Sequence record: ON470580 | Source: Escherichia phage vB_EcoM-606R7 | DNA: 38,458 nt | Direction: 5' to 3' (one strand) | In this document: in pieces, positions 1-38,458 of the stretch | How positions within the stretch are numbered: the stretch's first letter is position 1 | Layout of the letters: each line of letters opens with the position of its first letter | Made by a program: the position numbers and the translations under genes | Notes under the pieces: generated by a model | Seen by the model: only the letters and a program-made list of their open reading frames with translations | What the model was told of the DNA's origin: nothing | Databases searched by the model: none

Positions 1-642
1 TCAGCGACCAATCACCACAACCTGACCACCATCACCTTCATCTGCTGTGCTGATCTCCTGAGATACCACACGTGATCCCACGCGCATTTCACCGTACAGA
101 ACGGGCAGAACATTGCCCTGGGCAACCATATTATCCAGTGAAGAAAAATAGGTGTTCTGTTTGCCGTTATCCGTTGTCTGTGTGCGGGGGGTTTTGGGTT
201 TAGGGGCCAGCATCTGTGCAACACCGCCAAGCGTCATACTGGCACCGAGAGAAAACAGCAGATTACTCGCCATAATTCCTACCCCCGGCATCCATATAGC
301 AACCGCCATAACAGCCGCCCCCAGCACAGCCTGAAACACACCGCCACTTTTGGCTCCTGCCAGACGCGGCACGATATGGATCACAGCACCATTTGCCAGC
401 GGTTCATTAAGACGGGCTGATAATTCCGTTTCACCTGTATCACGCCCGGCAATGCGTACCTGATACCAGCCGTCGCTCAGCTTCTGACGAAACGCCGGGA
501 TCTGCATGGCCAGCGCCCGGATGGCTTCGGCCCCCGTTTTCACACGCAGATCGATGCGGCGGACAAATCGTTGTAAATCCCCGTAAAGGCAGATGCGTGC
601 CATGCCTGGTGACGCCAGAGGGAGTGTGTGCGTCGCTGCCAT
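1..642 (-). CDS. I: Tail assembly protein I (lambda gpI family)
   Basis: 213-aa ORF whose N-terminus (MAATHTLPLASPGMARICLYGDLQRF) and C-terminus (VSQEISTADEGDGGQVVVIGR) match lambda gpI as I recall it; overlaps K as in lambda. Confidence 0.9.
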   Translation of the reverse strand: MAATHTLPLASPGMARICLYGDLQRFVRRIDLRVKTGAEAIRALAMQIPAFRQKLSDGWYQVRIAGRDTGETELSARLNEPLANGAVIHIVPRLAGAKSGGVFQAVLGAAVMAVAIWMPGVGIMASNLLFSLGASMTLGGVAQMLAPKPKTPRTQTTDNGKQNTYFSSLDNMVAQGNVLPVLYGEMRVGSRVVSQEISTADEGDGGQVVVIGR

Positions 643-1252
643 TTGTCGGTATACCTCTCTCGTTTGCTCAGTTGTTCAGGAATATGGTGCAGCAGCTCGC
701 CGTCACCACAGTAAATGGCGGCATGATTCGGCACCGATGAACCAAAACAGCACAGCAGCACATCGCCCGGCTGCGCCGCTGACAACGGCACCTGATATAG
801 CCCTGTGGCCTCCAGATTATCCAGATAGAGATTCTGACCGTGACGCCACCAGTCATCCTCGCGATGAAAATCCGGCATCTCAATCCCCGCCAGATGGTAA
901 GCATCCCGGAACAGCGTGTAACAGTCCGTCACCCCGTGCTCAAAGCGCCGCCCGGTGAGATACGGCACACAGCGGAATTTATGAATCTCCCCACGGCAGA
1001 CCAGCCACCACGGCAAATCACTCTGCACCTGCAGCCGCCGGTCGGCCTCACTCNNNNNNNNNNNNNNNNNNNNNNNNNNNNNNNNNNNNNNNNNNNNNNN
1101 NNNNNNNNNNNNNNNNNNGCCTCCGGCTCACCGGAGATATTCACGCAGGGAAAATATCTGTCCCCCTCCGGCGTTCTCACCACGAAGCCGCACGACTCCG
1201 CTGGCGCACATCGCCGGGCGTGCGCCAGAATCGCTGATTCTGTCTCTGTCAT
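540..1252 (-). CDS. K: Tail assembly protein K (lambda gpK family, NlpC/P60 and JAB-like), interrupted by an N-run
   Basis: Two ORF pieces (929-1327 and 540-1028) flank the N-run and together match recalled lambda gpK (MTETESAILAHARRCAPAESCGFVV ... HAAIYCGDGELLHHIP). ATG at 1250-1252 read from the sequence. Confidence 0.85.
1054..1118. other. Assembly gap (65 N)
   Basis: Run of n characters in the sequence. Confidence 0.99.
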
Positions 1253-1256
1253 GGGT

Positions 1257-1955
1257 TTACTGCGAAAGTTTGTTAATGGAAAGGTAGCCGCCAAAATTGC
1301 CGACGTTATTGCGGAACTTGCAACCACTCAGGCATTTGCTGCACTTATCCTTCGTGATATCGGACGTTGGCTGGTCATATTCATCCGCGACCGCCGGGCC
1401 ATCATAACCGCACTCATCGCCGCGGTAGATCCAGGTGCAGGTGTTGGCCAGCATGATGCGCCCCGGAAAAACAGCGCCATCCGTTTCCGTCGGTGTGGAC
1501 AGCACAAAAGAGGCACTGACCGCGCTCAGTTCGCTGCACTGTTCGATGCGCCAGCGGCTGATCACCTCCTGCTCCGGATCGGCGTCACTGTTTCCGTTGA
1601 CGAAGTTCACCGCATCCAGAAAACGGGCGTAAACCTTACGCCGGACCACCGTTCCGCCGACCAGACTCTGCAGATCTTCCGCCATCCCGGTGACCATGCC
1701 GTACAGATTAGAGACTTTAAGCGTTGGCCTTGCACTGGCTCCTTTGCCGTTCATCTCAAATCCGCTTCCCTGAATGGGATAAGCCTGATACTGCCGCCCC
1801 TGCCAGGTGACTGGTTCACCTTTTTCGTTCTGCTCATTACAGAAGAAATAACGATCTCCGCCGACCTCTGTCAGATCAATTTCCCAGAGCACGACCAGCG
1901 CGGATTGCTCCGTTTTAGTGCACTCATTGAGTGTTTCCTGCTGTATATCCTGCAT
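1257..1955 (-). CDS. L: Minor tail protein L (lambda gpL family)
   Basis: 232-aa ORF, the same length as lambda gpL, in the lambda position between M and K; sequence matches recalled gpL closely. Confidence 0.9.
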   Translation of the reverse strand: MQDIQQETLNECTKTEQSALVVLWEIDLTEVGGDRYFFCNEQNEKGEPVTWQGRQYQAYPIQGSGFEMNGKGASARPTLKVSNLYGMVTGMAEDLQSLVGGTVVRRKVYARFLDAVNFVNGNSDADPEQEVISRWRIEQCSELSAVSASFVLSTPTETDGAVFPGRIMLANTCTWIYRGDECGYDGPAVADEYDQPTSDITKDKCSKCLSGCKFRNNVGNFGGYLSINKLSQ

Positions 1956-2311
1956 CAGTGAGTGACCTCTTCAAAGGTACAGTTAAAATCGGTATACATG
2001 GCATTATCCGAAATGCTCCACTCCCTGCAGACAACCCGGACAGTCCTGTTGTGTTTTGGCGGACGCCACAAAAAAGCACGAATCCCGGCATGACGGGATA
2101 AAAAACTGTCCAGCGCGGCACGGGAATATTCATCTGTGACACGAAATACCGGTTTAAACGTTTTCAGATCCGCATTCAGACCACCAGCCCGTCGCTGTTC
2201 ATATCCGTCACCAAACTTTACCGTAATAACTGATGGCTTTCGTGTCGTCTCCATCCCCTCACGGGGGATCCAGTTAAAAACTTCAGGCTCAGGCACTGTA
2301 CAATCCTCCAT
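1955..2311 (-). CDS. M: Minor tail protein M (lambda gpM family)
   Basis: ORF aligns with recalled lambda gpM (VRFGDGYSQR versus VKFGDGYEQR). Start placed at the MEDCTVPEP methionine; an alternative start is at 2254. Confidence 0.75.
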   Translation of the reverse strand: MEDCTVPEPEVFNWIPREGMETTRKPSVITVKFGDGYEQRRAGGLNADLKTFKPVFRVTDEYSRAALDSFLSRHAGIRAFLWRPPKHNRTVRVVCREWSISDNAMYTDFNCTFEEVTH

Positions 2312-5300
2312 CCCGACGCGATGACTGCATAATTGACACAACCCTGCTGTCGATCAGATCCACCAGTCCCCTGGCTGAGCGCGCATCTATCTCGCCATTG
2401 CTCCCTTGATTCTGAATGCTGATGTGATACACGGGAGAATAAACAAATCCACCACCACCATTCACATTTCCAATGGCCCTGACCCCAAGAGAGCCGTCCG
2501 CTGCCCGTGTCAGTGGCATGATTGCTTCAGGCCCGGCCTCGCCCATCAACCCGGCACCTTTCGCAAAAGCAAAATACGTCGGTGTATCCACAATAGTGTT
2601 ACTGTAAGCACTCAGATTTGCCGATGTGTAAACACCACCTTTTGCGTTTGCCACTGCCCCCGAAATCCATCCGCCGACCGTACCAAGCCACCCTCCGGCA
2701 CCGGAGAGTGATTTCAGTCCGTTAACAATGGCTGCATTCATCAGAATTTTTGAAACTTCCCGGAGAACTGAACTCCCCCAGTTCCTCCAGTCCACAACAT
2801 TCCCGGCCAGTGCATCGGAAATATTTGATACCAGCCCGTCCATCGTGGAAACGACAGCATCTGCCGCCTGTGAAGCATAATCGGTGGCACTGTCTGCCCA
2901 GTTGGTCAGTCCCTCCTGGAGTCCGGCATTCCAGTTATTACGTAAAGCATCGGCCTTTGCATAATAATCCTGCTGATCGCTGAGACGCTCTTCCAGATAT
3001 TTTTTATTCAGTTCTTTCTCCTGTTTCCACAGGGCTTCTTCAATTTCTCCGGCCTGATACTGTCTCAGCAGCTCGTTATTTTTCTGCTCAAACGCCTGCC
3101 GGATACTCCACATTTCCTGGAGTCGTTCACGCATCCGTGAGCCTTCACCATATCCCAGCAACTGCGCTTCGTCAGATGCCCGGGCACTGGCATTACTGTC
3201 CGCCAGACTGCTCTCATACGCAGCAAGCTGCTCACGAATCTTTTTCTGGTCGATGAGTGCTGCATTCTGCAAAAGCGTTTTTTTCTGCGCTTCTGACAGG
3301 GTTGATAATTCGCCCTGACTGACCTGATATTTCATCTTAGCCAGTTCAGTATTCTGCCCTGCCAGTGCTATTTGTTCTTTTTGCTGTTTAATCAGCCGTT
3401 TATAAATATCTTCTGTTTTTTCCGCTTCGGTCTTTTTATACGCTTTGGGTTTATTTGCCTGGTTATTTCGCCAGGCATCCAGTGAGTTATTGATATAATT
3501 CTGTCTGGCTGTCTGATACGCCTCTCCCACAAAGCCGAGATCATCCGCAGCATAACCCAGGCGGGCACGCTCACGGGCTTCCCCCTTCAGGCGGGACAGA
3601 GCCAGTTCGCGCTCGCTGTTATTCAGTGCGGTCTGCTGTTTATCATCCAGGGTTGCCTGTGGTAGCCGTAACGGTACATTCACCAGCCCCTGTCGCTGCA
3701 GAAGTAATTCATTACCGAGCCCGAGAAGGCGATTAAACTCGGTATGCTGCCCATTCATGATCAACAGGGACTGATACGCTTTGTTTTGTTCCGCGGCCTG
3801 TTGACGGATCAACGCCACCCGTCGCTCCTCCAGCCCGGCAAGCACATCCTGAATGGATTGCGCTTTGCCCTGCATTTGTGTGAGACGGGACTGTTCAACT
3901 GCCAGTTGATTTGTTGCTTCTGCAAGCCCTTCTGTGACAGTTTTTACCGACGTCATGTGGTTAATCATAAAACCGTTATCGGTTGTCCAGCCCGGGTTTG
4001 CCAGCACATACTGATAGCCAGCAATTTTTTCCTGTAAGGATTTAATCTTACTTTTCTGCTCGTCAATTAACCTGTTTTGCTCATCAAGTGCCTGCCGCGT
4101 CTTTTCCTCATTATCTGACGCTTCAGGAAGCGACATTGCCGACGTTTTCTGGCGAATTTCGTCGATTGTTGCGGCATACTGGCGTGCAGATTCTCTGGCC
4201 TGCTCCTGATTCTGATACATCGTGTACCAGGCCGTCGCCCCCAGCATGACGAGTCCCGGCACACCACCAACCAACCCCAGCGCACCACTTAACAGACGAC
4301 TCCCCACTGACGTGACAGTATTCAGCGTTGTCTGTGCAGCTGTTCTGGCCGCAATATTACGGGTAAGTGACGCCTGGGCAGCTGTCAGCTTCGCTTCTGC
4401 TGCGGCCTGCCTTTCGGTACCGCGAGCAGCAACAACCGCCTGTTGCGCACGATAAACCGCCGCACGCGCCCTGGCGGTTGCTATCTGTGTCCCCCGAAGT
4501 TGCGCTTCAGCAAGAGCCACTTCGTTTCTGGCTGCAGTAATTAATCCGGCAGTTGCAGATCCAGCAGACGACGCCATATTGCCAAAATATCGGGCTACCC
4601 CGACGGCAACCAGTGCGCCAGCTGCAGCAGCCACGGTATCAATATTGTCTGCAACACCATTCAACACCCCGGTGAGTGTCTTTGTCACTCCGCTTGCCTC
4701 GTTCGCACCACCAACCCAGGCCATAAAGGCGTTTTCAACTTTGGTTGCAGAGGATGAAACAGTATCAGGCATTGCTGCATATTCATCACGCAACGCCCCA
4801 AGCTGACTAATCAGTGCAGGAACAACCTTATCGGCGGTCAGTTTTCCGTTATCCGCCATGGCCTTCAGATCCTTACGGGCAACACCCATTCCCGCAGCCA
4901 GCGCACGAATAACACGATCGCCGTTCTCATTCACAGAGTTAAATTCTTCACCGCGCAGCACTCCCTGCGCCAGTGCCTGACTGAACTGCGTGATCACCGA
5001 ACTGGCTTCTGCTGTACTGGCACCGGATAATTTCAGGCCCGTGGAGATCGCCTCGGTGACTTTCAGTACCTCCTCAGAACTGTAGCCATACTCCCGCATG
5101 GAAGCTGCAGAGCGGGCAAAAAGGCTGGCGTTATCAGAAAACGCCGTTCCCGTTCTCTGGCTGATTGCCATTAATTCACGTTGTGATACCTGAAAATCAT
5201 CACTGGACTGTGAAGCCTGCTTCAGACGGGCATTTACTGAATTCCACTCATCGGCGAGAGAAATAAGATGACCGGTAGCAAAAGCTCCGGCAAATGCCCC

Positions 5301-5522
5301 CGCCATATTCAGTGCCGAAGATTTAGCTGTATTTATCTGATCCGTCACTTCTGCCAGTGCACGCCGCATTTCACGGGATGCAGCAGCGGACTGCCGGCCT
5401 CCGTTCTGCATGGTACGGTAGTAATCCTGCCCCATACGCGAAGCCCGGGAGATCTCTGACTGGAATGACCGGGAATTTGCCGAGATTTTAATAATCAGTT
5501 CACGTAATGTCGCCACACTCAT
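2289..5522 (-). CDS. Tail tape measure protein (gpH analogue)
   Basis: 1077-aa ORF, Ala/Gln-rich and coiled-coil-like, in the position between G/T and M; its C-terminal region resembles the lambda H C-terminal region. RBS GGAG precedes the ATG at 5522. Confidence 0.85.
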   Translation of the reverse strand: MSVATLRELIIKISANSRSFQSEISRASRMGQDYYRTMQNGGRQSAAASREMRRALAEVTDQINTAKSSALNMAGAFAGAFATGHLISLADEWNSVNARLKQASQSSDDFQVSQRELMAISQRTGTAFSDNASLFARSAASMREYGYSSEEVLKVTEAISTGLKLSGASTAEASSVITQFSQALAQGVLRGEEFNSVNENGDRVIRALAAGMGVARKDLKAMADNGKLTADKVVPALISQLGALRDEYAAMPDTVSSSATKVENAFMAWVGGANEASGVTKTLTGVLNGVADNIDTVAAAAGALVAVGVARYFGNMASSAGSATAGLITAARNEVALAEAQLRGTQIATARARAAVYRAQQAVVAARGTERQAAAEAKLTAAQASLTRNIAARTAAQTTLNTVTSVGSRLLSGALGLVGGVPGLVMLGATAWYTMYQNQEQARESARQYAATIDEIRQKTSAMSLPEASDNEEKTRQALDEQNRLIDEQKSKIKSLQEKIAGYQYVLANPGWTTDNGFMINHMTSVKTVTEGLAEATNQLAVEQSRLTQMQGKAQSIQDVLAGLEERRVALIRQQAAEQNKAYQSLLIMNGQHTEFNRLLGLGNELLLQRQGLVNVPLRLPQATLDDKQQTALNNSERELALSRLKGEARERARLGYAADDLGFVGEAYQTARQNYINNSLDAWRNNQANKPKAYKKTEAEKTEDIYKRLIKQQKEQIALAGQNTELAKMKYQVSQGELSTLSEAQKKTLLQNAALIDQKKIREQLAAYESSLADSNASARASDEAQLLGYGEGSRMRERLQEMWSIRQAFEQKNNELLRQYQAGEIEEALWKQEKELNKKYLEERLSDQQDYYAKADALRNNWNAGLQEGLTNWADSATDYASQAADAVVSTMDGLVSNISDALAGNVVDWRNWGSSVLREVSKILMNAAIVNGLKSLSGAGGWLGTVGGWISGAVANAKGGVYTSANLSAYSNTIVDTPTYFAFAKGAGLMGEAGPEAIMPLTRAADGSLGVRAIGNVNGGGGFVYSPVYHISIQNQGSNGEIDARSARGLVDLIDSRVVSIMQSSRRDGGLYSA

Positions 5523-5532
5523 TCTCCGGACG

Positions 5533-5554
5533 AAAAAAAACCGCCGAAGCGGTT
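5533..5554 (-). terminator. Terminator-like hairpin (UUCG tetraloop plus U8) in the T-H spacer
   Basis: Minus-strand RNA reads AACCGC-UUCG-GCGGUU followed by eight U, directly upstream of the tape-measure RBS. Confidence 0.4.
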
Positions 5555-5562
5555 ATGTTGAC

Positions 5563-5853
5563 TCACTGAGACACTATTAAAAGCGCGTTTTCCAGTCCGG
5601 CAAATGGATCTGATACGCCTTCTGTCTGCTCCTTCTCCCACTGAAGAAGCGCATCATTCAGTGGCACTTTGACCCCCTGCGCACCGTAAACAGCTGAAAC
5701 AATCTGGGCAGCCCGGATATCAGCCCGTTCGTCCCCCAGCGGACTGAACCTGTCAAATTCTGCCCACATCATGATTTCTGATGCTGACATTTCCCGGCGT
5801 AACTGTGACAATGTGCGCCCCATCCTGAGCGCCAGCATCATCAGAAAACGCAT
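5563..5853 (-). CDS. T: Tail assembly chaperone T segment (expressed as a G-T fusion by -1 frameshift)
   Basis: 96-aa ORF with the Phage_tail_T-like motif MLALRMGRTL...SEIMMWAEF; its frame is entered from G at the slippery site 5868-5876. Confidence 0.7.
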   Translation of the reverse strand: MRFLMMLALRMGRTLSQLRREMSASEIMMWAEFDRFSPLGDERADIRAAQIVSAVYGAQGVKVPLNDALLQWEKEQTEGVSDPFAGLENALLIVSQ

Positions 5854-5864
5854 CCCCGGAAGCG

Positions 5865-6251
5865 CTACTTTTTTTTAACCTCGCCGGCATCACTGATCAG
5901 TTCCAGAGACTGCCGAAGAAGCCGCGCATGCACCGGACCATACACGGCAATCACCTGTTCACGATCATCCTCTGAAAATACAGGTTGCAGTCCGGTATCA
6001 CACAGAACATCAATGAACAGTTCAACATCTGCCTCCAGATTTCGGCGGGCGCGCTCCGCAACGGATAACGGTGTCTCATCATCTTTTGCTTTAACGATCT
6101 CCTGCCAGCGCAACCAGGCTTCTGCAGAAGGTTCCCGTAATACAACCGTTGCTCCCTCCCATTCATGCACATCAACAGTTTTATGGCGAAACCCCGACAT
6201 CGTTGCCAGTGCCAGATTGCGGATATTTTTAGTCATCACATCTATCCTCAT
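5865..6251 (-). CDS. G: Tail assembly chaperone G
   Basis: 128-aa ORF between the major tail gene and the tape measure, ending GEVKKK-stop on a slippery A-run. Confidence 0.75.
   Translation of the reverse strand: MRIDVMTKNIRNLALATMSGFRHKTVDVHEWEGATVVLREPSAEAWLRWQEIVKAKDDETPLSVAERARRNLEADVELFIDVLCDTGLQPVFSEDDREQVIAVYGPVHARLLRQSLELISDAGEVKKK
5868..5876 (-). promoter_or_regulatory. Programmed -1 ribosomal frameshift site (A AAA AAG) for the G-T fusion
   Basis: mRNA reads GTT AAA AAA AAG TAG; slipping one base back at A AAA AAG continues as K-V-A-L-P-G-M-R-F-L into the T frame. The T frame has a TAA just upstream, so it can only be entered by the shift. Confidence 0.65.
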
Positions 6252-6958
6252 TAACTGACGGTAACAGTGCAGGAAGTGGAGGTCACCTTGTTAACAGGGC
6301 TTGCTGAATCAGAAATCTCGCAGGTATACGCACCGGCATCACCTGATGCTGCTGATGCCTTACTGAATGTTGCCGCCGTCTGTCCGGAAACAGGAGAACT
6401 ACCTTTCTTCCAGACATAAGAATAAGGCGGCACACCACCGGCAGCCTCAACCACCATTTCGAGTTTCGCTCCGGCAGAAACCTGCAGCGTGCTGTTTAAA
6501 TCGACCTTCACTTTCAGCGGCTCTGTCGTCAGCACAGGTTTACCTTTCAGGCGCAGGGAAAACGTTGCAGCCACAACACCATTGGTTCCTGCAGACCAGG
6601 TATGCTGACGCACCTCTGCCATAAAGGTAAATCCGTTTCCTGACGGAAAAATAACTTTAAAGCCATACGTGGTGTCATTGTCATAGGCACTGCGCAACGC
6701 GTTCTGGGCAGCATTGAGGTAAAAGTTGCCTGACATGGAAATCTCTGACGCGGCACCAAGACCGTTAATATTTTCCTGCTCAACAGAACACAGCGTGGTG
6801 ACATCAATATCCTGCTTTTGTCCTGCGGTAAACTGCACCTCTTTGATTGTACAGCTCAGACCAAGATAGCTGGCAGAATCCAGGGTTTCTGCTGTTACCG
6901 GTGCAGACGAAATCATAATTTTCGTCAGTTGCGAACGCTCAAAATTAGAGGACATACT
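6251..6958 (-). CDS. Major tail protein (gpV analogue)
   Basis: Position directly upstream of G/G-T; Ser/Thr/Gly-rich C-terminal region resembling an Ig-like domain. Start taken at MSSNFE behind RBS AGGAGA; the ORF track extends to 7006. Confidence 0.75.
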   Translation of the reverse strand, partial: SMSSNFERSQLTKIMISSAPVTAETLDSASYLGLSCTIKEVQFTAGQKQDIDVTTLCSVEQENINGLGAASEISMSGNFYLNAAQNALRSAYDNDTTYGFKVIFPSGNGFTFMAEVRQHTWSAGTNGVVAATFSLRLKGKPVLTTEPLKVKVDLNSTLQVSAGAKLEMVVEAAGGVPPYSYVWKKGSSPVSGQTAATFSKASAASGDAGAYTCEISDSASPVNKVTSTSCTVTVS

Positions 6959-6972
6959 CGTCTCCTGAAAAT

Positions 6973-6993
6973 AAAAAACCCGCCAGCGGCGGG
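6973..6993 (-). terminator. Hairpin plus U-tract immediately upstream of the major tail gene RBS
   Basis: Minus-strand RNA reads CCCGCC-GCU-GGCGGG followed by UUUUUU, about 15 nt before RBS AGGAGA. Confidence 0.35.
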
Positions 6994-7014
6994 TGGGTAA
7001 AATCATTAACGACC

Positions 7015-7359
7015 TCAGGCTATTACCTGAAATTCAAGCGTGGCTCTGCTCAGACGGGAATCAGGATCATAACCCTGAGTTTTAGAAATAACGGAGGGTG
7101 CAAGTTGCCTTACCGCATCAAGCGCCTGCTCACGGATATCATCTGCGTCATCAGGTACTGTTGCCCAGACATCGATCTGCACGGTAATTCTGGATTCAGC
7201 CTGACCATCAAGCACATCAGACGCAGTGTCAGACACCACAGAAAATACCAGCCATGGCGGAGATACCGCAGGCTTTCCCTCCGTCAGCGGGACCACATAA
7301 GGATAAACCTGTCCTCCGGCCAGTTGAGACAGCAGGGAATACAGTGTGGTCTCTCTCAT
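7015..7359 (-). CDS. Putative tail terminator (gpU-like position)
   Basis: 114-aa ORF directly upstream of the major tail gene; assignment by position only. Confidence 0.45.
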   Translation of the reverse strand: MRETTLYSLLSQLAGGQVYPYVVPLTEGKPAVSPPWLVFSVVSDTASDVLDGQAESRITVQIDVWATVPDDADDIREQALDAVRQLAPSVISKTQGYDPDSRLSRATLEFQVIA

Positions 7360-7805
7360 TTACTTAAGACCTCATCAATAGCCTGATTCATTCGCTGTAT
7401 GGCAATCTGTGCTGCCAGTTCCTCTGTCGTATCGAAAGCCGGGCGAATGAACGGATGCGCGGGCATGTTTATCGTTCCCAGCTCCACAAAGCGCCAGTAA
7501 AACGCATTTCGGGGATCACTGGCTTTCATGCTGTTATCACTGTTTCCGGTCCGCAGGTTCCGTCCACGAATGTGGACACCCGAGATAATTTCCCCCCGAC
7601 GCTTTGAACGCTGAGTGAGAACAACCACATTTTTCTTCAGTTTCCCGGTTCGCTCCGGCGCACGTTCAACAACTGCATCCCGCATAACTTCAGCACCGGC
7701 ACGGGTGGCATCGCGCAGTACCTTATTGTTTTCTGCCCTGCTGAGCGTCTCCAGATCCCGTGCAATATCCGCCAGACCTGAAAAATCAAGACTGAAATCC
7801 ATCAC
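7356..7805 (-). CDS. HK97 gp10-family tail completion protein
   Basis: 149-aa ORF starting MMDFSLDFSGL, typical of the HK97 gp10 family as I recall it; sits between the adaptor and the tail terminator. Confidence 0.6.
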   Translation of the reverse strand: MMDFSLDFSGLADIARDLETLSRAENNKVLRDATRAGAEVMRDAVVERAPERTGKLKKNVVVLTQRSKRRGEIISGVHIRGRNLRTGNSDNSMKASDPRNAFYWRFVELGTINMPAHPFIRPAFDTTEELAAQIAIQRMNQAIDEVLSK

Positions 7806-8140
7806 ACATTCCCCTTCTGAGAACAGAGTATCTCAAGCCGTGTGGCACGAGCATCCGGTATCGGCGGACCGTCTATACTCAGAATCGCGCCTTTGAATGC
7901 ACCAGTCAGCACTTTCAGACATGAAGTTGCTGTTACATCTCGCCGGAATCTCATCCAGACCCTCACTGTAGCCTGAGCAGTTTCTGCGCCTCCGGATATT
8001 CTCTCCCTGCCACTGATCCCCTTAACTTCTGCCCATATGGTTGCCCCCTCCGTCATTGTTTCCACAGGGTGCCCTGACGGAGACCGAACGGTGGTGGCAT
8101 TCAGAATAACCACACGATCACGTAATCTTCCTGCCTGCAT
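7802..8140 (-). CDS. Head-tail adaptor / head closure protein
   Basis: 112-aa ORF in the head-tail joining block; resembles the SPP1 gp16/HK97 gp9 adaptor family (recalled). Confidence 0.55.
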   Translation of the reverse strand: MQAGRLRDRVVILNATTVRSPSGHPVETMTEGATIWAEVKGISGRERISGGAETAQATVRVWMRFRRDVTATSCLKVLTGAFKGAILSIDGPPIPDARATRLEILCSQKGNV

Positions 8141-8148
8141 GAATCCTC

Positions 8149-8454
8149 CTATGTTCCGGGATGAAATCGATACATCCGCAGTCCGGTATAGAAAAAATCA
8201 GGCACTGCATCCTGCATTTCCCTGTTCTCGTACCAGTAGCCAACCAGTTGCATAAGACGCAGTTTTATCAGAGGTGTTATTACAAGCCCGGTCGTATCCT
8301 GCTCAGAAACAGTTTCATCGTAAAGCGTCCGGTTTAAAAACTTTTCAGCCTCTTCCCTGGCAGCAGCCAGATACATCATAAGAAGAGAATTCTCCTGTTC
8401 ATTGTCATCATCAATCCGGCACTGAACACGAAGCTCTTCCAGAGTGGGCATCAT
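8149..8454 (-). CDS. Head-tail connector protein (gp6-like)
   Basis: 101-aa acidic ORF following the capsid gene. Confidence 0.5.
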   Translation of the reverse strand: MMPTLEELRVQCRIDDDNEQENSLLMMYLAAAREEAEKFLNRTLYDETVSEQDTTGLVITPLIKLRLMQLVGYWYENREMQDAVPDFFYTGLRMYRFHPGT

Positions 8455-8465
8455 TTGGGCAACCT

Positions 8466-8654
8466 CTATGAATGCTGTTTTTTAGACTTATCAGCCCCCC
8501 GCGCAACAGGTGTTCTCTTATCAGAGACAATCCCAGCTGCAGTGGCAATTTCGCGTACCCGTTCGGGTAATTCTTTATCTTCATACTCACCGGCCCGAAT
8601 AATCTCAACACGCATACCGTCCGGTGACCATTTCAGATCTTGTTTCAGGATCAT
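8466..8654 (-). CDS. Hypothetical small protein between capsid and connector
   Basis: 62-aa ORF in the correct orientation in a tight spacer; no family recognised. Confidence 0.4.
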   Translation of the reverse strand: MILKQDLKWSPDGMRVEIIRAGEYEDKELPERVREIATAAGIVSDKRTPVARGADKSKKQHS

Positions 8655-8704
8655 GATTCTTTCACCTGTCAGAACAGGGGCGCACTTCTGCGCCCCCTGA
8701 ATGA

Positions 8705-9910
8705 TTACGCTGCTGCAATCTTCAGCAGTTTGATGGCCTGCGAATCGACCAGCATCCCGCCGGTGCGCTTGGTGGTATAAAAACCGACAAACGGTTTATT
8801 GGTGTACGGGTCACGCAGAATGCGGGTGCCGATACGGTCAACGATGGTGTAACCCCGTTTGAAGTTACCAAATGCAATGGCTTTCGCATCAGCGGCGATA
8901 TCCGGCATCTGTTCGTTTTCAGCGATACCGTAACCCGCCAGAGAGGACGGCTGCCCCAGTTCCAGCCCCGGACGCCACAGATAGTTACCCTCGCTGTCTT
9001 TAAGCAGACGGATGGCAAACAGGCTGTTGTTGTTCATCATGAACTTCGCGCCAGTGCGGTGTGCCTTACGCAGCGTGTAAATCAGTTTGATAATGGCATC
9101 TGCGGTCACTGCCGTCGCTTCGCCGGATACAATATGCTGAAGTTTGCCGAACGCCCGGACCTTGTCGGTTTCATCAGTGGACTCATACGCCAGGAACCCT
9201 TTCGGCTTCTTGGTACCATCGCCGGTGGTAAAGGCAATTTCTTCCTGTTCGGCAAATTCGGTTGCCAGCTCGCTGTTGATCCAGGCCTCCACGTTGAAGA
9301 AAGCATCATCCAGCATTTTCTGGGTGGCCTGCGGGTTACCGTAGATTTCCCCCATGAAAGGTTCAATCAGTCCCAGTTTTGAGGTGGCAGTCTGGGAGCG
9401 CGCGTCAGTCTCGCCAACCCATCCGGAAGCCGTGCCGCCCAGATTCACCAGTTTTTTGTAGTCGGAACCGCCAACGGTGATCACCGTGGCTTCCTGGCGC
9501 ATCACCACTTCATCTTTCAGCAGATTGAGAATGTTGCGATCCAGTTCTTCCGGCACGGCATAGCCGCCGTCTTCATCGGTGCCCACCTGTAATGCCTTAC
9601 GCTCCAGATCGCGCAGACCATCTTCACGGCCTTTACGCAGGAAGCCCACAAACGCTTCTTTATGCTCGGTGGCCAGTTTATTTTGCGCACCACCTGCCGG
9701 ACGTTTCAGCTCAAGCAGCTCTTTTTCAAGATCGCTTTTGAGATTTTCCAGCTCGCTGAGTTTTCCGTTCAGGGTTTCCACCTGCCCGGCAAGTTTGCCT
9801 TTTTCCTGCTCAATCGCCTCAACGCGCTTGTCGTTCTTTGCTTTGAAGTCGTCAAACTTCTGCTGCAGCTCCTGCGCGACCTGTTCGACATCTTTAATAT
9901 CAACCGCCAT
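8705..9910 (-). CDS. Major capsid protein, HK97 fold
   Basis: 401-aa ORF with an N-terminal coiled-coil delta-like region followed by a capsid domain; follows the prohead protease. Confidence 0.85.
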   Translation of the reverse strand: MAVDIKDVEQVAQELQQKFDDFKAKNDKRVEAIEQEKGKLAGQVETLNGKLSELENLKSDLEKELLELKRPAGGAQNKLATEHKEAFVGFLRKGREDGLRDLERKALQVGTDEDGGYAVPEELDRNILNLLKDEVVMRQEATVITVGGSDYKKLVNLGGTASGWVGETDARSQTATSKLGLIEPFMGEIYGNPQATQKMLDDAFFNVEAWINSELATEFAEQEEIAFTTGDGTKKPKGFLAYESTDETDKVRAFGKLQHIVSGEATAVTADAIIKLIYTLRKAHRTGAKFMMNNNSLFAIRLLKDSEGNYLWRPGLELGQPSSLAGYGIAENEQMPDIAADAKAIAFGNFKRGYTIVDRIGTRILRDPYTNKPFVGFYTTKRTGGMLVDSQAIKLLKIAAA

Positions 9911-9924
9911 CGTATTTCTCCTGA

Positions 9925-10611
9925 TTAGAAGTTCAGATTTTTCAGTGCATTCAGTGCAGAGCCCACATCCTCAGCGTCGCGCAGGGACAGTGCGCCATAG
10001 CCCCCGGCCATGAATGCTTTGGCCTGGGTACGGGAGAGTCCGACATCACGCAGGACTCTTTCGATTTTTTTCTGTTCGGGGATTTCCCCGCGGGCCAGTG
10101 CGTTCTTGACGTCGCTGATCCGCGCCTCGTCGTTAGACGGGAACGTCACCAGGCTGACTTCCCAGAGGTCGATTTCTTTCAGCAGAAAGGCTTCTTTGCT
10201 CCGGTCGTATTCCCAGTCTTTCAGGACGTACCCAATAGAAAGGCCGGTTAACGAACCGGCCTTCATGTGTGCATGTGCGCGTTTTGCGAGGGGATCATCA
10301 TCAATAAGCAACCGTCCCCTGACGTAAAGCCCGACATCGTCTTCCTTCATTTCGGTGTAAACACCGATGGGTTCATCCATGCGGTGCTGCCAGAGCAGCG
10401 CAGGTAACGCTTTTCTGTCACTCCACGCCCGCAGGGAAGCAGCAAATGCCCCGGACATCACCACATCATCGTGGCTGTCCTTTACACCAAAGACGGAGCC
10501 ATACCCTTCAAACTCACCGGAGTCACTGACAGATTTCAGACTCAGCGGTACATCAAGACGTTGTTTCGTCTGCATTGGCGTTATCCTTCTGCTTACCGGC
10601 TTTACTGCCAT
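9925..10611 (-). CDS. Prohead protease (HK97 gp4 family)
   Basis: Contains the EFEGYGSVFGVKDSHDDVV motif and sits between portal and capsid. Start is uncertain; the ORF overlaps the portal 3' end. Confidence 0.8.
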   Translation of the reverse strand: MAVKPVSRRITPMQTKQRLDVPLSLKSVSDSGEFEGYGSVFGVKDSHDDVVMSGAFAASLRAWSDRKALPALLWQHRMDEPIGVYTEMKEDDVGLYVRGRLLIDDDPLAKRAHAHMKAGSLTGLSIGYVLKDWEYDRSKEAFLLKEIDLWEVSLVTFPSNDEARISDVKNALARGEIPEQKKIERVLRDVGLSRTQAKAFMAGGYGALSLRDAEDVGSALNALKNLNF

Positions 10612-11794
10612 CGGAGGGTTTCGTGGTCATGTTCATCGGGGTGAGATAGACATCACCACCGGGACGCGGATTCATATCTTCCAGGTCGCGGCAGTCATTA
10701 GGAGAGTAAATTCCCCAGTTGATCCCGGTGGCGTAGGCTTCAAAACGGGACTTCATATCCCCGCGCAGTAACGCCCCGGCGTTAAATTTGGCGTAATAAA
10801 CGCCCTGCTTACTTTTTCGTACCAGTCCGGTGTTGATCCGCTGCTCAATGCGGGTCAGATACGGCACCAGTGAATAGTTGATAAATCCCAGCCCCAGCTC
10901 TTCGATATTGTTGAAGGTGGCGCGATCGGTGTTCTGCACCATGTGCAACGGCACCCGAAACAGACGACAGATTTCTTCAAGCTGAAACTTGCGGGTTTCC
11001 AGGAACTGGCTGTCCTCGGCGTTCAGCGCCATCGACTTCCAGTCCAGCCCCATCTCAAGGATCATCGGGCGGTGAGCATTGCCAAGCCCGGTGTGACGCT
11101 CCTCAAAATCTTTCTTCAGGCGCTCGTAAGCCTGATCTGACAGCGTCTGCTCTGTACGCAACACACCGGACGTCACCGCACCATTGCTGAACAGTCTGGC
11201 CCCGTGCTCTTCGGTCGCTGCCGCCAGCGATATTGCCTCGCGGGCATAGGCGATGGGATTCAGCCCCACCAGTCCGTCCAGCGTCAGCGTGCGCACATGC
11301 CAGATATCCTCCTGGCTCAGTACATCCGTGGAGCCGTCCGGGAATGTGACCTGATAGACCGGCTCCCAGCTACTGTTAAGCTTCGGTACCACACAGCCAG
11401 GATCGACGGGCAGCAGTTCAGCCACTTCGCCAAATGCTTTCACTTTGTAGGCGTAAAAGTTTCCCCTCAGGCACAGACAGGTGACCACCAGCTCCCAGAA
11501 CTCCTGCGGCGTCATATATCCATTGGGATGCGTGGAGATCAGCTTATGCAGACGTTCGCCGGTGGCTCTCTGTTTCAGGCTGCCGTTCAGGTGATACAGA
11601 TTGCAGGGCAACATCCCGACCGACTCTGCCAGCACCCTGACGCAGGAAAAAACCGCCGTCAGTCGCATGGCCCGCTGGCTGCTGATCTGCTTTCCGGTAT
11701 AGGTGTCGTATGACAGCCCGATAGCATCCGCCAGCTCTGCTGGCGTGGTCACCGGCGCGTCACTTTTTCGTTGAAATAATCCCGAAAAGAACAC
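10553..11794 (-). CDS. Portal protein (HK97 family)
   Basis: 413-aa ORF between the terminase block and the protease; typical portal length. Confidence 0.85.
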   Translation of the reverse strand: MFFSGLFQRKSDAPVTTPAELADAIGLSYDTYTGKQISSQRAMRLTAVFSCVRVLAESVGMLPCNLYHLNGSLKQRATGERLHKLISTHPNGYMTPQEFWELVVTCLCLRGNFYAYKVKAFGEVAELLPVDPGCVVPKLNSSWEPVYQVTFPDGSTDVLSQEDIWHVRTLTLDGLVGLNPIAYAREAISLAAATEEHGARLFSNGAVTSGVLRTEQTLSDQAYERLKKDFEERHTGLGNAHRPMILEMGLDWKSMALNAEDSQFLETRKFQLEEICRLFRVPLHMVQNTDRATFNNIEELGLGFINYSLVPYLTRIEQRINTGLVRKSKQGVYYAKFNAGALLRGDMKSRFEAYATGINWGIYSPNDCRDLEDMNPRPGGDVYLTPMNMTTKPSDGSKAGKQKDNANADETTS

Positions 11795-11976
11795 TATTTA
11801 CCTCCGCCGACAGACGGCTGTGTACGGTCGAGATATCGCGCCACCAGCCACGACCAGAACAGGCACAGCGCCCCGGCAACAACAAAACCCGCCGGGGGAT
11901 AAATCAGCCAGGCACCATACGCCAGCAAAAGCGCACCCAGCACGCCCACCAGTGGCGCGAGAATTATCAGAAACAT
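11794..11976 (-). CDS. Small two-helix membrane protein inserted between terminase large subunit and portal
   Basis: 60-aa ORF with two hydrophobic helices ([26 protein letters not shown]... [21 protein letters not shown]). RBS GAGGT precedes the ATG at 11974-11976; the stop overlaps the portal ATG. Confidence 0.6.
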
Positions 11977-11987
11977 AATGACCTCGG

Positions 11988-13745
11988 TTAAAGCGAGCGG
12001 ATGCCCACGCTGACCAGATGTTCAGACAGATCCGGCTCCGGTTCACCACCATTGACCAGCATCCGGCTCATTGCTGTAAACATCGCAACAGGGCCGTCGA
12101 TTTTGGCTTCCAGCGTGGATTTATTCGGGAAGATATTGTCGTTTTTGTCCGGTTTTACCGTAACGTTAGACATCATCCAGTTCATGACCGGATGATTGCT
12201 GTGATGGAAACGTCCGGCATAGACCAGTGATTCCGTTTCCTTCATGGCCTCTGACAGATTGCGAACCGTCTGCGGAACCTCCACCAGCGGTATCCCTTCT
12301 TCAGCCAGTGCTAGGCTGAACTGCATCGCGCTCCACGGGTCAAATCCCAGTTCCCTGAGGTTTTCACCACCAATCCATTCCAGTAAGTCACTTTTTATCT
12401 GAGCATGATCGATAACATCACCATCCGTCAGAATCAGCTTATCCATCTCCGCCCACTTCCGGTAAAGTTCTGCCTGCTGCCGCGAGCATCGTTCCAGCCG
12501 TCCTTCCGGGAGCCAGAATTTAAAATCGGCATGAACATGCCCGTTATCCGTTCGCCAGAGTTTTGCCGCCGCACAGATATCAATCTTATGAGCAAGGTCA
12601 ACGCCGACCCACATGGGATACGTTTTCAGCTCATGTCGCGGGGCAATGTATTCGCACTTCTCCCACTTAATCATGTCCATCCAGGCAGACTCTGCTGTTA
12701 CCCACACATTCATGTGTTTGGTAAAAAAATTCACCCGCGCAGAGACCTGTTCTTTCGCTTTTTTCGCCAGACGACGCAGATCATCCCAGCGTTTACAGAT
12801 GCCCAGGCCAGGATTCGCTTTCTGCCAGACCGTTTCATCAAACGGATCATCTCCCTCATCGAGGGTGTAAATAATCGCAAAGTAGGAGTCGTCTTTTACA
12901 GCGCCCTCCACGTCGCTGTTATAGCCACGCAATACCTTGATGGCATAATCACGCTGCTCGTAACAAATCCCTTCCTTGTTAAACCCTGCCGTGGTGATAC
13001 CAAATAAAAGGGACTGCAGACGGGCACCGGTTGCCGTTTCCAGAACGTCCCACACGTCACGGGTTTTATGTGCATGCAGCTCATCAATAATGGCGCAGTG
13101 GATGTTCAGACCATCCAGGTTGTTTGCATCCGAAGAAAGCGGTTCAAATTTTGATGCGCTCTGCTCCTGGTAAATCGCCAGCTTGTTGAAATCAAACAAC
13201 CGCCCGAGTGTCGACCGGGCTTTTCTGACCATATTTTTGGCGTCTTCAAACACGATTCTGGCCTGGTCACGCGTGGTTGCGGCTGAATACACCTCAGCAC
13301 CGCCTTCACCATCTGCCCCCGTCATATACAGACCGATACCCGATGACAGGGTTGATTTTGCGTTTTTACGGGCAACTTCGTTGTATGCTGTCCGGAACCG
13401 GCGCACCATCACCGGGCGCCCGCTGCCATCGCTGCGCATGACAACTTCCCCGGTCTCTTCATTGACCAGCGGAATGACAAAACCAAAAATATTAATGAGG
13501 ATAAATACATGCCAGTCCATCAACTCAATAGGCTGGCCTGCCAGCGCCCCTTTTACATGAGGCACAAATTTGTAGAAATTCAGGATGTGCTGCGCACGTG
13601 GTTCACTGAAATAAATCCCCCGCTCTTCGCCGTACTTTAGATCATCAAGAAAACGCTGGCAGGCCAGGCGGACAAATTCGCCAGCAACAATTTCTCCTGC
13701 AACAACACGTTCGGCGTAGCGGATCCCGTCAGCCACTTTTGCCAT
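11988..13745 (-). CDS. Terminase large subunit
   Basis: 585-aa ORF with a Walker-B-like IIDELH segment and nuclease C-terminal half; follows the small subunit. Confidence 0.9.
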
Positions 13746-14227
13746 CAGTCTCTCGCTTTTAAAAGCTCCGCCAGCGGATCAACATCATCCGGTCCGGCAA
13801 TATTTACTTTAGCCCGGCTTGCCGGTGACATACCAAACTCTGCAAGCATTGCCCGGATCCGCTTCCAGGCATCCGCTTTCATTGCCGCCGCGGGGTGCGC
13901 CTTAATCAGTACATCACCGCTCTGCGTTTCCGTGCGGTAGGTATACCCCTCAACATCGAGTGTTTCGCAGTGATGCCGATATTCGGTATAGGCTTCCACC
14001 AGCAACTCGAGTGCACGCGCATCAAGCTGAGAAATGATCCCTTCCGCATTCAGCTCTTCCGCCATTCGCCTGAACCAGTACTTCCCCTGTGCCCCTAAAT
14101 GCTGCGGAATTTTAGGGAGACCTTTTTCATCCTTTTTAGCGGTTTTTTTTGAGTCTTTAACGGGGCGCTTTGAGGGGTTGCCTCGTATCAAATGCAGGCG
14201 TGGCGGGGTTTTCGGAGGTCCTGACAT
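13745..14227 (-). CDS. Terminase small subunit (P27 family)
   Basis: 160-aa ORF with a basic N-terminus, immediately upstream of and overlapping the large subunit. Confidence 0.7.
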   Translation of the reverse strand: MSGPPKTPPRLHLIRGNPSKRPVKDSKKTAKKDEKGLPKIPQHLGAQGKYWFRRMAEELNAEGIISQLDARALELLVEAYTEYRHHCETLDVEGYTYRTETQSGDVLIKAHPAAAMKADAWKRIRAMLAEFGMSPASRAKVNIAGPDDVDPLAELLKARD

Positions 14228-14374
14228 AATCGGTCTTACCTATCAATCGTTTGTTCACATTTCCAAAAAAAGTTTTCGAACCTGCGGCGATGTGAGGAAG
14301 GGTCAGGCGGCGGTACTGAGCAGCCAGGGTTGCAGAGATTTGACCCGCCCCTCCCCTACAGATGGGAACTGTTA

Positions 14375-14725
14375 TCAATTGATGCGTTCGCGCGCTGTTT
14401 TTGCTTTATGACAGGGCCAGCACAGACTCTGCAGGTTACTGTCTGCATCCGTGCCACCATGAGCTTTCGGAATGATGTGGTCCACAGTTCTGGCTTCAAC
14501 GGCTCTCCCATTGCGCAGGCAGTTCTGACACAGATGATTATCACGCTTCAGTATGCGCGCACGTATGGCATCCCATTTCGAGCCATAGCCACGCTGGTGG
14601 CGGCTCAGTCCGCGTTGATGCTGTACCCATCCTTCGCCACGATGTTTATCGCAGTAACCAGAACTGTCTGTGGTTGTACCTGCACATCCACGCTTACGGC
14701 AGGCGCGTGGGATTCGTGATGGCAT
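14375..14725 (-). CDS. HNH endonuclease (packaging-associated)
   Basis: Cysteine pairs CRKRGC and CQNC with the HNH core DHIIPKAHGGTDADSNLQSLCWPCH; sits upstream of the terminase genes as in HK97-like cos phages. Confidence 0.85.
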   Translation of the reverse strand: MPSRIPRACRKRGCAGTTTDSSGYCDKHRGEGWVQHQRGLSRHQRGYGSKWDAIRARILKRDNHLCQNCLRNGRAVEARTVDHIIPKAHGGTDADSNLQSLCWPCHKAKTARERIN

Positions 14726-14767
14726 AAATACCTCATACCCTGCGAAATGTTTACCACGATAAAAAGG

Positions 14768-15247
14768 CTACTTAATGCACTGAGTGCGGATATACTCCTG
14801 TGCCCCTTCCAGTTGCATCTGCATCGTCATCAGCCGCTCTCTGAGGGTGAAATAATCCCGTTCAGCGGTGTCTGCCAGTCGGGGACTGGTTGCATTATCC
14901 ACGCCGGAGGCGGTGGTGGCTTCACGCACTGACTGACAGACTGCTTTGATGTGCAACCGACGACGACCAGCGGCAACATCAGCGCGCAGAGTTTCATTTT
15001 CAGCTTTCGCATTGGCTAATTCTCTCGAGTACTTTGCATCGAGCGCAGCAACATCACGCTGACGCTGCTGCATGTCAGCGATGGTGGCGGTCACCTGCTT
15101 CAGCTCACTGACTTTTTTATCACGCTGTTCTTTGTAGGTGATGGCGTTATCACGGTAATGATTGACCGCCCACGACAGGCAGACGATGATGCAGATAACC
15201 AGAGCATAAATAATCGCGGCGACTCTGCTCACTGATCTATTCCCCAA
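14768..15247 (-). CDS. Rz: Spanin inner-membrane subunit Rz
   Basis: Near-identical to recalled lambda Rz ([25 protein letters not shown]...[28 protein letters not shown]). Confidence 0.85.
14830..15012 (-). CDS. Rz1: Spanin outer-membrane lipoprotein Rz1, embedded in Rz in the +1 frame
   Basis: 60-aa ORF with lipobox VVGC and a proline run ([30 protein letters not shown]), matching recalled lambda Rz1. Confidence 0.85.
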
Positions 15248-15762
15248 CAGGCTAATGCGCTTTCCTGGTCACGACGAATAACCTGTCCATAGCAGTTATT
15301 TGAACGTATGCGGCAATCGCGCCCACCATCTTTTATCCACCAGCGAATCGCCTCGCATGCGCCCTTACGATCACCGGCATTCAGCCGCTTATAAAACGTC
15401 GACGGAAAACACTTACCGGGGCCAATGTTATAGGGACAAAATGACGCGATACCCGCTTTTTGTGGTTCGGTCAGTGGTACTTTAATATTGCGCTCCACCC
15501 ATGCCAGCGCCTTATCACGCTCAATGGCGTTGACCTGGTCGCATTTTTCCTTCGACAGTTTCATACCGGGAAAAACGGGTTTTCCATCCACCATCGTGGC
15601 ACCCCGACAGATGGTCCAGATGCCGGAACCATCACGGTATGCCGTTGTGTGGTTACCTTCTTTTTCATCCAGAAACTGGTCGAGAATATCAGGCGCGGGC
15701 GCACCGACGGCAATCAGTGCCAGAACGGCAGCCGACAGGCCGTATCTGATTTTTGCGTTCAT
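15229..15762 (-). CDS. SAR endolysin (T4-type lysozyme, phage 21 R-like)
   Basis: N-terminal weakly hydrophobic signal-arrest-release segment ([16 protein letters not shown]) followed by the E-x8-D-x5-T catalytic spacing ([16 protein letters not shown]). Confidence 0.85.
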
Positions 15763-15825
15763 GGATATTTATCAGGATTTATCGGTTTCTGCCCACGGAC
15801 AGGTTTATCTGTTCCGGTCAGTGAC

Positions 15826-16176
15826 TTAAGGTTGTGATTCCGGAGGAGTCTTCAGAGAACCAGTAATTCTTCCTGGTAGCTTTCCTTTGTAGGTTATCCA
15901 TACATTCTGCGCCTCTAAAATTACGGGGCGCTTTTCCGGCGACTGCTCATCCCCTTCACATAACCCGGCAGCGACATCCAGGAAGACCTGTCTGATGCTC
16001 CTTCTGGCCGCTGCCTCATAAAACTCCAGCGCAGCACCTTCAACACGGTCCAGCGAGATGTCCAGGTCAAAAATTTCACCGTCAAAGCGTTCTTTGTCCT
16101 GTAATGCTAAAGTTACCGTAACTTTATTCTCAAAATTGCGGATCCCTTTCACAATCAGTTCATAGTTTTGAGTCAT
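15826..16176 (-). CDS. Hypothetical protein inside the lysis cassette (YdfR-like)
   Basis: 116-aa ORF between holin and endolysin; resembles the Qin ydfR product in position and, from memory, in sequence. Confidence 0.5.
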   Translation of the reverse strand: MTQNYELIVKGIRNFENKVTVTLALQDKERFDGEIFDLDISLDRVEGAALEFYEAAARRSIRQVFLDVAAGLCEGDEQSPEKRPVILEAQNVWITYKGKLPGRITGSLKTPPESQP

Positions 16177-16180
16177 TGAA

Positions 16181-16396
16181 TTACTCTCCCCGTGCAGCCT
16201 TACGCTTGTCTTCTCTGATTTTGAAGTACAGATTTGTCAGATAAGTCAGGAAGCCCAGAACCAGACTCCCCAGTACACCAATCGCAGCCCACTGTGAAGG
16301 ACTGACCTGATCAAGCCACTGTAAAAACCAGTAGCCAGCACTGCCTGCGGAGGTGCCGTAGGCAATGCCCGTTGAAATTTTGTCCATGGATTTCAT
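16181..16396 (-). CDS. Pinholin, phage 21 S-type, with dual-start motif
   Basis: 71-aa ORF starting [29 protein letters not shown], matching recalled S21; Met1 and Met4 give the antiholin and holin forms. Confidence 0.85.
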
Positions 16397-16456
16397 AGCC
16401 TCACCTCCGCAAATAACGGATGGCGTAGTTTTACACTGAGAAATGAAAGGGATTTG

Positions 16457-16482
16457 AAAAGAAAAACCCGCAAAAGCGGGCG
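16457..16482 (-). terminator. Terminator-like hairpin upstream of the holin gene
   Basis: Minus-strand RNA reads CGCCCGC-UUUU-GCGGG followed by UUUUU. Confidence 0.45.
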
Positions 16483-16688
16483 AAACGATATATACAGAAA
16501 GGAAAGCACTCTATCCAACAAACCAACCACAGTTAATTGGAATAAAAGCAGAGTGCTTATGAATGATCGCCTGCCCGAAGGTTAGTATTTCTGCACAGCA
16601 ATTTTGCAAAAAAAGGCGATCATTCATAACTTAAACGTCTTTCAGTCACTCCGGGATTTCCCATCATCGCAGACTGAAAGACTCTAAC

Positions 16689-16763
<75 letters not shown>

Positions 16764-16766
16764 ATA

Positions 16767-16842
<76 letters not shown>

Positions 16843-16844
16843 AC

Positions 16845-16921
16845 TGGACCGCCACCGGGGACTCGAACCTCGCACACTCAACTTAAAGGGTTGACGCTCT
16901 TTCCTGATGAGCTAGTGGCGG
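16845..16921 (-). tRNA. tRNA gene with an atypical anticodon loop (CCUUUAA; best guess anticodon UUU, Lys)
   Basis: Sits in the array with 2-nt spacers. Acceptor CCGCCAC/GTGGCGG (C1-G72), TAGCTCA D-arm start, T-loop TTCGAGT, CCA encoded; C at position 33 and one T-stem mismatch. Confidence 0.5.
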
Positions 16922-16922
16922 T

Positions 16923-16998
16923 TGGTGGCCCTTGCTGGATTTGAACCAGCGACCTGGCGATTATGAGTCGCTCGCTCTCACCACTGAGCTAAAGGGCC
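16923..16998 (-). tRNA. tRNA-Ile2-like (gene anticodon CAT; ileX/ileZ type, alternatively elongator Met)
   Basis: GGCCCTTTAGCTCAGTGGT...CGACTCATAATCGCC...GGTTCAAATCCAGCAAGGGCCACCA resembles recalled E. coli ileX. Confidence 0.75.
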
Positions 16999-17116
16999 GG
17001 GCGCAGGATAATAATGTTACGAAATCAATGTTGCAAGCATTCAAAAATCACCTGGTTAAAAATCACCCTTATCTCCTCCACCAGCGCATTCACCATGCCT
17101 ATCCGAGATAAGTGGC

Positions 17117-17155
17117 ACAAAAAACCCGCTTGTGGGCGGGTTTTGTTTGCTTTTG
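17117..17155 (-). terminator. Bidirectional intrinsic terminator between Q and the tRNA array (tR'-like)
   Basis: Hairpin CCCGC-TTGTGG-GCGGG (17125-17140) flanked by A6 on one side and a T-rich tract on the other. Confidence 0.6.
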
Positions 17156-17195
17156 CCATCACGTACAAAATCGGCAAAATATCAGATTTGCATGA

Positions 17196-17224
17196 AATAT
17201 ATGCCTTTCAATCTACTTTTGCAA
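17196..17224 (-). promoter_or_regulatory. Candidate late promoter (pR'-like): -35 TTGCAA, 17-bp spacer, -10 TATATT
   Basis: Hexamers read directly on the minus strand at the 3' end of Q, about 40 nt upstream of the terminator. Confidence 0.5.
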
Positions 17225-17903
17225 CACTTTGCTTTGAAAATGCCGCCTTTTGTTTTGAACGTGTTCTCATTACAAACAATAAAGCCTCACTATCAAGTCG
17301 GTGAAAAATGTGTTTCATTGCAACCCAGTGACGAGTAAATGTTTTGGACCAGTTTTTAGTTGTCACTCCCGCCAGTAATGCCAGCTCCTGGTATTCATAA
17401 CCTTCCCCACCAAAAAGTTCTGCTTTTACTGCCTGCGCCGCCAGCCAGATTAATTTTTTCAGGCGTTCCTGCGTTTTCCCTGCAATTTTTCTGGTACCGG
17501 ATTGAGTATTAAATTCATTCCACGCCCACTGTGTTATCGCGATCTGATATTCCCAACAAATACTCCCGCTGTAACACCACAACAACCAGGCTTTATGATG
17601 TTCTTCAAGAGACAGAACAGCCCGCCGCCACGATGATGTCGAAAACTCAACCGGACTGACCAGAGGAATTGACGTCCCCTTCGCCAGCGATTGCTTTCCC
17701 GGGATTGGTGGATTATCCCGCGTTATCATTTTTCCAGTCACTTCATCGCGGTACCGGATTTTTTTTCGCCTGTAACGCCCTGTATCGAACATGGCATTCT
17801 CTTGCCAGGCTTCAAGCTGACCTTTTGTTGCCCCACTCAAATCAGCGGTGGCGATAATGAGCTGCTCACGCACAAACTGTAAATACTGGTTATTCATGCG
17901 CAC
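17208..17903 (-). CDS. Putative late-gene antiterminator Q
   Basis: 231-aa ORF directly upstream of the late promoter, terminator, tRNA and lysis block, and downstream of rusA; family assignment is mainly positional. Confidence 0.5.
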   Translation of the reverse strand: MRMNNQYLQFVREQLIIATADLSGATKGQLEAWQENAMFDTGRYRRKKIRYRDEVTGKMITRDNPPIPGKQSLAKGTSIPLVSPVEFSTSSWRRAVLSLEEHHKAWLLWCYSGSICWEYQIAITQWAWNEFNTQSGTRKIAGKTQERLKKLIWLAAQAVKAELFGGEGYEYQELALLAGVTTKNWSKTFTRHWVAMKHIFHRLDSEALLFVMRTRSKQKAAFSKQSVAKVD

Positions 17904-18259
17904 TCCAGTTCTGTGATTTTTATCCCCAGCCGCCCACCAGGAACGAGCTGACCGCGCACAATATTGATTTCATCAAACTGCTCGTCGTCTATAAGTAGTC
18001 CGGCATGCGTCAGCGCATCCAGTGGTGCCTTCAGGATATTGTCCAGGTCGCGGCGGCGCTTATCCGGTGGCTCTGCAATAATCTTTATCGCCAGCCTTCC
18101 GGACAGGCTTAATTTCAGCCGCTGCTGGCGAACAATTAGCGCCACATCACGGCGATAACGCTTTCCGGCTTCCGAGATGAAATACGTATTGCCATGACGT
18201 CGCCAGTAGGTATTCACCGTCGGCGGGTAAGGCAAAACAAATTCTATGCGTTCAGTCAT
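17894..18259 (-). CDS. rusA: Holliday junction resolvase RusA
   Basis: 121-aa ORF with PPTVNTYWR and KRRRDLDNILKAPLDALTHAG motifs matching recalled RusA (PPSNNRYY, DRRRRDLDNLQKAAFDAL). Confidence 0.85.
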   Translation of the reverse strand: MTERIEFVLPYPPTVNTYWRRHGNTYFISEAGKRYRRDVALIVRQQRLKLSLSGRLAIKIIAEPPDKRRRDLDNILKAPLDALTHAGLLIDDEQFDEINIVRGQLVPGGRLGIKITELECA

Positions 18260-19318
18260 TCATGCTTTCCACTTCAGGACACCCGAATTTCTCGCGTGCA
18301 TCAAAAAACGAATCAGCAACAACAGCTGGCTGCCGTGTTTTTCTTCAAAATCTTTTACCCCGGCGTGCAGTTCGTTATGACATTTACGGCACAGCGGAAT
18401 AACAAACAAATCATCAGCCTTTGTTCCCATCCCTCCCAGCCCATGACCAATGATGTGATGCGGATCATCTGCCTGATTACCGCACGTCATGCATTTCTGC
18501 GTTTTTACCCAGCGCGTGTATACAGGCATCTCTTCCCGTTGTGGTTTCTGGCGCTGGAGATACTGAGCCGGTGACTCCGGATCAACGGCAATGCTGACCA
18601 CCGTCTCTTCCTGTGGTGGGTTCTGTTGCTGGTGGACGAGAGGCGGTAGCGCAATATTTTTTGTGCGCTGCTTCAGTATGCTGGTGGCGGTCTGCTCTCC
18701 CGGTACGATGTCGCTTTCACGGTACATTGAGCGGATTTTTTCCGCACGCAACCCCAGCGAACGACGTAATACTGCCTCCGGAAGCGCGTCCGCCACTTGA
18801 TTGCAGACCGCCCACCAGGATAATTCAGCCAGCGATAACTCCCGCTCCTGCGTGCCATTCATTGCATGGCGTATGACGTCAATCATCCATGCTGACAGGT
18901 TTTGATGAGCAAGTTGCCCGAGTGATTCGGATGTCTGGTCACGCAACTGGTTGTCGCAGTGCCAGCACAACACCATCGCGCCGGTACCATAACGATGTAT
19001 GACGATTTCACTGTGATGATAGTCACCATGAGGCCACTGGCAGGATTTGACATGACGCAACAGCCAGTCAGACAGTGCACTAGCGCCGCCAGCAGCACGA
19101 ATCACACGCTCATTGCTGAAAAATGGCAGTAATGATTTATCCTCCACCAGCGGCTGGCGGACGGCAGGGACGACTCCGGATGGCAGGCCGCGCATGCTTT
19201 TCGGTTCCGGCTCCACCAGTACCCGGGGATTATGAAATACCTGCATGGATTCACGGCCCGGCTTAAGGACCACCAGCCCGAGTTCCGGCACCGGAACAGG
19301 TCGAAGTAATACCCGCAC
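18260..19318 (-). CDS. DUF968-family prophage protein with C-terminal HNH-like Cys/His motif (YdfU-like)
   Basis: 352-aa ORF; C-terminus CMTCGNQADDPHHIIGHG...CRKCHNELH; lies between Q/RusA and the hok region, as ydfU does in Qin (recalled). Confidence 0.55.
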   Translation of the reverse strand: MRVLLRPVPVPELGLVVLKPGRESMQVFHNPRVLVEPEPKSMRGLPSGVVPAVRQPLVEDKSLLPFFSNERVIRAAGGASALSDWLLRHVKSCQWPHGDYHHSEIVIHRYGTGAMVLCWHCDNQLRDQTSESLGQLAHQNLSAWMIDVIRHAMNGTQERELSLAELSWWAVCNQVADALPEAVLRRSLGLRAEKIRSMYRESDIVPGEQTATSILKQRTKNIALPPLVHQQQNPPQEETVVSIAVDPESPAQYLQRQKPQREEMPVYTRWVKTQKCMTCGNQADDPHHIIGHGLGGMGTKADDLFVIPLCRKCHNELHAGVKDFEEKHGSQLLLLIRFLMHARNSGVLKWKA

Positions 19319-19319
19319 G

Positions 19320-19592
19320 TTACCTCCAGATCCGTTGCTGGTATGTGCGGGATGGACGCGGCGGGCGTTCGGAATAAGGGAGCCTGACGTAGATTATCCA
19401 GTGACGGTAGTCGAGGCTAAGGGCTTTCTTAAACTCATATCCACGTCTGCGGTAGTTATGAATCAGCCATTCGGCCTGTTCTTCAGTGCAGGGATCGTGC
19501 TGATACCAGTCATATTTGAATGCGTGAGAACGCAGCCCGTGCCTGCTGGCAAGGTCGGTATCAGAATTGTGATGTTTGGTATTGTGCGCCAT
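19320..19592 (-). CDS. Hypothetical nin-region protein
   Basis: ORF in the correct orientation; start placed at MAHNTK because the longer ORF start runs into the upstream terminator. Confidence 0.35.
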   Translation of the reverse strand: MAHNTKHHNSDTDLASRHGLRSHAFKYDWYQHDPCTEEQAEWLIHNYRRRGYEFKKALSLDYRHWIIYVRLPYSERPPRPSRTYQQRIWR

Positions 19593-19663
19593 CGGTTGTC
19601 TCTGCTGGCGCAGCAGGTGCCAGTTGTTCAGGCTGGCGTGCGTATTGTAAACCAGAATGCCAG

Positions 19664-19690
19664 AAAAAAACAAAACCCGCCGAAGCGGGT
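19664..19690 (-). terminator. Intrinsic terminator downstream of the lipoprotein moron
   Basis: Minus-strand RNA reads ACCCGC-UUCG-GCGGGU followed by a U-rich tract. Confidence 0.55.
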
Positions 19691-19819
19691 ATGCTAAAAC
19701 AAACTGAAGGTAATATGCCGGACTTGTAAAGGAACGATAGAATAATTATCGGATTAAATCCTGACTCAATCCATAGAGTTTACAGCGTTTTCACTAATAA
19801 TTTACCGTCCCGCTATACA

Positions 19820-20212
19820 TTACTGCCCAGTTTTAACGAAGTTTTTAAAGGAAACAATTGCCTGATAGGGGTTTGGTTGACAGCCAAACATATTATCGCA
19901 AAAAGGCTTGATGAAAATTCTTGCGGATCCATCTTCATTTGGCATTTTACTCACTTGATAAGCGAGGAATGGGCTATTTGGTGAAGGGTTATAAGTGGAA
20001 ATTAGCGTGTCTGTCGCCGTTTGAATTTTCCATGAGGAATTATTAGCCAACCAGAATTGCGCTCGTTTCCAATAAAAGTCACATTGCTTTTCATCTTTAC
20101 ATGTTAGTGGTTTCATTGCTTCTGCTTTCAACGCAGGATCGATCTTTGCTGCACACCCTCCCAACATTACTGTTGCAATCATTACACCTGCAACTAAAAC
20201 AAGTTTCTTCAT
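19820..20212 (-). CDS. Lipoprotein moron (AT-rich, signal peptide with lipobox)
   Basis: MKKLVLVAGVMIATVMLGGCAAK signal with lipobox; RBS AGGGAG; locally AT-rich compared with its neighbours; own terminator downstream. Confidence 0.7.
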   Translation of the reverse strand: MKKLVLVAGVMIATVMLGGCAAKIDPALKAEAMKPLTCKDEKQCDFYWKRAQFWLANNSSWKIQTATDTLISTYNPSPNSPFLAYQVSKMPNEDGSARIFIKPFCDNMFGCQPNPYQAIVSFKNFVKTGQ

Positions 20213-20354
20213 CTCCCTGCCCCCATCAGTAAAAGTTCGGTTCTCTGATAATAGAGTTAATCAACGGAAAAACGCCGAAGCGGGTTAAGTGTGGGTGCAT
20301 TGAGGATGCCTGACACATCAGAGGTGGCGAGGGATTTCTCCCCCGCCTGGTCTC

Positions 20355-20510
20355 TTACTCCTCAGGTTCGTAAGCTGTGAAGACAGCGACCTCCGTCTGG
20401 CCGGTTCGGATTCGTACCTCGCAGAGGTCTTTCCTCGTTACCAGTGCCGTCACTATGACGGTTAAACAGATGACGATCAGGGCGATTAGCATCGCCTTTT
20501 GCTGCTTCAT
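20355..20510 (-). CDS. hok: Hok/Gef-family type I toxin (HokD/RelF-like)
   Basis: 51-aa sequence MKQQKAMLIALIVICLTVIVTALVTRKDLCEVRIRTGQTEVAVFTAYEPEE matches recalled HokD; long untranslated leader upstream (20511-20800). Confidence 0.85.
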   Translation of the reverse strand: MKQQKAMLIALIVICLTVIVTALVTRKDLCEVRIRTGQTEVAVFTAYEPEE

Positions 20511-20800
20511 AGCCTGCTTCTCCTTGCCTTTCGGCACGTAAGAGGCTAACCTAGATTTGCCGTTCATAGATTGAGCCTCAGATTAATGTTAAGCGTCTTG
20601 CAGGACGCGTAATGTTAACTGGGGCTTTTCTCTACCTGCCGTTGGTGTTCATGCCCGAGGCAGATAGCCTCAAGCACCCGCAGCAATTCTACTTAACTCT
20701 CCTTTTCCCGCAAACCGTTTTTACCCCCAGCGGCAAATCGAATACACCACCAGCGCCACCGCCATCGCAATTCCTACCGTTGTGAATGCTTCAGGCCAAG

Positions 20801-21196
20801 TCATCGATTCACCTCCTGCTCAATATTTTTAAGGTCATTTTCCGCATACAGTATTGCTGTCCTGGCTGCTCGTAACCGGGATTTGGCATTTTTCTCTTCA
20901 CGTTCAAGTTTTGCCACAGCTTCACGAAGAGCATCCCGCTTTGCATAGAGTGATTTAATCTCAGTCACGATGTTTTCACCGTTTCTCGCACGGTCGAGAA
21001 CAAGTTCGAACGGATCTAAAGCCAATCCACACCGTTTGCAGGTAATCGTACGATTCACTTCTGAAATTGTTGTACGGATATGCTGACAGCATTTTTGCTC
21101 GACACTTTTTTCGTTGGTTATCACAACGTTGAGGAGTCCTTCCTCCTCTGATTTTGGCTGTACCAGGGTGATAACATTGTCGATTTCATTTTTCAT
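20801..21196 (-). CDS. Hypothetical protein with Cys-rich zinc-ribbon-like segment and coiled-coil C-terminus
   Basis: 131-aa ORF with CCQH...CKRCG cysteines and a charged heptad-like tail; its stop abuts the next gene. Confidence 0.45.
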   Translation of the reverse strand: MKNEIDNVITLVQPKSEEEGLLNVVITNEKSVEQKCCQHIRTTISEVNRTITCKRCGLALDPFELVLDRARNGENIVTEIKSLYAKRDALREAVAKLEREEKNAKSRLRAARTAILYAENDLKNIEQEVNR

Positions 21197-21708
21197 CAGT
21201 TCACCTCCCGCGGTGGTTCCGGTAGCGGCATCCAGTGAGTTGCCTGCTCAATACCATTACCCGGCTTAATCGTTGCTTCTCCTCGCCGGAATGTGCTTCC
21301 TGTATAGCGTGCGGAGCATATTAGCGGTTCAACCAGAGAGCTATCGAAATTCACCGAAATAAGCACGTTCTGGTTCTTTTCCGGCATTCGCTCACTACAG
21401 CTTATCCAGCCATCCGGAGTTACCGGCACTGGCTGGGCGGTGTAAAGTGGAACAACTCGCCCTCCCCATTGCTTAACACTACTCTCAGCGAACACTAAAT
21501 GCTCAGTCCGATAATACCCAGGGGCATCAATATCTTTTCTTTCGCTATCCCACATGTAAACCACCGGCTCCGCTTCCAGCGATGCCAGTGCGATACGAAA
21601 CACATCAGCAAGTAGGCTGTTTGAAGATTGGTTATCGTGCGCCGGATCGCTCAGGAAACCAGTGATGAATGATTTAATTTCCGCGTTTTCTCTGGTAATA
21701 GTGGTCAT
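21196..21708 (-). CDS. DUF551-domain prophage protein
   Basis: C-terminal ...THWMPLPEPP motif typical of DUF551 (recalled). Confidence 0.5.
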   Translation of the reverse strand: MTTITRENAEIKSFITGFLSDPAHDNQSSNSLLADVFRIALASLEAEPVVYMWDSERKDIDAPGYYRTEHLVFAESSVKQWGGRVVPLYTAQPVPVTPDGWISCSERMPEKNQNVLISVNFDSSLVEPLICSARYTGSTFRRGEATIKPGNGIEQATHWMPLPEPPREVN

Positions 21709-21914
21709 TTATTAATCCTCAAAACTTTATGCCCGGGCGCAAAAGCACGCGTTTTGTCGGCGCTTATTCGCCACCCATCTTTACGTGCCTCTTTTGCACA
21801 GCCAGCCCATGACGTACCGATATACTCACCAAAATCTGGCGACTGATATTTGCCATTTGTACACTGGAGGCAATCACAATAGAGATGCATGGTGTAACTT
21901 GCGGCAATACCCAT
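21705..21914 (-). CDS. Hypothetical Cys-rich small protein
   Basis: 69-aa ORF whose stop overlaps the next start. Confidence 0.35.
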   Translation of the reverse strand: MGIAASYTMHLYCDCLQCTNGKYQSPDFGEYIGTSWAGCAKEARKDGWRISADKTRAFAPGHKVLRINK

Positions 21915-22274
21915 TCAGCCTCCTTTGATGCCAGTGTTTACAACCAGGCAGGCCTCCTTGAGTACCCAGTCAATAGCGTCCTTCCATGCTCCGGTTTCAG
22001 CTGGCGGATTCTCACACTTTACCTGTTCATAGAAGCGCACTGCTTTAATCAATCCTTCTGGTATCAGTGGCACAGGCGGGGCAGTGAATAACGCCTGAAT
22101 TTCATAGCTCGGCCTGTCGTTGCAATCCTCTTTTGTCGGTACATATTTCCAGTCACCAACCCACGGCTCCCCCTGAGAGTCCGTAACGCCTTTTTTCACG
22201 TAGCGATATCGCCATGCAACTGGTTTTGCCTGCCCTGCCGTTTCATGCCCTTCCTGATAATTAATCTCGCTCAT
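21915..22274 (-). CDS. Hypothetical nin-region protein
   Basis: 119-aa ORF; its ATG overlaps the TGA of the upstream reading frame. Confidence 0.4.
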   Translation of the reverse strand: MSEINYQEGHETAGQAKPVAWRYRYVKKGVTDSQGEPWVGDWKYVPTKEDCNDRPSYEIQALFTAPPVPLIPEGLIKAVRFYEQVKCENPPAETGAWKDAIDWVLKEACLVVNTGIKGG

Positions 22275-22336
22275 TCATCGCCCCACTCATCACAATATGC
22301 TTCGACCGGTGTTTTTCCTGCTTCATAATCATCACG

Positions 22337-22447
22337 CTATGCATCGGCATCAGCAGCACTTCCACCGCGTAACTCTGCATAGTCCATTAACAGTTCATGC
22401 CATTCTTTAAAACTGACGTTGTATTTAGTTGAACCAAAATCAGCCAT
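22337..22447 (-). CDS. Small ORF (36 aa) ending at an in-frame amber codon
   Basis: ATG overlaps the stop of the upstream ORF (ATGGCTGA). After TAG, 21 more in-frame codons run to a TGA that overlaps the next gene's ATG. Confidence 0.3.
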   Translation of the reverse strand: MADFGSTKYNVSFKEWHELLMDYAELRGGSAADADA

Positions 22448-22622
22448 TTTGTTCTTCCTCTTCGTCTTTTATTTCGTGATATGAGTAATTGCAGTAGTTA
22501 AAGAAAATTTCTTTTGCTTCGTCATGAATTTCATCAGGTGTTGCGTCATCGTCCACTTCGAATACATCCTCAAAATCTCCACCAGCTATTCCAGTTTCAA
22601 TAATTACTTTGAACTTTCGCAT
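22440..22622 (-). CDS. Hypothetical acidic small protein
   Basis: 60-aa ORF preceded by an RBS. Confidence 0.4.
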   Translation of the reverse strand: MRKFKVIIETGIAGGDFEDVFEVDDDATPDEIHDEAKEIFFNYCNYSYHEIKDEEEEQNG

Positions 22623-22828
22623 TTCACTACCGCCCTTTCGGGTGGCCTCCTGCTGTTCTGAGGGTGCAGAAATCCCTCCGGTAAAGGATTAAATTTTTAA
22701 CCGTGCTAAATTTAATTATTCAGTTCTGGATTTTGTCACCCTGCGTATCCGCGCTTTCGCGTTACGCTCAATCTGAATTAACTTTTCTATATTTTTCCGT
22801 CTTTCCTGTTCCTCCTGGCGCAATAGCC

Positions 22829-23083
22829 TTACATCATCTGCCAGTCTGGTTTCTCTTTTCNNNNNNNNNNNNNNNNNNNNNNNNNNNNNNNNNNNNNNNN
22901 NNNNNNNNNNNNNNNNNNNNCTCTTTCCGATGGCTCATAAAGAAAATTAACCTGATTACGTGGGTCATCCTCTTTTACCGGAAATAAAACGATATTGCTT
23001 AACTCATCTTCTGGTTTTATTTCCATGCTCTTCTCCTTTGATGTGAATGCCAGCGGTAATTGAAGCCTGATAGCTAATTTCAT
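22829..23083 (-). CDS. Hypothetical protein (interrupted by an N-run)
   Basis: ORF spans the N-run; only its N-terminal part is reliable. Confidence 0.3.
   Translation of the reverse strand: MKLAIRLQLPLAFTSKEKSMEIKPEDELSNIVLFPVKEDDPRNQVNFLYEPSERXXXXXXXXXXXXXXXXXXXXXKEKPDWQMM
22861..22920. other. Assembly gap (60 N)
   Basis: Run of n characters. Confidence 0.99.
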
Positions 23084-23506
23084 TCACAGTATCGCCTCCT
23101 GAAAATTACCCTGATAGAAAGCCAGTACACGCTGCATAGCTTCGCTCTTCCGGCACTCGCTACAGATTATGTTCTGACGCCTGTCGTAGCGGCGTATTTC
23201 TCCGTCTGGTAATGACCAGATAAGGTCCGGATCAATCACAGATGTTTTCTTCAGATTTGCCCTTGAGAGTTTTTTGCGGGCATTTTGCCAGTCCTTACGC
23301 GCCTGTTCAGACGGGAATAACCCGTAACCAGAGTTGTATACATCGCCACTGGCAACCAGCTCTCTGGCGAGAACGCTGATCAGATATCTTGTTGCACCTG
23401 TTTTAGCTTCCAGTTGTCGTAACGTCTCGCGACCGCTCTGGCGCACAAGTTCGACCACCTGCCCTTTAATTTTTTCCCGCTCTTCCTGTGTAAAAACTTT
23501 TACCAC
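23084..23506 (-). CDS. Hypothetical protein downstream of the replication initiator
   Basis: 140-aa ORF in the position where lambdoid phages carry a P or helicase-loader gene; no family recognised. Confidence 0.4.
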   Translation of the reverse strand: MVKVFTQEEREKIKGQVVELVRQSGRETLRQLEAKTGATRYLISVLARELVASGDVYNSGYGLFPSEQARKDWQNARKKLSRANLKKTSVIDPDLIWSLPDGEIRRYDRRQNIICSECRKSEAMQRVLAFYQGNFQEAIL

Positions 23507-23546
23507 AAGTCCTCCTTAAAATTACCTCATGACCTGAAATCAACAC

Positions 23547-24623
23547 TTATCCCCTGAAACCAGGCGGAATTTCTGTATCAGGTTCAGAAATATGATTCAC
23601 ACAACGCTGGTTGTTCGTGCCGCTTACCGGGAGCAACCAGGGGTTCTCAAAATTCCGGTCCGGTCCAAAAAACGTCGTCGCTCGCTGAACAAATTCCGTT
23701 CCCGTTTTCCCGGTAGCCGCCAAGTATCTTGCGTAACGCCTCACGCCATCCAGCATGGCCTCTGGTGGCACCCCCTCGCGTAATCTGGCCTTCCAGGCAC
23801 TGAAAGCGGATTTCTTCGGGTTTGCCCCGGCACGCAACGGGTACTCCCGCCAGACCTGTTCGAACACATCCGGATAATCCACTCGTCCCACAGACTGCCC
23901 GGTTTTTTCCGGGACTACCCGATCGGCTTCCCGCTGAATGGCGGAATCGGCTTCAGGCTGCTGCAGTTGGTGTGATTGCTCCGGCCTTGCGGTCATCACC
24001 TGCTGCACAGCGCCCGAATCGGCTTTCAGCGCATACGCTGAATCGGCTTCCGGTGTCGTGCCTGCTGGCTGACCAGGATTGACGGTCTGAACATCCCCTG
24101 CCTGGTTCGTGGCATTTTTTACGCCATGGACCATAGTGTTTTGATCTTCTTGATCTGTATCTTTATCTGTATCTTTATCTGTCGTGACTTGTCGTGACAT
24201 GTGCGTGACATTTCGTGACGCGCCGTGACAATCGCCATTTTGTTCCCGCTTTCTTTCCCTCTCTCGCTGCGCCCTCTTGCGCTCTGCAGGAGATTTTGCG
24301 GTTTGCGAAATATTGCCGTTGTCCTCTTTAAGCACCTGGCGTTTTTCCCATCCAGTGATTAAATCACCATCAAGTACCCGCCCCTGCATCGTCTGCAAAA
24401 TTGAATCAATTACCTCTTCTGTCACGTCGAGCGCACTTGCCAAATCTTCTGTCGTGACATCAATGTGACCTCGCGTGACATTTCGTGACGCGCTCACCAA
24501 TAGGTGGATATACACTGCCATCACTGTTGCAATTGGCTGCCCTGACACCCTGGCAATTGTTCGCCACTTAGGGTCATTTGGCATGTCATGCCATAATCTG
24601 AGCCAGGCGTTAGCCATACTCAC
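23547..24623 (-). CDS. Replication initiation protein (O-like) with internal origin iterons
   Basis: 358-aa ORF immediately downstream of the YdaS/YdaT pair; N-terminal HTH-like region, acidic DKDTDKDTD linker encoded by direct repeats, C-terminal replication-type domain; contains the CGTGAC iteron arrays. Confidence 0.6.
   Translation of the reverse strand: MSMANAWLRLWHDMPNDPKWRTIARVSGQPIATVMAVYIHLLVSASRNVTRGHIDVTTEDLASALDVTEEVIDSILQTMQGRVLDGDLITGWEKRQVLKEDNGNISQTAKSPAERKRAQRERERKREQNGDCHGASRNVTHMSRQVTTDKDTDKDTDQEDQNTMVHGVKNATNQAGDVQTVNPGQPAGTTPEADSAYALKADSGAVQQVMTARPEQSHQLQQPEADSAIQREADRVVPEKTGQSVGRVDYPDVFEQVWREYPLRAGANPKKSAFSAWKARLREGVPPEAMLDGVRRYARYLAATGKTGTEFVQRATTFFGPDRNFENPWLLPVSGTNNQRCVNHISEPDTEIPPGFRG
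24183..24229. repeat. Origin-like iteron array: five CGTGAC repeats at 10-11 bp spacing
   Basis: CGTGAC at 24183, 24193, 24204, 24214 and 24224, preceded by tandem tatctgtatcttta repeats (24153-24180). Confidence 0.6.
24452..24488. repeat. Second iteron cluster: four (C)GTGAC repeats
   Basis: CGTGAC or GTGAC at 24452, 24464, 24473 and 24483, with an inverted copy GTCACG at 24419-24424. Confidence 0.5.
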
Positions 24624-24688
24624 CTCTTTTGATACCGAATCTTTTTACTCACAAATTGCCGGAAGTGATCCGGTATGAATATTGCGAG

Positions 24689-25114
24689 TCAATGCACAGC
24701 CACAATATTTCCTGCAGGGCCACCACGATTCATCTGGTTGAAACCAGCGATCGCCACTGCGACAAAATCATCAGCGTCTCTCACCAGTCGTTCCCGCGTC
24801 TCCACTAGTTCCCGAAAATAGGCTGAGCTATGGCTGCGCATTCGGGCCACCAGCAGAGGCGGCATTGCTTTTTCGATAGCTGGTAACAACGCCTGAATTT
24901 TTTTAACCGCATCAGGGGTGTCTTTCTCCACCCAGCGGAAAATTTTCTGAGTATTGCGAGCCAGGGCTTCCGGATGGCTGTCGTTATACAGTTCCGGGAA
25001 CGTCATTCCCAGCTCGAAATACGCTTTGGTAATTTTCGCAGCCGGTACTTTTTCGCCGTCCGGATGCGCCCAGGCATTCATCGCCATGCGGATATGTTCA
25101 TGTTTGATTTTCAT
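24689..25114 (-). CDS. ydaT: YdaT-like protein (CII-position regulator / putative toxin)
   Basis: 141-aa sequence MKIKHEHIRMAMNAWAHPDGEKVPAAKITKAYFELGMTFPELY... matches recalled Rac YdaT. Confidence 0.8.
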   Translation of the reverse strand: MKIKHEHIRMAMNAWAHPDGEKVPAAKITKAYFELGMTFPELYNDSHPEALARNTQKIFRWVEKDTPDAVKKIQALLPAIEKAMPPLLVARMRSHSSAYFRELVETRERLVRDADDFVAVAIAGFNQMNRGGPAGNIVAVH

Positions 25115-25338
25115 GAATCACTCTTCCTTTTATCCCGGGTGGTATCCTTCTTTTTGTAAAGCTCTGGGTTCAAAGATAATTTTCCCTTGGAGTATGCAGC
25201 AGCTTCCGCAGCTCTCCCTTTCGGAACTATTTCACCGGGGCGCTTACGCCACATGTAAATAGCTTCGCGGGTTATCCCATAAAAATCAGCGACCCTCTGA
25301 ACAGAGCCAAAAAACTGAACAAGTTCATCAACTCGCAT
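25111..25338 (-). CDS. ydaS: YdaS-like Cro-type HTH regulator
   Basis: 75-aa sequence MRVDELVQFFGSVQRVADFYGITREAIYMWRKRPGEIVP matches recalled Rac YdaS; divergent from the repressor gene. Confidence 0.8.
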   Translation of the reverse strand: MRVDELVQFFGSVQRVADFYGITREAIYMWRKRPGEIVPKGRAAEAAAYSKGKLSLNPELYKKKDTTRDKRKSDS

Positions 25339-25351
25339 TTCACCCTCCTAA

Positions 25352-25371
25352 AATCTAAGTATTTTTAGATT
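25352..25371. promoter_or_regulatory. Operator: perfect palindrome AATCTAA-N6-TTAGATT
   Basis: Read directly in the 96-bp divergent spacer between ydaS and the repressor gene. Confidence 0.6.
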
Positions 25372-25395
25372 ACAGGATAATTTTTTTTAGGTCAA
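25367..25395 (-). promoter_or_regulatory. Candidate pR for the ydaS operon: -35 TTGACC, 17-bp spacer, -10 TAATCT
   Basis: Hexamers read on the minus strand; the -10 overlaps the operator palindrome. Confidence 0.4.
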
Positions 25396-25398
25396 TGC

Positions 25399-25418
25399 AA
25401 TCTAAAATAATTTATATT
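25399..25418. promoter_or_regulatory. Second operator: AATCTAA-N6-TTATATT (one mismatch)
   Basis: Same half-site and spacing as the first operator, 47 bp away. Confidence 0.45.
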
Positions 25419-25434
25419 CAACTCGCGGGAGAAA

Positions 25435-26082
25435 ATGATGGAAAGCCTTGGCATCAGGCTTAAGAAACTCAGAAAAGATAAGGGACTCACCCAAGTAGAA
25501 CTGGGTAAGCTTTCAGGCGTGACTGGGGTTACTATAGGGTACTGGGAGAAAGATCTAAACGAACCCGGCAGCAAAGCTCTAAGTAAGTTAGCCCAGGCAT
25601 TAGGAACTACTGAGTCCTATCTCCTGTATGGAGTATCGTCTCCTGAACTATCTTTTGTGCAGAGCAATCCAGGCACCAAGATCCCCTACTTTTCGTGGGG
25701 TGACGCGATTTCTTTCCTAATCTTAGAAGGAGAGAAAACAATGGGAAATGTCGATAGGATCACCACATTCTTTGATGTAGTGGAAGGTGATTTTGCCGTT
25801 TCAATGCCTGATGACACTATGCATAACCCCTCAGGGTCGCCGAGTATCCCGGTTGGTGCCACTGTGATCCTAAGACCAGGAGAGAGTTATAAAAATGGCA
25901 GTATCGTCGCTGTAATAGTTCCAGATCCACTTACAAATGAACCGTCTATGACTATAAAAAAATTAGTTATTGATGGAAAACTTGTGTATTTAAGCCCTCT
26001 CAATCCGCGCTATCAATCATCCTTGCTTACGCCAGAGTGTAAAATTGTTGCCGTAGCAAAAGGTGTACAGTTCAACCTATAA
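25435..26082 (+). CDS. CI-like repressor (N-terminal HTH, C-terminal S24/LexA-type peptidase domain)
   Basis: HTH-like segment LTQVELGKLSGVTGVTIGYWEK and an S24-like C-terminal half with a conserved KK motif; divergent from the cro-like gene. Confidence 0.8.
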   Translation: MMESLGIRLKKLRKDKGLTQVELGKLSGVTGVTIGYWEKDLNEPGSKALSKLAQALGTTESYLLYGVSSPELSFVQSNPGTKIPYFSWGDAISFLILEGEKTMGNVDRITTFFDVVEGDFAVSMPDDTMHNPSGSPSIPVGATVILRPGESYKNGSIVAVIVPDPLTNEPSMTIKKLVIDGKLVYLSPLNPRYQSSLLTPECKIVAVAKGVQFNL

Positions 26083-26105
26083 CCCTGCCATGTCCTTGAA
26101 CTTAA

Positions 26106-26130
26106 GGTCGGTTATGCCGACCTTTTTTTT
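26106..26130 (+). terminator. Intrinsic terminator after the repressor gene
   Basis: GGTCGG-TTAT-GCCGACC followed by T8. Confidence 0.65.
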
Positions 26131-26149
26131 AAATCAATTTAGATTTCCC

Positions 26150-26178
26150 TTGACTACAAAACTAAATACTTTTAGATT
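26150..26178 (+). promoter_or_regulatory. Candidate pL: -35 TTGACT, 17-bp spacer, -10 TAGATT, flanked by TTAGATT operator half-sites
   Basis: Hexamers read directly; TTAGATT at 26139-26145 and 26172-26178 is the same half-site as the operators. Confidence 0.5.
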
Positions 26179-26356
26179 TATTGCATACCAACCCACCCCG
26201 CCCCACAGAACGCCGGGCAATACTTCGAGTTACCAGGTAGTGGTCAGGGGGTAAGTAGCCAGCCCGAGGCGTAAGAACATGACGGCAGGGTTCAACTTTA
26301 ACTATGCAGCAGGTTTTTGTTCCGCTCCCCCGGCGTTAAGGGGAAATGAGGTCAAC

Positions 26357-26512
26357 ATGGATACTATCAATCTTGGCAACAACGAATCTCTGGTGTGCGG
26401 CGTGTTTCCCAACCAGGACGGCACGTTCACCGCGATGACGTATACCAAAAGCAAAACGTTTAAAACCGAAAATGGTGCCCGTCGCTGGCTGGAAAGAAAC
26501 TCAGGTGAGTGA
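26357..26512 (+). CDS. ydfA: YdfA-like small protein
   Basis: 51-aa ORF (MDTINLGNNESLVCGVFPNQDGTFTAMTYTK...) behind RBS GAGGT; resembles recalled Qin YdfA. Confidence 0.55.
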   Translation: MDTINLGNNESLVCGVFPNQDGTFTAMTYTKSKTFKTENGARRWLERNSGE

Positions 26513-26513
26513 T

Positions 26514-26642
26514 ATGGATTTCGACACAATCATGGAAAAGGCTTACGAAGAATACTTCGAAGGCCTTGCCGAAGGCGAAGAAGCTCTCAGCTTCAGTGAG
26601 TTTAAACAGGCGCTTTCCAGCTCGGCAAAATCTAACGGCTGA
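26514..26642 (+). CDS. ydfB: YdfB-like small protein
   Basis: 42-aa ORF (MDFDTIMEKAYEEYFEGLAEGEEALSFSEFKQALSSSAKSNG) starting 2 nt after the ydfA stop. Confidence 0.5.
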   Translation: MDFDTIMEKAYEEYFEGLAEGEEALSFSEFKQALSSSAKSNG

Positions 26643-26671
26643 TAAGCGAAGCAGCACCGCGAGGAATCAGT

Positions 26672-26890
26672 ATGCAGAAACGAGAACCTGTCATCATCGC
26701 GCCAGACTATACCGATGATGAACTTTATGAGTGGATGCACCAGAAAATTAATGCAGCGCAGGATCTGAAATGGGCCAATGAAGCCAGGGCTAAGCAGGCT
26801 GAAAATCTGTCCGCTCTGGAGCAGGATATCACCAGGCTGGAAAAAGCAGCGGCATTAAGCATTGCCAGAATGATTACATACCCGCGTTAA
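26672..26890 (+). CDS. ydfC: YdfC-like protein
   Basis: 72-aa ORF (MQKREPVIIAPDYTDDELYEWMHQKINAAQDLKWANEARAK...); resembles recalled Qin YdfC. Confidence 0.55.
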   Translation: MQKREPVIIAPDYTDDELYEWMHQKINAAQDLKWANEARAKQAENLSALEQDITRLEKAAALSIARMITYPR

Positions 26891-27230
26891 TAGCTAACCA
26901 ACGAAGCTAAGGTTGGTAATTAAGGAGTTCTCCACGGGTGAGGTGGAGTGCGTGCGCCGGACACGGGTGAGCATCCGGCACTGACAGTTTACTGAAAGGA
27001 TATTTCCCTGAAAAGTCAGACCATAACGCGAAAGCGCACGGCGAGGTAGCTGGTTCATAGATAGCCTGTCGTTAAATTATCGTCGACCGTGCGCTTCCGG
27101 TTGTGGCACTCCGCGAAATGGCGCGGCGGTAAGTATGGCGGGGTTATTCCTTCCCCGTTGAGGACACCGGGTTGTCAGGTTGACCATACGCTTAAGTGAC
27201 AACCCCGCTGCAACGCCCTCTGTTATCAAT

Positions 27231-27288
27231 TTTCTGGTGACGTTTGGCGGTATCAGTTTTACTCCGTGACTGCTCTGCCGCCATTTTT
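27231..27288 (+). ncRNA. dicF: DicF-like small RNA (cell-division inhibitor)
   Basis: TTTCTGGTGACGTTTGGCGGTATCAGTTTTACTCCGTGACTGCTCTGCCGCC followed by ATTTTT matches the DicF sequence as I recall it; GGCGG...CCGCC terminator stem; sits between ydfC and dicB. Confidence 0.6.
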
Positions 27289-27457
27289 AAAGTGAATTTT
27301 GTGATGTGGTGAATGCGGCTAAGCGCACGCGGAACAGTTAAAACCAAAAACAGTGTTATGGGTGGATTCTCTGTATCCGGCGTTAATTGTTAACTGGTTA
27401 ACGTCACCTGGAAGCACCAGGCACCGCATCACAAAACTCATTGTTGAGGGCGCGATA

Positions 27458-27646
27458 ATGAAAACGTTATTACCAAACGTTAATACGTCTGAAGGTTGTT
27501 TTGAAATTGGTGTCACTATCAGTAATCCTGTATTCACTGAAGAGGCCATTAACAAAAGAAAACACGAACGGGAGTTATTAAATAAAGTATGCATTGTTTC
27601 AATGCTGGCCCGTTTACGTCTGATGCCAAAAGGATGTGCACAATGA
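27458..27646 (+). CDS. dicB: Cell-division inhibitor DicB
   Basis: 62-aa sequence MKTLLPNVNTSEGCFEIGVTISNPVFTE.AINKRK.ERELLNK.CIVSMLARLRLMPKGCAQ matches recalled DicB; RBS GAGGG. Confidence 0.8.
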   Translation: MKTLLPNVNTSEGCFEIGVTISNPVFTEEAINKRKHERELLNKVCIVSMLARLRLMPKGCAQ

Positions 27647-27831
27647 ATCCAGTATTTGCACTTATTCTGACGGTTTTTCTTGTTTCCGGAGAGCCAGTTG
27701 ATATTGCAGTCAGTGTTCACAGAACAATGCAGGAATGTATGGCCGCAGCAACCGAACAGAAAATTCCAGGCAACTGTTATCCGGTCGATAAAGTTATTCA
27801 CCAGGATAACGAAATCCCGGCAGGATTTTAA
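27643..27831 (+). CDS. ydfD: YdfD-like small membrane (lysis) protein
   Basis: 62-aa ORF MNPVFALILTVFLVSGEPVDIAVSVHRTMQECM... with a hydrophobic N-terminus; ATGA overlap with the dicB stop. Confidence 0.65.
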   Translation: MNPVFALILTVFLVSGEPVDIAVSVHRTMQECMAAATEQKIPGNCYPVDKVIHQDNEIPAGF

Positions 27832-27924
27832 AACAGCACCGTAATAAATATCCAGTTTCATTCTTATATGTCAGCAATGGCAGAGATTTGTTCACCCTTA
27901 AATCTGTGATGAGGTTTATCAATA

Positions 27925-30368
27925 ATGAGCACTGATAAAGAAGAATTTGCACTATATTGCGAAGCAAAAAATGACAAAGTAAGAAAACGCCTGGGAATTA
28001 AAGGTGGTTTTTACTGGACTACAGCAAAAAAATTATCTGTTGCAATCTCCCGCTGCATTACCGCAATGGATGACAACGATTATGATGAAGACGACTTTAA
28101 AAAACCCGTCCGCGTCAATTTGCCCGTTGTTGACGACCTTCCGCCAGAAGGCGTGTTTGATACTGAATTCTGCAACCGCTATGAAAAAGGCGGGAAAGAT
28201 GGCATCACAATGACATTTATCGGCCCTTCCCCCTCTGTTCAGGACAAACCAGCCAGCACTGACAATACCAACATCAACGGCGAAGACATGACTGAGATTG
28301 AGGAGAGCATGCTTCTGCCTGTCTCCGGTCAGGAACTGCCCATTCGTTGGCTTGCTCAACACGGCAGCGAAAAACCAGTAACGCACGTTTCACGCGACGA
28401 ACTCCAGGCATTACACATTGCACGGGCTGAAGAACTACCGGCTGTTACTGCCCTGGCTATTTCGCATAAAACCAGTCTGCTCGACTCGCTGGAGATTCGC
28501 GACCTCCACAAACTGGTTCGTGACACTGACAAAGTTTTCCCTAATCCTGGTAATTCAGACCTGGGACTAATAACTGCTTTTTTCGAAGCATACCTGGACG
28601 CTGACTACACTGATCGGGGTCTGCTGACAAAAGAGTGGATGAAAGGAAATCGTGTTTCACGCATCACCCGCACGGCTTCCGGTGCTAATGCTGGCGGTGG
28701 GAACAAAACCGATCGCAATCCGAATTTAGTACACACCCTCGACACACTGGATGTGGAGATTGCAGCAGCCACACTTCCGATGGATTTTAATATTTATGAA
28801 ATTCCGGGCAGCGTTTATCGTCGCGCANNNNNNNNNNAGTCCTGAAAAAAGAAAGTCCGTTCAAAGAATGGTCCGCAGCACTTCGTGCAACCCCGGGTAT
28901 TCTGGACTATTCCCGCGCCGCTATTTTTGCACTTATCCGAAGTGCACACCCTGAATTTTATCACTACCCGGGACGCCTTCAGGGGTATATCAACGCCTAT
29001 TTGACGGAAACTGATCACGAGAACCCCAGCAAGGAAACTCTCACAGCTGCCCGGCATACGCCGGAAAAAGATATCCTGGAAGAAATTAACCGCGAGGTGG
29101 TTACTGAGCGTGAAACAGAAGAAGAAAAACCACAACCATCTGACGCAATGGCAGGTGAACAGGCAACAACTGAAACAATGGAACCGGATACAACTGAACA
29201 TTGCCAGAACGCGCAGTCGCTGGATGCTCAGTCGCAGGTGAGTTCCGCTAACCAAGTAAAAGTCACCGCTGACGAAGTAAACAAAATTATGCAGGCAGCC
29301 AATATCAGCCAGCCTGACGCCGATAAGTTACTTGCTGTATCGCGTGGTGAATTTGTTGAGGGGATTAGCGACCCTAATGATCCGAAATGGGTCAAGGGGA
29401 TCCAGACTCGCGATTCTGTGAACCAGAACCAGCATGAATCGGAACGGAACTACCAAAAAGCGGAACAAAACAGCCCAAATGCGTTACAAAACGAGCCAGA
29501 AACGAAACAATCCGAACCAGTAGCGCAACAGGAACCGGAAAAAGTCTGCACCGCCTGCGGTCAGAGCGGTGGCGGCAACTGCCCTGATTGTGGCGCGGTG
29601 ATGGGCGACGCAACATACCAGGAAACATTCGATGAAGAGAATCAAGTTGAAGTTCAGGAAAATGATCCGGAGGAAATGGAAGGCGCTGAACATCCACACA
29701 AGGAGAACCCTGGCGGCAATCAGCATCACGCCAGCGATAATAAAACTGGCGAGGCGACAGATCCCTTAATTAAGGTGAATGGTCATCATAAGCTCACATC
29801 CACCAGCAGAGCGGGGATTCATCTGATGATCGACCTTGAAACCATGGGAAAAAATCCCGATGCCCCGATTATCTCAATAGGCGCAATATTTTTCGATCCA
29901 CAAACCGGAGATATGGGACCGGAATTTAGCAAGACCATCGATCTGGATACTGCTGGCGGAGTCATTGATCGTGACGTCATTAAATGGTGGCTGAAGCAAT
30001 CACGTGAAGCGCAGTCTGCCATTATGACCGATGAAATCCCGTTAGATGATGCACTACTGCAATTGCGGGAATTTATCGACGAAAACTCCGGTGAATTTTT
30101 TGTTCAGGTCTGGGGTAATGGGGCCAACTTCGACAACGTGATTTTACGCCGTTCATACGAACGACAGGGTATCCCCTGCCCGTGGCGCTACTGCAACGAT
30201 CGCGATGTACGCACAATCGTTGAGCTGGGGAAAGCCATAGACTTCGATGCCAGAACTGCTATCCCATTCGAAGGTGAGCGCCATAATGCACTTGATGACG
30301 CTCGTTACCAGGCAAAATACGTTTCAGCTATCTGGCAAAAACTGATCCCGAGTCAGGCTGATTTTTAA
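27925..30368 (+). CDS. Exodeoxyribonuclease VIII-like protein (YdfE-like N-terminal part, DEDDh-type 3'-5' exonuclease C-terminal domain); spans a 10-N gap
   Basis: Reading frame stays open from 28839 to 30368, and the 27925-28827 ORF is open up to the gap, so one roughly 810-aa product is likely. C-terminus carries [15 protein letters not shown] and HNALDDA motifs. Reading frame across the gap is not verifiable. Confidence 0.55.
28828..28837. other. Assembly gap (10 N)
   Basis: Run of n characters. Confidence 0.99.
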
Positions 30369-30426
30369 TGTTCAACCCTAATTGCCGCTAACCGTATATA
30401 GTTAGCGGCGGTTATGAGATATAGCT

Positions 30427-30630
30427 ATGAGCAGCTTATTTTTAACCGAAGATGAATTGCTAATATTAACGGGCTGCAAATATGCAAGCCACCAGCGAAA
30501 ATGGTTAATGGAAAACGGGCTTCCGTTCTATACCAATCGTAGTGGCAAACCGATTGTCAGCCGGGAGCTATTTACCTGCAATAAAACTTTACCACCACGC
30601 GAGGTAGAGCCGAATTTTGGTGCGATCTGA
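30427..30630 (+). CDS. xis: Excisionase (Xis)
   Basis: 67-aa ORF immediately upstream of int with a one-base stop/start overlap. Confidence 0.6.
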   Translation: MSSLFLTEDELLILTGCKYASHQRKWLMENGLPFYTNRSGKPIVSRELFTCNKTLPPREVEPNFGAI

Positions 30631-31655
30631 TGGGAAGACGAAGGAAAAATCCTGAACACGAAAAATTACCTCCAAATGTATACCCAAATAAATATAGTTA
30701 TGTATGGAAACCAACATCCAGAGAATCTGTCACACTAACCGCCATCAAGGATGGTTTGGCTGCTTTATGGAAAAAGTATGAGGAAACTGTAAATAATCGC
30801 GATCGTGCAATGACATTCGGTCGCTTGTGGGAAAAATTCCTCGCCAGCGCCTATTACAGTGACCTTAGTCCAAGAACACAAAAAGATTATCTGCAACATC
30901 AAAAAAAGTTGCTTGCCGTATTCGGTAAGGTACCAGCGGATTCCATAAAACCAGAACACATCCGTCGATACATGGACAAAAGAGGGGAGCAGAGTAAAAC
31001 GCAAGCCAACCATGAAAAAAGCAGTATGTCCCGTGTTTACAGTTGGGGGTATGAGCGAGGGTACGTGAAGGCTAACCCATGTGCAGGTGTAAGTAAATTC
31101 AAGGCCAAAAACCGCGAACGATATGTAACCGACAAAGAATACCAGGCAGTATTAAGCGTTGCACCTCTTCCTGTTTTTATCGCAATGGAAATTGCCTATC
31201 TGTGTGCAGCGAGGGTTTCCGATGTGTTATCGCTGAAATGGGAACAGATTGGAAACGACGGGATATTCATCCAGCAAGGGAAAACCGGAAAAAAACAGAT
31301 AAAAGCATGGAGTCCACGATTACAGGCAGCGATCGAAAAAGCAAAACAGTTACCAAAATCTGCCTATGTGATCAGCAATCAATACGGCAACCGATATATG
31401 TACAAAGGCTTTAACGAAATGTGGGTAGAAGCAAGAAATCGCGCAGGCAAAATTTCAGGTATTTTAACCGACTTCACCTTTCATGATCTGAAGGCGAAAG
31501 GAATTTCAGACTATGAAGGAAGCAGCCGGGATAAGCAACTTTTCTCTGGTCACAAAACCGAAGGGCAAGTGCTAATCTATGACAGAAAGGTTAAAGTTTC
31601 ACCAACACTTGATGTCCCGTTACCTGAAAATATTCCAAGAAAATATTCCAAGTAA
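30630..31655 (+). CDS. int: Tyrosine integrase (lambda Int family)
   Basis: 341 aa; N-terminus MGRRRKNPEHEKLPPNVY parallels recalled lambda Int MGRRRSHERRDLPPNLY; C-terminal catalytic region with FHDLKAKG; ends 53 bp from tRNA-Ser. Confidence 0.85.
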   Translation: MGRRRKNPEHEKLPPNVYPNKYSYVWKPTSRESVTLTAIKDGLAALWKKYEETVNNRDRAMTFGRLWEKFLASAYYSDLSPRTQKDYLQHQKKLLAVFGKVPADSIKPEHIRRYMDKRGEQSKTQANHEKSSMSRVYSWGYERGYVKANPCAGVSKFKAKNRERYVTDKEYQAVLSVAPLPVFIAMEIAYLCAARVSDVLSLKWEQIGNDGIFIQQGKTGKKQIKAWSPRLQAAIEKAKQLPKSAYVISNQYGNRYMYKGFNEMWVEARNRAGKISGILTDFTFHDLKAKGISDYEGSSRDKQLFSGHKTEGQVLIYDRKVKVSPTLDVPLPENIPRKYSK

Positions 31656-31707
31656 TTCCAAGTGTGATTTTTGTCACTGACTTAATGATGTGTAAGTGAT
31701 TGAATTT

Positions 31708-31797
31708 TGGCGGAGAGAGGGGGATTTGAACCCCCGGTGGAGTTGCCCCCACTCCGGTTTTCGAGACCGGTCCGTTCAGCCGCTCCGGCATCTCTCC
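31708..31797 (-). tRNA. serU: tRNA-Ser (anticodon CGA), serU-like; probable prophage attachment target
   Basis: Hand-folded: GGAGAGATGCCGGAGCGGCTGAACGGACCGGTCTCGAAAACCGG... with long variable arm and CCA; 3' end faces the integrase gene. Confidence 0.8.
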
Positions 31798-31890
31798 GTT
31801 CAGATGGTTGCCATGATGCCAGGAAATTTGGCATTTTAACAGTCCCTGTCCGTGCAATTTTGTTCAAGTGACGAGTTTGCGAGCAAAACG

Positions 31891-32688
31891 ATGATTAAGT
31901 GGCCCTGGAAAGTACAAGAATCAGCACATCAAACTGCCCTTCCCTGGCAGGAAGCACTATCGATCCCCCTTTTAACGGGTCTGACGGAACAGGAACAAAG
32001 CAAATTAGTCACTCTTGCCGAACGTTTTTTACAGCAAAAGCGGCTTGTTCCTTTACAGGGCTTTGAACTGGATTCATTAAGAAGCTGCCGGATAGCACTT
32101 CTATTTTGCCTACCCGTTCTGGAGTTAGGACTGGAATGGCTGGATGGTTTTCATGAAGTCTTAATTTATCCTGCGCCATTTGTGGTCGATGATGAATGGG
32201 AAGACGATATCGGTCTGGTGCATAACCAACGTATTGTTCAGTCAGGTCAGAGCTGGCAGCAAGGGCCTATCGTTTTGAACTGGTTGGATATACAAGATTC
32301 TTTTGATGCATCTGGTTTTAACCTGATTATTCATGAAGTCGCTCATAAGCTGGACACCCGTAACGGCGATCGCGCCAGCGGAGTTCCCTTTATTTCGTTG
32401 CGTGAGGTTGCTGGCTGGGAACACGATCTTCATGCTGCAATGAACAACATTCAGGAAGAAATCGAATTAGTTGGTGAGAATGCAGCGAGCATTGATGCTT
32501 ATGCTGCCAGTGATCCTGCTGAATGTTTTGCCGTACTTTCTGAATATTTCTTTAGCGCCCCAGAACTTTTTGCTCCTCGTTTCCCTTCATTGTGGCAACG
32601 TTTCTGTCAATTTTATCAACAAGATCCTTTGCAGAGACTGCATCACGCTAATGATACAGACTCGTTTTCGGCGACGAATGTTCATTAA
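31891..32688 (+). CDS. mtfA: Mlc titration factor A (MtfA/YeeI), chromosomal
   Basis: Starts [28 protein letters not shown] and contains the metalloprotease-like HEVAHKLD motif; matches recalled MtfA. Confidence 0.85.
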
Positions 32689-32788
32689 TTAACAACTTTG
32701 CAGATTAATTAACCAATTGAAATGGCTTATGAAATTTAGTGTTGACAGACAAGGTACCGCTAAGTAATATGCGCTCCGTTCACACGAT

Positions 32789-32864
32789 TCCTCTGTAGTT
32801 CAGTCGGTAGAACGGCGGACTGTTAATCCGTATGTCACTGGTTCGAGTCCAGTCAGAGGAGCCA
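32789..32864 (+). tRNA. asnT: tRNA-Asn (anticodon GUU), asnT-like; HPI attachment site
   Basis: TCCTCTGTAGTTCAGTCGGTAGAACGGCGGACTGTTAATCCGTATGTCACTGGTTCGAGTCCAGTCAGAGGAGCCA read directly. Confidence 0.9.
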
Positions 32865-33025
32865 ATTTTCTGTTTTCATGCATCCTTGCAAATCTTTATC
32901 TGATGTTGATTCAACAGGTTAGTGTGAAAACTCTTCTCGGTGCATTTTGATTTTACCCTACGCATCGGGAAAAATTGGTGGTCAAATCTGGGATCAGGTT
33001 AGTTCGATAATGGAGTGACCCCCAT

Positions 33026-33941
33026 ATGTTCCTTACCGACGCAAAAATCCGCACCCTCAAGCCTTCTGATAAACCCTTTAAAGTCTCCGATTCTCACGGT
33101 CTGTATCTGCTGGTCAAGCCGGGTGGCTCCCGCCACTGGTATCTCAAAGCTGGAGGTTGCGTCCCGCACACGGCAGCACCTGAGTAACATAATGCGCCAT
33201 GCGGTCCATCAGGAGTTAATCGATACGAACCCTGCAGCAAACCTTGGCGGCGTGACCACACCTCCTGTCAGACGGCACTATCCTGCCCTGCCGCTGGAGC
33301 GGCTGCCTGAACTGCTTGAACGTATTGGGGCATATCATCAGGGCCGTGAACTGACCCGGCATGCCGTTCTGCTGATGCTGCATGTGTTCATTCGCTCCAG
33401 TGAACTGCGTTTCGCCCGCTGATCAGAGATTGATTTCACAAACCGAGTCTGGACGATACCCGCGACGCGAGAACCCATTATTGGCGTGCGTTATTCCGGC
33501 CGCGGGGCAAAAATGCGAATGCCGCATATCGTCCCCCTCTCAGAACAGTCCATCGCCATTCTGAAACAGATTAAGGATATCACCGGTAATAATGAACTGA
33601 TCTTCCCCGGCGACCATAACCCGTATAAGCCAATGTGTGAAAACACGGTCAATAAGGCACTGCGGGTGATGGGTTACGACACGAAAAAGGATATCTGCGG
33701 TCACGGCTTCCGGGCAATGGCATGCAGTGCGCTGATGGAATCGGGTTTATGGGCAAAGGACGCAGTAGAACGCCAGATGAGTCATCAGGAGCGCAATACC
33801 GTGCGCATGGCTTATATTCATAAGGCAGAGCACCTAGAAGCCCGCAAAGCGATGATGCAGTGGTGGTCGGATTATCTGGAAGCATGCCGAGAATCTTATG
33901 CACCGCCTTATACAATTGGTAAAAATAAGTTTATCCCATAG
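33026..33941 (+). pseudogene. int: HPI P4-like integrase, inactivated (internal deletion with frameshift plus an in-frame TGA at 33420-33422)
   Basis: N-terminus MFLTDAKIRTLKPSDKPFKVSDSHGLYLLVKPGGSRHWYLK stops after 51 codons; the integrase reading continues in another frame (LEVASRTRQHLSNIMRHAVHQ...) to a TGA, then resumes in frame (SEIDFTNRVWTIP... to the end). Confidence 0.8.
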
Positions 33942-34134
33942 TATACTAACGAATCCCTCACTCTGGCAAATTACCACCACCTCCACAGGAGGTGGTTCTA
34001 TATAGACTTTTATCAACTTCATGACGAAAAACACCTATTTTATCCCAAAAGAAGACAATAGAGTCACAGAGGAATCAAAGAGCGACTCAATTGTCTTTGG
34101 ACAGTCTGGTTGTGAGGTTAGAAAACAGTTACTC

Positions 34135-35439
34135 CTACACCATTAAATAGGGCGCAATGCTCGCTAATTTCTCCCGGGTTTCTGTCAGTTCGCGTTCCGG
34201 CGTAGATTGCGCGATGATTCCCGCCCCCGCCTGTATCCAGCAGCGCTGGCTATCCTGAAATACGGAACGCAGAACTAGCGCCGCATCAAAGCGCGTATCG
34301 TCCAGCAGCAGGATTGCGCCGGAATAAAGCTCTCGCGGCGTCTTCTCAATTTGCATAATCGCGTTCAGAGCAGCATTTTTAGGGATACCTGAGGCGGTAA
34401 TCGACGGAAACAGCACGGTAAACGCATCCCAGGCATCCTTGTTTTCCGAAAGCTGACCGCTCACGCCAGACCCCAGATGCTGAACGCTGCCGCGCTGGCG
34501 AACCGACATTAAATCTTCAACCACCACGCTGCCCGGCTGGCAAACAGCCTCCAGTTCAGCAATAGCTTCTTTGACAGAAAGGATATGCTCAAGCACCTCT
34601 TTACTGTCGTGCAGCAGTTCTGCCTCTTTCGCCTTATTATGCTCCGGGTTTCCCATGCGATCGCGGGTGCCCGCAAGCGGTTCAGTGACCACTTTATTGC
34701 CCATCACTGACATCACCAGTTCCGGGCTAAAGCCCAGCGCTTCGCGTCCTTCCTGACGGAACATAAACGAGCGCACAGGCGTGTTTGCCTGCCGCCCGTA
34801 TAACAGCGTGGCGGGCATATCAATCCGCGATGGCAGGGGAATGGCGCGCGAGACAATCACTTTGACATACTCGCCACGGCGGATCTCCGCAACGGCGCGC
34901 GCAACCTGTTGTTTATATGCCTCACCATTGAGGGCGGTATCCACCGCCAGTGGTGCGTTCTGCGTCGTTGTACCGGCCTCTTTTACCCACTCGCACAAAC
35001 GTCGGCACCCGTCGGCGGAGTCCGCATAAACGGTGACATTTCCCTTTTCAAAAATAAGTTCTTCACGGGGAACGGTTAACGTCAGCAGCGGCCACTCCCC
35101 GGCGTTAAAGGCAATCCCCCGCGCATGCGCCGCAAAGTTGAACCCAACCTGTCCATATACCCGACGTCCTTTCACCTGAGGATGCGCCATAAAACGACGC
35201 GCGCAGTCGGCAATGGAATCCACCGCCCATTTTTGCTCCCCGGCATCATCAATAAATGTCGCCTGCGTTCCGTCGGCATTAATGTGCAGCCGTGCCTGGC
35301 ACCCTTTGCCTAAATACCAACAGGGTTGACGCTCATAGACATAACACTCTTCTTCTGCGAACTGGCGTAAAACGCCAGAAATCGTCGGTAGCCATTGTTC
35401 CTCTGGTAACGCCAGATGTAGAAATTCACTGATTTTCAT
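34135..35439 (-). CDS. ybtS: Salicylate synthase YbtS (Irp9)
   Basis: 434-aa MKISEFLHLALPEEQWLPT... chorismate-utilising enzyme fold; recalled as YbtS; position next to ybtX. Confidence 0.85.
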   Translation of the reverse strand: MKISEFLHLALPEEQWLPTISGVLRQFAEEECYVYERQPCWYLGKGCQARLHINADGTQATFIDDAGEQKWAVDSIADCARRFMAHPQVKGRRVYGQVGFNFAAHARGIAFNAGEWPLLTLTVPREELIFEKGNVTVYADSADGCRRLCEWVKEAGTTTQNAPLAVDTALNGEAYKQQVARAVAEIRRGEYVKVIVSRAIPLPSRIDMPATLLYGRQANTPVRSFMFRQEGREALGFSPELVMSVMGNKVVTEPLAGTRDRMGNPEHNKAKEAELLHDSKEVLEHILSVKEAIAELEAVCQPGSVVVEDLMSVRQRGSVQHLGSGVSGQLSENKDAWDAFTVLFPSITASGIPKNAALNAIMQIEKTPRELYSGAILLLDDTRFDAALVLRSVFQDSQRCWIQAGAGIIAQSTPERELTETREKLASIAPYLMV

Positions 35440-35466
35440 CCCTTACCTCTCTGTGTTATTCCCGGA

Positions 35467-36747
35467 TCAATCAATTGCGCTTGTCATCAGTTCTCTTGCC
35501 GAATGCAGCCGGATATAAGCAACCCACGCCGCCAGCAACGTGAATGCCCCGGCAAACAGGAAGCAGGCCGCATAGCCAAAATGTTGAGCAACAACGCCAC
35601 CGATAACGCCTGCCAGAATGGCGATTGCCGCATCAGTACATTGAAAGAGGGTGAAGTCGACACCGGCCTGCAAAGGCGATGAAAGCGACATCAGCGTGGC
35701 GTAAAGACAGACCAGCGCGCAGGCCAGCGAAATGGACTGGACAATGACCAGACACTGGAGAATCTGCAGCAGCAGATGACCCGGCGCCATCATGAGCGTC
35801 ATCACCACCGCCAGCAGCGCGATCCCCTGGACGCCATAAGCCGTCAACAGCGCTCTGCCGGGTGAGGTGTATTTCATCAGCAATCCGCCGGCCAGCGTTC
35901 CTGCTATGCCCGCTGCAATATTGCCGCCGCTGAACAACGCGCCCAATGCGGACATGCTCAACCCATGATCCAACAACAGCGGTGCCAGAAGAGGCAGCAC
36001 AAACCGCATGCCTGAATTCAGCATCAATACCAGCAGTAAGCCCAGGCGCGCCTGCTTCCTCCTTAGCGCATAACCTAACGCCGGAACATGCAGGATAGTC
36101 GCTGTTCGCGTCGGCTCCGTAATGCGCCACAGCGGGAGTGACAGCGCCATAATCAGCACCGCCATCATCAGCATGGCGACAGGCCAGCCGGATGCCGCCG
36201 ACAGCATCAGGAACACCCCGCCGCCGCACATCATTCCCAGATAGCTGCCGCCGACCTGCACGCTGTTTCCCCAGCCGTAACCCGTGCGGGTCAGTTGATC
36301 GACACAAAAGCCGTCGCTGGCGATATCAATGGTGGAGGCGACCGTGCCTGCCACCATAAACAGAACAAATAACGCGACGATTTGCGTATCGGGGAATCCC
36401 CCTTCTCGCCTAAACCAGCCAATCGCTGCGGCAATAGTCAGGATCGCCGCTAGCGCGACCTGACCACGCAGGATTAACATGCGGGAACGGCGTTCCTGGC
36501 TACCGGGCGGAAGCCGCCAGCGCTCGATCCACGGCGCCCAAATAAACTTCAGCGCCCAGGGCAGCATAAACAGGGTTGTCGCACCGGCAAGCGCCAGCGA
36601 ACCGCCAGCAGCGCGCACCAGCGCGGGTAAGGACTGCATAGACAGCGCCGATACCAGACTCTGCGTCACATAGACGCCGGCAATAGCAAAAATCACCCGT
36701 CCGGTCGTCAACGTCGGCGGTTTCACATTCGACTGAACATCACTCAT
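35467..36747 (-). CDS. ybtX: MFS transporter YbtX
   Basis: Multi-helix hydrophobic ORF; start taken at MSDVQSNVKPP, whose ATG overlaps the ybtQ stop (ATGAGTGA). Confidence 0.75.
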   Translation of the reverse strand: MSDVQSNVKPPTLTTGRVIFAIAGVYVTQSLVSALSMQSLPALVRAAGGSLALAGATTLFMLPWALKFIWAPWIERWRLPPGSQERRSRMLILRGQVALAAILTIAAAIGWFRREGGFPDTQIVALFVLFMVAGTVASTIDIASDGFCVDQLTRTGYGWGNSVQVGGSYLGMMCGGGVFLMLSAASGWPVAMLMMAVLIMALSLPLWRITEPTRTATILHVPALGYALRRKQARLGLLLVLMLNSGMRFVLPLLAPLLLDHGLSMSALGALFSGGNIAAGIAGTLAGGLLMKYTSPGRALLTAYGVQGIALLAVVMTLMMAPGHLLLQILQCLVIVQSISLACALVCLYATLMSLSSPLQAGVDFTLFQCTDAAIAILAGVIGGVVAQHFGYAACFLFAGAFTLLAAWVAYIRLHSARELMTSAID

Positions 36748-38458
36748 GCACCCACTCTCCAGACGCGGAAACCCCGTCGTCGCGCCACACGCGCGCGGCC
36801 ATTTGCGCCTGCCACAGCGCCTGATAACGCCCATGATGTGAGAGCAATTGCGCATGAGTACCCTGCTCAACCACCTGTCCCTCTTCCATCACCAGAATGT
36901 TTCCGGCCCCGGCGATGGTGGATAAACGGTGAGCGATGATAATCACCGTCCGGTTGTAAACCAGGTTATCGATCGCTTTTTGCACCGCCAGCTCGCTTTC
37001 AATATCCAGCGCGGCAGTCGGTTCATCGAGAATGACGACTGGCGCGTTTTTCAATAACGCTCTGGCAATGGAAATCCGCTGGCGCTCGCCGCCCGATAGC
37101 TGGCCGCCCATCTCTCCCATTGGCGTCAGCCAGCCTTGCGGAAGACGGGAAATAAACTCAAGGCACTGCGCCGCGCGGGCGGCCTCTTCTACCTCCTGCC
37201 GCGTCGCCTGTGGGCGCGCGATACGGATATTCGCCAGCAGCGTGTCATCAAACAGCCAGACATCCTGGAAAACAACAGAAATCAGGCTATTGAGCTGTTC
37301 CGGCGTCAGGCGGCGAATATCGACGCCGCCAATAGAAATCTGCCCTTGCTGCGGATCGGCATAGCGCATTAACAGTTTGGTGACGGTAGTTTTGCCTGCG
37401 CCGGAGGCACCCACCAGCGCGCTCATACTGGCTGCCGGGAACGTCAAAGAAACATGATTAAGCGCGTGGCCGTCGCCTTCTTCGTAGCGATAGCTGACGT
37501 TGTCAAAGCGGATATCGTAACGTTCCGGCATCTCGCTTTGCTCTGCGACGGGAAGCGGTGCTATCGCCATAAACTGCTCAATCCGTTGCAGGGCGCTGGC
37601 GATCAGTTCCACAACCGAGGTGTAGCTGATAAACATCGCCATCGGTTCTGCGAAGCGCATAATCATCGCGACGGCGGCAATCAAAAAGGCGAGGTTCAGA
37701 GTGCCCGTCACTACCCAGACGATCCCGGATAACACCACCACCTGTAGGCCCAACTCCACGACGCTGGCGATCAGCATCGTCGCGCCAGCGCCCTGACGGT
37801 GAGTGCGGGTCTGTAAGTTTTCCAGCGCATTGAAATGCGCCAGCAGCGCCCGGCTTTTATCGGCATCGCTGCCGCAGGTGCGCAATACCATCATCCCCTG
37901 AGCAAATTCAACGATATCGCCGCTCAGACGCTGGTGCGCTTCCCCCAGCGTCTGCATTTGTCGCCGCATCGCCGGGCGGCGCCAGTAATAAAACGGCACC
38001 AGCAGAGGGAAGATCAGCAACATCACCAGCCCCAGCCGCCAGTCTATCCACAATGTCGCCAGCGACGCCGTCAGCGGCGTGACAATGGTGAGCAGCAAAA
38101 TATTGGCTATCGCAATAACATAATTGAGGTTTTCATCCACGCTGCCCAGCAGCAAGGCGTTCATTTCACCCGCCCTGCCGCGCTGGAGCTTCTCCAGCGG
38201 CACGCGGCGTAACTGCTCGCCAAGTCGCAGGCGCAACTCATGGGTGGCCTGCGCCAGATGACCACGGTATTCAAAGCCCAGGCCATACCAGCGTAGCACC
38301 AGCGTCACAATTGCGGCGACGCTGAAGGCCATAGCCCAGTTAAGAAGTTGCGGCGCGTCTCCCCGTAACAGCGCATCAATGATCGGATAAAGACAGGCAA
38401 AGGCGATCCCCTGCATGAATGCCGCCAGCAACAGCGCCAGCATACTGCGTCGCAGCAT
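36740..38458 (-). CDS. ybtQ: ABC transporter permease-ATPase fusion YbtQ (5' end beyond window edge)
   Basis: Transmembrane domain followed by Walker A GASGAGKTT, signature LSGGERQR and Walker B VILDEPT; ORF runs to the window edge. Confidence 0.8.
   Translation of the reverse strand: MLRRSMLALLLAAFMQGIAFACLYPIIDALLRGDAPQLLNWAMAFSVAAIVTLVLRWYGLGFEYRGHLAQATHELRLRLGEQLRRVPLEKLQRGRAGEMNALLLGSVDENLNYVIAIANILLLTIVTPLTASLATLWIDWRLGLVMLLIFPLLVPFYYWRRPAMRRQMQTLGEAHQRLSGDIVEFAQGMMVLRTCGSDADKSRALLAHFNALENLQTRTHRQGAGATMLIASVVELGLQVVVLSGIVWVVTGTLNLAFLIAAVAMIMRFAEPMAMFISYTSVVELIASALQRIEQFMAIAPLPVAEQSEMPERYDIRFDNVSYRYEEGDGHALNHVSLTFPAASMSALVGASGAGKTTVTKLLMRYADPQQGQISIGGVDIRRLTPEQLNSLISVVFQDVWLFDDTLLANIRIARPQATRQEVEEAARAAQCLEFISRLPQGWLTPMGEMGGQLSGGERQRISIARALLKNAPVVILDEPTAALDIESELAVQKAIDNLVYNRTVIIIAHRLSTIAGAGNILVMEEGQVVEQGTHAQLLSHHGRYQALWQAQMAARVWRDDGVSASGEWVHE

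Follow-up and report, generated by a model that had tools for sequence, protein, structure and literature searches.

A probable replication origin with two phased iteron arrays inside the initiator gene of a lambdoid-type Escherichia coli prophage

A candidate origin within the initiator gene

The sequence analysed here (the window) is a 38,458-nucleotide stretch of Escherichia phage vB_EcoM-606R7 (ON470580). It probably contains, with a likelihood that we put at about 0.8, the origin of vegetative replication of an E. coli prophage of lambdoid type, situated within the gene that encodes the prophage's own initiator. This gene carries two arrays of the hexamer CGTGAC, which reads GTCACG in gene sense as the initiator ORF runs on the minus strand. 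Array B, in the middle of the gene, is best read together with an adjoining AT-rich tract as the core origin. Array A, about 230 bp upstream of array B, looks like an accessory initiator-binding site. An origin inside an initiator gene is a known arrangement, and the conserved second array appears to be the unusual part.

The initiator and its gene neighbourhood

The initiator CDS (23547..24623, minus strand) was delimited from the ORF list, PHROG, the NCBI name ('phage replisome organizer') and the starts of its homologues. The ORF encodes 358 aa from a GTG at 24623, and homologues begin with MANAW or MANSW, matching an ATG at 24617. This ATG is the likely true start and would give a protein of 356 aa. 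The protein aligned with phrog_3729, 'replication initiation protein' (E=1.6e-256), and in Pfam the 358-aa sequence retrieved no family at E<=0.01, hence no match to lambda O (Phage_rep_O).

The N-terminal domain (aa 1-95, encoded at 24339..24623, minus strand) has a DnaD-NTD-like winged-helix fold, resembling in this respect the DnaD/DnaB-type primosome adaptors, and is the presumed iteron-binding module. Its weak Pfam matches were limited to a Crp-type HTH and PF09681 (Phage_rep_org_N; E=0.0086, 16.5 bits, below the cutoff of 23.3). The sub-threshold PF09681 alignment runs from end to end, pairing protein positions 7-125 with positions 1-119 of the 121 in the profile. Two PHROG 'replisome organizer' families were also retrieved (E=3.4e-6 and 1.2e-4), and the domain appears to be distantly related to the SPP1 'replisome organizer' gp38.

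A disordered linker (aa 130-245) is followed by a C-terminal helical domain (aa 246-358, encoded at 23550..23888, minus strand), recognized from pLDDT and homology, whose helices at 252-318 have pLDDT values above 90. This domain is 65% identical to the C-terminal half of the 'primosomal protein I' of the Stx phage 75/02 of Shigella, the N-terminal halves of the two proteins being unrelated, and it presumably serves to recruit a helicase or primosome. Over its last 24 residues (…ISEPDTEIPPGFRG) the protein resembles the very C-terminal end of E. coli DnaT, a weak similarity restricted to this short tail (E=0.0016-0.07). Unlike the role proposed here for the initiator, DnaT is no sequence-specific origin binder. 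Related prophage initiators contain the Pfam DnaT-like ssDNA-binding domain (PF17948) in place of the DnaT-like tail.

The gene order is repressor, cro, cII-like, initiator. A divergent CI/LexA-like repressor with HTH_3 and Peptidase_S24 domains is encoded at 25435..26082 on the plus strand. On the minus strand follow a Cro-like gene (25111-25338; Pfam P22_Cro) and a YdaT/CII-like gene (24689-25114; Pfam YdaT_toxin and PHROG 'CII-like transcriptional activator'). These two genes and the initiator belong to one rightward-type operon, and transcription of the immunity region should cross the origin. Directly downstream of the initiator lies a DUF977 or 'Ren-like' gene (23084..23506, minus strand; PF06163, E=9.9e-31; phrog_142). 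No helicase-loader gene adjoins the initiator in the window; an O157:H7 prophage that shares the N-domain and the arrays encodes a 'replication protein P' downstream.

Two phased arrays and an AT-rich tract

Array B (24183..24229, minus strand) consists of five gene-sense GTCACG hexamers in the codons of the linker, aa 132-147 (CHGASRNVTHMSRQVTT). A preliminary description of the sequence had listed five CGTGAC repeats one helical turn apart, and this is accurate: exact copies start at 24183, 24193, 24204, 24214 and 24224 on the plus strand, in steps of 10, 11, 10 and 10 bp. TRF returned a period of 10 with 5.0 copies and the consensus TGTCGTGACA. In both arrays the unit measures 10-11 bp, with a direct core of 6-8 bp (t-GTCACG-c/a).

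Array B is bordered by an AT-rich, purine-skewed tract (24133..24182; aa 147-165 of the linker), the presumed DNA-unwinding element. GC content drops to 0.35, and the tract is the least stable 50-mer of the ORF (dG -55.9 vs a window mean of -70.2); only 0.24% of the 50-mers in the window are less stable. It includes a 12-bp tandem repeat, TCTTTATCTGTA, present in 2.9 copies at 24148-24182 and encoding DKDTDKDTDQED (TRF). The tandem repeats had already been reported from within the ORF. The acidic DKDTDKDTD stretch had been assigned to the first hexamer array, an attribution that has to be corrected: it is encoded by the 12-bp tandem, and array B encodes CHGASRNVTHMSRQVTT just before it.

Array A (24453..24489, minus strand) comprises four phased repeats in the codons for aa 45-57 (ASRNVTRGHIDVT), where helix 3 ends and a loop leads into the HTH. 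Three are gene-sense GTCACG (24489-24484, 24479-24474 and 24458-24453) and one is the variant GTCACA (24469-24464). On the plus strand, exact CGTGAC copies thus start at 24453, 24474 and 24484 and the one-mismatch TGTGAC at 24464, with steps of 11, 10 and 10 bp. The second cluster of four in the preliminary description therefore exists, as three exact copies and a variant; a single inverted copy had been missed. This copy reads GTCACG on the plus strand (24421..24426); with respect to the gene it lies 26 bp downstream of array A, on codons D66-V67-T68.

The word CGTGAC is not enriched overall, occurring 24 times in the whole window against 15.8 expected. Same-strand chains of at least three hexamers at 10/11-bp steps were formed in the 38 kb by arrays A and B only. 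In 200 dinucleotide-preserving shuffles, such chains arose at a mean of 0.06 per sequence, and none reached four copies. The arrays are far beyond chance. A promoter and terminator scan of 23000-25600 gave counts no higher than chance, and no Rfam RNA family was detected in the region. The sole promoter-like match, at 24205-24232, consists of array B iterons.

Conservation of the repeats at the DNA level

Codon usage indicates that the repeats are under purifying selection at the DNA level. Among 22 sequences, codon entropy was 0.31 bits in array A and 1.49 bits outside it (p=1.6e-5). The codons V49 (GTC), T50 (ACG) and G52 (GGT) were each invariant (22/22), and the spacer codon R51 varied freely. 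The CGAACG class of relatives gave a similar result, 0.23 vs 1.27 bits (p=4.4e-5). At the inverted copy, V67 is GTG in 19/19 relatives, and a Ralstonia phage of the GCAACG class reads GAC GTT GCA at this site, an inverted GCAACG.

These data bear on the possibility that the repeats have no function in cis and are a by-product of a needed peptide motif (SRNVT, VT or H) or of replication slippage in the linker. SRNVT does occur at both sites (aa 46-50 and 135-139), and the arrays fall in a loop or in a disordered linker, both insertion-tolerant. However, the 10/11-bp period does not fit a whole number of codons and the array B hexamer is translated in all three frames. Four-fold degenerate third positions are invariant in the repeats but vary freely in the spacers and elsewhere in the domain. 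Across repeat classes, moreover, the peptide changes and the DNA periodicity and the identity between arrays A and B persist. Rotation of the frame and the frozen synonymous sites led us to reject the peptide-repeat explanation, and a by-product origin of either kind is extremely improbable.

Covariation of the arrays across relatives

The comparative set comprised 81 related loci from different species; a scan of viral contigs returned only 99%-identical copies, uninformative on divergence. Most of the loci contained a phased hexamer array within the linker, and in 60 of the 81 at least three phased copies occupied the position of array B. In these 60 loci, GC content in the 50 bp 3' of array B was on average 17.7 points under that of the ORF (negative in 95%), and the coding strand of the same 50 bp was 71% purine. 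The AT-rich, purine-skewed stretch follows array B and not array A, in whose flank GC content is just 4 points lower than in the ORF. Both arrays were present in 58/81 loci. Array A was missing from 14/81, so the family can do without it.

The repeat itself differs by lineage (GTCACG, GTAACG, GAACG, GCAACG, GTGACG). At least five specificity classes were distinguished, all of which conform to G-N-N-A-C-G. Where both arrays were present, their hexamers matched in 57 of the 58 loci, 49 of them carrying the same label and the other 8 being register shifts of CGAACG/GAACGC, and the two arrays have identical flanking-base preferences. The classes do not track host taxonomy: GTCACG and CGAACG are both found in Pseudomonas, and Enterobacterales have GTCACG, GTAACG, CGTCAC and ACTACG. 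They do track phylogeny, so that there may have been only about four independent switches. In the class consensus sequences, specificity-determining residues did not separate from phylogeny. A test for helical phasing between arrays A and B gave results that depended on the assumed period (Rayleigh p=1.6e-5 at 10.0, 0.013 at 10.5 and 0.28 at 11). Most of the signal comes from GTCACG-class loci that are close relatives of one another, and a degenerate end copy can produce a shift of one repeat unit.

Repeat sequence covaries with the initiator N-domain, a pattern partly confounded by shared ancestry and by physical linkage, as the arrays lie within or beside the N-domain coding sequence. In the 15 loci of the GTCACG class, the N-domain alone is constant; the C-domains form 10 clusters, compared with 11 for the downstream ORFs and 14 for the upstream ORFs. 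This diversity speaks against the repeats being bound by another factor, either a host protein or a DUF977/Ren-like or CII/YdaT-like protein. The DUF977 and YdaT-like products are small putative DNA-binding proteins encoded beside the initiator, as such a reading would have it, but nearly all of these neighbours differ from locus to locus. A host factor is further disfavoured because repeat classes differ among phages of one host genus, and no DnaA box (<=1 mismatch) was found within or near the initiator gene. Binding by another factor is thus quite unlikely.

Possible roles of the two arrays

How the initiator binds, how the DNA is unwound and the helicase loaded, and what array A does are inferred as follows. 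N-domains would bind the five GTCACG sites of array B head-to-tail; these repeats are one helical turn apart, which would place the bound proteins on one face of the DNA. The resulting N-domain oligomer may destabilise the adjoining AT-rich tract (24133-24182), and the C-domain of the initiator would recruit DnaB, with or without a loader. Array A and the inverted copy would form a second, accessory binding region for the same initiator. There, array A might act as an enhancer, through looping or wrapping comparable to the lambda O-some, or as a brake, through autoregulation or handcuffing. Array A as an independent second origin was ruled out, because no AT-rich tract is adjacent to it, here or across the family.

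Tentatively, the two arrays could constitute a bipartite origin, in which one array lies within the codons of the initiator's DNA-binding domain and, over five or more changes of specificity, has co-evolved with the core array. Should the array A loop (aa 45-57) contact DNA, or should one oligomer bridge arrays A and B, the recognition sequence would be part of the protein's own coding DNA. A change in specificity would then need a simultaneous change of the binding site and of the binder's codons. Origin and initiator would be locked together as one exchangeable cassette, with a built-in means of autoregulation or incompatibility.

Alternatively, array B and the AT-rich tract may make up the origin and array A a negative control element that takes no part in firing, a reading we regard as possible and also short of probable. 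Initiator bound to array A could hinder transcription of its own gene, through autorepression or a roadblock, or could pair origins, through handcuffing or titration, like the control iterons of the P1 and F plasmids. Such a role is consistent with the flank of array A (4 vs 17.7 GC points), with its dispensability in 14/81 loci and with its position in the 5' third of the gene, which is transcribed. The convergent inverted copy is frozen as well (V67 GTG, 19/19), and the pair could form a dimer-type site. However, none of this sets a control element apart from an enhancer or looping role, and array A has no promoter that could be repressed; the promoter scan was at chance. The orientation and flanking preferences common to both arrays are, moreover, those expected of one cooperative assembly.

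Comparison with known origins

For lambda and SPP1, the location of an origin within the initiator gene is textbook knowledge. The iterons of lambda are about 19 bp long, have internal dyad symmetry and are bound by O dimers; origins of this type have four to six of them. The window shares with lambda the context of a lambdoid early-right operon and a mid-gene origin, placed in the linker between a DNA-binding N-domain and a helicase-recruiting C-domain. Its iterons have instead a core of 6-8 bp and form direct repeats every 10-11 bp, and the initiator has no sequence homology to O, as judged by Pfam. Lambda has a single contiguous array, whereas here a second one lies upstream within the codons of the DNA-binding domain. 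There is no P gene downstream in the window, the DUF977/Ren-like gene occupying the P position. In lambda ori, the AT-rich tract is found on the downstream side of the iterons (PMC7466680), the same order as here. The number of iterons varies among Stx phages, which include six-iteron variants, and additional iterons lengthen the protein (PMC7466680). Likewise, iteron number is variable in this family and extra iterons add amino acids: the copy number changes in steps of 21 bp (two iterons, 7 codons), both in an O157:H7 prophage and in the protein alignment.

The preliminary description had proposed a lambda-style origin within the initiator gene, and the covariation with the N-domain, the frozen synonymous sites and the conserved AT-rich tract beside the linker array give it strong support on comparative grounds. 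Its term 'O-like' suits the ORF by position and function and not by Pfam match. Similarly, the likeness to lambdoid ori regions extends to mid-gene iterons and an AT-rich tract, and stops short of N-domain homology and of symmetric iterons of ~19 bp. The presence of two arrays, which it considered unusual, does set this family apart from lambda but is the norm within the family (58/81 loci).

In Bacillus phage SPP1, oriL has been experimentally established within gene 38, and gp38 binds direct repeats beside an AT-rich unwinding element (PMC6316719). We found in the middle of gene 38 two copies of AAACGACAGAGAAACG and an A-rich 9-bp tandem (GC 0.28), that is, direct repeats followed by an AT-rich stretch, as in array B and its tract. 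However, the repeat sequences differ and the pairwise similarity between gp38 and the initiator is insignificant (E=0.34). The second SPP1 origin, oriR, is kilobases away, whereas the second array here is inside the N-domain codons. Directly downstream, SPP1 also has genes for a loader and a helicase of its own (gp39, gp40), and the window does not. The RepA_N initiators of Gram-positive plasmids (for example pSK41/pTZ2162 RepA, PDB 4pta) belong to a different phylum and differ in C-domain and partners, and the initiator has no Pfam RepA_N match.

Significance and distribution

Searches of the literature on GTCACG iterons, DnaT-like prophage initiators and non-lambdoid Stx replication retrieved no description of such an origin, and no binding or origin-firing experiments for the phage or any relative. 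The predicted recognition code G-N-N-A-C-G has natural specificity variants and suits swap experiments. Array B with the AT-rich tract is the predicted minimal origin. Array A is predicted to be separable from it, as synonymous recoding would destroy its sites and leave the protein unchanged, which would offer a well-defined system for studying the function of distal iterons. The arrays may also aid origin annotation and the prediction of incompatibility or interference between co-resident prophages. Clustered at 50% identity, the N-domain family has about 2,250 representatives, and the segment with the N-domain and the arrays was detected in 2099/5426 complete E. coli genomes (about 39%), including O157:H7 prophages.

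Phased repeats and an AT-rich tract in the initiator gene

The initiator ORF (23547-24623, minus strand) comprises 358 aa counted from a GTG; the ATG at 24617 serves as the start in homologues and in the annotated CDS of phage Tritos. The preliminary description reported five CGTGAC copies at helical-turn spacing within it, and these are present. They form array B, read on the plus strand (GTCACG in gene sense), with starts at 24183, 24193, 24204, 24214 and 24224 and spacings of 10, 11, 10 and 10 bp; TRF retrieved it as 5.0 copies of the consensus TGTCGTGACA with a period of 10. The second cluster, array A, does consist of four phased units, but only three are exact CGTGAC copies on the plus strand (24453, 24474 and 24484), the one at 24464 being the single-mismatch TGTGAC, in phase with the others. 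A single exact inverted copy lies at 24421-24426, and the tandem repeats noted earlier correspond to 2.9 copies of a 12-bp unit, TCTTTATCTGTA, which adjoins array B without a gap (24148-24182). Following the gene from its 5' end, array A (aa 45-57) comes first, then the inverted copy (aa 66-68), array B (aa 132-147) and finally the 12-mer tandem (aa 147-158). The DKDTDKDTD stretch had been attributed to array B; it is encoded by the 12-mer tandem, while array B encodes CHGASRNVTHMSRQVTT.

As a bare word, CGTGAC is not enriched in the window (24 found versus 15.8 expected), and it is the arrangement of the copies, rather than their number, that matters. A scan of the whole window for any hexamer recurring on one strand in 10/11-bp steps, with one skipped unit allowed, retrieved arrays A and B with their register shifts and no other hits. 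Across 200 dinucleotide-preserving shuffles, chains of at least three copies averaged 0.06 per sequence, and none reached four copies or more.

GC content dips to 0.35 at 24120-24179, against 0.5-0.65 in the rest of the gene. The stability minimum of the ORF, taken over 50-mers, is at 24133-24182 (nearest-neighbour dG of -55.9 kcal/mol; window mean, -70.2); just 0.24% of all 50-mers in the window are less stable. Among 60 related initiator gene regions (loci) with at least three linker repeats, GC over the 50 bp past array B is on average 17.7 points lower than in the ORF (lower in 95% of loci), and purines make up 71% of this stretch on the coding strand. By contrast, the 50 bp past array A are only 4 GC points lower. 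Array B together with the tract thus shows core-origin anatomy, which array A lacks. A natural E. coli initiator variant (P0020, 302 aa) is devoid of residues ~136-217 (…CHGAS/PEADS…). The deletion takes out most of array B along with the entire AT-rich tract, so the gene probably belongs to a prophage copy that has lost its origin and can no longer replicate.

Covariation of the two arrays among relatives

Searching with tblastn, using the N-terminal winged-helix domain (N-domain, aa 1-95) as query, retrieved phages of Aeromonas, Pseudomonas, Ralstonia, cyanobacteria and uncultured hosts, and a scan of one genome per species added 80 loci from Gamma-, Beta- and Alphaproteobacteria and other groups. 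Loci were anchored on the conserved DPK[WF] motif. In most, a 10/11-bp-phased repeat supplies the commonest hexamer of the gene's first ~700 bp; it clusters twice (anchor+86..145 and anchor+~310..400) and is rare in the other ~4.6 kb of the locus. The hexamer varies by lineage, which defines the repeat classes. The GTCACG class includes the window, Shigella, E. albertii, Rahnella, Serratia, Aeromonas, Pseudomonas, Bordetella, Acidovorax, Chromobacterium and others; GTAACG is found in Pantoea, Enterobacter and Marinobacter; (C)GAACG(C) in many Beta- and Alphaproteobacteria; GCAACG in Ralstonia phage Hennie, Cupriavidus and Burkholderia; and GTGACG in Paraburkholderia and Caballeronia.

Both arrays are present in 58 of the 81 loci and the linker array alone in 14. 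The motifs of A and B are identical in 57 of the 58 two-array loci (49 with the same label and eight as register shifts of CGAACG/GAACGC), and base preferences around the core are also alike, with t favoured before it and c/a, not t, after. The inverted copy switches too, from GAC GTG ACA in the window to GAC GTT GCA at the same codons in a GCAACG-class Ralstonia phage. The sole locus whose arrays disagree, L071 (a MAG of Pseudomonadota), carries CGAACG x3 and GTGACG x3 in array A (anchor+79..153) and GTGACG in array B (anchor+313..334); it may represent a transition between specificity classes or a recombinant of two.

Repeat classes do not track host taxonomy, which argues against a host factor. 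In 15 non-redundant GTCACG-class loci, the N-domains form one cluster, versus 10 for the C-terminal parts, 11 for the downstream ORFs and 14 for the upstream ORFs. The N-domain is thus the one protein module that invariably accompanies the repeat, with the caveat that the arrays lie physically inside or beside it.

Selection on the repeat DNA

Since the period of the repeat is not divisible by three, one hexamer is read as H, SR or VT. Codon use was compared at conserved amino-acid columns of 22 GTCACG-class genes (gap-free alignment, 66-79% amino-acid identity). Mean codon entropy was 0.31 bits within array A versus 1.49 outside (Mann-Whitney p=1.6e-5), with V49 GTC, T50 ACG, G52 GGT and V56 GTC fixed in 22/22 and H53 CAC in 21/21. 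R51, whose third base falls in the spacer, takes four codons, and V67 of the inverted copy is GTG in 19/19. The CGAACG class uses different codons with the same outcome (0.23 versus 1.27 bits, p=4.4e-5), the spacer codon again being free. Selection on the repeats thus targets the DNA and not the peptide. Repeat copy number shifts two at a time; array A of an O157:H7 prophage reaches six copies owing to a 21-bp, 7-codon insertion (TCHGVSL), and longer linker arrays also occur in E. coli variants.

Initiator architecture

The initiator matches PHROG 3729, 'replication initiation protein' (E=1.6e-256), and is named 'phage replisome organizer' by NCBI. It has no Pfam match, and hence none to lambda O; Phage_rep_org_N (SPP1 gp38 type) aligns end to end below threshold (E=0.0086, 16.5 versus 23.3 bits). 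The AlphaFold2 model (mean pLDDT 61) has a folded N-domain (helices 5-13, 18-27, 31-47, 58-65 and 69-79; beta hairpin 80-88), a further helix at 112-129, disorder at 130-245 and a confident C-terminal helical domain at 252-318 (pLDDT above 90). In this layout, array A coincides with the codons for the end of helix 3 and for the loop preceding the helix-turn-helix, and array B and the 12-mer tandem fall within those for the disordered linker. Family-wide, N-domains share 60-75% identity even between proteins of different proteobacterial classes whose clustering otherwise falls below 50% identity. Such conservation is unusually high for a phage protein, and the N-domain behaves like a mobile cassette that has been fused to a wide range of C-domains.

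The C-domain (aa 246-358) is likewise exchangeable as a module of its own. The C-domain of Shigella phage 75/02 Stx shares 65% identity with it; in that phage, the N-half is unrelated, GTCACG arrays are missing and a DnaC gene follows. In an O157:H7 prophage, the N-domain, the two arrays and the AT-rich repeat are of the window type, and the C-domain is a DnaT-like ssDNA-binding one, accompanied by a P gene. The recombination joint is located just past the AT-rich tract. The last ~24 residues of the initiator (…NHISEPDTEIPPGFRG; aa 335-358; 23550-23621) match the very C-terminal end of E. coli DnaT (PDB 6aep, 2ru8 and 9zbt, E=0.02-0.07; NCBIfam DnaT, E=0.0016, positions 156-179 of 179), and the motif ISxPDxxIPxGFRG is conserved among homologues.

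Origin model and known systems

Anatomy, conservation, covariation and fold are shown for the initiator and its putative origin region. The repeats described earlier are confirmed, and comparative evidence supports an origin embedded in the initiator gene, together with a second iteron array, conserved and under selection, among the codons for the DNA-binding domain. Winged-helix N-domains would bind array B head-to-tail along one DNA face, the oligomer would open the adjacent AT-rich tract, and the C-terminal domain would recruit host helicase or primosome, which may occur through mimicry of the DnaT tail; such mimicry would fit the lack of a loader gene beside the initiator. Array A most plausibly provides the same initiator with a further, accessory binding region, which may enhance initiation (looping or wrapping) or restrain it (autorepression, handcuffing). 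The embedded-origin principle is familiar, and the natural specificity classes make the module directly testable.

RepA_N plasmids, whose origin lies inside the rep gene, have a fold in common with the N-domain. The closest family to the initiator is the SPP1 replisome organizer gp38, although pairwise similarity is not significant. [quoted passage not shown] In ori-lambda, iterons and an AT-rich tract lie mid-O (PMC7466680). The arrangement called lambda-style in the preliminary description would work like ori-lambda in sharing these mid-gene elements; however, the initiator is not an O homologue and its repeats differ in kind. No published description of these iterons or this origin was found in open-access texts.

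Gene neighbourhood and distribution

A CI/LexA-like repressor (25435-26082, plus strand) is followed on the minus strand by a Cro-like protein (25111-25338), a YdaT/CII-like protein (24689-25114), the initiator and a DUF977/'Ren-like' (exclusion) protein (23084-23506), which is the gene order of a lambdoid immunity/replication module. The DUF977 protein sits where lambda has the P helicase loader, and relatives with the same initiator modules encode DnaC, P or a helicase at this position. The E. coli phages Tritos, Evi and vB_EcoS-689R5, obtained by induction or isolation, carry near-identical initiator genes. Within the species the module is very widespread, segment 24100-24623 being found in 2099 of 5426 complete E. 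coli genomes.

A run of Ns (masked or unsequenced bases) at about 22860-22930, where GC reads 0.02, breaks the ORFs at 22703-23083; the run is an assembly or masking artefact, not biology. Rfam matches flanking the replication/immunity region are the sok antitoxin RNA of a hok/sok module (20505-20679, minus strand) and the DicF sRNA (27232-27283, plus strand); the DicF-DicB arrangement is likewise found in phage Tritos. Rfam also detected a cluster of four tRNA genes at 16692-16998 (minus strand) and two more at 31711-31797 (minus strand) and 32789-32861 (plus strand).

Follow-up and report, generated by a model that had tools for sequence, protein, structure and literature searches.

One of the closest described counterparts of the locus studied here is the dicBF operon in the cryptic prophage Qin of Escherichia coli K-12 (ydfABC-dicF-dicB-ydfDE). 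The small RNA of that operon, DicF, uses its 3' part for pairing with the ftsZ leader and its 5' part for pairing with xylR, as demonstrated with compensatory mutations (PMC5069750). Two longer forms have been described as well, namely a 190-nt precursor with an RNase III-dependent 5' end (PMC10448788) and a 72-nt form with an RNase III-dependent 3' end (PMC5069750). The DicB protein works via MinC on cell division and, again with MinC, also affects ManXYZ (PMC6832061, PMC10448788). YdfD causes lysis via the inhibition of IspG when over-expressed, which has been published for the K-12 protein only (PMC8835842). The promoter of the operon, dicBp, has been likened to PL of phage lambda, with the regulators DicA and DicC in the roles of CI and Cro (PMC10448788). 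The spread of dicBF over different prophages, including those of multi-copy EHEC strains, has been reported (PMC5069750), and the cassette is carried by viable temperate phages, e.g. mEp460 (PMC10448788). The operon, its targets, its processing, its CI/Cro-like control and its occurrence in prophages and viable phages are thus already published. What goes beyond the textbook picture at the present locus is that the cassette is driven from an immunity region of a third, unrelated kind, the S24 domain of which looks catalytically degenerate, and that the DicF-dicB spacer also occurs in kil-type modules and resembles STnc100.

The prophage and its dicBF operon

The window, i.e. the whole stretch of 38,458 nucleotides that was analysed (Escherichia phage vB_EcoM-606R7, ON470580), contains in order tail-tip genes, the tape measure, head and terminase genes, lysis genes, four tRNAs, Q, RusA, hok/sok, replication genes, the immunity region, the dicBF operon, exonuclease VIII, a DUF4224 gene and the integrase (30630-31655). 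Judged by its sequence, this is a lambdoid E. coli prophage that is integrated at tRNA-Ser(CGA) and carries the dicBF operon in the early-left (pL) position. That the prophage is otherwise intact is plausible: it appears undisrupted inside the window, which starts in the tail genes and leaves the left end outside, and the ORF lengths agree with those of the annotated genes in the prophages of E. coli strain 165 and ON470583.1. Three runs of N mark assembly gaps (1054-1118, 22861-22920 and 28828-28837). An apparent frameshift in the exonuclease gene turned out to be an artefact of the last one, as the 10 N at this position stand for 8 bases. The features that are relevant to the operon and its surroundings are collected in Table 1.

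Table 1. Positions of the operon, its control region and the adjoining prophage genes in the window
Feature	Position	Strand	Basis
cro-like gene, 75 aa, divergent from repressor gene	25111..25338	-	Pfam P22_Cro 38.3 bits, cut-off 30.2
Right operator region (candidate), cro-repressor intergenic	25353..25417	.	Palindromes ATCTAAGTATTTTTAGAT (25353-25370) and ATCTAAAATAATTTATAT (25400-25417)
Prophage repressor, 215 aa, HTH_3 and Peptidase_S24-like C-terminal domain	25435..26082	+	Pfam
Intrinsic terminator after repressor gene	26104..26134	+	AAGGTCGG-TTA-GCCGACCTT and T8 run; terminator scan
pL/dicBp-equivalent promoter and operators (candidate)	26127..26178	+	Promoter match and palindromes
ydfA, 51 aa, DUF1391	26357..26512	+	Pfam DUF1391 100.6 bits; 97.4% DNA identity to K-12
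ydfB, 42 aa	26514..26642	+	99.2% DNA identity to K-12; PHROG 2061
ydfC, 72 aa	26672..26890	+	97.3% DNA identity to K-12; PHROG 1744
Structured non-coding leader, 340 nt, ydfC-DicF	26891..27230	+	97.4% DNA identity to K-12
DicF small RNA, 53 nt	27231..27283	+	Rfam RF00039 match and K-12 alignment
DicF terminator hairpin and T5 run	27245..27288	+	Rfam match and fold
Structured DicF-dicB spacer, 174 nt	27284..27457	+	Fold; 95.5% DNA identity to K-12
dicB, 62 aa, cell division inhibitor	27458..27646	+	Pfam DicB, NCBIfam, K-12 identity
ydfD, 62 aa, DUF1482, Qin lysis protein homologue	27643..27831	+	Pfam DUF1482, K-12 identity
Exonuclease VIII-like gene, next in early-left operon	27925..30368	+	
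DUF4224 (excisionase-position) gene and tyrosine integrase (341 aa)	30427..31655	+	
tRNA-Ser(CGA), right-hand prophage end	31708..31797	-	

Downstream of the repressor gene, six genes follow each other on one strand in the order known from K-12, with an overlap between dicB and ydfD. The operon of Qin is likewise located directly downstream of a repressor gene on the same strand, and the two operons agree in gene order, spacing, ATGA overlap, leader and spacer. The DNA identity to K-12 is 98.1% for DicF, 95.2% for dicB and 90.6% for ydfD, and no difference is present in the 130 nt that precede the DicF 5' end. For ydfA, an alternative ATG is present upstream, at 26279, which would extend the product to 77 aa. 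Both in identity and in mechanism the module is almost certainly a canonical dicBF operon, composed of ydfA-ydfB-ydfC-leader-dicF-spacer-dicB-ydfD.

The DicF small RNA, its leader and its spacer

An initial annotation of the segment 27231-27831 had recognised a DicF RNA that ends in a terminator (27231-27288), followed by dicB and a ydfD-like gene. All three genes were identified correctly and the coordinates are exact, as borne out by the model matches and the identity to K-12 that are given here and in the next section. The search of the whole window with Rfam yielded a full-length match to the DicF covariance model RF00039 at 27232-27283 on the + strand (model positions 1-52 of 52, E 1.6e-14), with a score of 73.4 bits where the gathering score is 48 bits. 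In the alignment all consensus pairs are formed and no non-canonical pairs are flagged. Compared to the annotated 53-nt dicF of K-12 MG1655, 52 of the 53 bases are identical. Nucleotides 1-52 are unchanged, and the sole substitution, C53A, affects the last base, which is unpaired in the Rfam consensus and adjoins the T5 run at 27284-27288. The sRNA core is conserved and so are the ftsZ-pairing (3') and xylR-pairing (5') regions; the loss of the core or of the former region would have spoken against the assignment. The terminator hairpin consists of a stem (27245-27252/27276-27283) with an inner stem, and is followed by the T5 run as U-run; its fold has a minimum free energy of -17.5 kcal/mol and a z-score of -2.85.

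The duplex between DicF and ftsZ was predicted with the ftsZ leader of K-12, the host ftsZ being located outside the window. The predicted energy was -39.0 kcal/mol for the C53A allele versus -38.5 kcal/mol for the K-12 RNA, with base 53 unpaired, and the shuffle control was moderate (16 of 500 shuffles were equally good). The allele itself is scarce. An exact match over 71 nt was recovered in 70 of the 3956 matching E. coli records, nearly all others falling within the 95-99% identity band. Among copies from viral contigs, one of 101 has the allele. By these counts C53A is an uncommon variant of a gene that is itself very common.

By analogy to K-12, a 53-nt DicF RNA would be made from this locus, and the leader (26891-27230) probably contains the region in which the precursor is processed. 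The predicted fold of 26888-27290 has an energy of -153 kcal/mol (z -3.28). The 5' end of the K-12 precursor, when transferred by position, comes at around 27094, within a predicted stem formed by 27027-27040 and 27088-27100. The 3' end of the 72-nt form, transferred in the same way, comes at around 27302, within the 5' arm of the long stem (27297-27311/27422-27436) that closes the fold of the spacer (z -3.91). Within 26050-27950, no Rfam families were found at E-values up to 1 besides DicF and a sub-threshold match to STnc100, which is described in the last section.

The dicB and ydfD genes

The DicB protein matches both the Pfam profile PF05358 (132.1 bits, cut-off 27 bits) and the NCBIfam profile NF049927 (130.7 bits, cut-off 100 bits) over residues 1-62 of 62, and 59 of its 62 residues (95%) are identical to those of K-12 DicB. 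From this identity to a characterised protein we infer that DicB acts as a MinC-dependent inhibitor of division here as well. YdfD was recovered with the Pfam profile of DUF1482 (PF07358; 86.3 bits versus a cut-off of 25). In the alignment with K-12 YdfD, 56 of 63 residues are identical (89%): one codon has been deleted near the C-terminus and 6 other residues differ. The N-terminal hydrophobic segment FALILTVFLV is kept. The stop codon of dicB and the start codon of ydfD share the sequence ATGA at 27643-27646, a 4-nt overlap as in K-12, and ydfD is probably translationally coupled to dicB. The Shine-Dalgarno sequences are preserved and all ORFs of the module are intact. A 180-aa ORF on the opposite strand of dicB and ydfD (27319-27861) was considered spurious, as it is broken by stops in K-12 and in phage Tritos and has no RefSeq annotation.

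Candidate promoter and operators, and the repressor

The repressor gene ends in an intrinsic terminator and the operon therefore needs a promoter of its own. Between the repressor gene and ydfA, only one promoter-like match, of the sigma-70 type, is present on the + strand, with a -35 element TTGACT (26150-26155), a spacer of 17 nt and a -10 element TAGATT (26173-26178). Two copies of an 18-bp palindrome, ATCTAA-N6-TTAGAT, are located at this candidate pL, one upstream of the -35 element (26127-26144) and the other across the spacer and the -10 element (26160-26177). When up to two mismatches are allowed, the palindrome, the 6-6-6 register of which came from a repeat finder, has four matches in the window versus 0.86 expected, a number that was reached by only 2 of 100 shuffles. 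All four copies are confined to the candidate pL and the intergenic region between cro and the repressor gene. The operator pattern that was tried initially, TCTAAA-N5-TTTAGA, occurred at chance level (13 matches versus 12.3 expected) and was abandoned. The arrangement of the palindromes is that of OR and OL in lambda, which marks them as candidate operators and supports a pL under control of a repressor. It had been proposed in the initial annotation that the module is located downstream of a candidate pL and is likely repressor-controlled, and both the TTGACT-17-TAGATT match and the predicted operators shared between the two regions speak in favour of this. Control of the 26150-26178 promoter by the resident repressor is, on these sequence grounds, quite probable.

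The terminator of DicF is situated between this promoter and dicB, and a candidate N-type antiterminator was not found in the stretch from pL to ydfA. Expression of dicB and ydfD should therefore depend on read-through. Such read-through into dicB and ydfD has reportedly been demonstrated only in K-12.

The repressor scored 47.8 bits with HTH_3 and 41.2 bits with Peptidase_S24. It is not DicA, to which it shows 30% identity within the HTH only, and the cro-like gene and a YdaT-like gene are both divergent from it. In view of the S24 match, a direct SOS control via self-cleavage of the repressor was considered, but this was withdrawn on the basis of an alignment of six sequences (the repressor, lambda cI, P22 C2, 434 cI, mEp390 and YeP1). 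In this alignment the Ser-Lys dyad and the Ala-Gly or Cys-Gly site that characterise self-cleaving proteins of the LexA/cI type were not recovered for the repressor: the Ser column of the G(D/N)SM motif holds a Thr (DDTM) and the Ala-Gly cleavage column holds Ala-Ile, although the Lys is kept. A Ser is present five residues upstream (AVSM), which represents a possible alternative register. A canonical self-cleavage that is stimulated by RecA is thus doubtful for this protein. No homologue of Rem was found in the window (an ORF in the rem position, at around 19320-19598 on the - strand, was considered as an antirepressor of the Rem type and has no similarity to K-12 Rem), and PHROG scans of the genes in the position of the nin region recovered no recognisable antirepressor.

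Relatives and distribution

The cassette was found in 4627 of 5426 complete E. coli genomes (85%), and the median genome has it at two places. Despite the similarity of the operons, the immunity region of Qin is unrelated to the one described here, the 135-aa DicA contrasting with a 215-aa repressor that has an HTH and an S24-like domain and predicted ATCTAA-N6-TTAGAT operators. In addition, Qin has Rem, for which no homologue was found in this window. The exonuclease gene is of full length here, whereas its K-12 counterpart is the pseudogene ydfE, cut by IS2. Unlike the cryptic Qin, the present prophage has head, tail, lysis, Q, replication and integrase genes without visible disruption.

Phage Tritos (OV696610.1) matches this gene order, with CI, ydfABC, DicF (as misc_RNA), dicB, ydfD, exonuclease VIII, excisionase and integrase. 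Its cassette is 95.7% identical, but its repressor and operators differ. The same cassette is carried by the temperate coliphage mEp460_ev081 (LR597641.1). The homology to Tritos starts near 26190, ~10 nt downstream of the promoter, and the homology to K-12 near 26320. As the similarity to both starts only downstream of the promoter, the cassette has come to stand behind at least three immunity regions that are unrelated to each other.

Two further relatives are ON470583.1 (vB_EcoS-689R5) and the serU prophage of E. coli strain 165 (NZ_CP020509.1), which are syntenic at 96-98% and occupy the same integration site (tRNA-Ser(CGA), mtfA, tRNA-Asn). Over 24600-27900 the former shows 98.7% identity, and its repressor is 100% identical; a difference is seen in the region of the head genes (8151-12049). 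ON470583.1 cannot serve as proof of a viable phage, as it contains the host mtfA, tRNA-Asn and the HPI integrase and hence represents a predicted prophage region. In strain 165, the cassette is 99.1% identical, the repressor is truncated and both cro and the integrase gene are frameshifted.

The kil and kilR modules of Rac and Stx phages take the same slot in the operon, after the repressor and before exonuclease VIII or recE. The same structured spacer (at least 90% identical) lies in front of them, as does a terminator hairpin built on the DicF scaffold. They differ in the inhibitor, which is Kil and not DicB, and in the 5' tail and the loop of the element in the position of the sRNA.

Functional interpretation

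The operon may be proposed to work as follows. In the lysogen, the resident repressor would keep the operon largely silent. Once this repression is lost, DicF would pair, together with Hfq, with the ftsZ leader such that FtsZ synthesis is blocked (PMC5069750), and it would also repress xylR, pykA and manX. Read-through past the DicF terminator would lead to the production of DicB and YdfD. DicB would then recruit MinC to the septum and inhibit ManXYZ as well, and YdfD would inhibit IspG, with lysis as the result upon over-expression. The loss of repression would in this way cause an early block of host division, in analogy to Kil in lambda and Rac. Leakage at a low level may provide the lysogen with a DicB-dependent exclusion of phages that use ManXYZ.

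The last point can be taken further, in that the module could mainly be a moron-like cassette that, via weak or stress-induced expression under repression, benefits the lysogen through the exclusion of ManXYZ-dependent phages by DicB and the metabolic tuning by DicF, with the link to induction being incidental. The fact that 85% of the complete E. coli genomes have kept the cassette, often in several copies (median 2), fits well with such a role, and so does its frequent presence in defective prophages, like Qin and the prophage of strain 165 with its frameshifted cro and integrase genes. Protection against phages that depends on DicB has been published (PMC6832061), and DicF was found to accumulate from dicBp in stationary phase and under stress without full induction (PMC10448788). 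Nevertheless, the cassette is always located directly behind a pL/operator region that is specific to the immunity type, and this holds for three different immunity regions. Moreover, viable temperate phages, Tritos and mEp460, carry it (PMC10448788). A position behind pL whatever the repressor, in combination with viable phages as carriers, is characteristic of an early phage function. We consider a primary role for the benefit of the lysogen possible, yet on balance somewhat improbable; the two roles are mutually compatible.

It could also be argued that the module is a silent relic, neither expressed nor functional, that has been conserved by recent descent and by hitch-hiking with the prophage. 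The rarity of the C53A allele (70/3956 E. coli records and 1/101 viral-contig copies), the codon that was lost from ydfD together with 6 other differences from K-12, and a repressor that may be non-inducible could all be read in this way. However, C53A is located outside the stem and outside the predicted duplex with ftsZ, and the ORFs are intact. Also preserved are the Shine-Dalgarno sequences, the overlap of dicB and ydfD (ATGA), the terminator and processing stems, and the 130 nt that precede DicF. In addition, the non-coding parts are as conserved as the coding parts across prophages of different immunity, which argues for selection. A mere relic is therefore very improbable.

The DicF-dicB spacer

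The spacer between DicF and dicB resembles the prophage sRNA family STnc100 (RF02076), with a score of 36 bits over model positions 21-154 of 206. As the gathering threshold (47 bits) is not reached, we speak of a resemblance and not of membership of the family. The match is structurally coherent, with the enclosing stem and the internal hairpins aligned. The corresponding spacers of K-12, Tritos, Rac-SA53 and 75/02 Stx scored between 33 and 44 bits, all below the cut-off. The spacer is at least 90% identical in front of kilR in phage Rac-SA53 and in front of kil in Shigella phage 75/02 Stx. In the position of DicF, Rac-SA53 has a terminator hairpin on the DicF scaffold with another 5' tail and loop, scoring 41 bits and thus below the cut-off for DicF. 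A preprint of 2026 relates STnc100 to PasD, and its main text does not mention DicF or dicB.

A set of viral contigs yielded 111 stretches with a 22-nt motif of the spacer, and the DicF slot could be located in 101 of these. The ORF that follows the spacer varies among the 111 stretches and includes several DicB alleles, Kil, a 94-aa CxxC protein and others. The slot itself occurs in at least six variants of tail and loop, with the canonical DicF present in 63 of the 101 locatable copies. Covariation within the spacer is weak (among 54 unique sequences, three pairs show compensatory changes, in two sequences each), which leaves the structure unproven.

We tentatively suggest, while being inclined to more doubt than belief, that the DicF-dicB junction is one instance of a modular early-left cassette for division block, composed of a variable sRNA slot, a near-invariant spacer and an interchangeable toxic ORF. 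Within such a cassette, the slot may keep the scaffold of the GGCGG...CCGCC-U5 terminator while the single-stranded 5' tail and the loop are swapped; the canonical DicF may then be the commonest of at least six variants, one of which, upstream of kilR, is unannotated. The spacer may be related to STnc100/PasD and act in RNase III processing and as a 5'-UTR element, and DicB alleles, Kil, the 94-aa CxxC protein and others may be exchanged for each other as toxic ORF. If true, the variants in the DicF position would be phage sRNAs of one family that differ in their host targets, and the DicF-dicB spacer would be the origin of the STnc100/PasD sRNAs.

With respect to annotation, the dicBF operon of this prophage looks functional, and dicF can be missed by automatic procedures: the gene is annotated in K-12 and in Tritos and absent from both the RefSeq record of strain 165 and ON470583.1.

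A structured spacer and a variable DicF position upstream of division inhibitors

The stretch between the small RNA DicF and dicB is structured and resembles STnc100 (RF02076), a prophage sRNA family, with scores of 33-44 bits that remain below the cut-off of 47. The same spacer was recovered at other loci (see table), and in Rac-SA53 and the Shigella phage 75/02 Stx it precedes kil/kilR with at least 90% identity. The spacer looks like a common RNase III/5'-UTR element ahead of interchangeable division inhibitors.

The terminator-hairpin position just upstream of the spacer, occupied here by DicF, is more variable. We found at least 6 sequence variants at this position in Rac-SA53 and in the IMG/VR viral-contig loci (L013-L131), which differ in their 5' tails and loops and all have the GGCGG...CCGCC-T5 terminator scaffold in common. 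An example found upstream of kilR reads GCTGTGTGTAGTCT... A query made up of the Rac-type variant plus the spacer was matched over at least 80% of its length in 1859 E. coli genomes, and this variant carries no RNA annotation. The variants could be sRNAs with alternative seeds, or could act as terminators only.

A match to DicF plus spacer (247 bp, 97.6% identity) was also found, unannotated, at position 249906-250152 of the 254 kb record of Aeromonas phage AP1 (MT713136.1). The sequence may have been transferred recently, or the record may be contaminated or chimeric through misassembly.

Positions of the features discussed (window coordinates, unless a compared locus, L-number, is given; L011 is phage Rac-SA53)
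Feature	Position	Strand	Remark
N-run	1054-1118		65 N
Phage-borne tRNA genes (four)	16689-16998	-	between Q and lysis genes
hok/sok type I toxin-antitoxin locus	20355-20679	-	within prophage; Rfam sok and HokD-like ORF
N-run	22861-22920		60 N
Prophage repressor	25435-26082	+	S24 peptidase-like domain
DicF-dicB spacer	27284-27457	+	sub-threshold STnc100 resemblance
N-run	28828-28837		10 N
Host flank	31852-38458		mtfA, tRNA-Asn(GTT), broken integrase, then siderophore-island genes
Spacer copies	L001 4433-4642; L004 5501-5641; L011 2496-2685; L012 2589-2787
DicF-position variant of Rac-SA53	L011 2452-2506		upstream of kilR

Other prophage genes, host flank and assembly gaps

In the S24 domain of the prophage repressor the position of the catalytic Ser is taken by Thr and the Ala-Gly self-cleavage site reads Ala-Ile; the protein is possibly a cI-type repressor that lacks self-cleavage. 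Its nearest phage relatives share only 36% identity. For ydfA, an upstream ATG at 26279 would yield a product of 77 aa (26279-26512, + strand), the form annotated in Tritos and in the predicted prophage ON470583.1 (there mislabeled 'head-DNA stabilization protein D'), whereas RefSeq and K-12 have a 51-aa form; homology to K-12 in this region starts only at ~26320.

Within the hok/sok locus, Rfam sok scored 102 bits (20505-20679) and the HokD-like ORF ends at 20355. The phage tRNAs are Gly-TCC, Thr-TGT, Lys-TTT and one with a CAT anticodon, which is Met according to ARAGORN but tRNA-Ile according to RefSeq in E. coli strain 165, which has a prophage at the same site.

Past mtfA, the host flank is where the high-pathogenicity island for yersiniabactin begins, at asnT: it contains a P4-type integrase broken into two fragments (33015-33941), and beyond these, on the minus strand, genes for salicylate synthase and for two transporters, an MFS siderophore transporter and one of the ABC type.

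Finally, the exonuclease VIII gene only seems to be frameshifted, since the 10-N run stands in for 8 of its bases; the 60-N run breaks small ORFs of the early-right region.

Follow-up and report, generated by a model that had tools for sequence, protein, structure and literature searches.

The question raised by this locus is whether either of two horizontally acquired elements, placed side by side at neighbouring tRNA genes, can still leave the chromosome. The window (the whole stretch of DNA analysed, 38,458 nt, record ON470580) is an ordinary, previously documented serU-mtfA-asnT region of the E. coli chromosome that carries two such elements, a lambdoid prophage and the high-pathogenicity island (HPI) for yersiniabactin. 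As read from the sequence, it very probably combines a serU prophage, whose int-xis pair is intact, with an immobile HPI at asnT, whose integrase gene intB has decayed stepwise.

From left to right the order is xis and int of the lambdoid prophage, serU, mtfA, asnT, the intB remnant and ybtS/X/Q/P. The tRNA-Ser(CGA) gene serU (31708–31797, minus strand; ARAGORN, Rfam, RefSeq annotation) and the tRNA-Asn(GTT) gene asnT (32789–32864, plus strand; ARAGORN, Rfam; promoter-like site at 32742–32770) were found where the preliminary description had placed them, and its tandem islands at serU and asnT with mtfA alone between them were borne out by tRNA calls, open reading frames and annotation; mtfA (DgsA anti-repressor), the sole gene between both tRNA genes, occupies 31891–32688 on the plus strand (RefSeq annotation of the matching stretch; open frame). 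The prophage and the HPI are spaced by ~1–1.6 kb. Beyond intB, ybtS, ybtX, ybtQ and the start of ybtP (yersiniabactin genes; 34135–38458, minus strand) were assigned by identity to the proxy genome TUM1586, which is 100% identical to window positions 32228–38458 and in which the yersiniabactin genes are annotated as intact; judged by this identity, the cargo genes are intact. Coverage of at least 80% of the 3.8-kb stretch was found in 488 of 5426 complete E. coli genomes. Lit. data: PAI-serU adjoining HPI-asnT is tabulated for UPEC 536 and CFT073 (PMC7545054), i.e., the same adjacent pair of tRNA integration sites is used; the serU occupant there is a 22-kb TcpC island, whereas that of the window is a ~39-kb lambdoid prophage.

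The intB pseudogene (HPI integrase; 33026–33941, plus strand) was delimited by alignment to an intact allele, translations, Pfam fragments and RefSeq, in which it is labelled 'frameshifted; internal stop'. The intact 420-aa E. coli allele of strain EC21GDE043 was taken as the reference, and alignment to it returned both lesions that had been suspected. The loss of 'roughly 345 bp' with a change of frame was accurately seen and amounts to exactly 347 bp (CDS nt 124–470; junction at 33148–33149, plus strand); codons 42–157 are affected, the frame is shifted, and microhomology is absent at the junction. The in-frame TGA was confirmed as TGG>TGA (W248*) at 33420–33422 on the plus strand, in the conserved ELRFARWSEID motif (alignment, translation). 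The remnant thus consists of 41 N-terminal codons, 12 out-of-frame codons and a stop (33185–33187), followed by a middle fragment in the original frame and a C-terminal fragment; Pfam returned Arm-DNA-bind_3, Phage_int_M and Phage_integrase fragments in the correct order. Over 1141 bp the gene is otherwise identical to the EC21GDE043 allele, bar two substitutions upstream of the ATG, and the protein, the two lesions aside, is identical to the intact 420-aa form. Other Enterobacterales as a rule carry a full-length intB of ~411–420 aa; the 80 matches listed included no intB locus of Y. pestis or Y. pseudotuberculosis, but did include full-length alleles of Klebsiella (98%) and Raoultella (99%).

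The left copy of the 17-bp HPI attachment repeat, CCAGTCAGAGGAGCCAA, lies at the asnT 3' end (32849–32865, plus strand; sequence search) and occurs once in the window; islands at asn tRNA genes have been described with this 17-mer (PMC2801613). The marks of an E. coli-type HPI are present in the window: insertion at the 3' end of asnT with CCAGTCAGAGGAGCCAA, intB directly downstream and ybtS-X-Q-P next, the arrangement of the common E. coli HPI (Schubert et al. 2009, PMC2606025), in which intB likewise stands beside the tRNA gene and is followed by ybtS-ybtX-ybtQ-ybtP. The right end of the island lies beyond the window and was read from TUM1586 and the literature. The far-end search for the 17-bp repeat was run in this proxy, and no copy (≤3 mismatches; 43 kb examined) was found beyond fyuA; the matches in the 43 kb were three asn tRNA genes and one chance match with three mismatches inside irp1. 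Beyond the HPI, the backbone of TUM1586 picks up inside yeeJ, with ~0.58 kb of backbone missing. The common E. coli HPI is described in the same terms: it has lost its right-hand (fyuA-side) direct repeat and is fixed at asnT (PMC2606025; PMC8209727), and, as in TUM1586, the 5' part of yeeJ is deleted (PMC2606025). This island type is immobile mainly because the fyuA-side repeat is deleted, which holds with an intact intB too; most common-type HPIs have a full-length intB (1999 of ~2335 genomes), whereas that of the window has a deletion and a nonsense codon. The right-hand repeat being missing, the decay of the integrase is therefore secondary, in an already immobile island. The statement that the HPI is probably fixed in the chromosome thus stands, on the ground of the deleted fyuA-side repeat (PMC2606025; PMC8209727); integrase decay, which the preliminary description gave as the cause, is an incomplete account.

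The prophage tyrosine integrase gene int (30630–31655, plus strand; open reading frame, translation, Pfam) encodes 341 aa ending ...PENIPRKYSK and stops 52 bp from the tRNA-Ser 3' end; Phage_integrase and Phage_int_M were identified by Pfam. The protein was aligned with lambda Int over residues 1–313 (E 8e-13). The box I Arg (AARVSD), a Lys (QQGKTGKK) and H-x-x-K (FHDLKAKG) fall in high-confidence columns; the alignment is of low confidence where it ends, at GHK, and does not reach the Tyr (LIYDRK), so that the assignment of both is inferred. The position of lambda Int Arg311 is held by Lys (FHDLKAKG), which is kept in 18 of 18 homologues inspected, a conservation that makes it a trait of the family and no sign of decay; the activity of the integrase is assumed from the same family-wide conservation. 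An excisionase-family gene (xis; 67 aa; 30427–30630, plus strand) with matches to Pfam DUF4224 (E 1.7e-15) and PHROG phrog_1266 'excisionase' (E 4e-21) stands directly before int, its stop overlapping the int start. The int-proximal att block (31693–31769, minus strand) covers the last 62 nt of tRNA-Ser, beginning at the anticodon stem, and ~15 bp downstream; in TUM1586 a second copy (91% over 78 bp) lies where the same prophage ends distally. The prophage (~39 kb, lambdoid) has an HK97-type head, DicB/DicF, hok/sok and a tRNA cluster. Its closest match among complete RefSeq E. coli genomes reached ~97% (query: window positions 1–25000), and TUM1586 was used as the proxy because no complete RefSeq E. 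coli genome exceeded this value over the prophage. Since int, the excisionase-family gene and the int-proximal att block are intact, excision of the serU prophage, the distal end of which lies beyond the window, is plausible.

That the 347-bp gap and the TGA could be sequencing or assembly artefacts, an outcome for which the preliminary description had allowed, was examined in 5426 complete E. coli genomes with 50-mers placed across the deletion junction and centred on the TGA. Three N runs do occur elsewhere in the window, one of which falsely splits a prophage exonuclease gene; positions 30630–33941, however, contain none, the junction 50-mer was found in 334 independent genomes of the 5426 and the TGA-centred 50-mer in 36. 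The recurrence of the same junction and the same TGA in other genomes is the reason for not regarding the lesions as artefacts, and sequencing errors are thereby refuted. The deletion had, moreover, been detected by PCR and Sanger sequencing in 2010: Paauw et al. (PMC2801613) described four isolates with an intB without bp 124–470, with deletion coordinates identical to those of the window (CDS nt 124–470, 347 bp), whereas W248* is additional in the window, the stop being unmentioned in the paper. An artefact is thus a practically negligible possibility. The intB 3' segment was found in 2335 of the 5426 genomes and the 347-bp segment in 1999; the deletion is carried by ~14% and the extra stop by ~1.5% of intB-bearing complete genomes. 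Of the 36 TGA genomes, at least 31 have the deletion as well, both lesions being spanned by a single 323-bp match of 100% identity; this is largely consistent with a TGA allele nested in the deletion allele, a nesting shown for 31 of the 36. The junction gave no match among genomes representing each bacterial species once.

Mobility of the two elements admits two further readings. A related P4-type integrase acting in trans (e.g., from the pks island or an ICE) might still mobilise the HPI: in other Enterobacterales, related intB-like integrases (93–95% identity) occur together at asn tRNA genes, and one integrase has excised neighbouring modules (Paauw et al., PMC2801613). The proxy TUM1586 is without the right-hand repeat, however, the HPI type is called immobile (PMC2606025; PMC8209727) and a second integrase was not seen in the window, which makes such mobilisation very improbable. 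Somewhat less remote, although still unlikely, is the reading that follows RefSeq, in which the prophage int is a frameshifted pseudogene and both elements are locked in place: TUM1586 and EC21GDE043 have the identical allele, which PGAP labels 'frameshifted', and a 344-aa allele ending ...SNSKCDFCH, with one 13-bp unit fewer, is annotated as intact in O157:H7 MB9-1. Against this, the 341-aa and 344-aa alleles differ solely by that one 13-bp unit, which lies at the very 3' end of the gene, at least 20 residues past the presumed catalytic Tyr; the two-unit allele is present in 1072 genomes and the one-unit allele in 45; and the KYSK end is common to most homologues at 60–89% identity, with a few variants or exceptions. 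The C-termini of the 18 homologues follow the pattern ...(K/E/G/A/R)YS(K/R), from which a few differ, and none of the 18 matches the end of the one-unit allele; a 341-aa E. albertii homologue with such an end is annotated by NCBI as intact. The 13-bp repeat as a disabling duplication was rejected on these C-termini, and the RefSeq reference itself appears to be a derived allele with a 13-bp deletion. The view that the prophage integrase is intact was accordingly upheld, by the 341-aa open frame and the family-typical KYSK end, despite the RefSeq flag.

For the combination of an intact prophage int-xis and an immobile HPI with a decayed intB, the following history is proposed; it starts from what was observed, namely both lesions, how often each occurs and the absence of the repeat from the proxy, and from this we infer the order of events and relaxed selection. 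The lambdoid prophage occupies the 3' portion of serU, its insertion beginning at the anticodon stem. The HPI at asnT would first have lost its fyuA-side 17-bp direct repeat, which would have left the integrase without a substrate and intB free to decay. In this lineage intB would then have lost 347 bp (nt 124–470), a deletion that shifted the frame and cost the protein most of its core-binding domain as well as the second half of its arm-binding domain; a sub-lineage would later have gained W248*. The yersiniabactin cargo genes have stayed intact. Little of this is new biology: that the serU and asnT islands adjoin, that the E. coli HPI is immobile and that intB can lack exactly these 347 bp are all already published. 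The locus is a textbook domesticated island, with its cargo retained and its mobility module decaying step by step. Both the deletion junction and the TGA can serve to mark lineages among HPI variants. The 'frameshifted' label that RefSeq gives the serU-prophage integrase appears to be an artefact of the choice of reference, and it could make surveys of prophage mobility undercount intact integrases.

Three direct repeats of ATTCCAAG (31632–31662, plus strand; starts at 31632, 31645 and 31655), putative arm-type Int sites, overlap the last int codons and the stop. The motif occurs nowhere else in the 38.4-kb window; the proxy L003 has five copies, every one within ~130 bp of one of the two prophage ends, the distal end included. 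The repeats may perhaps serve as arm-type Int sites, in which case slippage between the two 13-bp units would at one stroke drop one site and rewrite the Int C-terminus; this proposal is tentative. If it is true, a native int allele is mislabelled as a pseudogene by RefSeq in roughly a thousand genomes; the one-unit allele (45 genomes) includes O157:H7. The arrangement resembles that of lambda in the three-domain integrase, in xis lying upstream of int, and in short motif repeats on both sides of the core (3 + 2), the int-proximal ones overlapping the int end. It differs in that the core of the window lies in a tRNA gene, from the anticodon stem to the 3' end, and in the Lys in place of the Arg311 equivalent; the lambda arm motif is unrelated to ATTCCAAG.

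Two further observations concern the prophage. The split of the RecE-like exonuclease gene (27925–28845, 29001–30368) was considered as a sign of decay and rejected, a run of 10 Ns (28828–28837) replacing 8 bases there. When a phage collection was searched with the prophage integrase, the one record to match was vB_EcoS-689R5, which bears the label 'partial genome'; it was rejected as evidence of excision, as it includes serU, mtfA and asnT and ends exactly at the stop of the HPI integrase gene, and from these boundaries it looks like a chromosome excerpt bounded by the two integrases.

The tRNA genes on either side of mtfA were located with ARAGORN: tRNA-Ser(CGA), serU, 31708-31797 (minus strand); tRNA-Asn(GTT), asnT, 32789-32864 (plus strand). 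Megablast of 30400-34200 gave a partial match in 5426/5426 complete E. coli genomes and covered 80% or more of the query in 488; the best was TUM1586 (99.8%), for which RefSeq gives the order DUF4224 gene, tyrosine recombinase, tRNA-Ser, mtfA, tRNA-Asn, second tyrosine recombinase (that of the HPI, the yersiniabactin high-pathogenicity island; labelled "frameshifted; internal stop"), ybtS, ybtX, ybtQ and ybtP. Left of serU the window is lambdoid prophage throughout (tail, head, terminase, lysis, Q, replication and dicB genes). The tRNA calls and the RefSeq order thus bear out the preliminary description, which had placed the prophage at the serU 3' end and the HPI at asnT with mtfA alone between them; in UPEC 536 and CFT073, PAI-serU directly adjoins HPI-asnT, as tabulated in a review (PMC7545054). 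That observation is confirmed and its interpretation supported with one correction of emphasis, and all central points are already in the literature and the RefSeq annotation; small new points are the intB allele frequencies, a stop that is nearly nested in the deletion, a likely mis-flagged serU-prophage integrase and candidate arm-type repeats.

The HPI integrase gene intB (remnant 33026-33941) was said to have lost about 345 bp with a frame change and to carry an in-frame TGA, and both lesions were recovered on alignment of 32860-34000 with the intact allele of EC21GDE043 (1263 bp, 420 aa): a single gap of 347 bp between 33148 and 33149 (CDS nt 124-470, codons 42-157), and a single coding substitution that turns Trp248 (TGG>TGA, 33420-33422; in the conserved ELRFARWSEID motif) into a stop. 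Two further substitutions lie 5' of the ATG, the remainder is identical, and the protein with both lesions repaired in silico is that of the intact allele; no microhomology was found at the deletion junction in this alignment. The deleted codons specify the latter half of the arm-binding domain (Pfam Arm-DNA-bind_3, residues 3-87) together with the larger part of the central domain (Phage_int_M, residues 98-191); in the shifted frame the ATG at 33026 leads into 12 foreign codons and a stop at 33185-33187.

These lesions are not sequencing errors, the 50-mer centred on the junction being found in 334/5426 complete E. coli genomes and that centred on the TGA in 36/5426; an allele lacking bp 124-470, exactly that of the window, has moreover been published (Paauw et al., PMC2801613). 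The undeleted allele, scored by the 347-bp segment itself, was present in 1999/5426, and the 323-bp segment spanning junction and TGA, in any allele, in 2335/5426; the deletion allele thus makes up ~14% of intB-bearing complete genomes, with STEC O26 and O103, porcine ETEC and human ESBL isolates among its carriers. Since 31 genomes matched the 323-bp stretch in one piece at 100%, the TGA appears to be nested largely, perhaps entirely, in the deletion lineage, as would be expected of a nonsense mutation that postdates the death of the gene.

The window stops inside ybtP, and the far HPI border was therefore read by proxy in TUM1586, to which 32228-38458 is 100% identical. The 17-mer CCAGTCAGAGGAGCCAA, searched in 43 kb of TUM1586 with up to 3 mismatches, was found only in the three asn tRNA genes and once, with 3 mismatches, within irp1 (taken as chance); this check for the 17-bp asn repeat at the far end yielded none beyond fyuA. 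Relative to the empty site of O157:H7 MB9-1, the backbone ends 4 bp past asnT and resumes within yeeJ, ~0.58 kb (intergenic DNA and the yeeJ 5' end) being missing at the right border. This agrees with the published E. coli border: in all HPI-positive ECOR strains, ECOR31 alone excepted, the island sits at asnT and has a unique deletion of its fyuA-side border (Schubert et al. 2009, PMC2606025). The proposal that the HPI is fixed therefore stands, with the emphasis moved: the main reason is the lost right repeat, not integrase decay. Since an island without this repeat is already immobile, the intB lesions would be a secondary event, immobility having plausibly relaxed selection on the gene. 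The HPI cargo genes in the window show no difference from copies that carry an intact annotation.

The prophage integrase (int, 30630-31655, 341 aa), described as looking intact, is labelled "frameshifted" by RefSeq PGAP (30630-31680), at first sight a contradiction. The RefSeq call ends at the stop of the 344-aa allele annotated intact in O157:H7 MB9-1, and what separates the two alleles is the copy number of a 13-bp unit, GAAAATATTCCAA: two in the window form, with the C-terminus ...PENIPRKYSK (1072 genomes), and one in the rarer O157 form, with the C-terminus ...PENIPSNSKCDFCH (45 genomes). Homologues of 60-89% identity (E. albertii, Salmonella, Siccibacter, others) are decisive; most end in ...(K/E/G/A/R)YS(K/R), as in the window, a few end otherwise and none has the one-unit end. 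These C-termini indicate that the 341-aa protein is the native form, in keeping with the original description, and the flag seems to stem from use of the rarer, 13-bp-shorter allele as reference. In O157:H7 PV15-279 (205-2568 of its locus, L007) the same integrase is split by IS1203 (IS3-family), which locks this prophage in another way.

In an alignment to lambda Int (residues 1-313, E 8e-13), prophage Int clearly shows the Arg of box I (AARVSD), the Lys (in QQGKTGKK) and the first His (FHDL); GHK lies at the low-confidence end of the alignment, and a candidate catalytic Tyr lies just past it in LIYDRK. Where lambda Int has the catalytic Arg311, prophage Int has Lys (FHDLKAKG, 31482-31505; H-x-x-K versus H-x-x-R); because this Lys was kept in 18/18 homologues inspected, it is a trait of the serU-prophage integrase family, not decay. 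The 67-aa gene upstream of int (30427-30630) matches excisionase families.

The int-proximal junction is the sole prophage junction inside the window. The distal end of the prophage (~39 kb in TUM1586) holds a partial tRNA-Ser copy of 62 nt that begins at the anticodon stem and ends with the 3' CCA (39654-39716 of the TUM1586 locus, L003). It differs from the matching part of the functional gene (31708-31769) by G>A and C>T, one on each strand of the variable-arm stem, which leaves the pairing intact. The window as a whole has 3 copies of the 8-mer ATTCCAAG, confined to 31632-31662, where they overlap the final codons and stop region of int; the 49-kb TUM1586 locus has 5 (567-597, 39527-39534, 39592-39599). 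All of them lie within ~130 bp of the prophage ends. From their position, these repeats are candidate arm-type Int binding sites in a lambda-like 3 + 2 layout; if so, the 13-bp repeat would be functional DNA and the one-unit allele would have lost a site. On this reading the needed parts are present at the int end of the window prophage, which may thus still be excisable, as proposed.

Four prophage tRNA genes (16689-16998, minus strand; CAT, Lys-TTT, Thr-TGT, Gly-TCC) form a cluster with the Q antiterminator gene on one side and the lysis genes on the other; ARAGORN assigns the CAT-anticodon tRNA to Met, RefSeq to Ile. Rfam matches in the prophage were sok antitoxin RNA beside hokD (20505-20679, minus strand) and DicF sRNA beside dicB (27232-27283, plus strand). 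The window contains three N runs (1054-1118, 22861-22920, 28828-28837), the last of 10 N in place of 8 bases, by which the RecE-like exonuclease gene (27925-30368) is artificially split into two ORFs. The phage-database record ON470583.1 ("Escherichia phage vB_EcoS-689R5, partial genome") has serU, mtfA, asnT and an undeleted HPI intB, and breaks off precisely at the stop of that gene; it looks like a stretch of chromosome excerpted between two integrases, not a virion genome.
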